Positions 1-64,000 of a stretch of DNA of 64,000 nucleotides are shown here, piece after piece (within the stretch, counting starts at the first letter, position 1; every line of letters starts with the position of its first letter). A program made the translations under genes and the position numbers. The stretch is from Mytilus trossulus (lineage: Eukaryota). A model generated the notes under the pieces. The model was given only the letters and a program-made list of their open reading frames with translations, searched no databases and had not been told where the DNA came from. The stretch is taken from assembly GCF_036588685.1 (NCBI RefSeq), contig NC_086385.1, forward strand, positions 2,914,001 to 2,978,000. Reading direction: 5' to 3'.

Positions 1-129
1 ACAGCAGGCGCAAAATAGTCGTTGCAAAGAATTGTAACCTTTAAAATTGTTGTCGCGCACTAAAACCCCCATGGGCACTTTCAAAAGTTGGCAGGTATGC
101 AACAGTTGTATTTTCAACACTGTAGGCAG

Positions 130-660
130 ACATATCCGCCTCAAATTTGAATACAAAGAATATGATATAAAATGTGCACAACATTGTAAATATCTAGGTG
201 TGTATTTAAGTGCTTCGGGTAAATTCTACTTTGCTCAGAATGAATCATACAAGAAAGATTAAAAGGCATATTTTAAACTTAGAAAAAAATTATTATCTCT
301 AAATCCTAAATAGTTTATACATGTTTTTGATCATAATATAAAGCTTATTCTTCTTTGTGGAAGTGAAATTTCAGGAGCTCATTCAATCCCTTGATATATA
401 TAGCAAAATTTGGGGATATGGAAACCACTTAATTTGCATTGATAAATTTTATTCAAATTTAACTTGTGAAAAGCTACACAGAAAATTTTGTAAATTAATT
501 CTGGATGTGCACAAAAAAAAAACACAATTTTTGCAGCCTTATGAGTCGGTTTCCACTGTACCTTGAATTTAAGTTAAGTCTATTTTGAATTATTGGTCTA
601 CACTAGAAAATTTTAAAAGACTCATTTTCTTTAATGCAAGATGCATACCAGCATTCAAAA
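130..660 (+). pseudogene. Degraded LINE RT C-terminal fragment
   Basis: Frameshifted pieces 'KYLGVYLSASGKF', 'FDHNIKLILL', 'CEKLHRKFCKLILDVHKK' and 'LNYW' match the post-RT region of invertebrate LINE ORF2, and resemble the fragment at 14969-15510. Confidence 0.7.
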
Positions 661-1815
661 ACTTTAATTTCACAGTATTAATCGTCCTCCAAACCGTAGA
701 CTATGCCAGAAATGTAGAATTCTGGTAATCTAGATAATGAAGTTCATTTTCAATATAACTACATGTAACACAGACATTATTTCTGAATCATGTTCTAATT
801 TCATTAATTTTAATTCGTAAGAGAAATTGCTAAGGATGTTGTCTTGTGATAACTCAACTGTATTAAAAGAGTTGTGCATATTCCTGGTAAAACTCTGCAA
901 ATAGCAGATTTATATTCCATGTTTCGCTAAATTAGCTATTGCTTTGATTTAAAAAAAAAAAAAAAATTGTTAATTTTCTCGATTTATTTTATTCATCTGC
1001 TTCTGAAACGGGGAGGATTGTTGTTATTGTCTATCGCCATCAACAGTATATCCTTGAGCACCGTCTCTTGGTCTCTTCTGCAGATGAAAATAATCCGTCT
1101 TTATAGATAATAATTTAAGTCTGTTCAAACTTTACTTTTGACATAGAAATAATAATGGTAATAAGGAAGGAAGGAAAAAAGGTACTTTTAATGTATTTTC
1201 TTATTAATGCTTTTTTCATTTGTCTATAATTATAATATCTGTCGCGTTATACAATAAACAATGTCTCATGTTTGTTGCTTATACTATCATTATTGGTAAA
1301 TACCCCCTGTCATGCCTTGTGAGACCCTGATTGGAAAAATAAAATATTTGATTTGTATTCAAATTTTAACGTCGGTATCAATAAATATTTACGCGAAATA
1401 TGCAACTTACTACCATTGTCATAAACTCTAAATAGTTGAAAAGAAATTGATAAAACATATTTATAACCGCTAACCGAGCCCCTATTGCCGTGAGACAACC
1501 TCAACAAACAGTTATGGATACAAATATGGATATTTGTATGAATTGACGGACCGGTCTTCCTTTAAAAGTTACGGTCATCCTTTACAAATTACGGTCATCT
1601 TTTAGCCAATTATGGTCAGCCTTGTTATGAATCGCTGATCCTGTTACGGTCATCTCGATTAGGATTTACAGTCATCTTAGCGATTTTTTCAAACCCAATT
1701 TCAACTTTCATACACATTTCTCGGTAGTTATTTGTTGATTCCATGTGAATCTTTTATATATTTACATCGTACCAATGTATGCTTTGTAAAGAAAATGATA
1801 TAATTACACTTAAAC

Positions 1816-3928
1816 CATACCTGTCAACTGACCCGTATTCTGCGGGTGTGACCCGAGATTTTCACAATTATGAGGGATCACCGGGTCATCCGCCGGGTCA
1901 TTGAAATAACCAGGGAATTCCGAAAATGACCTGATTTCACCAGTATTACTTCTAAGGCCTAAATTAAAATATTGTTTGTTTGCCCTTTTCCGACCCTATG
2001 TTTTGCAACAGGATAGGTAGGTAGGTAAAATATTTTATTTTTTTCCCCAAAAAAATAACTTGGCTCGGTATATTATTTGTCATGGGTAGGCAGGTACATG
2101 TAGGTATAATATTTTATTTTATAGATACAAACTCTGCATAATGTCATTTGTGTCCGTTTTGTTTTTGCAAATTAGTTTTCTGGGACTATTTGTTAAAAAA
2201 AAAATATCACGTAGAATGTGAAGCTATTCATATGCACAGTACTATTTTGTTTTCAAATATCAAAATATAGAGCTGTGCCGCATATCTTCAACGTTTATAT
2301 GCCTGGAACTTTGAAGAGTTTGAACTTGCACTTATATTCTGTACTACGTACCTTGTATGCTTACTTTAAGATTTTCTGTAAAAGATAACTTTGTACTGAT
2401 AAGATATGTCCGGGCAGACATACATTACTAGTAGAAAAAGTCCCTTGAGTGTTAGAAACATCGTGTGTGCCTTTGTTTCCAATAAAAATGCTACAAGACT
2501 TAAAACTCTGACAATTGTCACGTATTTTACTTCGCATTAATAAATGATCTGTATGGTAAACTTGGCGATTTTACTGCCAGATATTCTCCACTTTACAGGG
2601 TTTTGTCTCTTTTGATTCATATCAGATATAAATTATATAGCGGCATCGTTAACATAATCATCCTGATCTGCGGATCACAAAAGGCAATCCCTACATAGAA
2701 TACAACGTCCGTTTACAAATTAGTTTTTACACACGTTGATAATTTTGTATCAAACGAACTTATTTGTAAATGAACCCTGCTCTTTAAGTATAAAGGTACA
2801 GAGTAGCGTACGTCATATCATGATTTCAGGAAGCGTTCACATGCTGAACATCGATATCAAACAAATGCTTTGAAACTTCAAATGCAAGTGTTCGTGTCAT
2901 ACGCTCAGGTGATACCAAACGGACTGGACATTATACGCTGAAGATAAAACCCGAGAATTCCGGATAAAATAGTTTTGAGCGGGAAATACAAATATAAGAT
3001 TTTTGGTAGGAACGAAAAAATAAAATAAAATAAAATCTTGCTGGTAAATACAAATAAAAGATTTTCAGGCGCAACGAATTTATAGGGTCGGTCGGTGAAG
3101 GGCAAACAATCAATATTTTAATTTAAGCCTTAGCCTTGAGATTGATTTCCTTTGAAATACCGGCAAATTCGTAATTCTTCCATGAACAGGAAGTTCATCT
3201 AGCTATGTAAACTGTCAAATTAAGTGATCCATTAAGTGCATGGCTTCACTTGACAGCTTTGGTGTCAAACACACTGTTAATTAACACCAATTACCTTAGC
3301 TTTAGGTTGTAGGTTTACAAAAATATTTCAACTTAGTAGAGTTACTTCCCCTTATTTGTCACCATTAAGAATTATTCCAAATAGTTACGTTTTATGGGTG
3401 AAAAAGATAAAATCATTAAAAATATAAAATTCAAATACATATTGGAAAATAACTTTGCATTATTTTTATATCTTTATACATTTTTTTTTTTAAAGTTGAA
3501 AATTATTTTTTACATTTATCATGTTTATACCTCCTTTAACTGTATTACTATATTTTATCACTTTCTAATTTCCTTCTTATACATGTGATGGAACTTTAAA
3601 AAGCTACATAGCCTGTAGTTTCAAACATTTTAAAATTACATATGTAAAATAAATTTTAGTATTTGATAATCACAAAAAGTAAAAAAAATAAGACTGTGTT
3701 ACATAAAATTATAAAAATCTTTTAAATGAAATGAATTAATAAGATTTAAAATGACTTAACCAAGTGAACATGCATTGATGTTTTGGTATCTTTGATATAC
3801 ATTATAAGAAAATGTACCATAAATACTGAAATTCAGCTCGAAAAAGTTTGTACGCGTTATGACCTGAGATTTGATTCTTCAATGCAGGTCATGACCTGCA
3901 TTTTCATCGTCACAGGTTGACAGGTATG
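1816..3928. mobile_element. Non-autonomous hAT-like DNA transposon
   Basis: TIR CATACCTGTCAAC / GTTGACAGGTATG; perfect 8-bp TSD ACTTAAAC at 1808-1815 and 3929-3936. Confidence 0.85.
1955..3130. mobile_element. Non-autonomous TIR element nested in the hAT-like element
   Basis: ~40-bp imperfect TIRs AGGCCTAAATTAAAATATTGTTTGTTTGCCCTT / AAGGGCAAACAATCAATATTTTAATTTAAGCCT, flanked by TA on both sides. Confidence 0.8.
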
Positions 3929-4134
3929 ACTTAAACAGACAATACAAATATTGACCTAATTTTTCATCCGACATCTTGGGATGACCGTGAATGCAGTTAC
4001 GGTCATCAGCTTTACCACAGTGAATACAGAGTTGGTCATTTAACTTATGTCTTCCCCTATTCTTGCTTTTTTCTGCACTTTATGACAAATCTTCATTTTA
4101 AAATGTGTCTGTTGTAGATCAGTAATTACTGTAC

Positions 4135-4322
4135 CTATTATTTGGCTGAGTAATTCCCATTCCTCTGAACTGAGTGTTGCCTTGAGTTGATCTTTATGAT
4201 CCCGGATAGACTGGACAAAACCACCTTTGTATTCCCCGTCTACGAAGTCTTCAATAGCCCTGGGTACAGTATAGAGTATAATAAAGGCTGCCTGTAAAAG
4301 GTTGTCTTCCTCTGATAATATT
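4135..4322 (-). CDS. Candidate coding exon, weakly DZIP3-type HEPN-like
   Basis: Stop-free ILSEEDNLLQAAFIILYTVPRAIEDFVDGEYKGGFVQSIRDHKDQLKATLSSEEWELLSQII between acceptor TTTACAG and donor AG|GTACAG. The family resemblance is by eye only. Confidence 0.35.
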
Positions 4323-5965
4323 CTGTAAATATAGAATATCTGTAATAACTTGTTATGTTAAGGAGGAGGTGTGCTGAGAAACTTGTTGAAGTGTGATAAA
4401 ATATCTCTGAGAAATTCCACAATATTATTGATGTAAATTTAGACAATGGATTGATTTGTTTTCGATTCTTTCAAATTATGTGGTGTTTTGAGATCCTAGA
4501 AACTGTCTTAAATTTTTAACATAAATCTAAAATGTGTACTTCACTTCGTCTTCTCAACAAAATACTGTTATAAACGGTTCATCAAACTTGTCGTATATTC
4601 TACGGTTGATTTAATGATTTGGAAAACAAAACTTTGTGATCTTTCACTACAGAAGGTTTTTACTACATTAATCATGTTAATTGTTCAGTTTTTAACCAAC
4701 ATATTAAATCACTGGTATATATTAAAACAACTTACGGTTGAGATTCAATCGACGGGATATGTGTACTTCTCCTCCCTTCAAATTCTGTAATAAAAATAAT
4801 AATACATCATACATGTCATACTTATTATTTAGTTCTACAAAGTTACTTATTACTTGTAACATCTCATGAATCAAGAAAATATATATTGAAATTCCTTTCT
4901 TGATCATATATCATTTGCCAAAAAAAAATATATATATAACAAAATCTTTATAGCCATAAATAGAATAAACAAAATACTAAGCTCTGATAGAAAATAGAGC
5001 CATTGTTTCCATTGATAATAGTATTCTCTCCAAAACAATAATTTTAAAACTGCAAATGTATTTGACTCAATCTTATTATATATTTTCAACAACAAGAAAT
5101 AATTTTAATGAACTGTTGACACAAAGACATGTCTCGACTGTCGGCATAAAATTTAGAAAAAAGACCATTTAATGGGCAGCTCCATTACTAAGTAAGACAA
5201 AGTCCCTAATTTCTACTATCATTATTTCTGTTATTTCTTACTCATCATACTTTATAGGCCGCACCCCTGTATGGCAGGTTAAATTTAGGAGAATAAAACC
5301 GCGGACTATAGAAGACTTAAGTCGGTAGCTGGCAGAGCTTTGTAATAGTCGTCAAACTGATATGTACTGATAGTAAAAAGTAAAATCACAAAAATACTGA
5401 ACTCAGAGGAAAATCAATTCGGAAAATCCATAATCACATGGCAAAATCAAATAACAAAACGCATCAAAAACGAATGGACAAGAACTGTCATATTCCTGAC
5501 TTGGTACAGGTATTTTCAAATGTAGAAAATTTTTATGCAACTGTATGTATTTAAATCATTTATTTATCGCAAGTAGTTCATATAAAACTATTTTGAGCAA
5601 AAAACCTATTATTAGAAATTGCAAATTAAAAAAAAGTCACTGAACCATGGCCAGAGGACAGGGCTTAAACATAGTCGTCAATCTGATATGTATTTATAGC
5701 AATGAAACTTCACACACAATATCATTGATCTACCACCAGTAGTTCCTATCAAACTTACTTAAGCAGAAAACTTAACATTTAAATGTTCTAATTAATTCAA
5801 ATATCTATTCCATGAAAATTGTTGGTGTAAAATGAAATAAAAGTTTTAGAGGAGAAGATTTTAAAGATTTGTTTTAGATGTCCTCAAGCTGAAAAATGAA
5901 ATTGTTGTATTGACTCAAACTAAATCTGTTTGTATTCATAAAGAAAAAATAACATGAATAAATAC

Positions 5966-6280
5966 CTGTCTTAGAACTAGATATTGACTGTAAATCTGTC
6001 GGACTATTTTGAGACGAATCTGTGTCTGCCTCATCTACTGATTGGACCACATCTTCACCATATTCTGTCATTCTTATCTGAGAACAGTCTACGGTGTCTG
6101 CCTCATCGTCTGACTGGACTTCATCTTTACGACACTCTGTCATTCTTATCTGAGAACAGTCTACGGTGTCTGCCTCATCTACTGACTGGACCACGTCTTC
6201 ACCAGATTCTGTCATTCCCAACAGAGACCCCTCAATGTTGTCTCTCTCGTATACTGAATGGACAAACTGCATATATGGCT
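5966..6280 (-). CDS. Candidate exon with three 60-bp acidic repeats
   Basis: Open frame with three MTExxEDVVQSVDEADT(VDCSQIR)-type units; donor CAG|GTATT at 5966, possible acceptor CTTACAG at 6281. Confidence 0.35.
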
Positions 6281-6519
6281 CTGTAAGTTTGGGTTAGGAT
6301 ATCCATGTTTTCTATATTCAAATAAAAATTCAAGATTACCATGATATCAGATAAATTAACTCAAAAGTTTACGACTTATATGATGACTTCATGGACTAAG
6401 TATATTTGATGAATACAAGAGGATGTGGGTATTTGATGAATACAAGAGGATGTGGGTATTTGTCTATGAGACAGCAACCCAATGACACAAATAATTAAAA
6501 TATCTAGAGGGCAAGTGAT

Positions 6520-9500
6520 GTCTTGGTTCTCTAGCATGTCTAGACTAGGTAACTAAAAACACAAGTGAACAGCCGACTTGGTCCTCTAGCATATGTCTAG
6601 ACTAGGTGAGCTAAAAAAACAAGTGAATAGTCGACTTGGTCCTCTAGCATATCTAGGTCAGGTGAGCTAAAAAACAAGTGAACATCCAACTTGGTCCTCT
6701 AGCATGTCTAGGCAAGGTGAGCTAAACAATCAAGTGACTAGATCACTTGATCATCTAGCATGTCTAGACTAGGTGAGCTAAAAAAACAAGTGAACAGCCG
6801 ACTTGGTCCTCTAGCATGTCTAGGTCAGGTGAGCTAAACAATCAAGTGACTAGATCACTTGATCATCTAGCATGTCTAGGCCAGGTGAGCTAAACAATTA
6901 AGTGAACAGCCGACTTGGTCCTCTAGCATGTCTAGACTAGGTGAGCTAAAAAAACAAGTGAACAGCCGACTTGGTCCTCTAGCATGTCTAGACTAGGTGA
7001 GCTAAAAAATCAAGTGAACAGCCGACTTAGTCCTCTAGCATGTCTAGGTCAGGTGAGCTAAACAATCAAGTGACTAGATCACTTGATCATCTAGAATGTC
7101 TAGGCCAGGTGAGCTAAACAATCAGGTGACTAGATCACTTGATCATCTAGCATGTCTAGGCCAGGTGAGCTAAACAATCAGGTGACTAGATCACTTGATC
7201 ATCTAGCATGTCTTAGGTCAGGTGAGCTAAACAATTAAGTGAATAGATCACTTGATCATCTAGCATGTCTAGGCCAGGTGAGCTAAACAATTAAGTGACT
7301 AGATCACTTGATCATCTAGCATGTCTAGGCCATGTGAGCTAAACAATCAAGTGAAAAGCCCATGGTCCTCTGGCATGTCTAGGTCAGGTGAGCTATACAA
7401 TCAAGTGAATAGTCTATTGGTCCTCTGGCATGTCTAGGTCAGGTGAGCTATACAATCAAGTGAACAGCCGACTTGGTCCTCTAGCATGTGTCTAGACTAG
7501 GCGAGCTAAAAAAACAAGTGAATAGTCCACTCGGTCCTCTAGCATATGTCTAGACTAGGTGAGCTAAACAATTAAGTGAATAGTCCACTCGGTCCTCTAG
7601 CATGGCTAAGACAGGTGTGCTAAACAATCAAGTGAATAGTCCACTTGGTTCTCTAGCATGTCTAGGCCAGGTGAGCTAAACAATCAAGTGAATAGCTCTC
7701 TTGGTCCTCTAGCATGTCTAGGCCAAGTGAGTTACACAATCAAGTGCAGTCCACTTGGTCCTCTATCATGTCTGAGACAGGTGTGCTAAACAATCAAGTG
7801 AATGGCTCTCTTGGTCCTCTAGCATGTCATGCATGTCTAGGTCAGGTGAGCTAAACAATCAAGTGAATAGTCTATTGGTCCTCTAGCATGTCTAGGTCAG
7901 GTGAGCTATACAATCAAGTGAATAGTCTATTGGTCCTCTGGCATGTCTAGGCCAGGTGAGCTATACAATCAAGTGAATAGTCTATTGGTCCTCTGGCATG
8001 TCTAGGTCAGGTGAGCTATACAATCAAGTGAATAGTCTATTGGTTCTCTGGCATGTCTAGGTCAGGTGAGCTATACAATCAAGTGAATAGTCTATTGGTT
8101 CTCTGGCATGTCTAGGTCAGGTGAGCTATACAATCAAGTGAATAGTCTATTGGTCCTCTAGCATGTCTAGGCCAAGAGAGCTATACAATCAAGTGAATAT
8201 TCCACGGTCCTCTGGCATGTCTAGGTCAGGTGAGCTATACAATCAAGTGAATAGTCTATTGGTTCTCTGGCATGTCTAGGCCAGGTGAGCTATACAATCA
8301 AGTGAATAGTCTATTGGTCCTCTAGCATGTCTAGGCCAAGTGAGATAAACAATCAAGTGAATAGTCTATTGGTTCTCTGCCATGTCTAGGCCAGGTGAGC
8401 TAAACAATCAAGTGAATAGTCTATTGGTTCTCTGGCATGTCTAGGCCAGGTGTGCTTTACAATCAAGTGAATAGTCTATTGGTCCTCTAGCATGTCTAGG
8501 CCAAGTGAGATAAACAATCAAGTGAATAGTCTATTGGTTCTCTGGCATGTCTAGGCCAGGTGAGCTATACAATCAAGTGAATATTCTATTGGTTCTCTGG
8601 CATGTCTAAGCCAGGTGAGCTATACAATCAAGTGAATAGTCTATTGGTTCTCTGGCATGTCTAGGCCAGGTGAGCTATACAATCAAGTGAATAGTCTATT
8701 GGTCCTCTGGCATGTCTAGGCCAGGTGAGCTATACAATCAAGTGAATAGTCTATTGGTTCTCTGGCATGTCTAGGCCAGGTGAGCTATACAATCAAGTGA
8801 ATAGTCTATTGGTCCTCTAGCATGTCTAGGCCAAGTGAGATAAACAATCAAGTGAATAGTCTATTGGTTCTCTGGCATGTCTAGGTCAGGTGAGCTATAC
8901 AATCAAGTGAATATTCTATTGGTTCTCTGGCATGTCTAGGCCAGGTGAGCTATACAATCAAGTGAATAGTCTATTGGTTCTCTGGCATGTCTAGGTCAGG
9001 TGAGCTATACAATCAAGTGAATAGCCCACAGTCCTCTGGCATGTCTAGGTCAGGTGAGCTATACAATCAAGTGAATAGCCCACGGTCCTCTGGCATGTCT
9101 AGGTCAGGTGAGCTATACAATCAAGTGAATAGCCCACGGTCCTCTGGCATGTCTAGGTCAGGTGAGCTATACAATCAAGTGAATAGTCTATTGGTCCTCT
9201 GGCATGTCTAGGTCAGGTGAGCTATACAATCAAGTGAATAGTCCACGGTCCTCTGGCATGTCTAGGTCAGGTGAGATAAACAATCAAGTGAATAGCCCAC
9301 GGTCCTCTGGATGTCTAGGCCAGGTGAGCTATACAATCAAGTGAATAGTCTATTGGTTCTCTGGCATGTCTAGGTCAGGTGAGCTATACAATCAAGTGAA
9401 TATTCTATTGGTTCTCTGGCATGTCTAGGCCAGGTGAGCTATACAATCAAGTGAATAGTCTATTGGTTCTCTGGCATGTCTAGGTCAGGTGAGCTATACA

Positions 9501-10462
9501 ATCAAGTGAATAGCCCACAGTCCTCTGGCATGTCTAGGTCAGGTGAGCTATACAATCAAGTGAATAGCCCACGGTCCTCTGGCATGTCTAGGTCAGGTGA
9601 GCTATACAATCAAGTGAATAGCCCACGGTCCTCTGGCATGTCTAGGTCAGGTGAGCTATACAATCAAGTGAATAGTCTATTGGTCCTCTGGCATGTCTAG
9701 GTCAGGTGAGCTATACAATCAAGTGAATAGTCCACGGTCCTCTGGCATGTCTAGGTCAGGTGAGATAAACAATCAAGTGAATAGCCCACGGTCCTCTGGC
9801 ATGTCTAGGCCAGGTGAGCTATACAATCAAGTGAATAGTCTATTGGTCCTCTAGCATGTCTAGGCCAGGTGAGCTATACAATCAAGTGAATAGCCCACGG
9901 TCCTCTGGCATGTCTAGGCCAGGTGAGCTATACAATCAAGTGAATAGTCTATTGGTCCTCTAGCATGTCTAGGTCAGGTGAGCTATACAATTAAGTGAAT
10001 AGTCTATTGGTTCTCTGGCATGTCTAGGTCAGGTGAGCTATACAATCAAGTGAATAGTCTATTGGTTCTCTGGCATGTCTAGGTCAGGTGAGCTATACAA
10101 TTAAGTGAATAGTCTATTGGTCCTCTGGCATGTCTAGGTCAGGTGAGCTATACAATCAAGTGAATAGTCTATTGGTTCTCTGGCATGTCTAGGCCAGGTG
10201 AGCTATACAATTAAGTGAATAGTCTATTGGTCCTCTAGCATGTCTAGGTCAGGTGAGCTATACAATCAAGTGAATAGTCTATTGGTTCTCTGGCATGTCT
10301 AGGTCAGGTGAGCTATACAATCAAGTGAATAGTCTATTGGTTCTCTGGCATGTCTAGGTCAGGTGAGCTATACAATCAAGTGAATAGTCTATTGGTCCTC
10401 TGGCTTGTCTAGGCCAGGTGAGCTATACAATCAAGTGAATAGTCTATTGGTTCTCTGGCATG
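6520..10462. repeat. 55-bp tandem satellite, about 70 units
   Basis: Unit GGTCCTCTGGCATGTCTAGGTCAGGTGAGCTATACAATCAAGTGAATAGTCTATT, with 54-bp variants. The left part is more diverged. Confidence 0.97.
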
Positions 10463-10907
10463 TGTATGTAACATTATGCACATAGGAAAAATAACAGACC
10501 ACCGGCCAAATCTCTTTGACAATTGTATTTTCCTCTTTTAAACAAGACGAAACAAGTCTACAGATTATGTTTGCTAACATCCCGTTGGAAACAAAAACAA
10601 TGTTTAGACCTAGTATTTCATACATCCAGCCGTAATGGCGTTATCACATGTTAGTCACATGTTTCACGTATGACCGGAAATGGTTAGAACTTTAGGACAA
10701 AAATAATTTTAATAAATAACTGGACTTCTGTTTCGTGTGAAATGTAACGCATAACGGCAACGTAATTTTCTTACTTAATTATTAAGAAGATCAAAACAAG
10801 AATGTAAATCATCTCAGATTTACCTGTTTGAACATCTCGCGAGAGTTCATATTTGCATATTGTTTTTTAAGAATTCTATTACAACAAAGCAGATTACATC
10901 ATCTAAA

Positions 10908-11770
10908 AATTTGTAAGGGTTCCGCGGAACCCAGTGTCTCGCCTACTTTTGCTGTAAATCGCAGGCGCAACAAAAATGAGGTAAAAATCAAAAAAAATAT
11001 TCCTCTTGATACTATCTTATGATTGTAAGAAGCTCCTGTCCAAGTTTGGTAAAAATCTAGGATAGTTAATGAATCTAATAAATGTTTTGAAAACTTTAAC
11101 TGCCGACTGTATGTAACTTGAAGAAAATCTAAGTCCATTTAAAAGTAAAATACAGAAAAAATGGAGTTATCTTTTTACAAAATTTACTTCTGGATACTAT
11201 CTTATGATCATAAAGAAGCTTCTGTCCAAGTTTGGTACAAACACAGGATAGTTTAAGAAAGTTATTAAAGTTTTAAAACCTTTAACCACAGAGTGAATGT
11301 AATGTTTGCCTGCAGAAAAACTAAGTCCATTTAAAAGTAAAATTTGGAAAAAATGGATTTTTTTTTACAAAATTTACTTCTGGATACTATCTTATGATCA
11401 TAAATAAGCTTCTGTCCAAGTTCAGTACAAATCCAGGATAGTTTAAGAAAGTTATTAAAATTTTAAAAACTTTAACCACAGAGTGAATGTAATGTTTGCC
11501 TGCAGAAAAACTAAGTCCATTTAGTAAAATACGGAAAAAATGGATTTTTATTTTTTCAAAATTTACTTCTGGATACTATCATATGATCATAAACAAGCTT
11601 CTGTCCAAGTTTGGTAGAAATCAAGTATAGTTTAAGAAAGTTATTAAAATTTCAAAAACTTTAACCACAGAGTGAATATTTGTGGACGCCGCCGACGACG
11701 ACGCCGACACGGACGGAAAGTAGGATCGCTTAGTCTCGCTTTTTCGACTAAAGTCGAAGGCTCGACAAAA
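10908..11770 (-). mobile_element. Helentron-associated (HINE / pearl-type) non-autonomous element
   Basis: Terminal palindrome GGGTTCCGCGGAACCC, subterminal IR (GTCTCGCCT vs AGGCTCGAC), hairpin TTCGACTAAAGTCGAA, (GAC/GCC)n microsatellite, ~190-bp core repeats (AAGTCCATTT at 11131, 11323, 11513), T-rich flanks. Confidence 0.85.
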
Positions 11771-14589
11771 ATTGCGTTACGAAATCGGACACAAAAATCA
11801 CGCCACTGTTCTTACATCTGCTACATAAATACTTATAGTTCTCTGCATTTTCTTCTCACTATTCTTATTGGTCGATGTTCTTTGTTATTTGAAAGCAAAA
11901 GTTACGAATTTGCCGGTGACGATTATCTATAAATCAGTCAGCGTTATGCTCTTCGGAAGCAATAAATAACGTGAGAAACGACACAAAAATACGATTGTAG
12001 AATCTTTGAAATTCGTATATTTTAAAAAAAATTCTAGGGAAGAGTAGCATACACTTGTATGTTGATAAAAATAATGGCATCTTTAGATGTAGTTGCAACT
12101 TTTCTTACAGTAATTCACATTTTATCACTTTTCTATAGTTATAGGAAACGGAGCCCAAAAGCAAATTATGGTCCATATTTTGGATTAAATCTTCTGGTAA
12201 GTACAAATTATGAATAAGTAATTCAACCTTTTTTGAAAATTATGAAACTGTCATTTCCTTCAAATAAATTGTGACATATATATATACAAGTACCATGTAG
12301 GATCAAGAAAATAACTGTAAGACCATGCATGTTTTGCATATACATAATTACTATGGGATTGTCACAGTATGACACAAGACTTATATCTTTAAGACAATCT
12401 CTTTTAATAAATATTATTCAATAGCAAGTAGTTTTTGCAAAATTGGAGATCTGTAAATGTCTGTAGTATGACTGTAATAATTAAATATATATCATGTACA
12501 TATAGAGACATCTATTCCAAAAAAGCAAAATGTATTATCTTTTAAAACTTAAGTACATATATGTACTCAATTATCATGATTAAGGATCAAATTGAAGATT
12601 TTAAAAATGGCAAGACATACATGTAAATATGGGCCTATCATGATGATGTTAGAGTAAAATAATAGACCAATACTAATCAAAGTAAAGAATAACCTATACA
12701 CTTCATGCACATGATGCACAGAATATGTAATAATTATTTAGTTTAATTGTAATGAGACAAATTTTTTTACATTTCAGAACTGGTGAAACAAAGGAAAATT
12801 GTTTTATGATATAGGACTGAAGAATGGACACATTCAATAAGACTTGGAGTAAGTAGTTTTATATGAAAGAAATCCTTATGAATGCTTTTTAAGTATTTTT
12901 TGCACACATTTTTGTACTTTCAAAACACTTTGAAAAAAATCAAAAGTTGTAAAACCATTTGTATTTTTTTTAGATAAACATGATACATTGTATATACCTT
13001 TGAAATTAGCAAATTGAAAACGGGGGTCAAAGCCCACAGGTCTTATATTTCATTTAGAAAATCTGTCATGGTGTGTTATTTGGCTTAAATCTGTGTTAGT
13101 TTTATTTTGGATAAAAATATGTTTTATTTTATGAAAGAAAATTTAATGTTTGTATTTTGTAAAAGTTTTAATTAATCTGTTTAATTAATTTTACCTATGC
13201 TGAGGCATTAGTACTCGAAATGTCACAGTTTGCTCAAAGCACTTTATTTTGAAAGACTATGTCACTTTGAAAGTTTAGATTTTTATCAAAACATTATAGG
13301 ATTAGGCTTTGTTAATTAATGTCTATTTTTTGTTAATGAGAGTAATATTTACATGTCGAGTCATATTGATTTATATTTGGTTTTAATATAAATAGCGTTG
13401 TGAAATTTAGGAAAATCGGTCACCTTTCGGAAACCTAACCTTTCACTACTACTAAAGTCTATTAAACTGGATCTGTAAGACTGTCGATCAGTCTACTAGT
13501 TGACTTTGTAGTGTTTAGACAAAAATGTATTTTTGACTCACCTTTTATTTTTGGGAATTTTAAAGATAATAGTCAGTGTTTCCGAAGCGTAACCTCACAC
13601 TACCCAAATCATTATACTGGCCCTATAAGACTGTCTACCAGTCTACCAGTTGACTGTGTAGTGTGAGACAAAATTTATCTCTGACTCATAAATTTTAAAA
13701 TTAGAAAATACTTTTGAGAAACTTTTATTTTGAGACTTTTATATTTTGAAATTGAGATTAAGTACATTTTATGATTTAGTAATTTTGGCATTTAGTTTAT
13801 ATCTTAAGTTTTAAGGAGAAATAGTTTTACTTTGGATTTGATATTTAGATTTGATACTTTGTACTTTAATTAGATTATTATTATTATTTGGAATTGTTTA
13901 CTAATTGATTTGTTATCATCATTCGTTTAAATTGTTACAGCAATTAAATTATGAAAACCTTCCTTGCGTTTTAGCTATGCCTATCAGAACATTAAGTCAA
14001 GCAATAGACTGACCCCCTGTCCCTAGTTCCAGCACATATGAGTTAGCTCCCCCTTATCTTACAGTGCTCTTGAGTGAACCTTGCTGACAAATCCCCCAAA
14101 ATGGGTCATAGTAAATTCATTGTAATTATCTGCCCTTGATTAAAGAAGGATTTTTTTCTAAACATATAATTATTCTTTTAAACATGCTTACATCTTATTT
14201 TTCATAGTTTATATATAATCTTATAATTTCAAGTTTTAATTGTTTCTGTTGTATTATTGAATGATATGGTAAAAATAGTAAATGCAGGTCAATATGTCAA
14301 AATGAAGGAAAACCCCACCTACTTAGGCAGCTCACAATTTACCTTTATAGCATAGACCAATTTGTCAAATTCCTTTTAGTTAAACCAATAAGGCATCATA
14401 ATTTTAATTTATTTCCTCATTTTTTCAGATTATGTTACTGCTTAGTGCACAAAACACAACAGATCTATGAGGATGGTCAGCTTAATGATGATGTTACAGA
14501 GCAAATGAGTTATGCATGAAAGAAATTCAGGAACTTGTGATAATACTTTATATTTGAAGAACACTGAAAAGACTTTAAAATATGACTAA

Positions 14590-14966
14590 AAATTTCACAG
14601 GGTTGCATGAAAATCCCACTGAAATTTATTTATATCCCAGTGGAATTTATTGAAATCTCATTGGGATTCCCTTGAAATCTCAGTGGAAATTGCCAAGAAA
14701 TCCGATCAAAATTCACTGAGATTCCAGTGGAAATCGGAGAAAATCCCACTGGAATTTATTAAAATCCCAGTGGAAAATGCCAAGAAATTCCACAGGGATT
14801 TTATTGAATCCCAGTGTGAATTCAAAAATCTCACTAGGATTCCACTGGAATTCCCATTGGAATCTTCGAAAAATCCCGACAAAATTGTCCAGTGGAATTC
14901 ACTGGAATTCCCATGTGGGATTTGTATGGGATTCCAGTGGAATTCCATTTACCATTTTCAGTAGGG
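14590..14966. mobile_element. One end of a DNA transposon with dense subterminal repeats (CMC/EnSpm-like)
   Basis: Many TCCCACTGGAATT / TTCCAGTGGAA motifs in both orientations, ending in TTTTCAGTAGGG exactly where the LINE frame (GELGRY) is cut. The other end was not found. Confidence 0.55.
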
Positions 14967-15510
14967 ATATATCTGCCCAATTCTCCATATAAAATGAAAT
15001 TAGGTGTAGAATTTTTAACCTTAAGCAAAAGTTTGCAGAATTTCATATGAACCCTTTCTATAACCGAATTATTACCAAAACCCCAGACTTCACTCCCATA
15101 AATTAAAATAGGTTTAACAATCTGACAATCTTATCAAATAATTCAATTTGACATTCAATAGAAAGATTGTGCAATCTTCCTTTTTTGATAACGTCGTACA
15201 TAGCACACATTGCTTTATTTGCTTGTGCTTTTTTAGCCTTTAAAAAACTTCCTGTTCTACGGAATAAAACACCTAGATAAGTAAACTCATTAACAATTTC
15301 TAGTACAATATCTTTATAATTAAACTTAATAGTATTAGGTAGTCTACCTTTAGAGAAAATTACAATTTTACTTTTTTGTACATTCACTTTCAGTTTCCAC
15401 AATTCACAGTATTCAGATAAAGTTTTATAATCCAGTTGCTTTTGTAAGTCAACTTGCGACTCTGATAACAAAACTGTATCGTCTGCATATAATATAATAA
15501 AAAGTTTAAG
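14967..15510 (-). pseudogene. Old LINE RT fragment (YADD region onward)
   Basis: KLFIILYADDTVLLSESQ, WKLKVNVQKSKIVIF, FTYLGV, 'GSEVWG', ILYGELGRY. Confidence 0.9.
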
Positions 15511-15626
15511 ATCACAATCTTAAGTTCAGTTTCTAATTCATTATCATTTTCCATGTTCAATGGACCGTGAAATTGGGTAAAAAATCTAATTTGGCCTTAA
15601 AAGTAAAAAGATCAACCAATAGGGAA

Positions 15627-17273
15627 CTCTAAATATACTTCAGAAATTTACCCAAACGAACTTACTTTAACTAAATCTAACATAAACAGCAGCAGTTGTC
15701 CTTTTCTAGATTTAGACATTTCAATTTCAAACGGGAAACTTCACACTAAAATTTACGACAAAAGAGACGATTTTTCATTTCCTATTGTTAATTTTCCTTT
15801 TTTAGACGGCGATGTGCCTTTGGCTCCATCATACGGTGTTTATATATCGCAACTCGTTTGGTTTGCCCGGGTGTGTTCTGATGTCATAGATTTTAACGAA
15901 CTTAATCAATGCATCACTGGTAAATTGTTGTGTCAGGGATTTCGATACCATAAATTACTTAAAACTTTTACTAAATTCTTTCATAGATACAAAGATTTGA
16001 TTAGTAAATTTGGCTATACCTGTAGAAAGCTTATTAAAAATGGTATATCACATCCTAAATTTTATGGTAATATTGTACTTAAAGCGAGGAAATCACTATG
16101 TGATCCTTGTAAACTCATCGAACCTTTAAACAAACTTATAAGTAAGGGTTATATATCGTACCAATATTGTAATTAGATCTCTGAATATAGTTCACATTGG
16201 CACTAATATTGATTTTGTCATTAGCAAATTAAAACATAACTAAATTTCATTATCTTTTGAGGCGAGATGTATAGGGGACACAGCCACGTTAACTTTTATT
16301 TTTATAGAAGTCGCTCTTCACTATACTACTACCTGTCGATACATTTATTTTTGGCATTGCACAAGTCATGTCTTCTTTGACTATTAATGACATTAAAATA
16401 CTAAATCCCTGTGATGTGTTTTAGTCGATTTTAGTCTCTGATGCACGATTTTTTACTATTAATTGGTTTTGGCTTTTAACTAGCTGTCAGTCATTGTCAG
16501 TAACTGGGAGTACTCTCAAATCGTATTTTCTTGTTAATTCGACCTGTTGATACTGTTTATAATGCTTTTTTGTCATTTTTTATCTATATGGATCTTGTCT
16601 GTACACCAGCTTTGATTATTTGTAATATCTTCAATTTTTCACTTATTCTTACAACATTTGTATAAACTTCAAGATTATAAAAAAACGTTTTTTTTCTAAA
16701 GTGAACATTGATTGGTTAAATATTTCTCAGTGTGTTTGAATTTCTTTGTTAGCCTTTTGGTCATGAATGTTTGTCTCTAATATTTAATTAACTGTGCATT
16801 TGTATTCAGATATCGCAGATCAAATTTATTCCTTCATTGTGTAATCATACGTTTTTTGATTGAGTTATGTCTGCCAATTGATATTTTATCGTATGTTTTT
16901 CTATGTTGTGATGTTATGCTATTGTTTCAGAAAAAGGGAAAAGGTTTGGATCCATTAAAACGTTTAATCCCGCTGCAAATGTTTGCACCTGTCCTATAAA
17001 GTCAGGAATCTGATGTACAGTAGTTGTCGTTTGTTTATGTAATATATACGTGTTTCTCGTTTCTCGTTTTGTTTATATAGATTAGACCGTTGGTTTTCCC
17101 GTTTGAATGGTTTTACACTAGTAATTTTGGGGCCCTTTATAGCTTGTTGTTCGGTGTGAGCCAAGGCTCCGTGTTGAAGGCCGTACTTTAACCTATAATG
17201 GTTTAATTTTTAAATTTTTATTTGGATGGAGAGTTGTCTCTTTGGCACTCACACCACATCTTCCTATATCTAT
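15627..17273 (+). mobile_element. 5'-truncated copy of the Naiad-type Penelope-like element (RT C-terminus, 3' UTR, terminal repeat)
   Basis: Near-identical to ~52157-53786; small indels including a frameshift near 16150; same 3' end TCCTATATCTAT; no TSD. Confidence 0.95.
16364..16450 (+). promoter_or_regulatory. SECIS element, copy 2
   Basis: GACTA-TTA-ATGA-CATTAAAATAC-TAAA-TCCCTGTGAT-GTGTTTTAGTC-GA-TTT-TAGTC: helix I, UGA/GA core, 10-bp helix II, apical AAA. Confidence 0.8.
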
Positions 17274-17821
17274 GTGTACTAAGTTTCAAGTTGATTGGAC
17301 TTTAACTTCTTTAAAAACTACCTTGACCAAAAAGTTTAATCTGAAACTCACACTTTTAATTTCTATGTTCAGTGGACCATGAAAATGGGGTCAAAAGTCT
17401 AATTTTGTTTTAAAATAAGAAAGATCATATCATAAGGAACATGTGTACTAAGTTTCAAATTGATTGGACTTCAGCTTCATTAAAAACTACCTTGACCAAA
17501 AACTTTAACCTGAAGTGGGACGAACGGACGGACAGACGAATGGACGGACGAACCGACGAACAGATGGACGAATGGAAGGACGCACAGACCAGAAAACATA
17601 ATGCCCCTCTACTATTGTAGGCGGGGCATAAAAAGTATAGGAGATAAATTTTCCCCTTGCCTAACACCAACATTACATGGGAAAAATTCTGAAAATTCAT
17701 TACTATAACAAATTCTAGATTTTATGTTACTGTACATATTTGTAATAGTATTAAACATTTTACCATTCACAGAGTATTTAAGTAATTTTGACCAAAGTCC
17801 TGCATGCCAAACAGTATCAAA

Positions 17822-18245
17822 GGCCTTTGCAAAATCAATAAAGGCACAATAAAGTTTTTTTCTTTTTCTGTTTTATCAGTTCAAATAATAGATGAAGTAC
17901 AAAAATGCTATCGGTAGTAGAATATTTTTTCCTAAATCCAAACTGGTTTTCTTTAAGCATTTGCAATAAGAAATATTCTAAAAATGAGCTTACTCTAAGA
18001 TTGAGTACTGAAGTAAAAAGTTTACCCAAGCAGCTTAAAATAGTGATGGGTCTATAACTTTGTGGATCACACTGATCATGCTGATCTCCTTTATTCTTAT
18101 AAAAAGGTATTTATATTTCCAATAAGCCAAGATTCTGGTACATTTCCCGAACTAAATATAACATTAAAAAGTTTGACATAAACAGGCATAAAAATATTAC
18201 AAGTAGACTTTATATATTTATTTATAATTCAATCATCACCACATG
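17822..18245 (-). pseudogene. Old LINE RT fragment (N-terminal RT motifs)
   Basis: (KNGKA)CGDD, KLFNVIFSSGNVPESW, YRPITILSCLGKLFTSVLN, ENQFGFRKKYSTTDSIF, FIDFAKAF. Same strand as, and upstream of, 14967-15510. Confidence 0.9.
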
Positions 18246-19565
18246 CAGTGTTCTCCCCAGGCCGTTTTAGAGTCGCGGTACCGCGACGCTATATTTTTTC
18301 ACCGTGATGCTATAATAATTCCCGCGACGCTATAATTATTTTGAAGATGCTATTTTACTTGTCCTCAATTTTGAACTTTCATCTATTATCGATTATGATC
18401 ATAAAAATTATATCACCTTTAATTGTAATCCCTTTAAGTCGACACTAAAGGCAATTAAGAGATTAAATAGCTAGGTGTTAATTGCCCTCAGGGTGATAAC
18501 TGTTTGGATGCGAATATCCCAAACTGACATTTGTGACATGACTAATACCACGTGTCTGCAATTGCCAATTTCGACATGCAATCACAAAACAATTCGAAAT
18601 CTACGTTTTGTATTACGAAATTTCAAAGATTGAAACGATTTTTTTTTTTTTTTAAAAGGTCGTTTATTTGTGCAACTCTCCAAAAATTACTTTCTTGCTC
18701 TTCCGGTAAATACGAGAGTGAGAATTTTGGTTTAGAGCTAAAATAATTAAGTTTAATACTTCTTTAAAAAGTTATCATAATTGGCTTTAGTTTATGTTTA
18801 ATCCATTTAATGCATTAAAAGCGTCTTATTCATTCACAATCTCTTGTCAAACAATGTTTATTCTCGGACTCATTTTCGTAAATTTTTCTACGGCCGCCAT
18901 TGCACATTTTTGTGTAAACTACGGATCGGAACCGGAACAGTATGACAAAAATCCGCATTTTCACGATAATGACAACAGATGGACAGTAGACAGAAAAAAT
19001 ATACCAAGAGAGAAAACTATGCATTAACAGACTATTTGTTAGATAACTTTGTTAAAAATACATATCATTTTGATGTAAAGATAAGAAACAACTGGGACTA
19101 ATTCATTGAGTGCCATGAAACAATGAATTTCATAAACATGATAAAAAAAAGTTTTTAAATTGATTTTTTGTTTGCTACTTTATCTTTACTTGATATAATA
19201 TAAAAAATAGTTAATTTTGTGTACTATATATTTAGTTTTGTATATATGCAGGTTGATCTATAATGAACCATTCATTCATTTGACTTATTGTTGGGTAACT
19301 GAAACCACATATTTATTTTTATTTGGCACAAGAGGAAACAAATAATTCTGTAACTATAAATGAATAAAGAATTTAACATAAACTGAAACAACTGTTTTTG
19401 TGGTTATAGTTTAATTGTATTCTCAGTTATGAATTGAACAATATAAACTAAAACATATAAAGGAAATAGAGCATCAACGCGACGCGACAAACGACATTAA
19501 AAAAAATACAGTTATTTTTTTTACGCTAAATGTGATGCTATCTAAAATTTCTGGGGAGAACACTG
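18246..19565. mobile_element. Non-autonomous hAT-like element with 6-bp TSD
   Basis: Perfect 15-bp TIR CAGTGTTCTCCCCAG / CTGGGGAGAACACTG; TSD CACATG at 18240-18245 and 19566-19571. Confidence 0.9.
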
Positions 19566-19981
19566 CACATGCTTTTCCATTTTTTATTTTTTTTTATACA
19601 TGTAAAAATTTGTACCTCAGTAATACTACTGTTATATGATGTAATACAATTTATATTTATTTTTAAGTTATAATCAAATATAATTAATAGTTCCAAATAT
19701 TTTTTCTTTCATTTGTCACAAACTATATAGATTTGTAACTTATCTTTAAAATGTCAACAGCTTTTATCTATACACAATGTAATGTTATCTTTCACTTCAT
19801 AATTTTTATTTATGTATATAGCATTCAGAAAATAGTTTATACAAAATAAAAAACACTTCAATTAACCAAAGAATGTCTTTAAAAATGAGTTATCTGTCTT
19901 TGTACACAGAAATATGGTATAACATACAAAATGTAGTACTCAGCTAACATTAGATATGGGCCACGATAACTCTGGACTTAA

Positions 19982-20598
19982 GGGCATACGATACAGTTAC
20001 AGGGGAGGTAATGACGTTGCTAACGTAAAATGTTATTTTCGCGACGTCAAACTGTGACTTATTGGGAAAAGATGCATTTTTCGACTGATCATTCAAACTG
20101 ATTTAATTTGAAAACGAGTTCATGAACCCCTATTTTTCAAAACAGCAATTTGTTTCATTTTGCAGGGAGATTATGTGACCCAAATTTTTTAAAACTGTAA
20201 ATAGAGGATTTTTTTTTTAATTTTGATAAACATGCAACAAAAAATGACGTATTTTCCTCAATTCATGAACATTTGATAAATATGAGTTATATCTGAAAAA
20301 AAAAATGAATATTTTTTTAAGATACTTATAAAATACAGAAATTACCGATTATTTAACAAAAAAACAATTTGTGTTTATCTTTTATAACAAAAAAGTTATG
20401 TCTTTCTTTCGAAAAAGAAATTACGGCCACAAATCTGAATTTTGAGCAAATATACAAAATTTCGACCTCATTTTACTCAAAAAGTAGCACATGAAGGTAT
20501 ATTTTTTATTACATATTTGATTTAATCAGGTAAAAAATAGCCTATATGCAAATTTTCACGAACTTGTAAATACAGGATCAAAACTGTATCGTATGCCC
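19982..20598. mobile_element. Non-autonomous Kolobok-like element
   Basis: 17-bp TIR GGGCATACGATACAGTT / AACTGTATCGTATGCCC flanked by TTAA on both sides; purine-purine termini. Confidence 0.8.
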
Positions 20599-20602
20599 TT
20601 AA

Positions 20603-20812
20603 TCATCAGACCTGAACAAATTTGAACTTGATCTTTAACTTGTCATGATAAAACTATATACCAAATATCAAATCAATATCTTCTAGAACGAAGCAAAAAG
20701 TGTGGAAAGCTGATTTGCTGGACTGACGGATGGACAGACGGACGGACGGACAGACAGACAGACGGAGTGCAAACCTAAAGTCCCCTTCGACTTCGTTGAT
20801 AGGGGACTAATT
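20603..20812 (-). mobile_element. HINE-like element end
   Basis: (GGAC/AGAC)n microsatellite followed by hairpin AGTCCCCT...AGGGGACT. Confidence 0.65.
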
Positions 20813-21164
20813 AATATTTCCAAGGGGCATAACTGTTTTAAAAATAAATTATCTGAACTGATTTCTGCACTTGTCCAAGACATTGCTGATATATAAACCT
20901 TTTATATAAGCCTCATATAAGTTGCATAAAAATCTGGCAAGAATTGTACAAATGAGAGCGCTAACAAGACCAAACGGAAGGACGGACAGACAGACGCTCT
21001 ATCATTATATGTCCCCCACAACGTGTTTGAGGAGGGGGGGGGGGGGGGGGACAAATGCAGAAATTCTATCAATAAATTTCTGTCTCTACGAGAGCTTCTC
21101 TATGCGAAGCTCTACTAATAGTCAACTTTATTATTTACAGAATTTTATTGATAGAATTTCCGAT

Positions 21165-21367
21165 TCCTGTGGTCCTATTTTCCTCAATTTTCGGCTCTCC
21201 CTTGACACCATTTGCGAGTATGGTCTTAAGGAAACGATGATAGTCCGTCGGAAGGGGACGATAAATGGCCGACCCGTGCTAAGAGAGAGTCATATCTCTT
21301 GCACGTTAAAGACACCCTTGTAGATTTTGAAAAAGAGTAAGCTTATGCCGCTACAAGGCAGCACTCG
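21165..21367 (+). mobile_element. SINE central-domain fragment (Nin/Deu-like)
   Basis: GTCGGAAGGGGACGATAAATGGCCGACCCGTG...TGCACGTTAAAGACACCCTTG resembles the conserved Nin/Deu SINE core; no intact tRNA head. Confidence 0.55.
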
Positions 21368-21676
21368 TGTGACAGAATATAAGTTCCCTCATAATATTTG
21401 TTCCAAAGAACTTTTAGCATATAACAAAAGTTCCATATTGGGAACTTTACTTGTATAATATTTTATCCAATGCTATAAGAAAATTTCCTTCACAAAGGAT
21501 AAAATATTACATAAGGAAAGTTCCCAATGGAACTTTTGTTATATGCTAAAAGTTCTTAGAATTAATATTATGGACAATGTTTTATATATTCATGATATTA
21601 TAATGAAAGTTCCAGGAACATTTGTTATATTATAAAAGTTCTAGGAACTTATTAAAATGATATTATGGTGGTGTAG

Positions 21677-21819
21677 CACAGGCACTTGTTTCTATCCATT
21701 GGAAGAACCACTATCAACGAATATTTACTCGTAAATATATGTTGATAGTGGTTCTTCCAATGGACGAGTAAATATACGTTGATAGTTGTTCTTCCAATGG
21801 ATAGAAACAAGTGCCTGTG
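21677..21819. mobile_element. Foldback MITE with 8-bp TSD
   Basis: Arms CACAGGCACTTGTTTCTATCCATTGGAAGAA... / ...TTCTTCCAATGGATAGAAACAAGTGCCTGTG; TSD TGGTGTAG at 21669-21676 and 21820-21827. Confidence 0.85.
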
Positions 21820-22669
21820 TGGTGTAGGTCACTTTTTGAATATTTAAAGATTTTAACATTTGATATGATACGTCGAGACACAGGGGAAAACAGATTGTAA
21901 ATAATCTCTTTCTTACCTTGCCTCTTTTATAGTTCACATAATAAATGTTTTCTACAGAGCAAAGAAATTATCAGGAAGTTTGAAGAGGAATTTTACCAGG
22001 AAGAAATTTACCTGGCTTCCCGCGGTACTAAGGGGAAATAACTTAAAACAAGTGCGAGTTTTTTCCGCGCCATAATTTAAACGGGAGGTAAACTTTAAAT
22101 AATACGCTTTGGTCAGCAAATTGTCATAAAACAACACAAGGATTGTCCGCCAATTGTCAAAAATATCAACAGGACCTTAAGATCTACGGTTTCCCAACTG
22201 TGGACGGGAATGCATTGCTGGCTGATTTTTTATTTTACACCAGGAATCTGAGACTACTATAACACTGAGTTATAGCAGAGACATGTATACACAGAGATTG
22301 GCAACTGTAACAGTGGTCAACGAAATCTAATCCACGTAACGCATCTCACGAGACTTTAACGAGATCGCCATATTGATTTTATCACGACAAGTACACCACC
22401 ACGCTTCGATTTTTATTTCACATCAAGCATTTCAAAACAGCATAATGTAAGTATAAATTTCAATTTCTAGTATGAATTACCTTGTTTTATTCAGTTTGCA
22501 GTAGTTATTATTTAAAATATTGAGACGATTAACGTTTTATTGCAGTATTTAATAATGGTAGAAACTGGGCCGAGATGCACGTTATGGAAATTTTTAGCAC
22601 GGTCGTAATTTTTATCAAAACATTTTCATTTGAAAAGGAATAAAACAAATTGCGTGATGAATTACTTTC

Positions 22670-23215
22670 CCCAGACATATTGAATTTGCATGTAGAGATT
22701 GTTTTTATCATATTTTCACCCACTTTGATGCAATTTACAATTAAAAATCAGTATTATAGCTGACGGCCATGTTTATTTTCTTTAATATCAAGACAGACCC
22801 CTGTCCATGACTACTGTTTAAAACTTTTCCATCTTCAGAGAATAATTGTTCCCAGCACATTATTTTTTTTCCTTTGACATACTGAATTTGCATATGCAGG
22901 TTTTTTTTATCATATTTTCACCCACTTTGATGTAATTTACAATTAAAAATCAGTATTATAGCTGACGGCCATGTTTATTTTCTTTAATATCAAGACAGAC
23001 CCCTGTCCATGACTACTGTTTAAAACTTTTCCATCTTCAGAGAATAATTGTTCCCAGCACATTATTTTTTTTTCCTATGACATACTGAATTTGCATAAAG
23101 AGGTTGTTTTTATCATATTTTCACCCACTTTGATGCAATTTACAATTAAAAATCATTATTATAGCTGACGGCCATGGTGTTTTGTTTCAATATCAAGACA
23201 GACCCCTGTCCGTAT
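22670..23215. repeat. ~202-bp tandem repeat inside the P-like element
   Basis: TGAATTTGCAT recurs at 22681, 22883 and 23086; the array continues, degraded, after the MITE at 23410-23540. Confidence 0.9.
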
Positions 23216-23225
23216 ACACTTGATA

Positions 23226-23409
23226 CTGTAAATTCAGAAATTATTGCGTGCATTTATTATTGATTTTCTCATTTTAAACTGAAATGCGATTTTAACAACT
23301 TCTGTTAAGAATCCTGTTAAATTCATTCAAAATTTTTCAAAAAGTGAGTTTTAAACTTTTCGCATTTTTCGCAATAATAAAAACCTTGCATTAATTTCTG
23401 AATTTACAG
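23226..23409. mobile_element. Tc1/mariner-type MITE
   Basis: TIR CTGTAAATTCAGAAATTA / TAATTTCTGAATTTACAG with TA on both sides. Confidence 0.85.
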
Positions 23410-26400
23410 TAGACTTTTCCATCTTCAGAGAATTATAGTACCCAGCACATGCATTACTTTCCTATCATGACAAACTGGATTTGTGTATAGAGGTTTTTTT
23501 TTTCATTATTTCCACCACTTTGATGACATTTACAATTTTATATATTTTTACATTCAGTATCTGACAGCTTTCTCTTTTTTAACAGGGTCCTGCTTGCTAT
23601 AAAAGGACAAAGATGTTGATCAAATTTACCTGTCAGTGCAGCATACAAGAGATATAATATCATACATGGGCTGAATGTAGGACTCTTAAGTCTTTCTGAT
23701 TGAAAATAAGACTTCCTGGCAAACAGGAACAACTAGTGATGACTTTTTCCAAAAGTGACGGCACAGTCATGTTGTGGACTGATTACTACTATCAATGTGA
23801 TACTTAAAACTAACAATGGTTATGTAAGAAAGAAAAGTACATGTGCTTATCCTGACTGTAAAATGGATAAAAAAGCAAATAAATATCTTGTGTTCAACTT
23901 CATTAGTCTTATTTATGTTAACAAAATTTACATAGTTTTTACAAACATGTAGATGTAGATGTATAACAATATGATGTAGTATGATTGCTAATGAGACAAG
24001 GATTTACATGTATGACTATCATTAGAAGGCCACTCTATTCACAAATTCCTTCCTCTTCATGGAAAGTAACATATGTAATTGTTAACATAAAATGACAAAA
24101 TGTGTAGGAAAAGAAGCAAGAAATGTTCACTCTACTTCTGTACACTAGTCGCTTACATTGGTCACCATCTATGTTTGTTTCAGTCCTTTAAAAAATGTCA
24201 ATGGTGCTTATTTATATTTATCTGTTGTGCTGTGTTGTTTCAGTTTTACATGTCCTCATTCTGTGATCACTATTTCACCTCTCCTGTTTTGAAAAAATGT
24301 TTATGCTAATATTTTCTGCAATAAGTTGAAAAGGCACAGATGCTATGACTAAACAGAAATGTGAGGTATATGTGTCAATGAGACAACAACCCAACGACAA
24401 CAATATTCTTTGCACATTTATGAATTTTTAAAAATTCTTGTGAAGGTCAAAAGCACATAAGGTGTACTTTTATTATATCCATGACCTGGAACATGTATGT
24501 ACCTATTGATGCATTCCGTCCTAACTGACACAAGTTGTGGGAAGAGACCAAGCAGTTGATATGCTTATAAAAATCTGATATTAAAATGAATTCCTGTATA
24601 ACAAATTCCGGAAATGAGACTTTTATTTAAAACAGATGAGATATTTGTGGTTAAGATTTAAACAGAAGCAGCAGATGTCAAGGGGCAAATCAAAAAGTAC
24701 AAGGTCGTGTAACACAGAGGAAAAATGAAATGAAAATAACTGCACAGAAAATTACCTTGAACAACATAAACCCACAAAAGATCAGATAAAACTTGTGCAC
24801 AATTTTAAATCTTTCTAATTTCAAACTCAAGATTCACTGTGTATATATGTCTCTGGAAAGAGTAAAGATAAGAATGGTGAAATACTCCAGTGGTTTATGA
24901 AACAAAACATTAAAATTCTACAGTTGAGCAGGAACATATATTAACGTAAGATATATATACTGTTCCCAGAGTTGAGCAGAGCATTTTACTGTACTTATGA
25001 AACATATTGTTTTTAATCAAAGTCTGTGATATTAAGTCTTTAAAAAAATACAAATAATGACGGATTCAAATTCAATATTTCATGGCAGCAAAAAATAGTG
25101 ATTTCGACAACACTATAATGTACGTTCATTGAGGAAATTTACGCAAATGTTCCATAAATAATTTTATTTTAGGTCAATCGACAATTAAACATTATAATTA
25201 AATTAAAACAGACATAAATTCAGTTTCTCACGAGACAAAATTCGGCCACAAAATTCTACTGGCTACATATTTTTTAAATATGACCAGAGACATATAATGT
25301 CTCTGATATGACAAAGTTGCCTCATTTCTTTTTTTGACCTGTTAAAAGACACTTTTTGTTTTCCTGATTGAATATACACTATAGTATTGCCGAGTGCTTC
25401 TGTTAAAATAAAGTTCTGGTCATGGTTAAAATAGTATGTCAGAATTTGTTAATCTTTAAAAAACAATTGCCAAGTAATAATCCATTTAGAATTCACCTCC
25501 GGTAATATTCAGGTGATCGGAGGGCAATAAATTGCGTAATCGCACACCTGTGAATCAACAATCACAACTAATTACCGGAAAATCGGACACACACAATTTC
25601 ACTGTGTAATTAAACAAACTATTGCAAAGATATATGCCGTACGGAAAATTTTCTTGTAATAACAATTGAGCATTACCAGATTTGAAATTTTAATTATGAA
25701 ATGCATATCATATAACAATATTTTTCTCAATAAATGCTGAAATATAAATATAACATTCAAGTATTTTTTATTAGAAAAGAAATTATAATATGATCTGATA
25801 TAATTTTCCCATTGCTTTTCTTGATTATCTATCGAGGTTATTCATCCCCGACTTGATTGCATGTTCTAAATTTTATCGACGAGAATCTCATTCTGGGCCG
25901 CGATCTTTAACGGGATTTCACGGAGTTGCCAATCTCTGTGTATATATGTCTCTGGTTATAGTAGTCTCAGCAGGAACATATATATAAATTGCAGTCCTAT
26001 ATAACACCAGAGACATATAATACAATTGTATTATATGTCTCTGATAACACTGAAGCATTTGACTGCACTTTTAAATAGCAGTCTACCAGTCATTATAAAA
26101 ATCACCATAAAGTATATTAATGATTGTTTTTTTATTGAGAACATCTGTATAACTTGTATTTCTTTTAATATACAACCCAATTTTTCACGGTTTGTGTTCT
26201 TTATTTAATTGTTCATGAACATTAATAATGTGCTAATTGTTGATATTTCATGATAGTCTTTTTCTTCTTCGCTGTGAATACCACTGTCACTCTAATATAA
26301 TTATAATCAATTTAACTATTGTCAGTTTATTGTCTTAATTTTTTATGCCATAACCATTTAATGTAAATGTGTATGTGCTAATAAAATATTGTCTATTGTC

Positions 26401-28204
26401 TATTGTCTATATATTCTGTACAGTGGCGATCAGTGGCGAATCCAGAAATTTTCATTAAGACTTAGAGGGGGTCCACTGACTTCCTAAGAGGGAGCCCGAT
26501 CTAGTCATACTTTAGTGAGTCCCTAAATAATCAAACTATCAAACTATTTTTTCTCACAAAAGGGGGGGTGTTCTCCCCCTCCCCCCAAATCCGCCTCTGC
26601 CGTAGCTAGGCAAGAAATGTGATCGCACACAAGCTGTTAACTACAGGCCCGTCTCTCTTACCTCAGTATGCTGTAAAATGATGGAACATCAACCGTCATG
26701 TAATGTACCACTTGGAAAAACACTAATGGGTTGTCGGACCAATGGGCTGTCGGAATAATGGCGTGTAACCTACTCTAAACTGAAGCAACAATAAATTTAA
26801 ATGATAATTAAAAACAGAAATTTAAGGATTACTATCAATAAAGAAATTAAACGGAAGAGATGAAATATGCTTAATTATGAATCTTGAAAACAGGACAGTC
26901 CACCGGACAAATTCGATAGAAAAGTTTTTATAAAAATTTCGGACTTCTCGAAGTATTCAAATATTAACAATTATACATTACACGTAAACTGAAATAAATA
27001 AAAAGGAATTAATTGCCATATGGGTATTCCATAATCTGTTCATTGTCTACAAATATAGTCCCATCTCAAAAGTACTACATACTGTAAATGTGATCGTATC
27101 TTCCATTTTAAACAGACCAGACACAAATAAATTATTACTTTACAAATAGAAAAAAAAGTAGTAGAAATAAAACCTGGCAGTTACCTTATCAATGACCTCT
27201 CATTATTCAAAACTACGGAGACCAATCATAGTCTTAACGTTATCAGGTTATTGCCATTCAAAGGTAGGCATTGTGTTTGAAATGGCCCGTAGCACTTATG
27301 CCATAGCACTTATGTCCTAGACCCGTACGAGTTTGTCAGCAAAGGGTAAGGGCAGTACCCTGGCATATACCAAAGTCAAAATTAACTATTGCCGGCTGGC
27401 TAAACTAAGAGATTCTCCACGTGTGCCATGATGCCAGAGGTAGAGGTGGGCATTGTCAATTTGACTTTAACATGGCCCATAGAACTTAAGTCCTAGACCC
27501 GTACGTGTTAGTCAGCAAAGAGTTAAAATGGGGAGGGTGTACCCCGGTATATCACGAAGTCGAAATGAACAATTGTCGGCTGGCCAAACAAAGAGATTTT
27601 CCACGTGTGTCATTATACTTATCCGTCGTCACCTTTGAAGTAATCATTCCTTTTATAGCCAACTATACGGTTTGGGTTTTTCTCATTATTGAAGGCCGTA
27701 CGGTGGACCATGATTGATTACATCTACTTCATCTCAACTTCTGTTAATCGTTGTCTCATTGACAATCATACCTTATCTCCTTATTTCTACAAATAATAAG
27801 TAAATTTTATTTAAAGTCTGCATATATGTTAAATTAATAACTTGAGCTTAAGAAAAAAACTGTCACATGAGCACACAAATACTGATTTAAAAGAAAGCAA
27901 CGAGGTTATAGCATATATGTTTTTCTTATTAAGCAAACATTGTTAGTAAGGCCTTACTGATACATGTGATACACTTTACTGAATATAATATAGATACACG
28001 AATTATTTAATTAAGATACAAAAATATAAACTGCTCTGCTAGAATCTTAACAATCTGAGAATAATACAAAATAACCAAATCAAGCGCAATGTTAGAAAAG
28101 TACACAAGTACACAATTTATGAGCTTATAGTAATCATACATTGATGTTGTGAAATGTTAAAGTCTGGCACGTATTAGTCGCATCATTTTTGTGCTTTTTA
28201 TATT

Positions 28205-28770
28205 GAGAGTTTGAAGTTTTGGGACATATCAGTCTCATCACTAGAATTCTACGTGTAGTGAGAGTGTGAAGGTTTGGTACATATCAGTCTATCACTAGGG
28301 TTCTACGTGTAGTGAGGGTGTGAAGGTCTGGTACATATCAGTCTCATCACTAGCGTTCTACGTGTAGTGATGGTGTGAAGGATGGTACATATCAGTCTCA
28401 ATACTAGGGTTCTACGTGTAGTGAGAGTGTGAAGGTCTGGGACATATCAGTCTTATCACTAGGGTTCTACGTGTAGTGATGGCGTGAAGGTTTGGGACAT
28501 ATCAGTCTTATATCACTAGGGTTCTACGTGTAGTGAGGGTGTGAAGGTCTTGTACATATCAGTCTTTCACTAGGGTTCTACGTGTAGTGAGGGTGTGAAG
28601 GTCTGGGACATATCAGTCTTATCATTCGGATGCTTCATATAGTGAGAGTGTGAAGGACTGGGACAAATCAGTCTCACTATTTGGGCTTTTCGTGTAGCTA
28701 GAGTATGAAGGTCTGGAACATATTAGTCTAATTAGTTGGGCGCTTCGTGTAGTGACAGTGTGAAGGTCCA
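28205..28770. repeat. ~55-bp tandem repeat, about 10 units
   Basis: GTGTGAAGGTCTGGTACATATCAGTCTCATCACTAGGGTTCTACGTGTAGTGA unit. Confidence 0.92.
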
Positions 28771-31700
28771 CAGAATAGTGGATATATAGACTGGTGGATA
28801 TGTAGACGGACTAGTGGACTCGTACACATACTGGTGGATACATAGACTGGTTGACATGTAGACAGACTGGTGCGCATGTACACAGAATAGTGGATACATA
28901 GACTTGTTGACATGTAGACGGACTGGTGGACACGCAAACAGACTAGTGGATATATAGACTGGTGGACATGTAGACGGACTAGTGGACTCGTACACATTCT
29001 GGTGGATACATAGACTGATTGACATGTAGACATACTGGTGATCTCGTACACAGACTGGTGGATACATATAGACTGGTAGACATGTAGACATACTTGTGGA
29101 CTCGTACACAGACAGGTGGATATATAGACTGGTGGACATGTAGACAGACTGGTGGACTCGTACACATACTGGTGGATACATAGACTTGTTGACATGTAGA
29201 CTGACTGTTGGATACATAGTCGTCTGGTAGACATGTAGACATACTGGTGATCTCGTACACAGACTGGTGGATACATAGACTGGTAGACATGTAGACATAC
29301 TGGTGGACTCGTACACAGACAGGTGGATATATAGACTGGTGGACATGTAGACAGATTGGTGGACTCGTACACATACTATTGGATATATAGACTGGTGGAC
29401 ATGTAGACGGACTAGTGGACTCGTACACATACTATTGGATATATAGACTGGTGGACATGTAGACGGACTAGTGGACTCGTACACATACTATTGGATATAT
29501 AGACTGGTGGACATGTAGACGGACTAGTGGACTCGTACACATACTGGTGGATACATAGACTTGTTGACATGTAGACTCACTGTTGGATACATAGTCGTCT
29601 GGTAGACATGTAGACATACTGGTGATCTCGTACACAGACTGGTGGATACATAGACTGGTAGACATGTAGACATACTGGTGGACTCGTACACATACTATTT
29701 GATATATAGACTGGTGGAAATGTAGACATACTGGTGATCTCGTACACAGACTGGTGGATACATAGACTGGTAGACATGTAGACATACTGGTGGACTCGTA
29801 CACATACTATTTGATATATAGACTGGTGGACATGTAGACATACTGGTGATCTCGTACACAGACTGTTGGATACATAGACTGGTAGACATTTAGACATACT
29901 GGTGGACTCGTACACAGACTGTTGGATACATAGACTGGTAGACATTTAGACATACTGGTGGACTCGTACACAGACTGTTGGATACATAGACTGGTAGACA
30001 TTTAGACATACTGGTGGACTCGTACACATACTGGTGGATACATAGACTGGTAGACATTTAGACATACTGGTGGACTCGTACACATACTATTTGATATATA
30101 GACTGGTGGACATGTAGACATACTGGTGATCTCGTACACAGACTGGTGGATACATAGACTGGAAGACATGTAGACATACTGGTGATCTCGTACACAGACT
30201 GTTGGATACATAGACTGGTAGACATTTAGACATACTGGTGATCTCGTACACAGACTGTTGGATACATAGACTTGTAGACATTTAGACATACTGGTGATCT
30301 CGTACACAGACTGTTGGATACATAGACTGGTATACATTTAGACATACTGGTGATCTCGTACACAGACTGTTGGATACATAGACTTGTAGACATTTAGACA
30401 TACTGGTGATCTCGTACACAGACTGTTGGATACATAGACTGGTATACATTTAGACATACTGGTGATCTCGTACACAGACTGGTGGATACATAGACTGGTA
30501 GACATGTAGACATACTGGTGATCTCGTACACAGACTGTTGGATACATAGACTGGTAGACATTTAGACATACTGGTGATCTCGTACACAGACTGTTGGATA
30601 CATAGACTGGTAGACATGTAGACATACTGGTGATCTCGTACACAGACTGTTGGATACATAGACTGGTATACATTTAGACATACTGGTGATCTCGTACACA
30701 GACTGTTGGATACATAGACTGGTAGACATGTAGACATACTGGTGATCTCGTACACAGACTGTTGGATACATAGACTTGTAGACATTTAGACATACTGGTG
30801 ATCTCGTACACAGACTGTTGGATACATAGACTGGTAGACATTTAGACATACTGGTGATCTCGTACACAGACTGGTGGATACATAGACTGGTAGACATGTA
30901 GACATACTGGTGATCTCGTACACAGACTGTTGGATACATAGACTGGTAGACATGTAGACATACTGGTGATCTCGTACACAGACTGGTGGATACATAGACT
31001 GGTAGACATGTAGACATACTGGTGGACTCGTACACATACTATTTGATATATAGACTGGTGGACATGTAGACATACTGGTGATCTCGTACACAGACTGGTG
31101 GATACATAGACTGGAAGACATGTAGACATACTGGTGGACTCGTACACATACTATTTGATATATAGACTGGTGGACATGTAGACATACTGGTGATCTCGTA
31201 CACAGACTGTTGGATACATAGACTGGTAGACATTTAGACATACTGGTGGACTCGTACACAGACTGTTGGATACATAGACTGGTAGACATTTAGACATACT
31301 GGTGATCTCGTACACAGACTGTTGGATACATAGACTGGTAGACATTTAGACATACTGGTGATCTCGTACACAGACTGTTGGATACATAGACTGGTAGACA
31401 TTTAGACATACTGGTGATCTCGTACACAGACTGTTGGATATATAGACTGGTGGACATGTAGACATACTGGTGATCTCGTACACACACTGTTGGATACATA
31501 GACTGGTAGACATTTAGACATACTGGTGATCTCGTACACAGACTGTTGGATACATAGACTGGTAGACATTTAGACATACTGGTGATCTCGTACACAGACT
31601 GTTGGATACATAGACTGGTAGACATTTAGACATACTGGTGATCTCGTACACAGACTGTTGGATACATAGACTGGTAGACATGTAGACATACTGGTGATCT

Positions 31701-34700
31701 CGTACACAGACTGTTGGATACATAGACTTGTAGACATTTAGACATACTGGTGGACTCGTACACAGACTGTTGGATACATAGACTGGTAGACATGTAGACA
31801 TACTGGTGATCTCGTACACAGACTGTTGGATACATAGACTTGTAGACATTTAGACATACTGGTGGACTCGTACACAGACTGTTGGATACATAGACTGGTA
31901 GACATTTAGACATACTGGTGATCTCGTACACAGACTGGTGGATATATAGACTGGTGGACATGTAGACATACTGGTGATCTCGTACACAGACTGTTGGATA
32001 CATAGACTGGTATACATTTAGACATACTGGTGATCTCGTACACAGACTGGTGGATACATAGACTGGTAGACATTTAGACATACTGGTGATCTCGTACACA
32101 GACTGTTGGATACATAGACTGGTAGACATGTAGACATACTGGTGATCTCGTACACAGACTGTTGGATACATAGACTTGTAGACATTTAGACATACTGGTG
32201 GACTCGTACACAGACTGTTGGATACATAGACTGGTAGACATTTAGACATACTGGTGATCTCGTACACAGACTGTTGGATACATAGACTGGTATACATTTA
32301 GACATACTGGTGATCTCGTACACAGACTGTTGGATACATAGACTGGTATACATTTAGACATACTGGTGATCTCGTACACAGACTGTTGGATACATAGACT
32401 GGTAGACATTTAGACATACTGGTGGACTCGTACACAGACTGTTGGATACATAGACTGGTATACATTTAGACATACTGGTGATCTCGTACACAGACTGGTG
32501 GATACATAGACTGGTAGACATGTAGACATACTGGTGATCTCGTACACAGACTGGTGGATACATAGACTGGTAGACATTTAGACATACTGGTGGACTCGTA
32601 CACAGACTGTTGGATACATAGACTGGTAGACATTTAGACATACTGGTGGACTCGTACACAGACTGTTGGATACATAGACTGGTAGACATTTAGACATACT
32701 GGTGATCTCGTACACAGACTGTTGGATACATAGACTGGTAGACATTTAGACATACTGGTGGACTCGTACACAGACTGTTGGATACATAGACTGGTAGACA
32801 TTTAGACATACTGGTGATCTCGTACACAGACTGTTGGATACATAGACTGGTAGACATTTAGACATACTGGTGATCTCGTACACATACTATTTGATATATA
32901 GACTGGTGGACATGTAGACATACTGGTGGACTCGTACACAGACTGGTGGATATATAGACTGGTAGACATGTAGACATACTGGTGATCTCGTACACAGACT
33001 GTTGGATACATAGACTGGTATACATTTAGACATACTGGTGATCTCGTACACAGACTGTTGGATACATAGACTTGTAGACATTTAGACATACTGGTGATCT
33101 CGTACACAGACTGTTGGATACATAGACTGGTAGACATTTAGACATACTGGTGATCTCGTACACAGACTGTTGGATACATAGACTGGTAGACATGTAGACA
33201 TACTGGTGATCTCGTACACAGACTGTTGGATACATAGACTGGTAGACATTTAGACATACTGGTGATCTCGTACACAGACTGTTGGATACATAGACTGGTA
33301 GACATGTAGACATACTGGTGATCTCGTACACAGACTGTTGGATACATAGACTGGTAGACATTTAGACATACTGGTGATCTCGTACACAGACTGGTGGATA
33401 CATAGACTGGTAGACATGTAGACATACTGGTGATCTCGTACACAGACTGTTGGATACATAGACTGGTAGACATGTAGACATACTGGTGGACTCGTACACA
33501 TACTATTTGATATATAGACTGGTGGACATGTAGACATACTGGTGATCTCGTACACAGACTGGTGGATACATAGACTGGAAGACATGTAGACATACTGGTG
33601 GACTCGTACACATACTATTTGATATATAGACTGGTGGACATGTAGACATACTGGTGATCTCGTACACAGACTGGTGGATACATAGACTGGAAGACATGTA
33701 GACATACTGGTGGACTCGTACACATACTGGTGGATACATAGACTGGTAGACATGTAGACATACTGGTGGACTCGTACACATACTGGTGGATACATAGACT
33801 GGTAGACATTTAGACATACTGGTGATCTCGTACACAGACTGTTGGATACATAGACTGGTAGACATTTAGACATACTGGTGATCTCGTACACAGACTGTTG
33901 GATACATAGACTGGTAGACATTTAGACATACTGGTGATCTCGTACACAGACTGTTGGATACATAGACTGGTAGACATTTAGACATACTGGTGGACTCGTA
34001 CACAGACTGTTGGATACATAGACTGGTAGACATTTAGACATACTGGTGGACTCGTACACAGACTGTTGGATACATAGACTGGTAGACATGTAGACATACT
34101 GGTGATCTCGTACACAGACTGGTGGATACATAGACTGGTAGACATTTAGACATACTGGTGGACTCGTACACAGACTGTTGGATACATAGACTGGTAGACA
34201 TGTAGACATACTGGTGGACTCGTACACATACTGGTGGATACATAGACTGGTAGACATTTAGACATACTGGTGGACTCGTACACAGACTGTTGGATACATA
34301 GACTGGTAGACATTTAGACATACTGGTGATCTCGTACACAGACTGTTGGATATATAGACTGGTGGACATGTAGACATACTGGTGATCTCGTACACATACT
34401 GTTGGATACATAGACTGGTAGACATTTAGACATACTGGTGGACTCGTACACAGACTGTTGGATACATAGACTGGTAGACATTTAGACATACTGGTGATCT
34501 CGTACACAGACTGTTGGATACATAGACTGGTAGACATTTAGACATACTGGTGATCTCGTACACAGACTGGTGGATACATAGACTGGTAGACATTTAGACA
34601 TACTGGTGATCTCGTACACAGACTGTTGGATACATAGACTGGTAGACATTTAGACATACTGGTGATCTCGTACACAGACTGTTGGATACATAGACTGGTA

Positions 34701-37700
34701 GACATTTAGACATACTGGTGATCTCGTACACAGACTGTTGGATACATAGACTGGTAGACATTTAGACATACTGGTGATCTCGTACACAGACTGTTGGATA
34801 CATAGACTGGTAGACATTTAGACATACTGGTGATCTCGTACACAGACTGTTGGATACATAGACTGGTAGACATTTAGACATACTGGTGGACTCGTACACA
34901 GACTGTTGGATACATAGACTGGTAGACATTTAGACATACTGGTGATCTCGTACACAGACTGTTGGATACATAGACTGGTATACATTTAGACATACTGGTG
35001 ATCTCGTACACAGACTGTTGGATATATAGACTGGTGGACATGTAGACATACTGGTGATCTCGTACACAGACTGTTGGATATATAGACTGGTGGACATGTA
35101 GACATACTGGTGATCTCGTACACAGACTGGTGGATACATAGACTGGTAGACATGTAGACATACTGGTGGACTCGTACACAGACTGTTGGATACATAGACT
35201 GGTAGACATGTAGACAGACTGGTGGACTCGTACACAGACTGTTGGATACATAGACTGGTAGACATTTAGACATACTGGTGATCTCGTACACAGACTGTTG
35301 GATACATAGACTGGTAGACATTTAGACATACTGGTGATCTCGTACACAGACTGTTGGATACATAGACTGGTAGACATTTAGACATACTGGTGGACTCGTA
35401 CACAGACTGTTGGATACATAGACTGGTAGACATTTAGACATACTGGTGGACTCGTACACAGACTGTTGGATACATAGACTGGTAGACATTTAGACATACT
35501 GGTGATCTCGTACACAGACTGTTGGATACATAGACTGGTAGACATTTAGACATACTGGTGATCTCGTACACAGACTGTTGGATACATAGACTGGTAGACA
35601 TTTAGACATACTGGTGATCTCGTACACATACTATTTGATATATAGACTGGTGGACATGTAGACATACTGGTGGACTCGTACACAGACTGTTGGATACATA
35701 GACTGGTAGACATTTAGACATACTGGTGATCTCGTACACAGACTGTTGGATACATAGACTGGTAGACATTTAGACATACTGGTGGACTCGTACACAGACT
35801 GGTGGATATATAGACTGGTAGACATGTAGACATACTGGTGATCTCGTACACAGACTGTTGGATACATAGACTGGTATACATTTAGACATACTGGTGATCT
35901 CGTACACAGACTGTTGGATACATAGACTTGTAGACATTTAGACATACTGGTGATCTCGTACACAGACTGTTGGATACATAGACTGGTAGACATTTAGACA
36001 TACTGGTGATCTCGTACACAGACTGTTGGATACATAGACTGGTAGACATGTAGACATACTGGTGATCTCGTACACAGACTGTTGGATACATAGACTGGTA
36101 GACATTTAGACATACTGGTGATCTCGTACACAGACTGTTGGATACATAGACTGGTAGACATGTAGACATACTGGTGATCTCGTACACAGACTGTTGGATA
36201 CATAGACTGGTAGACATTTAGACATACTGGTGATCTCGTACACAGACTGGTGGATACATAGACTGGTAGACATGTAGACATACTGGTGATCTCGTACACA
36301 GACTGTTGGATACATAGACTGGTAGACATGTAGACATACTGGTGATCTCGTACACAGACTGGTGGATACATAGACTGGTAGACATGTAGACATACTGGTG
36401 GACTCGTACACATACTATTTGATATATAGACTGGTGGACATGTAGACATACTGGTGATCTCGTACACAGACTGGTGGATACATAGACTGGAAGACATGTA
36501 GACATACTGGTGGACTCGTACACATACTATTTGATATATAGACTGGTGGACATGTAGACATACTGGTGATCTCGTACACAGACTGGTGGATACATAGACT
36601 GGAAGACATGTAGACAGACTGGTGGACTCGTACACAGACTGTTGGATACATAGACTGGTAGACATTTAGACATACTGGTGGACTCGTACACATACTGGTG
36701 GATACATAGACTGGTAGACATGTAGACATACTGGTGGACTCGTACACATACTGGTGGATACATAGACTGGTAGACATGTAGACATACTGGTGGACTCGTA
36801 CACAGACTGTTGGATACATAGACTGGTAGACATTTAGACATACTGGTGGACTCGTACACATACTGGTGGATACATAGACTGGTAGACATGTAGACATACT
36901 GGTGGACTCGTACACATACTGGTGGATACATAGACTGGTAGACATGTAGACATACTGGTGATCTCGTACACAGACTGTTGGATACATAGACTGGTAGACA
37001 TGTAGACATACTGGTGGACTCGTACACATACTGGTGGATACATAGACTGGTAGACATGTAGACATACTGGTGGACTCGTACACATACTGGTGGATACATA
37101 GACTGGTAGACATTTAGACATACTGGTGGACTCGTACACAGACTGTTGGATACATAGACTGGTAGACATTTAGACATACTGGTGATCTCGTACACAGACT
37201 GTTGGATACATAGACTGGTAGACATTTAGACATACTGGTGGACTCGTACACAGACTGTTGGATACATAGACTGGTAGACATTTAGACATACTGGTGATCT
37301 CGTACACAGACTGTTGGATACATAGACTGGTAGACATGTAGACATACTGGTGATCTCGTACACATACTGGTGGATACATAGACTTGTAGACATTTAGACA
37401 TACTGGTGATCTCGTACACAGACTGTTGGATACATAGACTGGTAGACATTTAGACATACTGGTGATCTCGTACACAGACTGTTGGATACATAGACTGGTA
37501 GACATTTAGACATACTGGTGGACTCGTACACAGACTGGTGGATACATAGACTGGTGGACATGTAGACATACTGGTGGACTCGTACACAGACTGTTGGATA
37601 CATAGACTGGTAGACATTTAGACATACTGGTGGACTCGTACACAGACTGTTGGATACATAGACTGGTAGACATTTAGACATACTGGTGGACTCGTACACA

Positions 37701-38540
37701 GACTGTTGGATACATAGACTGGTAGACATGTAGACATACTGGTGATCTCGTACACAGACTGTTGGATACATAGACTGGTAGACATTTAGACATACTGGTG
37801 ATCTCGTACACAGACTGTTGGATACATAGACTGGTAGACATTTAGACATACTGGTGATCTCGTACACAGACTGTTGGATACATAGACTGGTAGACATTTA
37901 GACAGACTGGTGGACTCGTACACAGACTGTTGGATACATAGACTGGTATACATTTAGACAGACTGGTGGACTCGTACACAGACTGTTGGATACATAGACT
38001 GGTAGACATTTAGACAGACTGGTGGACTCGTACACAGACTGTTGGATACATAGACTGGTAGACATGTAGACATACTGGTGGACTCGTACACAGACTGTTG
38101 GATACATAGACTGGTAGACATTTAGACATACTGGTGATCTCGTACACAGACTGTTGGATACATAGACTGGTATACATTTAGACATACTGGTGGACTCGTA
38201 CACAGACTGTTGGATACATAGACTGGTGGACATGTAGACATACTGGTGGACTCGTACACATACTGGTGGATACATAGACTGGTAGACATTTAGACATACT
38301 TGTGGACTCGTACACAGACTGGTGGATATATAGACTGGTGGACATGTAGACATACTGGTGATCTCGTACACAGACTGTTTGATACATAGACTGGTAGACA
38401 TGTAGACGGACTAGTGGACTCGTACACATACTGGTGGATACACAGACTGGCGGATACGTACACAGAATAGTGGATATATAGACTGGTGGACATGTAGACA
38501 GACTGGTGGACACGTACACAGACTGGTGGACATGTAGAGA
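28770..38540. repeat. 56-bp satellite array (~9.8 kb, ~174 units)
   Basis: Unit CTGGTGATCTCGTACACAGA-CTGTTGGATACATAGA-CTGGTAGACATTTAGACATA (20+16+20). Confidence 0.98.
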
Positions 38541-40499
38541 GGTTGCCTATCCTTTTGATGTTTGAATAGATTATAGACAGTTGCTTATCTGTTTATCGTT
38601 CTATCACTGGCTTTTTTAGACTAGATACTCCGATCCCCTCTTAAATAATGACTTATTTAAACTTGCTTTCTAATTCTATATAAAAAAATCACAACTCAGA
38701 ACAGGAAAAATGACACTAAGTCTAATTTACTTCGACTACTGATCAGCTGATATGCAAACCTAAAAACAGACACAAAAATAACATAAAATAGTGATTGAAA
38801 GATTGATTGCACTTTGAATGTATAATTCAGACACGTGTTACATGAGGAGCCGGTTTGTTTACAAATAATTATGTCACGTGAAGGCGCTATGACGTCACAA
38901 TTTGCATCGATCTTGCAATACACTTATAGTTCACTCATACAGAATCCATTTAATATCATGCAACGTAAATGTGATTGGTTATCAAATAAAACAGAAATAA
39001 TGCATGTACAGTTTTAGAAGAATTTGTTCATCAAATAGATTAGATTTTAACTTTTGACACGAATAGGTCGGGTTGACATTTCTGTCATCGGGGATAATAT
39101 TGAGATAAATGGGATTAAACTGACCGTCAAAAATGTCTAGAGAAGCACATCTCGGGAACCTTATAATTAATAAGCCATAATTTCCAAAATTACTCTATAT
39201 TTATAAACCCTATAGATGTAAGTGAAATTTCACAATGATAAAGATAAATAATTTTGATGATGGCGATGAAGCTGGTTAAATTGGCGCTAAAAATATTCTT
39301 ACTCCTATTGCTTTACGTAATAAAATTTGTATAGAATTAAATTTGACTTAAGTTCAGCATAAAAAAAAGTGAATATGCAGAAGCATGGCAATATATTACT
39401 GATAAAGTGTGTATATATTTCTGTAAACGAAGTTGCCTGTATACTTCACTAAGGATTACATTTGAGCGCAAGGAGATATCTATTTGTGAATCGGTTTATT
39501 AACCCCTTTGAACCCAGGGTCGAAGTTCATTTTTAGCGTTGCTTTTACCATTGAGGCCATCTATTTTTATTGCGGGGTTTCACATATTTAAATCGGAATT
39601 ATAGAAAAAATGGAATGTTGTCAGCAGAATCAAAACAGAAAATGATGAACACTTGATTATTTTCAGCAATACATAAATTGGATTGATGGTCTGTGTATTC
39701 ACATTATTTGTAAAACTCTCCTTATTCCTGTGAAGCGTGTGCTTTACATCGAGGCTTGCTATACTTTACATCGACGCCACAGTACTTCAACCAATCAGGG
39801 AAGGTTTATTTGGGGCATTCGACCTATTTTAGTCAGATTTTGTCACATTTTAATCGAAATTATAGAAAAATGGAATATTGTTAGTACAAATAAAATAGAA
39901 AAAGATGAGAACTTTTAGCTAAAGATGATTTGGATGGGGGTTCTGGGTATTCACATTATTTGTACAACTCTCCCTTCTAATGCCATAGTTTGGAATTTCC
40001 GTGACCTAAATGGTTCGCGAAAATTAATATTTGTATATATAGTATAGTAATAACACTATGAATAATAATCACTGATGTAAAATTGCAAACGATCTCCCAT
40101 CTTCGCTAGCTCAGGGCTACGATACACTTCCCTCCTCCTCTCCACCATTGGCGGATTGAGAAAGAATTTCAGAGGCACAAAGTAATGATTTTCAGTGTAT
40201 GCAGTCGTTACGGGGCGCCGAATGGGACTCTTGTGGTTTTGTACCCAAAATTCAATTTTGTACGGACAAAAGTGACTTTTGTTCAACAAAAATGAGTTCA
40301 GTTTAACAAAATTTGTATCATACTACAAATTTGAAATTTTGTCATACAAAATTATCTATCAGCGGACAAAAGTCACTTTTATCATGACAAAATTCATTTT
40401 TGTTACACAGACTTGACTTTTGTTACCTAATTTGAAAATTGAGCGACAAAAGTCAATTTTGTATTTAAATTAGTTTAGTTTGGTTTCTGTGAACTAATT

Positions 40500-41460
40500 T
40501 GCATACAAAATCGACTTTTGTTACACAAAATTGACTTTTGTTACACAAAAATTACTTTTGTTACACAAAAATTACTTTTGTTACACAAAATTGACTTTTG
40601 TTACACAAAATTGACTTTTGTTACACAAAATTGACAAAATTGACTTTTGTCTCAACAAAATTGACAAAATTGAATTTTGTCTCAACAAAATTGACAAAAT
40701 TGAATTTTGTCTCAACAAAATTAACAAAATTGAATTTTGTCTCAACAAAATTAACAAAATTGAATTTTGTCTCAACAAAATTGATTTTTGTCTCACGAAA
40801 GTCAATTTTGTCTCACGAAAGTCAATTTTGTCTCATAAAAGTCAATTTTGTTGTTACAAAATTCATCACAAAAATGAATTTTGTCTCAACAAAATTGACA
40901 AAATTGACTTTTGTCTCAACAAAATTAACAAAATTTACTTTTGTCTCAACAAAATTTACAAAATTGACTTTTGTCTCAACAAAATTAACAAAATTGACTT
41001 TTGTCTCAACAAAAATTACAAAATTGAATTTTGTCTCACAAAAGTCAATTTTGTCTCACAAAAGTCAATTTTGTCTCACAAAAGTCAATTTTGTCTCACA
41101 AAAGTCAATTTTGTCTCACAAAAGTCAATTTTGTCTCACAAAAGTTAATTTTGTTTCACAAAATTGAATCTTACCGTACACAATTGACTTTTGTGATTTA
41201 ATTTCCATATCAGGTAACAAAAGTCAATTTTGTATGCAAATATGTTTATATTTGCATACCTTTAAGACAAAATTGACTTTTGTCATGACAAGTATGAATT
41301 TTGTCTACAAAAATGAATTTTGTCATGACAAAAATGAATTTTGTCTACACAAATGAATTTTGTCATCACAAAATTGAAGTTCTCACAAAACAAGTCTGTA
41401 GCACATAGTTTTGTAAGACAAAAATGATTTTGTTATGACAGAATTGAATTTTGTACAAAA
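40500..41460. repeat. 20/30-bp quasi-palindromic tandem repeats
   Basis: ACAAAATTGACTTTTGT and its inverse ACAAAAGTCAATTTTGT, in blocks. Confidence 0.92.
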
Positions 41461-41756
41461 CCTTTACTTTACTTTAGTCTGTACTGTTCCGCCTATATCA
41501 GACGACCCACTTTTCAGTGTGAATATCATACGTATATATATTATCAGTTAATCCAATGCACTAGTATTGATTGTTTATACACATTAACCACCACCTCTAT
41601 TTACACACGAGAATGAATACATCCCATGAATATATACATGACCGAAACTGGAGCGCAAGTCATAGGACCCTTAAAAGTTCGTTGCTCCATTTCAAATTAT
41701 CAATTGTCACATATGCACACTTATTCATTAAGCTGTTTGATATTGATTTATTAGTA

Positions 41757-44700
41757 CTACCTCAATAAATTCGATCGCACCTGATGTAACTTAAAACATA
41801 GTCCTCTAGTAATACATTCCACTTTAAAAACATCGCCTCTGGACAGAAAATGAAATACACTGCAGTCGATAATTAACTGTAAAGTGTTGATTTCGGAACT
41901 AAATAGTTCATCATAAAGTTTAGTAGTTACAACATCTTTAATAAAAGTTTTTAGACTCTGTATAAAACTGTTTCTCACATTATCTAAACTACTGCATCTC
42001 AAGATAAAATGTAACCGATTCTCATCCTCAGTTCCACATAGCGGACAGATTGCACTAATTTGTCGTTTACTAAATTTAGACTTATCACATTGTAGAGTAT
42101 AAGTGTTACATGCTAACTTAGATTTGATACAGGCACGTAAGGTAGAGTAAGGTTCAGATCCACAAGTATTCCAAATAGAATGAATGCTTCCAAATTCAGC
42201 ATCAGTATAGTTTAAAAGGTTTAAAGATGATTTTTCTGACGCTTCAGATTTTAGTTTAGTTATCCAGTAGTAGTTTACTAAAGAGTTAACCAGTTTTTTC
42301 CATTTTGACTTTGAAGGAGGGTTGACAAGTAGATCATGAGGTGACGGCAGATCATATAATTCTGTAATTGTAACTACTTTACGAAACCAGCTGTTTGATG
42401 ACTCGGTTTTCATTGCAAGTTGACGGAATGCTAAGTCACGTTCGACAGAGTTATCATTATCAATAATGTTTCTAAAAATACCAAGGATTCTTTTATGGAT
42501 TTCTGCTTCAATAGGAATTTGTCCAATTAATAGTAGAACAGCAGCATTTGCTGTACGATCCGGTAAATGTTGAATACGTTTTAAAAGTTTCACAAAATAT
42601 ATTGAAATATTACTAATGTCTGTTTTTGAAAGCAGTATGACCTCAAGTCCATATAAAAGCCTAGGAATCACGTAGCAGCGGATAAGATGAAGTGAAACCT
42701 TAGGGTTGACTCCATTTAGTCCATAAAGTCCAGCACCCATCAGTGAGTAGACAGTCTGTCTGGCTAGTTGAATGCGACCAGGGACAACTTCTTTAGTGCC
42801 TAAACGGGAAAGTTTATCACGTTTAATACCGAGATGAACTGCGTTTTCCGGAGTATCCAAAATTTCACCGTTAATAGACCAGTCGAAAGAGTCAGCACAT
42901 CTATAGTTTAATACACATGATTTTTGACTACTAATAAGATAACGAAATTTATTAGCATGAAAAGTTTGTAAATCTAACATAGACTGTATTTCGTATGGAC
43001 AGTTTGAAACTAAGGTGACATCATCTGCGACTGTCGGAACTCCTACGTAGATTGAGCCAATATGAGAACCTAAACGATAGGTTTCGAGTGTAGTGAGAAG
43101 AGAGTTTATGAAAATCTTATAAGCGGTTGGGGACCAGACACCACCCTGTCGGACACCTTGAGATTCCAGGAATGTTCTTGACGTTTGTCCTTGCCATTTA
43201 ATATTAGAGTTCAGCCCATTATACCAGTCCTTAAAGAGAAGCCAATTGTCACCACAAAGTCCAGCTTTATTCATTTCACGAAGAAGACCATCATGCCAAA
43301 CTACATCAAAAGCACTTTTAGCATCAGTGAGTGCAATAATTAGTGGATTCCCATTCTCTTTAGCCTCAGTATGTAATTCAGTAAGAATAAGCGCAGCAAC
43401 AAGCGGTATTTCACCTTGAGTAAAGCCTTTCTGTAACGGACTTTGTATATTGGAAATATTGTCCTTATTCCTGACAAGATGTAATTTTTCTGTTAATTTC
43501 CCAACAGGATTAGTAATAGTAATTTTCCTGTAGGAACCAGGATCCTCTTTCGGTTTCCCCTTTTTCTTGAAAACAGGACAAGCAAGTCCATTTTTAAATA
43601 CAGTTGGAATAATGTGATTTGAAAATGAGAATGTTATAATAGATGTTAAAACATAAGAGAGAGTTTTTCCACCAAATTTTAAATGTTCACAGGTTACTCT
43701 AGAGGCATCAGGTGCCTTTCCATTCTTAAGTGAATTAATAATTTGTACCACCTCCTTTTCTGAGACTGGGGCCAGAGTATCTCTATTATTAGTATAAGTA
43801 TCGGTCAAGGCTGATATGTCCTGTTCCACAATAAGTTTATATGTATCATCAAAGTCAGGGTTATCGACCGGGGTAGCTAGCTTTTCGTAATATGAAGCCC
43901 AGGTATCTAAAATTTCCTCCCTCAGTATTTATTATTTTATTGTCATATTTTAAAATAGATGTCACAGAAGAGCGCAAGTTACGCTGGTTGTTAATTAAAG
44001 TATAGAAATTTTTATCATTTCTGTCAGATAGCGACATAATATCAGTAAATTTAGACTGTCTCTTAGCAGATTCTATTTTCCTTTGTTCTGATCTAAGTTT
44101 CTTTTTAAGTATTCTCATTTGTTGATAATGAATGCTTAGTTTATCTGATGTTCCCTCTTGTCTCCACATCCAATAATGATATTTACTACGGTTTAAAATT
44201 TCAGTCATATTCGGAGTCCAGCATCTATTATTTTTCCCACGTTTTCTACTTTTAGGAGGTTGAAGCGAATCAGCAGTTTGAGTAATTATCTCACAAGCAG
44301 AGAACACAAATTCATCAAAGTTTTCAATTGATAGATTATCTATTTCAGTTACTTTTGACTGTAAGTTTAATTCCAATAATCGCTGATATTCACATTTATC
44401 AATCTTATTCCAATTAATACGCTGCAAATGATTGTTTTTTGGAATAGCATTTGGTCTATCTGACGTTTTTGTTATAACTGATACCATTATCGGATCATGA
44501 GTAGAGGTGTTAGCTGATTCACGGCTATACGTACAGTATGTATTAATAATATCAAAATTCTGAATAAAATAGTCAATTTGTGACTCATCACGATTGTTAA
44601 AATGATAAAATGTACTACACTCAACACAGTTGTCAGGAATACTTAGATTATTATTACGTAGAAAGATTTTAAAATCATTATCTCTAGGATGATTCCTGAA

Positions 44701-45174
44701 AATTGAGGCATTCATATCACCACCAATTAAAATATTAGCAGAGTCTCTATATTTTGTGACAATTTCGATAAGTTCGTCTAATACAGAAAGATAGTCATCA
44801 CGACTATAATTAATACTACGAGAAGGTAAATATACAGAAATAATCACCAGAGGTACTTCAAAGTTCAAACGTATTGCGGCAATTCTATTACTTCCATCAG
44901 GTAGTTTCTCCAAATATGGACTATATTTATTGTTTACGCAAATTGCGACCCCAGCATGTGCACGTTTTCTATCAACTACATCATCAATAATTCCATCGTC
45001 AAAACACTTAATATGACAGTTAAAATCTATAAAATTAGAATACAAATTATCCTTCTCATGACTATAGAGCCAGTGCTCTTGAAGTAAGATGATATCTGAT
45101 CTTTTAATAAGTTTATAAAGATACACTAAATTAGAGGTCAGACCTTCAATGTTAAAAGATAAAATATTTAACAT
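41757..45174 (-). CDS. LINE ORF2p (APE + RT + C-terminal Cys/His knuckle) with one frameshift at ~43920
   Basis: APE motifs SFNIEG, LQEHW, GGDMN, SQIDY, STHDP; RT motifs YRKITI, QKGF, DAKSAFD, GVRQGG, VADD, HLGI; C-terminal CPLC...E...HF..RC. Confidence 0.92.
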
Positions 45175-45182
45175 ATGTGTAG

Positions 45183-47057
45183 TTAAATTCTTGGCTGATT
45201 CGATAGGTGAGATTGTTGACTCTGATTCTGAAATCTCGGGATCACTTGGTATTGTCGAAGGACATTTGATTGACGAACATGATTCTGATTTCTCTGTCTT
45301 GTCGGAGGAGGGTGGTACATTGGTTTCTTTGGTGGAGAGTAGTTCATATGTGGCAGGTGTCTTTTCGGCGCACGAGTATGGCCTAAAAAAGGCGACTGTT
45401 CATTATATGATATACTATGACTGGGCGATTGTTCATCTCCTGCCTCGTCATCGCGCATTTCAAGTTCAGAGTCAAATAAAATATTTGTACAAGAGTCATT
45501 TGAAGGATTCTCATACTTAAACTGGTCAGCAGTTTGATTGTTAAACACTTTTTGTTTCTTTTTTCTTATTCTTGGTTGTTTACGTCCATTATCTATTTTA
45601 AAGTCAATGAATTTATCAGCTAAATTTGAAATTTTATTATCTTGTTTAAGTAGTTCGAATTCTAATGAACGTACACGTTGTTCCATGGCATATGATCTAG
45701 CATTATCTTCTCGATTAGATGCAGATGGTTCATGTACCGTATTGTTGGGTTTTTGTTGTTGAATCAATAATGAATGTTCAAGATCCTTTTTATCTTGCTC
45801 TAATTTAATAGTGAGGGCTCTGTTAGTAGCCAATTCCTTTTTCATTAGTTTTATTTCAGAATCTTGTTTACAAATGAGTGATTCTTTGGTTTTCAGTTGC
45901 TTATCTTTTAGTCCAAGTTGAGATTTTAAATGTTTTATTTCCTCTTCTAAAATGTTAGTGTTATTACACGTTGTTGTTGGAGTGGCACTGATGGACACAG
46001 GAATAGGATATGAGTTACAGTTATTTAAACGTGGCGGAGTGGAGCCCATAGCAGTGGGATGACTCAAGTTTGTAGAAATATCATTACTTTCTAAACGTGA
46101 CCGAATACTTGTGGTTGGTCGGATACCAATGTTTTCCGGTGCATGTTTTAGTTGAGGAGCAAGTAGATCTAATTGCAATGTTTTTAAAGTTTTGCAGCTG
46201 TTACAATTGTATTGAAGAGTTAAATCGTTTTCTATCTCGTCAACCTCCTTATCGGTTAGATTTTCACATTTATAATGTAGCCATTTATTGCAGATCTCAC
46301 ATTCAACTGCCTTATCGTCAGAACTACAAAGATTTTCACATGTAGGACAGTAGTCATTTAGTTGATCAGAAGTATTTATTATTGACTTTAAAGATGCAGA
46401 AGCACTATTTTGATTAGAATGTTGACACTGATCTTGTTGAGTACTAGTATTAATGTCTGTAGTTTGCATACAACTGGCCTGATTTGAATTCAAATATGCT
46501 GTGCAACAATGTCTGATTTTACTGTTAATTGCTATGAAATCCTTATTGTGGTCTAATACATTCAAGATATCAGGTAGGGTTGACGAAATAAAAACTGACA
46601 TATGTAGCTGATTACCATTCAAAACTACTTTTGACGAGGTATTGTAAAAGTTTAATACGTAAAGTTTGTTCTGTGCATCATTGACAACGACAGATTCAGA
46701 GACTACTGCTTTATTTATGTCAGTGGTATTAGTCCTTCTTATTGAGAGACCCTGACCTTGAAGCACACTCAGGGACACGATTTTGAATTCCTCATAAGCA
46801 CCGGCAGTGAATGTAAGCACCAAGTTACCAGGACTAAATTCAGGTACTACTGAGAATGTTCGATTTGAGGCATCAAGTTTTTGACGAATTGCTTTGTTTT
46901 TATTTAGAGCATATTCAGCTGAGTGATCAGAAGTATCGACGATAGATGACTTGTCACTAGTTGAGGTAACAGTTACAGCTTTACGTGCTGTCTTTGCAGG
47001 GGTATAGGCTGAGCGTTTTGTTTTGACTCGGTCACTCCTTCTTCTTGCTATCTCCAT
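45183..47057 (-). CDS. LINE ORF1p with PHD finger and coiled coil (624 aa)
   Basis: CPTC..C......ECEICNKWLHYKC....YNCNSC PHD motif; heptad-rich region LEEEIKHLKSQL...; uninterrupted frame. Confidence 0.9.
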   Translation of the reverse strand: MEIARRRSDRVKTKRSAYTPAKTARKAVTVTSTSDKSSIVDTSDHSAEYALNKNKAIRQKLDASNRTFSVVPEFSPGNLVLTFTAGAYEEFKIVSLSVLQGQGLSIRRTNTTDINKAVVSESVVVNDAQNKLYVLNFYNTSSKVVLNGNQLHMSVFISSTLPDILNVLDHNKDFIAINSKIRHCCTAYLNSNQASCMQTTDINTSTQQDQCQHSNQNSASASLKSIINTSDQLNDYCPTCENLCSSDDKAVECEICNKWLHYKCENLTDKEVDEIENDLTLQYNCNSCKTLKTLQLDLLAPQLKHAPENIGIRPTTSIRSRLESNDISTNLSHPTAMGSTPPRLNNCNSYPIPVSISATPTTTCNNTNILEEEIKHLKSQLGLKDKQLKTKESLICKQDSEIKLMKKELATNRALTIKLEQDKKDLEHSLLIQQQKPNNTVHEPSASNREDNARSYAMEQRVRSLEFELLKQDNKISNLADKFIDFKIDNGRKQPRIRKKKQKVFNNQTADQFKYENPSNDSCTNILFDSELEMRDDEAGDEQSPSHSISYNEQSPFLGHTRAPKRHLPHMNYSPPKKPMYHPPPTRQRNQNHVRQSNVLRQYQVIPRFQNQSQQSHLSNQPRI

Positions 47058-48799
47058 TATTGTTTATTTACTTATCGATGGAGATGAGTGATATATATCG
47101 AGAGGTAGTACTATGGATATCGATGATAGGTAATTTACTACACACGGTTAAACCAGTAAAAATTATGAGCAGTAAAACGAAACTTTAAAAAAGTTAAAAA
47201 ATGTCCGAGACTAAAAGAACAGATTCATTTAAAAATGTTATAAAATCTGTTAAAAGGTAAAAATAGTTCTATGGAAGTGTTGCTTATAAAGTCCGGTAAG
47301 ACAAAGACACAATAAATGTGGAGTATATATGCGTAAATATCAATTTACCAAAAAACTCAAGATGGCGTCGTCAGCAGATGCCAGTTTAACACACGATTCG
47401 TAGCTTTCCAGGTGAAATATAAAAGTTTTAATGTTCAGGTAACATGAACGATTGTTTTGGAGTAGAGGTGGTGTTAATAAAACAATGTGTATATAAAATG
47501 GTATGACTAAAACAGTAAAATAACACAGTTTTCCTCTGCAGCTAGAAAAGTGGGTCCGCCATGTTCGTCATCCGGGCAACACTCCCAAACCACAAGAGTC
47601 CCATTCGGCGCCCCGTAGTCGTAACTGGCTGCATCCAATCAAAAATCGTCTTTAACATGATCACGTGAAAATGTAAAAATGTAGGTAAACGATTACCACG
47701 TGATGAATGTGCAACAAGTCTTTTCACCTAAAAACATACGACGATATTTAGTGACAATTTAAAAATGTGTTTAATCAACTAATAGAAGTTTTCTGGGTAT
47801 TTTTCTTGCACAAATGTTTGAACGTCAAACGTCAACCCATATTTTCGTTTCCTACTGCACCAAGTTTGTAGACTCTAAATGCTATCGTGTTTTCACCTCC
47901 ACACTGAGGAGACTTCAAGTGCTCCCAATAGTCAAGAATAATGTATTTGGAATGAGCGTGTCATTAATCAAAAGATAGCAACTATAGGCTTAATATACCA
48001 AAAGTGGAGAGGAGGATAGTTGGTCGCAACCCTTGGCTAGCGAAGATACAATCCTCATGTGCCCGCCTGAAACAATATGAGTTGCTTTACCAACACTGTT
48101 TCGGTTAAGAAGGGGGTTTATCGCAAGCAAACATGTTTAATTTCGCCACATTTTCTATAGCCATTGGTCCATATGGGCGTAAAGTGCTTTTCAAATAAAA
48201 TTATAAAATTATGTACTTGTCCCAAATTAGGAGCATACAATTCAGTGTAACGTTTGTTGTTGAGTATCAAACTGTTTTCATTGGTTTTTTTTGTACTAAT
48301 CATACCGTTAGATTTCTCGTTTGAATTGTTTTACGTTTGTCCTGTTGGGGCCTTTTGCATCTGACTATGCGGTCTGGGATTTTGCTTACTTTAAATGCCG
48401 TACAGTGACCGTTTGTTTATGTCTATGTCATTTGGTCTTTGGTTGAAATTTGTCTCATTGGCATTTATACGACATCTTTGTATTTCAATATTGTGGTTTA
48501 GGACTGATTTATTAATAGGGCAACGATTTATCTTAGTCGGACTATTGGGAAACCGAACGAATTTACTCATGCGACAATGATTTATCTTAGTCGTACTATT
48601 GTTGGTGTTGAACTATATAAGGTTGTCAGACAAATTTACTATTAATGGCAGTGATAAAAATTCGTCGGCCTATAAGAATTTCAGACTAGTGTACTATGCA
48701 CTGTGTTGGAATCGATAAAACTTACAAGAATCATGTACCTCTGCTATCGCCTTTTTTAGTCCTGTGTGTGGGGGGATTCTATTTTGATTCATTTGTATG

Positions 48800-49377
48800 T
48801 TTCTAAAGTGAACATTGATTGGTTAAATATTTCTCAGCGTGTTTGAATTTGTTGATAGCCTTTTGGTCATGACTGTTTGTCTCTAATATTTAATTAACTG
48901 TGCATTTGTATTCAGATATCGCAGATCAAATTTATTCGTTCTTTGTGTAATCATACGTTTTTTGATTGAGTTAAGTCTGCTAATTGATATTTTATCGTAT
49001 GTTTTTACATGTTGTGATGTTATGCTATTGTTTCAGAAAAAGGGAGAAGGTTTGGGCCCATTAAAACGTTTAATCCCGCTGCAAATGTTTGCACCTGTCC
49101 TAAGTCAGGAATCTGATGTACAGTAGTTGTCGTTTGTTTATGTAATATATACGTGTTTCTCGTTTCTCGTTTTGTTTATATAGATTAGACCGTTGGTTTT
49201 CCCGTTTGAATGGTTTTACACTAGTAATTTTGGGGCCCTTTATAGCTTGTTGTTCGGTGTGAGCCAAGGCTCCGTGTTGAAGGCCTTACTTTAACCTATA
49301 ATGGTTTAATTTTTAAATTGTTATTTGGATGGAGAGTTGTCTCATTGGCACTCACACCACATCTTCCTATATCTATT
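48800..49377 (+). repeat. 5' pseudo-LTR
   Basis: Direct repeat of 53210-53787; I see only about two substitutions. Confidence 0.95.
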
Positions 49378-49795
49378 TACTGCAGGGTTTGTTACTCGTG
49401 CTGTGTGGATGCAGTAGAATGTGTCCCCGTGCTTGTAGTGTATGCCCTTATATATTTCAGTTATTGGTTGTTTGCCTGTGAGAGAGCTTTCACATGTTTA
49501 TATCTTTATTGTTTACGATGTTGGGATGTATTGATACTCATCCACGCCTGCTATTTTTTTTATTATTGCCCCCTGCTATGGTTTTTATTAGATTTCTTAC
49601 AACCACTGTTTTTGCCCTGTGTTTGTTACACATGTCAGTTTTGTTATATTAGTCCATACGTCGGGCCTTTTATTACAGTTTTTGTAAGAGTTCTTTACTG
49701 CACTCCTTATTATTCCTTATTCTGTAACTGTGATCCTCATTCAATGTTACAACCTCCGGTCTTTTGTATTGATCCTATACCCCTATTACATTATC

Positions 49796-52770
49796 ATGAT
49801 TTTACGGAATGGAAAAAATATTATCAACAACACAACTTCTAGGTTATCTACGTGCATAAATAAACGTATTGGTAATGCCACTACAGCCAGATTATTTAAC
49901 AAAAATGCACGTGGATATCCACAAATTTTCCCGTGCAATGCCAAAAAATGACTAACTTGTTTTAGATTAACTTCTCAAAATACTATAAGGTCAACAGTGA
50001 ACGGGAGAACCTTTTCGCTCTCCTTTTCCTGTGATATTACCTGAAAAACTCAAAACCTAATATATGTGGTAACTTGAACCCAACCTAAGTGTGGTATTCA
50101 ATATGTGGGACAGACGGGACGAGAGTATTTCAGAAGAAATCAAGAACATCTGTACCGCTTTCGTAGACCCAAAAAATTCAAAAGTTTAGTATATCAGCAT
50201 TTAGATAAGCATAATCATAATCTGAAATATATAAAATTCCAACCGCTCGAAACCGTTCAAAAACAACCAGGAGAATCACACAAGCAATTTGAAAAATCAC
50301 GCGAAGTTCGCGAATTGTTTTGGATAAAAAGACTTCAAACAGCTTATCCTCTCGGTCTAAATGATAAAATATTAGGGCAGGGGAACATATCTAAAACTCA
50401 TATCGATGTCATTAATATTGTTGATAAACGACTTAGAAATAATAGGTCTCATGGTAAACGCAAGAACCGCAATCAACGTATTAAACATCGTATAAATTAT
50501 ACACTTGCTGATCTGTTATCTATAATAAAGAATAATGGCAGACATCAAGTATTATGCAAACTGGGTCAGATACCTATAAGTGAATTATATGCTATTTTTC
50601 TTGAGTGTAATAAAATTTCTTTTTTTAGCCCATTTTATGAATACACCCGTATTATTACAGCCTTTTGTCATCACAGGCTTTTTCCTATTATTGATAAACC
50701 TGAAAATCGTAAACGACATTTTCTCAAATTAAAATATATAAATAGAGGTATTGATTTTATTAATTTGTCTAGCATATTCAATGACTCTTCTGTCTATAGC
50801 TTAATACCTCCATATTTTGATAATATAGAACAACCCATTATTTCGTATTCTTATAAAAAACCGAGCAGAAATTTGATTTTCAATTATACGTCAATTACAA
50901 CAGACGTCAATATAGAAAATAATGTTCCTTCCACTTGAGATTGCGAAACATCTAGTTTTAAATATGTTCCCTATGGTCATGTTATCACAGGAGACCTCAA
51001 CATAGTCGATGACCGTGAAGTCATAACTTTTCTAAAGAAAGGACCGAAATACCGTCCTCCTTCTACAATAGATTGGAAACAGTGTCGTCAGGTCATTAAA
51101 GACGCTCCGTCTGCCTATTGTAAAAATTGGTGCAAACGTGAAAAATCCGATAAAAAATCTTTAGACAGTTATTTGAATAAAATTATGAATACTGTTGATA
51201 TTCGAATATCTCATTTAGAAAACAATTCTGAAATTAATAATAGGAACCATGATATACCCATTTCTAGAATAAAAAACAAACTCAAGGTACTCGCAGAGCG
51301 GTTTGTGTTCGTACCGGCAGACAAGGCAGCAAATAATGTAGTGGTGGTGTGACGCATATACTACACGAAAGTTCTTCAAAACGAAATAATAAATTCCTCT
51401 ACATTCAGGTCAGTGCGCACCACAGAGAGTCAAATCGTTAACAAGCATACCACTGCCACTGCCCAGCTTAAAGCATCTTCCGAACATTTGAAAGTCCCTA
51501 CCATGTACTGGTTACCGAAATTACACAAAAAACCATTTAAATTCCGTTTCATCTCCGCTTCGAGTAAGTGTTCTACTACTAATCTATCAGTGCTTCTAAC
51601 CACCTCCCTAACTACTATCAAAGAACTGGTTATTAACTTTTGTAATAAAGCTTATGAAAATAATGGTATTAATTATTTTTGGAGTGTTAAAAATTCTTTA
51701 GAGGTTTTAGATAAAATACATGCTTTCAATGGTCCTTACAACTCTGTTGACAGTTATGATTTTTCTACTCTGTACACTACACTTCCACACAATCTTATAA
51801 AGAAAAAATTTTTTTATTTGATAAAATGGTCTTTCGAAAAATCTCATTGTAATTTTATTTGCTGTAACTCGTTTAAGGCCTTTTTATGTAACGAAAAAGG
51901 AAAGTATGCTAGATACACTTACTGGAAATGTGAGGATATGATTGAAGCTTTAAACTTTCTGCTTGATAACATTTATGTACGTTTCGGCGATAAAGTGTAT
52001 CGTCAGGTAGTAGGTATTCCTATGGGCACCAATATTGCTATGAATCTCAGTTTATGACCAAACTCAGTAAAGACCCATCATTGTTACATTTGGTTGATAC
52101 ATTCAAAAATACCTACCGTTATCTGGATGATATTTTTTCGTTGAATAATCCAGAGTTCTCTAAATATACTTCAGAAATTTACCCAAACGAACTTACTTTA
52201 ACTAAATCTAACATAAACAGCAGCAGTTGTCCTTTTCTAGATTTAGACATTTCAATTTCAAACGGGAAACTTCACACTAAAATTTACGACAAAAGAGACG
52301 ATTTTTCATTTCCTATTGTTAATTTTCCTTTTTTAGACGGCGATGTGCCTTTGGCTCCATCATACGGTGTTTATATATCGCAACTCGTTCGGTTTGCCCG
52401 TGTGTGTTCTGATGTCATAGATTTTAACGAACGTAATCAATGCATCACTGGTAAATTGTTGTGTCAGGGATTTCGATACCATAAATTACTTAAAACTTTT
52501 ACTAAATTCTTTCATAGATACAAAGATTTGATTAGTAAATTTGGCTATACCTGTAGAAAGCTTATTAAAAATGGTATTTCTCATCCTAAATTTTATGGTA
52601 ATATTGTACTTAAAGCGAGGAAATCACTATGTGATCCTTGTAAACTCATCGAACCTTTAAACAAACTTATAAGTAAGGGTTATCGTACCAATATTGTAAT
52701 TAGATCTCTGAATATAGTTCACATTGGCACTAATATTGATTTTGTCATTAGCAAATTAAAACATAACTAA
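49796..52770 (+). CDS. Putative selenocysteine-containing GIY-YIG/RT polyprotein (~1000 aa; 5 in-frame UGA; one frameshifting deletion at ~52040)
   Basis: One frame from ATG 49796 (MILRNGK) to GIPMGTN (~52041). Its only stops are TGA at 49949, 50042, 50075, 50936 and 51350, each in a Cys-type context. The frame resumes YCYESQFMTKL and ends at TAA 52768-52770. Confidence 0.85.
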
Positions 52771-52890
52771 ATTTCATTATCTTTTGAGGCGAGATGTATA
52801 GGGGACACAGCCACGTTAACTTTTATTTCTATAGAAGTCGCTCTTCACTATACTACTACCTGTCGATACATTTATTTTTGGCATTGCACA

Positions 52891-52977
52891 AGTCATGTCT
52901 TCTTTGAATATTAATGACGTTAAAATACTAAATCCCTGTGATGTGTTTTAGTCGATTTTAGTCTCTGATGCATGATT
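52891..52977 (+). promoter_or_regulatory. SECIS element in the 3' UTR
   Basis: ATGA at 52914-52917; helix II GTTAAAATAC/GTGTTTTAGT; apical AAA with mini-stem; GA at 52954-52955; outer pairing AGTCATG/CATGATT. Confidence 0.82.
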
Positions 52978-53209
52978 TTTTACTATTAATTGGTTTTGGC
53001 TTTAAACTAGCTGTCAGTAACTGCGAGTACTCTCAAATCGTATTTTCTTGTTAATTCGACCTGTTGATACTGTTTATAATGCTTTTTTGTCATTTTTTAT
53101 TTATATGGATCTTGGCTGTATACCAGCTTTGATTATTTGTAATATCTTCAATTTTTCACTTATTCTTACAACATTTGAATAAACTTCAAGATTATAAAAA
53201 AACGGTTTT

Positions 53210-53787
53210 TTTCTAAAGTGAACATTGCTTGGTTAAATATTTCTCAGCGTGTTTGAATTTGTTGATAGCCTTTTGGTCATGACTGTTTGTCTCTAATATT
53301 TAATTAACTGTGCATTTGTATTCAGATATCGCAGATCAAATTTATTCGTTCTTTGTGTAATCATACGTTTTTTGATTGAGTTAAGTCTGCTAATTGATAT
53401 TTTATCGTATGTTTTTACATGTTGTGATGTTATGCTATTGTTTCAGAAAAAGGGAGAAGGTTTGGGCCCATTAAAACGTTTAATCCCGCTGCAAATGTTT
53501 GCACCTGTCCTAAGTCAGGAATCTGATGTACAGTAGTTGTCGTTTGTTTATGTAATATATACGTGTTTCTCGTTTCTCGTTTTGTTTATATAGATTAGAC
53601 CGTTGGTTTTCCCGTTTGAATGGTTTTACACTAGTAATTTTGGGGCCCTTTATAGCTTGTTGTTCGGTGTGAGCCAAGGCTCCGTGTTGAAGGCCGTACT
53701 TTAACCTATAATGGTTTAATTTTTAAATTGTTATTTGGATGGAGAGTTGTCTCATTGGCACTCACACCACATCTTCCTATATCTATT
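53210..53787 (+). repeat. 3' pseudo-LTR
   Basis: Direct repeat of 48800-49377. Confidence 0.95.
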
Positions 53788-53810
53788 CAGATTTTAGTGT
53801 TTAGCGACCA

Positions 53811-53984
53811 CATACCCGTAGCCAGGGGGGGGGTTCGGGGGTTCGGACGACCCCCCCCCCCCCCCCCCCCCCTTGAAAACTAATAAGCACTGTTAAAGTC
53901 GATGTTCTGTTCGAATTATGACTGTTAAAGTCGAGTTTGTGAGTCAAACGAACCCCCCTTTGAAAATTTCTGGCTACGGGCCTG
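53811..53984. mobile_element. hAT-like MITE with 5-bp TSD
   Basis: TIR CATACCCGTAGCCAG / CTGGCTACGGGCCTG; TSD GACCA at 53806-53810 and 53985-53989; internal G and C tracts. Confidence 0.8.
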
Positions 53985-54806
53985 GACCATTTAGCTGAAA
54001 CTAGTATACATTTTTGTTTAGGGGCCAGTTGAAGCCCACCTAGCGGAGTTTGCTCGCTACGTTAAAAACCCATTCATGTGTTATTTTCTGCACTTTGATC
54101 GTCTTGTTGTCTCTTTAAGGGGACTCGCGGGTATAAATCAACATTTATTTTTAATATGAGATTTCGCTATATTTTTTTTATAAAAAACTAAATGAAATAA
54201 AAAAAATGGGGTCACCGTTTATTCAAGCTCACAATCTGCCTCCGAAAGAAGCATACATTTTTGTTATTGCCCTTTTTTTCAGTTGAACTAATAGAAGAAA
54301 TAGAGGTAATATCGAAAGAAGAAAAGTACTAAATGACAGAAATTGTTTTAATTTTACAATTATTTAGTTTATGTACGGCTTATTTGAAAACAATAATAAA
54401 AATATAGGTCACTGATGAGTTAAATGCCAAAAATGGCATTTTTGCACCAAAGGGAGATAATTTGGAGCTTTTTCAATTAAATAAAAATTGTAAAAGTCAT
54501 CTGGGGCCAAACCAAATCTATTTTTTTGGTTGATTGTTGTACCAGATCATAAAGTAATAACTAATCATGTAATAAATAAAATTTGTAATGTAAAAACAAA
54601 TGTTTAAATTTTCGCTGAATTTTGTATAGACGCGAAAGGTCTCTGGAATAATACGACAAGTTTTGTATTCAAAACGAAAATACTAAATAATAAAATATGT
54701 AGATATACACGACATACACTAATAAGACATTAACACAACATTAATAATTACCAAGACAGAATCCAACATAATTATGTCCACACAATATGTCAAGCTCGTA
54801 ATGAAA

Positions 54807-55118
54807 CAATCTAATTAAAATATTGATCTCTGATTACGTTATACTAAAATATTGATCTCTGATTACGTTATACTATGTAGTAGATTCAATAGTTTATTAA
54901 AGTCTCACCACATACATACAAGTATAAACACAGTATAATATCAAGTACACAATATAAAATTTAGAATGCATGTGCCATTCTTAAAAGAACTATGCGAGAC
55001 TGTTATATACAATATTAAAACAACAGAATTAAAACATTAGTTTTGTTATTTATACAAAACATAAAAGTATATACTATGTAGTATAACGTAATCAGAGATC
55101 AATATTTTAATTAGATTG
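54807..55118. mobile_element. TIR element with 8-bp TSD
   Basis: ~40-bp TIR CAATCTAATTAAAATATTGATCTCTGATTACGTTATACTA; TSD TAATGAAA at 54799-54806 and 55119-55126. Confidence 0.8.
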
Positions 55119-55623
55119 TAATGAAAATCTGAATAAATATTAAACTTAAAATTATCAATGAAATTTGTACTTAGCACGTGTACGTGTACTTAATTAGAAG
55201 GATTGTGCACGATGTTTGTCAATGATTACTGACCAATTTTTCAGTTTGAATTTAGATAAACAATTTGTTTCCTGTGAATAGGTGGCCATGGGAGGGTTAA
55301 AACTTTTAAAAATGGATAACATCACGTCTCACGCCTATGGATTATGAAAAAAAATTTGTTTCCAGTTTTTGGAGAAAAAAATAATTTGTTTTTGACCCTG
55401 AGAAAAAAAAATTGTTTGTTTCACCCTCAGCTGCCACTATATGTAATGCTTAAATTCAAAGAAAAACATTGTTTTCGACTTGTCGCCAAAAAATAGATTG
55501 TTTTTCGCCGAAGGCCGAAGGTGAAAAAAATAATTTGTCCAGGAAAAAAAACCATAGCCCCCCCCCCCCCCAGAAAATCAAATGGTTGCTGCCTTATCAA
55601 AGGTACCAGTATTATAATATAGT

Positions 55624-55667
55624 ACGCCAGACGCGAGTTTCGTCTAAACAAGACTCATCAGTGACGC
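55624..55667 (-). ncRNA. Minimal type I hammerhead ribozyme motif
   Basis: Minus strand GCGTCA-CTGATGA-GTCT-TGTTT-AGAC-GAAA-CTCGCG-TC-TGGCGT: intact core, helices I and II, minimal helix III. Confidence 0.8.
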
Positions 55668-56554
55668 TCATATCAAAATATTTATAAAGCGAAACAAATA
55701 CGAAGTTGAAGAGCATTGAGGATCCAAAATTCCAAAAAAGTTGTGCCAAATACGGCTAAGGTAATCTATTCCTGGGATAAGAAAATCCTTAGTTTTTCGA
55801 AAAATTCAAAGATTTGTAATCGGGAAATTTATAGAAATGACCACATATTTGATATTCCTGTCAACACCGAAGTGCTGACTACTGGGCTGGTGATACCCTG
55901 GGGGACGAAACCTCCACCAGCAGTGGCATCGACCCAGTGGTGTTAATTGATTGTGATCTGCTGATCATGTCTACTGTTTACGGTTTCTCTGTGTCCTCTG
56001 TGTGGTCCATAATGACAAAAAAAAAAGAGTAAAACTTGTCATTTAAGGGCAATACCTCTTAAAAGAAGCAAGCTAAAAAAAACTTTGGCTAGTTGACCAT
56101 TCTTGCAGTTTATAGTTAACTTAATCCATCCTTGATCTTAAATTATAAAAACCATCGTGAAAGGGCAATAACTCCCTAAAAGAGTTAACTGACATTTTTT
56201 CGAAATGTTTGGCGTATTATTAGATTTTTGTCACATGTACCTTTATGCTTTTTATAAAAGTATTATAGTTTTCAAGACAATGGGCAAATCCTCCAAAACA
56301 TGGTAACAATCTTGATTTAGAGGCAATTACTCCTATGATGAGTTAACTGACAATTGAGCCATGTTGACATATTTGTAGATCTCTCCATTAGAGTGTTTAC
56401 GATAAAGTAAAAACGCAACAACAAAATGGCAAAAACTTGTCTTTTTAAACAAAATCTAGTATAAAGAGTCGAACACCTGTTTCATCAGTCTCAACGTATT
56501 GATAATTTTTGCTATTTGAAACTATTCTTCATCTTCATCTTCATTTCTATGCAA

Positions 56555-56960
56555 CATCGCCTGCGTATATTGTATATATTTCCCATTTGATACAATATTC
56601 CAGAGCTTCTAAGGAAGCTATCAAACCAAATGGTGAAGTTAAAATTATATATACCTTCGACATTTTACGAACGCCATGACGAGATGGATAACCTATATAG
56701 AATATCTATATGTTTCACCGATGACAACGGATATGTTCTGATTGTCGTACTAGCCACAATCCCGTCCTCTATTCCTCGAATGTGACATAGCGATTTAGAC
56801 TTACATACGGATTTACACTTACACGAGCAACAAGACGGGTGCCACATTTAGAGCAGAATCTGTTTAATATTCCGGAGTACATGAGATCATCCCTGGTTTT
56901 TGTTGGGGTTCGTGTTGCTTAGTTTTTAGTTTCCTATGTTGTGTTTTGTATACTGGTGTT
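56555..56960 (+). pseudogene. Degraded 3' fragment of a second Penelope-like family
   Basis: CCTGCGTATATTGTATATATTTCCCATTTGATACAATATTCCAGAGCT translates to PAYIVYISHLIQYSRA, matching PSYGVYISQLVRFARV of the main element. Confidence 0.65.
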
Positions 56961-57930
56961 AACCTTTTGTAATTTGTAGTTTGTTTTGGACTTTTGCATA
57001 TTTCTTAGGTTTCTTTCGCCTCTTTTTTGTAGATTCAAAATAATAGACAAAATTTTTTTTTGTAAAATTCGTCAAAAAGATGCATAAACTGCTGTAAAGA
57101 GTCAACTGAAGATTTCGATAATTCAACTTATTTATAAATCTGGTTTTGTTCATCATTTTTGCTAAGGAAATACTAGGCAATACACGCATAACTTCTTTTT
57201 AAAAGGAGTCAGTCATCGATATAATTTAACTTATTGGTATATCTTGTGTTGTTGATCTGATGAGTCGGGCCTTTTTCAACTGATTTTCATAGTTTGTTCA
57301 GATGTTCTGCTTTTACACCACTGTCCCAGGTTTAGAGAGGGTTGGGTGCCCAAAGTCATATTTAACTCCACCACATTCTTTATGTGCCTATACTAAGTAC
57401 AATCTGAGAAAAAAGAACGAGACAGACACCACATAAACTTATACAATTCATGAAACACACTCTAAAAAATGTATTTTGGGCCTAAACATAAACCTATACA
57501 TGTTACTTGTAATGCATTTGTAAACAAGTTCTTATCTTATATATGTTCTTCTCCTTAAAACTTGTTAAGGAAAGTGTTAAAAGCTTAAACATGTTTAACC
57601 CTATATGTGTTTAACCTGAAAACGTGTTGAAGATAAACATGTTTTGGTACTGCTTCTTTGTTGTGTGGTTCTACTCGCCAATCCTTACATCCTGAAAATG
57701 CATGAAATATTTGCCACTGGACTTTAATTAACCAAATATCAATCCTCGCCTTTCCATGATGAGTACACAATTATTTGTAATAGTCTTTCAAATTCTACAT
57801 GTAAAAAAACAAGTGGCTGGTACCTTAATATTAATTTGCTCATTGTTGAAGGCCTTACTCAAACCTTGAATGTAAAGAACAGCAATAAATGATTTATTAA
57901 ACATGTATTTATATTTGTGTATATTAAACG

Positions 57931-58913
57931 ACCGCGCTGAAGTACGTCCATTATTTATTTTCCATTATTCAAAATTAAATAATGAATAATGAAATAGTTC
58001 ACTATTCACTATTCAATGTTAAGTGATGAATAATGAATAATGAAATAGTTTATGTTTCATTATTCAAGTTGAAGCGGTGAATAGTGAATTTTTTTTTTTT
58101 AATTGACTGTGACACAACACTATAGCTATGTCTCGTTTTTCTAAATTCTTCTTTTTTTGTGTTATCTTACAAATATTCAAATTAATATCAGAAAAAATAA
58201 ATAAAAACCATCTTTCAATTTTAATTTGATTTATCTATCTAGTTCCTAGTTTTGGAGGATAAACTAGTTGGTTTGTCACTATTTTTAACAGAAATTCCTT
58301 GGTACAATGTATGGACGACCTGAATACCAAAACATTAACCGGTATATCAAAATTGAAATACTCTACGTGGTCTTTTTGTTTTATTTTCACTGGACATTTG
58401 CTATTCTTCGAACACCTCTAATGGTAATTGTTGCATAATTGACTTGATATATCTATAATCATAGGATGAAGAATAGTTAATGTACAGTGAGACAACTTAG
58501 TGTATTTTAATTTTTATATGTATGTTTTGGTACTCAGGTCGTCCATACATTGAACCAAGGAATTTCTGTTTAAAATAGTTAGGAGAACCCACTAGTTTAT
58601 CCTCCGAAAGTAAATGAATAAATAAAATAAAAAAATTAAAGAGTGTTTTTTTTTCTGATATAAAATTTGAATATTTGTTTGTCAAAGATAACACCAAAAT
58701 GACGAATCTAGAAATACGGGATACAGCTATAGGGTCACATTTTTTATTTTTTTATTTCACTATTCACTGCTTCAACTTGAATAGTGAAACATAAACTATT
58801 TCAGTATTCATTATTTATCACTTAACATTGAATAAAGAATGGTGAACTATTTCATTATTCAATATTGAATTTTGAATAATGAAAAATGAATAATGGAAGT
58901 ACTTCAGCGCGGT
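57931..58913. mobile_element. Foldback element with ~400-bp inverted arms
   Basis: ACCGCGCTGAAGTAC... / ...GTACTTCAGCGCGGT; arm homology runs inward to CAATGTATGGACGACCTGA / TCAGGTCGTCCATACATTG. Confidence 0.85.
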
Positions 58914-59331
58914 ACTAGATGCTACAATAACCACTTTATAATAACAACATTCATTGGTCATTATAGTTGTTATGTACTGTATGGACGGTCAATTATCATA
59001 ATAAAGCAGAGAAAAAAACAAGTCTTCCGGATGGTCCGAAGAATGGATAATTTTTACTATTTTTCCGGCTACCCAGAAGAATAGCCACTGCCAAACATAA
59101 AACCAACAAATCCGGGGAAAAATAAGTTCCTTATAGTTTAAATTTTAAAGTCAGGCACAGGTTGTATAACAGTTTAAAAATAATTAGTTTCCCTTCAGGG
59201 TCCCTCAAGTTTGTGCGTTGCATCTGTTACACTGGTTCTGTTACACTGGTTCTGTTACTCATAAGTTAAGTAATAAAACATCACTTCATACTTTAAACAT
59301 CAAAATCACACAACACACAATCTTCTACAAA

Positions 59332-60222
59332 ATGGCTGGTTTAAGTGTTTGGGCACAAAGACATATCTCTAGGATTGAGGAAAACTTTACACAAGCTGAT
59401 AAGGATAATAGTGGAACCTTACAGCTTTCCGAAGTTATCCAGATTCTTCGGAACTCAGGATTTAAAGGAAGCGATGAAGAAGCTAAGGTATGATTTTTCC
59501 CTTGAACAATTAAATGAAGAAGACGCGGAAATTAGTTTTATGTATCAGTATTTCCGCTAATATTTGTTCTTACGTTATTCTTATTTCAAGCGAGTAGAAT
59601 TTTTTAATGAGATACTTTTCTTTCAAATATTAAAAATTAATTGCTTCCTCATTTTTTGCAATTGTGACTCATAGACTAATCAATGATAAAGAAGGAAAAT
59701 TAGGATGATTGCCATGTTGCTATGTTTTTTTAATAAGTAACTTAGGAGATGACCATTAAAGCCATTTGATGTTCATGGGGAGGGGGACAGAAGGATGGTT
59801 TTACAATTGAATTATAATCTTCAACTGTTGCAACATGTATGCAATTTACAACGAGAAAGTCGTTTCTTTATAAACACACAATTTATTTACCTATTTCCTG
59901 TATTTTGTAGTGTAAAAAATGCCTTACCATTGGAGCAAGAATATGTCTTCTTTCAGTAATTACTAGGCCAGACTATTCATTTTCAAAATCCGCAGAAAAT
60001 TAAATATTCAAACGGCAATGATTAGAAATACAAGAGGTCAGTGTAATTCGAAGTGTAATTTAGACACAGCATTCGTACAGCACGCATTATCAGCAAAGAC
60101 ATCGTTTTAATAAGACTATTTGGTCAACTTTTACAGAAAATATTCTCGGAGATAGATGCAGACAAGAACCAAGTGGTTTCTAGAGTAGAATTTAAGAATG
60201 CGATGTCAAAAGTGCCGAAGAT
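59332..60222 (+). CDS. EF-hand calcium-binding protein, calmodulin-superfamily-like; exons 59332-59487 and 60137->60222, truncated by the gap
   Basis: AAAATGG start; EF loops DKDNSGTLQLSE and DADKNQVVSRVE; phase-0 intron AAG|GTATGA...TTTTACAG|AAA. Confidence 0.9.
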
Positions 60223-60638
60223 NNNNNNNNNNNNNNNNNNNNNNNNNNNNNNNNNNNNNNNNNNNNNNNNNNNNNNNNNNNNNNNNNNNNNNNNNNNNNN
60301 NNNNNNNNNNNNNNNNNNNNNNNNNNNNNNNNNNNNNNNNNNNNNNNNNNNNNNNNNNNNNNNNNNNNNNNNNNNNNNNNNNNNNNNNNNNNNNNNNNNN
60401 NNNNNNNNNNNNNNNNNNNNNNNNNNNNNNNNNNNNNNNNNNNNNNNNNNNNNNNNNNNNNNNNNNNNNNNNNNNNNNNNNNNNNNNNNNNNNNNNNNNN
60501 NNNNNNNNNNNNNNNNNNNNNNNNNNNNNNNNNNNNNNNNNNNNNNNNNNNNNNNNNNNNNNNNNNNNNNNNNNNNNNNNNNNNNNNNNNNNNNNNNNNN
60601 NNNNNNNNNNNNNNNNNNNNNNNNNNNNNNNNNNNNNN
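60223..60638. other. Assembly gap
   Basis: Run of N. Confidence 1.
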
Positions 60639-62703
60639 AATACAAATACAAATACAAATATGAAATACAAATATAAATATAAATACAAATACAATACAAT
60701 AAATACAATTCAATACAATACAATTCACTACAAGGTATAAAGACGACAAAGGAGGGCAGTATAAACTTACAAACAATTCATTACACTGATTATTATTATT
60801 AATTAATGATGTAATGTAATATAGAACAGAAAAGAAAATAGAAAAAGAACAGATATGTATATATATAAATTATCTATGTAGCGTATATGAATGTTGAGGC
60901 ATATACTTGAATTTCTAGGAATTTGGTGCCATGATAAATGATACCATTATATAAAAGAGGTTATACGATACAGTATACACTTTAAACACGAATTCAAAGT
61001 GATTCATAACAAAAGTTTACTTTGTAATTATAGACTGCTGTATCTATCATGTATATTGCAGCTGTTGAAATTGCTACTGTGCAGTGCTATAAATACATCA
61101 TATACATTCTAATTGCATTTGCTATATAGAAATAATCACTCAATTATCTTTTATAGTAAGTCTAGGTGCATTACACTTCAAAACATTCTCATTGCTTTGA
61201 TATGTATTAGAATGTAAGCATTTCTGAGGGGCGTTAACCTTGTAGATCAGAGAGAAGCTGAACTACATGTGATTCAAATAGAAGTAATATATAAATATTG
61301 TTACAGTATCTTTTCTATAGTTTAAAATAAGGGGCTTTTTTAATAAATAACAAAGAAAAGGTCATAAATTCCCTAGATGCAGTGACTTTCAGAAGATGTT
61401 TTACAGCTATGGATTTGGAATAAAATCTTAAAGGCGTGTATTTTCTGTTATCAAATTGATACCTTATCATTGATTATGCATGATATTAAATGATAATACT
61501 TATACTGTAGTTTTACTATCGTGCGTTTGTACATTGTTTTAATGAAACTGAAGAATTTGTTAATTTTTATCCAAGAGTAGACTTAAATTTTACACTTACC
61601 CAGACGCGTGTCTCGTCTACAAAATAGTCATTAGTGAAAGGTAAAATAAAGTACGAAGTTGAAGAGCATTAAGGACCGAAATTTATAGATTATATGATAT
61701 GATTGAATGAATGAACAATAGATGAATAAACATAAGTAAGAGATATTCTTTTTGAATGAAAATTGCATTCTTTCTGTCTTCCAATATCATGCCCTCTGAT
61801 TGGTTAAAGGTAAAATGTACGATGTTGACTAGGTGGTATGGGCTTTGCTCATCGTTGAAGGCCTTGCGACGACCTATAGCTGTTAATTTCTGTGTCATTT
61901 TTGTGGAGAGTTGTCTCATTGGCAATCATACCACATCTTCTTTTTTATAAGTCTAAATACGAACAATTACAAATCAGAAACTGAAAAGGAATATATTCAA
62001 AAGTTGCATTCGAAACAGAATCTGTAATTTCTGGAGTATCGAAAATACCCATTAAGACTTTTCCAATTATTAGCCCGACAATGAACATATTCGACACCAA
62101 CTGATTTGGAGTTATTAGCCCAACAAAATATTTATCCGATACCAATTTATTTGGAGTTATTAGCCTGACAAGCCACACATTATTCTGACAAACCAACTAA
62201 CTGATTAGTTTAATAGGAAAGTTAAATGAAACATAATACGTTATGTGATACTTCGAATATCAGAATGTTTAATAAACATGACCTCGTCCTGAAATGTATC
62301 TGATATTTGCAACTGAACACTAAACGCCAATCATTTCATTCATCAATTCTTTCGTTTTTTGTAGATGAATAATTAATAGTATTTCCAATAAAAATCATAT
62401 AGAAGACGCAAGTGTTAAAGTTTTCGGCAAAAATAGAAAATGACAATTAAATTAATAAAGCAATTTACAAAACACAAAAACGAAAATAAAATTGAAAAAA
62501 TTGAAAAAAAACTGACAAACTGAGTGAGAAAAAAAAAACCGTTTAATTCCTAAATTGGAAAATTTTCCAGAGATAAATGGTGGGTTAAATCTGGTTTTAA
62601 AGCTAGCTAAAACTCCCACCTGTATGACAGTTGTTTATAATTACATTTTTCCATTACTTTTTCATATCCACTTTAGTGATACTCATTGTATTGGATGGAA
62701 GCA

Positions 62704-63240
62704 AGTCATTTCGTACCATGACCATTTCGTACCTCTGCCATTTCGTACCCATATTTGCCATTTCGTACCCAACATTTACCATTTCGTACCCACGATAATA
62801 TCCATTTCGTACCCTATGGACCAAATGCATCTACCAATTCGTACCTCATGGACCTTATACGTGTTAACTTTTTCGTATCATGTTTTTATTTGCGTAAATA
62901 TAAAATTGTATTCCTTGTATCTATGATGAGTTTACTTTACTTTTAAACATACAAACCTTCCATGATGTACGAAATAGTATACTTATAAATCATCAATGAG
63001 GCACATAATGGTAAACATATATAATTCTTCCATGATGTACGAAATGGTATACTTATAAATCTTTCATGAGGTACAGAATGGTAAACATATAAATTTTCAA
63101 AAGGGTAAGAAATGGTTCACCATATAAATTTTCTACGAGGTACGAAATGGTATACATGTTAATATTCCATGAAGTACGAAATGGTCAAGGTACGTAATGG
63201 TCAGGGTACGAAATGGGTTTTGCCAGGGTACGAAATGACT
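62704..63240. mobile_element. MITE with subterminal CATTTCGTACC repeats
   Basis: AGTCATTTCGTACC / GGTACGAAATGACT inverted ends and multiple inverted subterminal copies; TSD not resolved. Confidence 0.75.
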
Positions 63241-63249
63241 ATAATTATT

Positions 63250-64000
63250 GTACTGACACTAACTTTTACATTTTACATGACTTTAGTGATGAGCATTGTA
63301 TTGGACTGCCACTAACTATTACATTTACATGACTTTAGTGATGAGCATTGTATTGGACTGCCACTAACTATTACATTTACATGACTTTAGTGATGAGCAT
63401 TGTATTGGACTGCCACTAACTTTTACATTTTCCAAGACTTTAGTGATGAGCATTGTATTGGACTGCCACTAACTTTTACATTTACATGACTTCAGTGATG
63501 AGCATTGTATTGGACTGCCACTAACTATTACATTTACATGACTTTAGTGATGAGCATTGTATTGGACTGCCACTAACTTTTACATTTACATGACTTTAGT
63601 GATGAGCATTGTATTGGACTGCCACTAACTATTACATTTACATGACTTTAGTGATGATCATTGTATTGGACTGCAACTAACTATTACATTTACATGACTT
63701 TAGTGATGAGCATTGTATTGGACTGCCACTAACTATTACATTTACATGACTTTAGTGATGAGCATTGTATTGGACTGCCACTAACTTTTACATTTACATG
63801 ACTTTAGTGATGAGCATTGTATTGGACTGCCAATAACTTTTACATTTACATGACTTTAGTGATGAGCAATGTATTGGACTGCCACTAACTACATGTATTA
63901 CATTTACATGACTTTAGTGATGAGCATTGTATTGGACTGCCACTAACTATTACATTTACATGACTTTAGTGATGAGCATTGTATTGGACTGCCACTAACT
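63250..64000. repeat. 52-bp satellite running off the window
   Basis: Unit GACTTTAGTGATGAGCATTGTATTGGACTGCCACTAACTATTACATTTACAT. Confidence 0.97.

Follow-up and report, generated by a model that had tools for sequence, protein, structure and literature searches.

A young, defective Naiad copy in Mytilus and its family, which very probably encodes a five-selenocysteine endonuclease-reverse transcriptase

Introduction

Naiads are Penelope-like retrotransposons with a body of 3.4-4.4 kb, an insertion bias for (TA)n microsatellites and an IFD between RT3(A) and RT4(B). To our knowledge, transposons coding for selenoproteins are known from a single paper of 2021, which covers four families. These Sec-coding Naiads were found in two clams and two spiders, contain 3-4 UGA codons, and in all four of them a Sec position at the Cys after the DKA motif was reported (Craig et al. 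2021, PMC8557442). According to the same work, Naiads are defined by a KR-rich block, a CxC linker, a GxKF/Y motif and DKA instead of DKG, and the Sec-Naiads of Stegodyphus spiders are without IFD and of independent origin (PMC8557442).

Here we describe a Naiad copy in a 64,000-nt stretch of the Mytilus trossulus genome (hereafter the window; contig NC_086385.1). Our analysis suggests that it is a young, defective member of a family, the intact members of which very probably encode a 1001-residue endonuclease-reverse transcriptase (EN-RT) with five selenocysteines, specified with the help of a SECIS element in the 3' UTR.

Structure of the element in the window

The retrotransposon unit comprises 4410 nt on the plus strand (window positions 49378-53787). 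Its 5' end and 5' untranslated region (49378-49795) start at a unit boundary that is common to the genomic copies. Directly upstream, at 48800-49377, lies a pseudo-LTR, a 5'-truncated copy that repeats the final 578 nt of the unit in tandem; it differs from positions 53210-53787 (offset 4410) by 2 mismatches, in line with the near-identity of the pseudo-LTRs noted in the first-pass annotation.

The first part of the ORF (49796-52032, codons 1-745) encodes, from the N- to the C-terminus, a GIY-YIG endonuclease, the KR-rich block, the CxC linker, the DKA motif and the first half of the RT. Translation confirmed that the ORF pieces starting at 49730, 50105 and 51413 share one frame, and the peptide contexts quoted earlier were reproduced exactly. 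From the ATG at 49796 to position 52039, this frame is interrupted solely by TGA, at positions 49949, 50042, 50075, 50936 and 51350, and contains zero TAA or TAG codons. The earlier description of a frame broken only by TGA is thus correct for 49796-52039; it overlooked a 31-nt deletion between positions 52032 and 52033. This deletion is private to the window copy (1/30 genomic copies), falls inside the RT motif that comes after GIPMGTN, and causes a frameshift together with loss of the NCAPLIADLF codons. The missing 31 nt are present in contigs of both RNA and DNA libraries. Due to the deletion, the last 238 codons (52054-52770) are in another frame than the first part of the ORF, and the TGA that ends the 51413 ORF piece is a product of the frameshift and no sixth recoding site. 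The second part of the ORF (52033-52770; ORF 52054-52770 with the stop codon TAA at 52768-52770) corresponds to the second half of the RT and the thumb, and is 100% identical to codons 757-1001 of the undeleted copies. Thus, the window copy is dead and does not code for a working RT; it was inserted recently and then made defective by the deletion, while the family itself is alive.

The 3' UTR harbors the SECIS hairpin (52890-52978), which is followed by the remainder of the 3' UTR and the tail (52979-53787), up to the unit end at 53787. The depth profile revealed that the last approximately 440 nt of the element are hugely over-represented across all libraries.

The motif map of the ORF includes two zinc-finger-like motifs of the endonuclease (C47-x4-U52-xx-C55, and U94-x4-C99 followed by histidines), each with one predicted Sec position, the KR block at codons 211-232, U381-D-C383, GPKY at codons 416-419 and DKA at codons 509-511. 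When the ORF pieces of the window were searched against Pfam, no match to an endonuclease was obtained and RVT_1 was matched weakly. The endonuclease domain was therefore assigned with the help of Cys-type homologues, in which a GIY-YIG domain scoring above the Pfam cut-off (PF01541) lies upstream of RVT_1, and codons 83-107 align with its core. The element thus combines an N-terminal GIY-YIG and an RT in one ORF with CX2-5CxxC and CCHH, the KR-rich block, the CxC linker, GxKF/Y and DKA replacing DKG. It also has partial-tandem pseudo-LTRs, frequent 5' truncation and a 4410-nt unit. A canonical hammerhead ribozyme is absent, as in other Naiads: in the region 48500-54500, no hammerhead family was found at E <= 10. 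A faint match to twister-P1 (14.4 bits) was seen in the same region. Both the homologue alignment and the motif map agree with the first assignment of this locus to Naiad elements with an N-terminal GIY-YIG.

The family in the Mytilus genome

We sampled the family as 30 genomic copies, which are 98-99% alike. Several copies are 5'-truncated at differing points. Copies other than that in the window are likewise preceded by partial ones, which are from 60 to more than 1080 nt long and arranged head to tail with the same junction. All end at the nucleotide corresponding to 53787, and the flank beyond it differs in every copy. In 29 copies, the DNA flanking the 3' end is AT-rich and shows no evident preference for (TA)n targets; loose read ends are AT-rich as well. 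Nine copies besides the one in the window retain the whole frame of about 1000 codons with only the five TGA, and decayed copies have gained TAA, TAG or frameshifts. A second family in the same genome has 905-aa frames with one TGA in the matched region. The family is abundant and seems to be active. RNA support for the element is weak: raw RNA-seq reads cover the ORF to a depth of no more than 2.7, with both strands represented, and DNA carry-over may account for the contigs from RNA libraries.

The five in-frame TGA codons

Codon tallies over the natural copies revealed that TGA is kept at the five sites in 28-30 of the 30 copies, and that TGT, TGC or TGG, proposed earlier as signs of an erroneous reading, are not present at any of them. 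Full-length Cys-type Naiads have Cys at each of the five columns, as the first-pass annotation had anticipated, and the distant relatives use TGT or TGC there.

The first TGA (49949-49951, codon 52; 28/30 copies, TTA in the other two) replaces the second Cys of the C-x4-C-xx-C motif. At this column, U was counted in 7 and C in 15 loci of the clade of TGA-bearing relatives described below, and C in 13/13 outsiders. The second (50042-50044, codon 83; 30/30 copies) corresponds to the Cys directly before the GIY-YIG core (U 20, C 4 in the clade; C in 14/14 outsiders), and the third (50075-50077, codon 94; 29/30 copies, TCA in one) to the first Cys of CCHH inside this core (U 22, C 2; C in 15/15 outsiders). 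The fourth TGA (50936-50938, codon 381; 30/30 copies) is located at the first Cys of the diagnostic CxC motif, where U 20 and C 16 were counted in the clade, with at least nine Cys/Sec switches on the tree; 54 database cluster representatives stop exactly one residue short of this column. As a Sec position it is new, since none of the four published families is listed with Sec there. The fifth TGA (51350-51352, codon 519; 30/30 copies) corresponds to the Cys eight residues past DKA (U 37, C 6; C in 41/41 outsiders). In contrast to these five, TGA never occurs at their partner cysteines 47, 55, 99 and 383.

The TGA codons could be ordinary nonsense codons of a defective master element, giving rise to a non-autonomous family that depends on Cys-type Naiads for copying in trans, and the hairpin could resemble a SECIS by chance. 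The window copy is demonstrably dead, and, because the 30 copies are so similar, fixation of TGA among them shows only the state of their source copy.

Relatives and selection

Public metagenomes and MAGs yielded 111 related loci, with which we compared the family. At the five columns, 118 in-frame stops were counted, all of them TGA and zero TAA or TAG, and outside of these columns the stops comprise 18 TGA, 16 TAA and 4 TAG. TGA is confined to 5 of 33 Cys-type columns (28 reference Cys columns plus these five). Relatives with only 46-63% identity keep TGA at the same columns, and apart from these codons their frame of about 1000 codons is open. One pair of relatives retains all five TGA at a dS of approximately 0.7-1.1. 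For pairs with unsaturated dS, dN/dS was 0.03-0.24 in all four segments, whether located before the TGA codons, between them or after them, which supports purifying selection on all parts of the ORF, including those downstream of every TGA. This contradicts the explanation by nonsense codons inherited from a defective master.

The TGA-bearing relatives form one clade (SH-aLRT 100), in which the number of UGA codons per member ranges from 1 to 5 and single sites toggle repeatedly between Cys and Sec. Since the Mytilus family nests within this well-supported clade, the independent origin considered at first is not supported. The comparative data suggest that the published families, which we compared by their description, are tips of one large clade of putative Sec-Naiads and not isolated oddities. 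An additional TGA common to two of the relatives is at codon 921 in the thumb region, not in RT6(D), and gives no ground to equate them with the published razor-clam family.

The SECIS hairpin and the probable decoding of UGA as Sec

In the window copy, the core of the hairpin consists of AUGA (52914-52917), AAA (52930-52932) and GA (52954-52955). The AUGA lies 144 nt past the TAA stop codon and the model match begins approximately 135 nt past it, in good agreement with the distance of about 140 nt given earlier. With Rfam SECIS_1 the hairpin scores 22.1 bits, which is below the gathering score of 35 and speaks for a chance look-alike; the clade-specific model R1 scores 65.1 bits, and the MFE hairpin has a z-score of -2.3. 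The sequence is identical in 22/30 genomic copies. Among 30 distinct sequences, 18 of 19 pairs show compensatory changes, and 88% of the cells in the alignment are paired versus 40-48% with the partners slid, in an alignment that is biased toward the structure because it was fitted to the model. While the stems covary, the letters AUGA, AAA and GA are invariant, and the helix lengths of eukaryotic SECIS elements are kept.

The hairpin co-occurs with the TGA codons. Rfam SECIS_1 matches 7/14 Sec-type loci and 0/15 Cys-type loci, and with the clade model a SECIS was detected after the ORF in 28/32 clade loci versus 0/36 outsiders. The four Sec-clade loci in which it was not found have enough downstream sequence, and one of the four is counted only because a second partial copy produced an artefact. 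Another contig terminates exactly at an AUGA. Together with the restriction to Cys columns and the purifying selection, this co-occurrence makes a nonsense-bearing master with a chance hairpin extremely improbable.

As a second alternative, a near-cognate tRNA for Trp, Cys or Arg could read UGA, or the codon could be otherwise recoded, and the hairpin could serve RNA stability, RT recognition or similar. Some database gene calls indeed give W at these columns, most likely because the gene callers used a table with UGA as Trp. However, known stimulators of read-through are located immediately 3' of the stop codon, and this hairpin is 1.6-3 kb away from the UGA codons. Moreover, the retention of SECIS letters and helix lengths in this hairpin with covarying stems, and the occurrence of UGA exclusively at Cys columns, which is the classic pattern of Cys/Sec homologues, argue against such a mechanism. 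We consider it very unlikely.

The genome of the host, a Mytilus mussel, harbors two tRNA-Sec genes (79.6 and 77 bits, above the Rfam cut-off). Thus, the features of selenoprotein genes are found together: UGA aligned to Cys, a SECIS in the 3' UTR, constraint past the UGA codons and tRNA-Sec. Along with the fixed TGA codons, the covariation and the clade-wide co-occurrence, they speak for the proposal of the first-pass annotation that UGA is recoded as Sec at Cys sites, and comparatively the five UGA codons are almost certainly read as Sec. The actual insertion of Sec and the reason for it are what we infer from these comparisons. Counting against Sec, a single SECIS would have to serve five UGA codons at distances of up to 3 kb.

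According to our model, the element mRNA would carry one SECIS hairpin in its 3' UTR, which would recruit SBP2, eEFSec and Sec-tRNA of the host, so that UGA codons 52, 83, 94, 381 and 519 would be decoded as Sec instead of stop. The five Sec residues would replace Cys in CX4CxxC, before GIY-YIG, in CCHH, in CxC and eight residues past DKA. The resulting EN-RT would nick the target with its endonuclease and insert copies by target-primed reverse transcription, which would give rise to the 5'-truncated copies and to the partial tandems seen as pseudo-LTRs. It is tempting to speculate that transposition is thereby tied to the selenium supply.

If Sec is inserted, it could be kept for dosage and not for its chemistry: five inefficient recoding events could throttle EN-RT or confine it to tissues or conditions with high Sec-decoding capacity, and transposition would be self-limited. 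The variable number of UGA codons and the repeated switching, exemplified by site 381, would fit with this, suggesting that it makes little difference to function whether Cys or Sec is present. On the other hand, five particular Cys alone become TGA and their motif partners never do, which argues for a position-specific chemical role. The dosage explanation is possible, although we regard it as unlikely. The five toggling cysteines belong to putative metal-binding or redox motifs.

Implications and comparison with known systems

The earlier suggestion of an unreported lineage in a mussel holds in that this five-UGA family is new, and has to be restricted in that elements of this kind are already known from two clams and two spiders. 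The family represents a new Sec-Naiad with the highest predicted Sec count so far (five) and the new CxC position. Sec-Naiads thus thrive in Mytilus, too. As was also predicted, standard annotation misses the element: in RefSeq, the fragments after the last UGA are given as 'uncharacterized protein' (Mytilus edulis, M. californianus). Because annotation cuts ORFs at UGA, the family is invisible to normal pipelines, and so are its SECIS elements, of which the genome contains at least 150.

The clade is a natural experiment in repeated Cys/Sec exchange at defined enzyme sites. A broader and rather doubtful scenario would be that a large and diversified bivalve Naiad clade acquired Sec coding a single time, at an early stage, that the five Cys toggle with Sec, with five Sec reached in at least two lineages, and that this is adaptive, for example by selenium- or redox-dependent EN/RT activity. 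If this were true, working SECIS elements would be spread through the mussel genome by the dispersed 5'-truncated copies, which number hundreds to thousands, and these elements could seed new host selenoproteins.

The closest described systems include the clam Sec-Naiads (PMC8557442). They share with the Mytilus family a bivalve host, UGA at the Cys before GIY-YIG, at the first Cys of CCHH and at the Cys eight residues past DKA, and a SECIS in the 3' UTR. They have 3-4 UGA codons versus five in Mytilus, where the additional UGA codons stand for the second Cys in CX4CxxC and for the first Cys in CxC, and their SECIS starts 1-21 nt past the stop codon in comparison to approximately 135 nt in Mytilus. 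Naiad_Sdum and Naiad_Smim of Stegodyphus spiders (PMC8557442) share UGA at cysteines of CX2-5CxxC (in the case of Sdum, both), at the Cys preceding GIY-YIG and at that following DKA, and differ in their arthropod host and in the absence of UGA from CCHH and CxC. The Cys-type Naiads (P0157, P0162, P0167 and P0244; 900-1100 aa) have the same GIY-YIG, KR block, CxC, DKA and RT, but contain Cys encoded by TGT or TGC instead of TGA at the five columns and no downstream SECIS (0/36 loci). Finally, Selenoprotein P resembles the proposed EN-RT in that many UGA codons of one mRNA are decoded processively as Sec, with up to 132 UGA codons in molluscan SelP according to a study as cited in PMC8557442. 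However, SelP is a selenium-transport protein of the host with two SECIS elements, whereas the Mytilus element would encode an enzyme of a mobile element and has one detectable SECIS.

The window copy and its defect

The Mytilus family is represented in the window by a unit of 4410 nt (49378-53787). Upstream of it lies a head-to-tail partial copy of the unit's last 578 nt (48800-49377; two mismatches), a pseudo-LTR arrangement typical of Penelope-like elements. From the ATG at 49796, the frame contains TGA at 49949, 50042, 50075, 50936 and 51350 (sites 1 to 5), and neither TAA nor TAG before it is broken at 52032; the last 238 codons, ending with the TAA at 52768-52770, are in another frame. 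Comparison with 29 other genomic copies revealed that 31 nt are missing at 52032 in the window copy alone, in the conserved RT stretch following GIPMGTN. The missing nucleotides are present in contigs of four sequencing libraries. Since this private deletion breaks the frame, the window copy is dead, which the first-pass annotation had overlooked, although its description of the element as a retrotransposon with five UGA at Cys sites was accurate.

The unit's last approximately 440 nt (53347-53787) showed a depth 100 to more than 80,000 times that of the ORF in every library; this tail is common to very many truncated copies or related repeats. A tail end of 52 nt with 75% similarity is located at 48438-48489. 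In the 3' tails, the type-P1 twister ribozyme is matched only faintly (14.4 bits at window positions 53477-53539; 24.1 bits at 4555-4618 of L078, a related locus), well short of its gathering score of 67; Naiads were described as lacking hammerheads. Directly 3' of the element (53800-53870), a G-run followed by a C-run forms a perfect GC hairpin, which gave spurious miRNA-family matches.

The five TGA codons in genomic copies

The genome search (1.30 Gb; 541 contigs, 14 of chromosome size) gave more than 5600 first-look candidates for the Mytilus family, and 29 further copies with 98-99% identity were retrieved. Many genomic copies are truncated at the 5' end, their upstream partial copies vary from 60 to more than 1080 nt, and the 3' flank differs in every copy; thus, they are independent insertions. 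The TGA codons, whose fixation among genomic copies had been proposed as a check, were found at sites 1 to 5 in 28/30, 30/30, 29/30, 30/30 and 30/30 copies; the only other codons were TTA and TCA, and TGT, TGC and TGG were absent. Nine of the 26 other 5'-complete copies retain a frame of approximately 1000 codons in which these five TGA are the only ones and which ends with the TAA stop, the rest having gained TAA, TAG, extra TGA or frameshifts elsewhere. The five TGA were thus already present in the source element; fixation among copies alone is no proof of recoding.

A second, 5'-truncated copy in the window (15627-17273; 97% identical) spans the unit's last 1647 nt, and its SECIS is located at 16373-16444 (59.4 bits).

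Correspondence to conserved cysteines

Searches with pieces of the ORF (HMMER and word-based) retrieved thousands of relatives. The alignment of the TGA sites to Cys-type Naiads, also suggested at first pass, held: Cys occupies each of the five columns in full-length proteins (900-1100 aa) in which Pfam GIY-YIG precedes RVT_1. These fall in motifs that define Naiads [Craig et al. 2021, PMC8557442], namely the second Cys of C-x4-C-xx-C (codon 52), the Cys preceding the GIY-YIG core (codon 83), the first Cys of CCHH (codon 94), the first Cys of CxC (codon 381) and the Cys eight residues past DKA (codon 519). Further, 54 database cluster representatives terminate exactly one residue ahead of column 381 and 43 database matches begin just past column 519, as is expected of gene callers when a stop is present there. 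Some predicted proteins have W at the five columns, which suggests translation of TGA with a UGA=Trp table.

Relatives, phylogeny and selection

Reading 111 related loci from marine metagenomes and host-contaminated MAGs against the X-masked protein revealed 118 in-frame TGA and no TAA or TAG at the five columns, while 18 TGA, 16 TAA and 4 TAG were counted outside them. In relatives less than approximately 45% identical, all sites are TGT or TGC. Nearer relatives are mosaics (for example C-U-U-U-U, U-U-U-C-U, C-U-U-C-U and C-C-C-C-U), and all five TGA are present in two lineages just 46-47% identical to the Mytilus family. TGA was never found at the partner cysteines 47, 55, 99 and 383.

In an RT tree of 82 rows, in which the four published Sec-coding families (Craig et al. 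2021) were left out, a branch with an SH-aLRT of 100 has every TGA-bearing locus to one side, and the other side is all Cys-type. Since the TGA-bearing loci form a single clade, the suggested independent origin in mussels is unsupported in this sample. Within the clade, at least 2, 3, 3, 9 and 3 changes are needed at sites 1 to 5, and therefore Cys and Sec were exchanged repeatedly. At the reference's 28 other Cys columns, TGA accounts for 2 of the 576 Cys-or-TGA codons in the clade.

In pairs of clade members with unsaturated dS (Nei-Gojobori), dN/dS was 0.03-0.24 in every segment before, between and after the TGAs; the whole frame is thus conserved as a single protein spanning the UGAs. All five TGA are kept in the pair L067/L080 at a dS of 0.7-1.1. 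The same dN/dS values rule out a pseudogene reading.

Some contigs deposited as bacterial genomes or MAGs (L123-L125, L126, L127, L130 and L147), including bivalve symbiont bins and isolates such as a Paenibacillus, also contain Naiad copies, in part of the Sec type. These copies evidently reflect host or sample contamination of those assemblies.

The SECIS element

The first-pass annotation had placed a canonical SECIS approximately 140 nt past the TAA. A hairpin does exist there, with its AUGA 144 nt past the stop, but the Rfam SECIS_1 match (52903-52968; 22.1 bits) is under the gathering score of 35. SECIS_1 was detected just 3' of the ORF in 7 of 14 Sec-type loci (27-32 bits) and in none of 15 Cys-type loci. 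In an alignment of six hairpins from such matches, ATGA, AAA and GAT are invariant; the predicted fold consists of helix I, an internal loop, helix II of 11 bp and a small stem at the apex. The covariance model derived from these six matched the plus strand 3' of the ORF in 28 of the 32 clade loci for which 150 nt or more of downstream sequence was available, and in none of 36 Cys-type loci beyond the clade. Among 30 distinct sequences, 88% of cells pair (62% in shuffles, 40-48% with partners slid), and 18 of 19 pairs show compensatory changes; fitting the alignment to the model biases it toward structure, but the gap to the controls is nonetheless large.

One SECIS only was found per unit. 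In most clade lineages it begins at the stop codon itself; the start of the model match is 54-58 nt past the stop in the subclade of the Mytilus family and approximately 135 nt past it in the Mytilus family. Because the apical stem is weak in this family, the AAA may be in an open loop.

Genome-wide, all 150 scored candidates match the Naiad SECIS model (55-76 bits), on all chromosomes, and most outscore the Mytilus family's own SECIS; thus, Sec-Naiads are present in the genome as several families, and dispersed SECIS elements number at least 150. In a second Naiad family, the frames are of 905 aa and the matched region contains one TGA.

Host, annotation and expression

In the genome, two tRNA-Sec genes score above the cut-off of Rfam. 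A long tandem array on contig C10 (G000:C10:63843916-64492367; period approximately 890-900 nt), each unit of which matches the tRNA-Sec model just below the cut-off (45.9 bits), is probably an array of a different long-arm tRNA or of a repeat derived from a tRNA. Clustering at 90% identity groups the RT fragment with RefSeq entries from Mytilus edulis (98% identical) and M. californianus; each is labelled 'uncharacterized protein' and begins past the last UGA. This identifies the host as a Mytilus mussel. The RNA evidence for the element is thin: raw RNA-seq depth over the ORF is at most 2.7, on both strands, with the last 440 nt very deep, and the RNA-library contigs covering most of the ORF could stem from DNA carry-over.

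Comparison with known Sec-coding Naiads

Naiads were described by Craig et al. 2021 (PMC8557442), including four families that code for Sec, from two clam and two spider hosts, with three to four UGA each and a SECIS 1-21 nt past the stop; our literature search found no later paper on Sec-coding Naiads. The Mytilus family shows every Naiad feature for which the test gave a clear result, together with the features by which selenoprotein genes are recognised computationally. On this basis it belongs to the already known Sec-coding Naiads, and its product is a predicted selenoprotein. It differs from the published families in its host genus, in having five UGA, in a putative Sec at the CxC motif and in its distal SECIS, and from the published bivalve families also in a putative Sec at CX4CxxC.

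Follow-up and report, generated by a model that had tools for sequence, protein, structure and literature searches.

A Naiad element with five in-frame TGA codons

The window, by which we mean the whole 64,000-nucleotide stretch of Mytilus trossulus DNA analysed, carries a copy of a Naiad Penelope-like retrotransposon at 48800-53787; the element and all of its features given below lie on the plus strand. It is 5 kb long and has two 578-nt pseudo-LTRs (pLTRs), at the 5′ end (48800..49377) and the 3′ end (53210..53787), which are 99.65% identical. The ORF (49796..52770) contains a Zn-finger-like motif, a GIY-YIG-like endonuclease, a KR block, CxC and DKA motifs and a reverse transcriptase (RT). 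Compared with 35 of the other copies of the family, 31 nt are missing from the RT at 52032..52033, which shifts the frame, and the window copy is unable to make a full RT owing to this deletion and frameshift. A hairpin is present in the 3′ UTR at 52906..52963, 136-193 nt past the TAA stop codon (52768..52770).

The ORF contains five in-frame TGA codons, at positions where homologues carry Cys. To see these in the family, 39 copies were fetched of the best 40 matches to the 5′ end, the fortieth being the window copy itself. The first TGA (49949..49951) takes the place of the second Cys of the CX2-5CxxC motif and is TGA in 35 of 39 copies and TTA in the other four. The second (50042..50044, a Cys site before GIY-YIG) and the third (50075..50077, the first Cys of CCHH) are TGA in 39/39 copies, and the fourth (50936..50938, the first Cys of CxC) and the fifth (51350..51352, eight residues past DKA, hereafter DKA+8) in 37/37 copies covering the site. 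In the window copy they lie 1564-2965 nt upstream of the hairpin, in agreement with the 1.5-3 kb of a preliminary description made from the sequence alone. In 9 of the 39 fetched copies the ORF runs uninterrupted for about 1000 aa, and the number of its TGA codons is exactly five; the product of one such ORF, that of L034, is 1001 aa long.

The features found comprise CX2-5CxxC, a GIY-YIG-like domain, CCHH, the KR block, CxC, DKA and a C-terminal RT, together with pLTRs, partial tandems, 5′ truncation and a body of 3.4-4.4 kb. By the diagnostic features set out in the text of PMC8557442, and from a comparison by eye with the published consensi, the element is classed as a Naiad. The domain assignment of the ORF rests on motifs and on homologues carrying PF01541 and PF00078; Pfam detected neither GIY-YIG nor RVT_1 in the ORF protein itself, and full-protein Pfam and PDB sequence searches returned nothing useful.

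In one raw mRNA run coverage of the ORF was near zero (0-4x); contigs from RNA-labelled runs, which are unable to show transcription, cover it. Sequencing depth is far higher at the 3′ end: in the final 300 nt (53494-53787) contig depth rises to ~100,000, compared with 17 for the ORF. A short derivative of very high abundance, or a 3′ end common to other elements, would account for this.

Anatomy of the 3′ UTR hairpin

The hairpin has the parts of a eukaryotic SECIS. Helix I pairs GAAUA (52906-10) with UAGUC (52959-63); A52908 stands opposite G, so that 4 of 5 bp form. The core AUGAC (52914-18, with AUGA at 52914-17) faces CGAU (52953-56, with GA at 52954-55). Helix II (52919-28/52943-52) has 10 pairs, three of them G-U and one G-C. 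An apical AAA (52930-32) lies 12 nt after AUGA and is followed by a weak mini-stem AUC/GAU (52932-34/52940-42), in which the third A of AAA is used. An extended basal stem, GUCAUGU..GCAUGAU, surrounds the whole (52892..52976); a stem at the same place in a sister family (family B, see below) has another sequence and still pairs. Every letter of the core, the 10-bp helix II and the apex given in the preliminary description is thus present. The letters of the AUC/GAU mini-stem are there too, but it borrows the third A of AAA and makes up ~28% of the ensemble of the isolated family hairpin (52906-52963). The minimum-energy fold of the window hairpin has an open 14-nt apical loop.

Rfam SECIS_1 was the top match by E-value in the 1.1-kb regions around this hairpin and around a second copy near 16 kb in the window, yet the scores were 22.1 bits (E 0.19) and 29.3 bits (E 0.002), both below the gathering score of 35; the covariance-model check proposed earlier thus puts SECIS_1 first, at sub-threshold strength. 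The family copy L034 scored 28.4 bits against the same cut-off, and a scan of the whole window with Rfam at gathering thresholds gave no match. Compared with form 2 of RF00031 (SECIS_1), the hairpin shares the AUGA...GA quartet, the 10-bp helix II, AA 12 nt after AUGA, helix I and the position in the 3′ UTR, and it differs in an AU/GU-rich helix II, a C.C fourth quartet pair, a mini-stem of 2-3 bp and the score (22-29 bits). The fold z-score of the hairpin at 52906-52963 was -1.9 (-16.0 kcal/mol). The 16-kb copy reached -2.5, and a copy typical of the family -4.2 (-22.2 kcal/mol).

A second SECIS was sought with a custom covariance model built from 27 SECIS of relatives (see below) and run with filters off; none was detected in the element or in the rest of the window. 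Only the two known hairpins were matched, at 57.3 and 52.5 bits with a training set that included L034, near-identical to the window SECIS; the next best score in the window was 17.2 bits, and the further best matches inside the element scored 11.0 (minus strand) and 10.5 bits. The search for another SECIS in the 3′ UTR suggested earlier thus leaves a single one per element.

Taking these data with the comparison among families below, we consider that the hairpin is a real eukaryotic SECIS, leaning to type II, of a Sec-encoding Naiad family and located in a dead copy (probability about 0.9).

In a small-RNA run, molecules of ~30 nt (piRNA size) start and end within the SECIS (52915-52944 and 52948-52977, first mate on the plus strand). 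Others of ~30 nt in the same run lie in the pLTR (53310-53339, first mate on the minus strand).

The second window copy and the young family

A 5′-truncated copy at 15627..17273 (+), 97-98% identical, retains the RT end, the 3′ UTR and the pLTR, with the SECIS at 16379..16436 (+), and has no UGA codons. As described previously, in its 16364-16450 segment A replaces G at the first helix II pair, giving A-U for G-U, and the helix I strand is GACUA, pairing perfectly with UAGUC, against GAAUA in the window copy at 48800-53787. Between the two copies there are 3 differences in the 87 SECIS positions and 32 in 1629 positions overall. GAAUA was found in none of the 40 other aligned family copies and occurs 5 times genome-wide; all 5 bp of helix I are present in 37 of these 40. 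Both SECIS variants are rare mutations, and the hairpin at 52906-52963 has begun to decay. It is true that the structure holds in both copies, as had been stressed, but this lends the hairpin no support: the comparison of two copies that are 98% identical, that differ by rare mutations, and of which one is frameshifted and the other lacks UGA codons, is uninformative as covariation evidence and reflects decay after insertion, not selection.

The same applies to the family as a whole. The fetched copies are 94-99% identical (97-99% for most full-length ones), and the 55 nt starting at 52909 have 445 exact occurrences in the genome. Variation was 1.16% in SECIS columns against 0.86-1.23% in the flanks, so that within the family the motifs are no better conserved than the surrounding UTR, and 7 of 10 variant SECIS pairs were broken, so that covariation across family copies, also proposed as a check, gave no support. 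Comparison of the two window copies or of 40 family copies was rejected as a conservation test because the copies are young, neutrally decaying insertions.

Selenocysteine sites and SECIS elements in related families

Informative comparisons came from more distant relatives. A sister family, B (L070-L089), is present in this genome and is often arranged in 4.0-kb tandems. It has 66% nucleotide identity, retains four of the five TGA codons, with Cys at CxC, and has its own SECIS. This SECIS scores 32.8 bits with SECIS_1; its sequence is different, with changes that are compensatory, and its CCC/GGG mini-stem is clear. In a third Sec-Naiad group of this genome (L120-L123) TGA occupies CxC and DKA+8. 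The DKA...TGA codon pattern matched 978 places. A metagenome scan gave 246 relatives, and the best 80 of these were kept.

At the nine Cys sites, 410 codons from 83 loci comprised 289 TGY, 114 TGA, no TAA or TAG and 7 others. Among 59,215 codons aligned elsewhere there were 10 TGA, 7 TAG and 7 TAA. TGA codons are common to families sharing merely 45-65% protein identity, and relatives covering all nine sites have from 1 to 5 Sec sites.

Rfam SECIS_1 was run on 40 hand-picked loci of the 80 kept. Of 20 Sec-clade loci, 11 had a sense-strand match at the end of the ORF; of 20 loci outside the clade, none did. One of the 11 was above the cut-off (38.8 bits) and 10 were under 35. From 33 candidates a script scoring motif and pairing kept 27 SECIS, leaving out L143, L149, L150, L170, L171 and L203. 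In a structure-blind MAFFT alignment of the 27, helix II was 90% paired, a figure inflated by this selection, with double changes at 10/10 pairs. Slid controls on the same alignment were 38-52% paired. The covariation score of helix II was 0.67 versus 0.28, and none of 500 shuffles reached 0.67. The apical mini-stem was 87.5% paired with few double changes, and RNAalifold recovered it unaided together with helix II. Helix I was 62% paired and covaried poorly, its register differing among families. Mean column identity was 50%, and the invariant columns were U-G-A, one apical A and a 3′ A. UGA was present in 27/27 and the 3′ GA in 26-27 of 27, the motif being also a selection criterion; AA lay 11-13 nt past AUGA in 27/27.

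The custom model made from these 27 SECIS was run on loci for which 200 nt or more of 3′ sequence was available. Among metagenome loci bearing TGA it matched 30 of 32, most of the 30 being training sequences or near-copies and four being true hold-outs (E 0.001-0.014). These four are weak matches among the six dropped candidates, of which L143 and L171 were missed. Outside the clade, none of the 18 Cys loci with 3′ sequence of this length was matched.

In a quick tree of the 81 of 83 rows with enough residues, all 42 TGA-bearing rows and every SECIS match fell into one clade of 48 rows, with a support of 98 by SH-aLRT, the single measure used. The 'Cys' label cannot be relied on for L192, nor for L144, L145, L174 and L176, where 1-3 of the nine sites are covered and which lie inside the Sec clade with a SECIS present. 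Those four, as well as L149 and L152, have Cys at DKA+8 inside the Sec clade and are apparent Sec-to-Cys reversions; L145 has TGA at another position, where the reference has Cys. The tree and the distribution of SECIS would fit a single gain followed by site-by-site exchange of Cys and Sec.

The host has two tRNA-Sec genes (79.6 and 77 bits). Tandem arrays with a period of 891-900 bp at G000:C10:63.84-64.49 Mb consist of a tRNA-like sequence whose score with the tRNA-Sec model, 45.9 bits, falls slightly short of the cut-off; they are probably another type of tRNA.

Sixteen of 25 fetched database homologues (P0003, P0014, P0016, P0017, P0020-22, P0027, P0028, P0030, P0035, P0036, P0042, P0044, P0046 and P0048) are pieces of 411-426 aa ending exactly before the DKA+8 site. 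This suggests that many Sec-Naiads are unrecognised, their ORFs being cut at UGA by gene callers.

Comparison with published Sec-Naiads and selenoprotein P

The Mytilus trossulus family is a new family of Sec-Naiads, which as such were published in 2021 (PMC8557442). A literature search that left subscription journals, repeat databases and bioRxiv supplements outside its range found this paper as the only one on the subject. Its text describes four Sec-Naiads, two of them from clams and two from spiders; they have 3-4 UGAs and, 1-21 nt past the stop, a grade A type I SECIS. The clam elements Naiad_Mmer and Naiad_Scon, as presented there, have in common with ours the N-terminal GIY-YIG, the KR block, CxC, DKA, RT, pLTRs, a length of 4.4 kb and a 3′ UTR SECIS. 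Three TGA sites are common to them and our family: the Cys preceding GIY-YIG, the first Cys of CCHH, and DKA+8. The 3′ end of Naiad_Mmer, compared by eye, nearly equals that of L162, a locus of our Sec clade.

The Mytilus trossulus family differs in having five UGAs. Sec at the second Zn-finger Cys is shared with one published element only, the spider Naiad_Sdum, and Sec at CxC with none of the four, as they are given in PMC8557442. The SECIS is farther from the stop, at 136 nt instead of 1-21 nt. Type I is the class assigned to the published SECIS, whereas in our alignment of 27 the mini-stem is 87.5% paired; an apical mini-stem is also visible by eye in the consensi of Naiad_Mmer, where it has 4 bp, and Naiad_Scon (PMC8557442). 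Four mussel Naiads in the same source have Cys at the N-terminal sites and bear no UGA or SECIS annotation in the part describing them.

The preliminary description regarded one SECIS serving several UGAs as unusual. Among Naiads it is not: all four published Sec-Naiads combine 3-4 UGAs with a SECIS (PMC8557442, as described in its text), and the relative L161 has five TGA codons and one model match. That one SECIS serves five UGAs is accurate for intact copies but not for those in the window, of which one is frameshifted and the other is devoid of UGA codons. Selenoprotein P, according to the text of PMC5133445, also has several UGAs served from a distant 3′ UTR; in mammals it has two SECIS and its Sec residues cluster in a transport tail, while the Naiad family has a single SECIS, and its Sec positions are structural Cys sites within an enzyme.

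Decoding of the five UGAs and alternative explanations

The 3′ UTR hairpin very probably directs Sec insertion at the five in-frame UGAs in intact copies, which would yield a 1001-aa endonuclease-RT. In eukaryotes SBP2 binds the kink-turn of the SECIS, and a UGA far from the hairpin is decoded by eEFSec together with Sec-tRNA. By analogy with this established biology, SBP2 would bind the AUGA/GA kink-turn of the Naiad RNA and eEFSec would bring Sec-tRNA to each distant UGA, so that a full-length protein would require five recoding events. Because all five UGAs are upstream of the RT core, the RT could be made only where Sec is decoded, and its synthesis would thus require selenium. As a matter of arithmetic only, five independent recodings at 30% each would give a yield of ~0.2%; processive decoding would raise it greatly. 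The recent spread of the family, which numbers hundreds of copies, shows that the output suffices, and only that.

It could be that the arrangement is itself of regulatory benefit, five UGAs on one weak SECIS throttling the RT and tying transposition to selenium, along the lines of the strong limit on RT output raised in the preliminary description. This is compatible with Sec insertion and does not exclude it. The single SECIS, the position of every UGA before the RT and the variable number of Sec sites among relatives (1 to 5 of 9) speak for such a throttle, as does the low efficiency of UGA recoding reported for most selenoprotein mRNAs in the text of PMC8310308. Against it, SECIS 1 of mouse selenoprotein P 'can suffice' and decoding can be processive, as stated in the text of PMC5133445. 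The family is moreover abundant and young, with 445 exact SECIS copies and most full-length copies 97-99% identical, and the UGAs are at conserved Cys sites and not at random ones. On balance we regard a throttle as conceivable, with the odds somewhat against it.

Kink-turns bind other proteins too, and the 3′ UTRs of retroelements often contain structures recognized by the RT. The hairpin might accordingly be a conserved kink-turn with another task, such as binding of an L7Ae-family protein or template recognition by the RT, the UGAs being read as Cys or leakily. Here, however, Cys-only Naiads with the same RT lack the hairpin (0/18 outside the clade, counting those with 200 nt or more of 3′ sequence), all 27 SECIS retain the SECIS-specific AA at 11-13 nt from AUGA, and leaky readthrough of five codons in succession would leave almost no protein, which makes this explanation highly improbable. 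Sec insertion is favoured still more strongly over the proposal that the TGAs are inactivating nonsense mutations in a non-autonomous family and the hairpin a chance look-alike, which draws on the broken window copy, the sub-threshold Rfam score and a within-family conservation not exceeding that of the flanks, and which is largely refuted and barely credible in view of TGA being confined to Cys columns where TAA and TAG never occur, its sharing by families 45-65% identical in protein, an ORF open over ~1000 codons, and a hairpin that covaries and tracks the TGA clade.

A twister-like motif in the pLTRs

The 3′ pLTR contains a motif resembling the Twister-P5 ribozyme at 53452..53519 (+), with two 8-nt palindromes in the P1 region, and a second one is present in the 5′ pLTR (49042..49109, +); in the truncated copy at 15627..17273 the motif is mutated. 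The predicted cut is at 53481/53482, a site that we assume from twister biochemistry. Rfam Twister-P5 (RF02684) gave 21.8 bits for the 3′ pLTR motif (E 0.009 on 161 nt), below the cut-off of 37.6, and two distant Cys Naiads scored 36.3 and 35.3 bits. Further loci with the motif are L073, L122, L145, L152, L173, L205 and L211. In all of nine sequences P2, GAxxG, UAA, P4 with an 8-nt loop and both pseudoknots are as in type-P5 twisters. P2, P4 and the pseudoknots T1 and T2 pair in all 111 cells of these nine, and six pairs are doubly changed. A relaxed pattern matched 10 of 72 metagenome 3′ tails, which are often short for so strict a pattern, none on the reverse strand and none of 360 shuffles.

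The motif departs from type P5 in that canonical P1 is absent and two palindromes stand in its place. Palindromes or near-palindromes of 8-10 nt, differing in sequence, replace P1 in 8/8 cases examined, each being found in 3-9% of shuffles, and similar ones can be seen by eye in the consensi of Naiad_Scon and Naiad_Mmer as published. As a monomer the linker of the P1 region does not fold (0 to -1.6 kcal/mol). These sequence features suggest that the palindromes may serve dimer formation. Hammerheads associated with Penelope elements reportedly form dimers, to judge from the title of a paper. Naiads are described as being without canonical hammerheads in the text of PMC8557442, and the word 'twister' does not occur in the main texts of PMC8557442 and 10.64898/2026.07.22.740005. 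No paper on a twister in Naiads was found in a search outside which lay subscription journals, repeat databases and bioRxiv supplements. If active, the motif would explain RNA processing in hammerhead-less Naiads, and a dimeric pLTR twister, if true, would stand in for the hammerhead that is 'missing' from Naiads.

Implications

The published oddity of transposons encoding selenoproteins is extended here to Mytilus trossulus as a host and to a family with five Sec residues. Covariation and presence/absence evidence for the SECIS of Sec-Naiads, which was not met in the text of PMC8557442, is now supplied. Tentatively, and as a joint proposal that we judge rather less probable than its opposite, Sec-Naiads may form one large, old clade of marine invertebrates with a single inherited type II SECIS and with flips between Cys and Sec at up to five sites, CxC included, their RNA being cut from a tandem pLTR transcript by a dimeric twister that uses palindromes for P1. 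If this were true, Sec recoding at multiple UGAs would take place on a ribozyme-cut RNA having neither cap nor poly(A).

No fewer than 445 copies of the SECIS of this one family lie ready-made across the genome. Such copies make testable a proposed route to new host selenoproteins, the delivery of SECIS by truncated insertions.

Other features of the window

A separate and nearly intact LINE-type element, with a PHD-finger ORF, an endonuclease and RVT_1, occupies 41757-47063 on the minus strand. Satellite DNA is found at 28204-38450 and 40505-41196: a 56-bp satellite in ~158 copies, 55/56-bp arrays adjoining it, and 20-bp minisatellite arrays in inverted orientation. At 57931-58913 there are nested inverted repeats, with 158-nt arms that are 92% complementary and inner arms of 58 nt, resembling a small DNA transposon.
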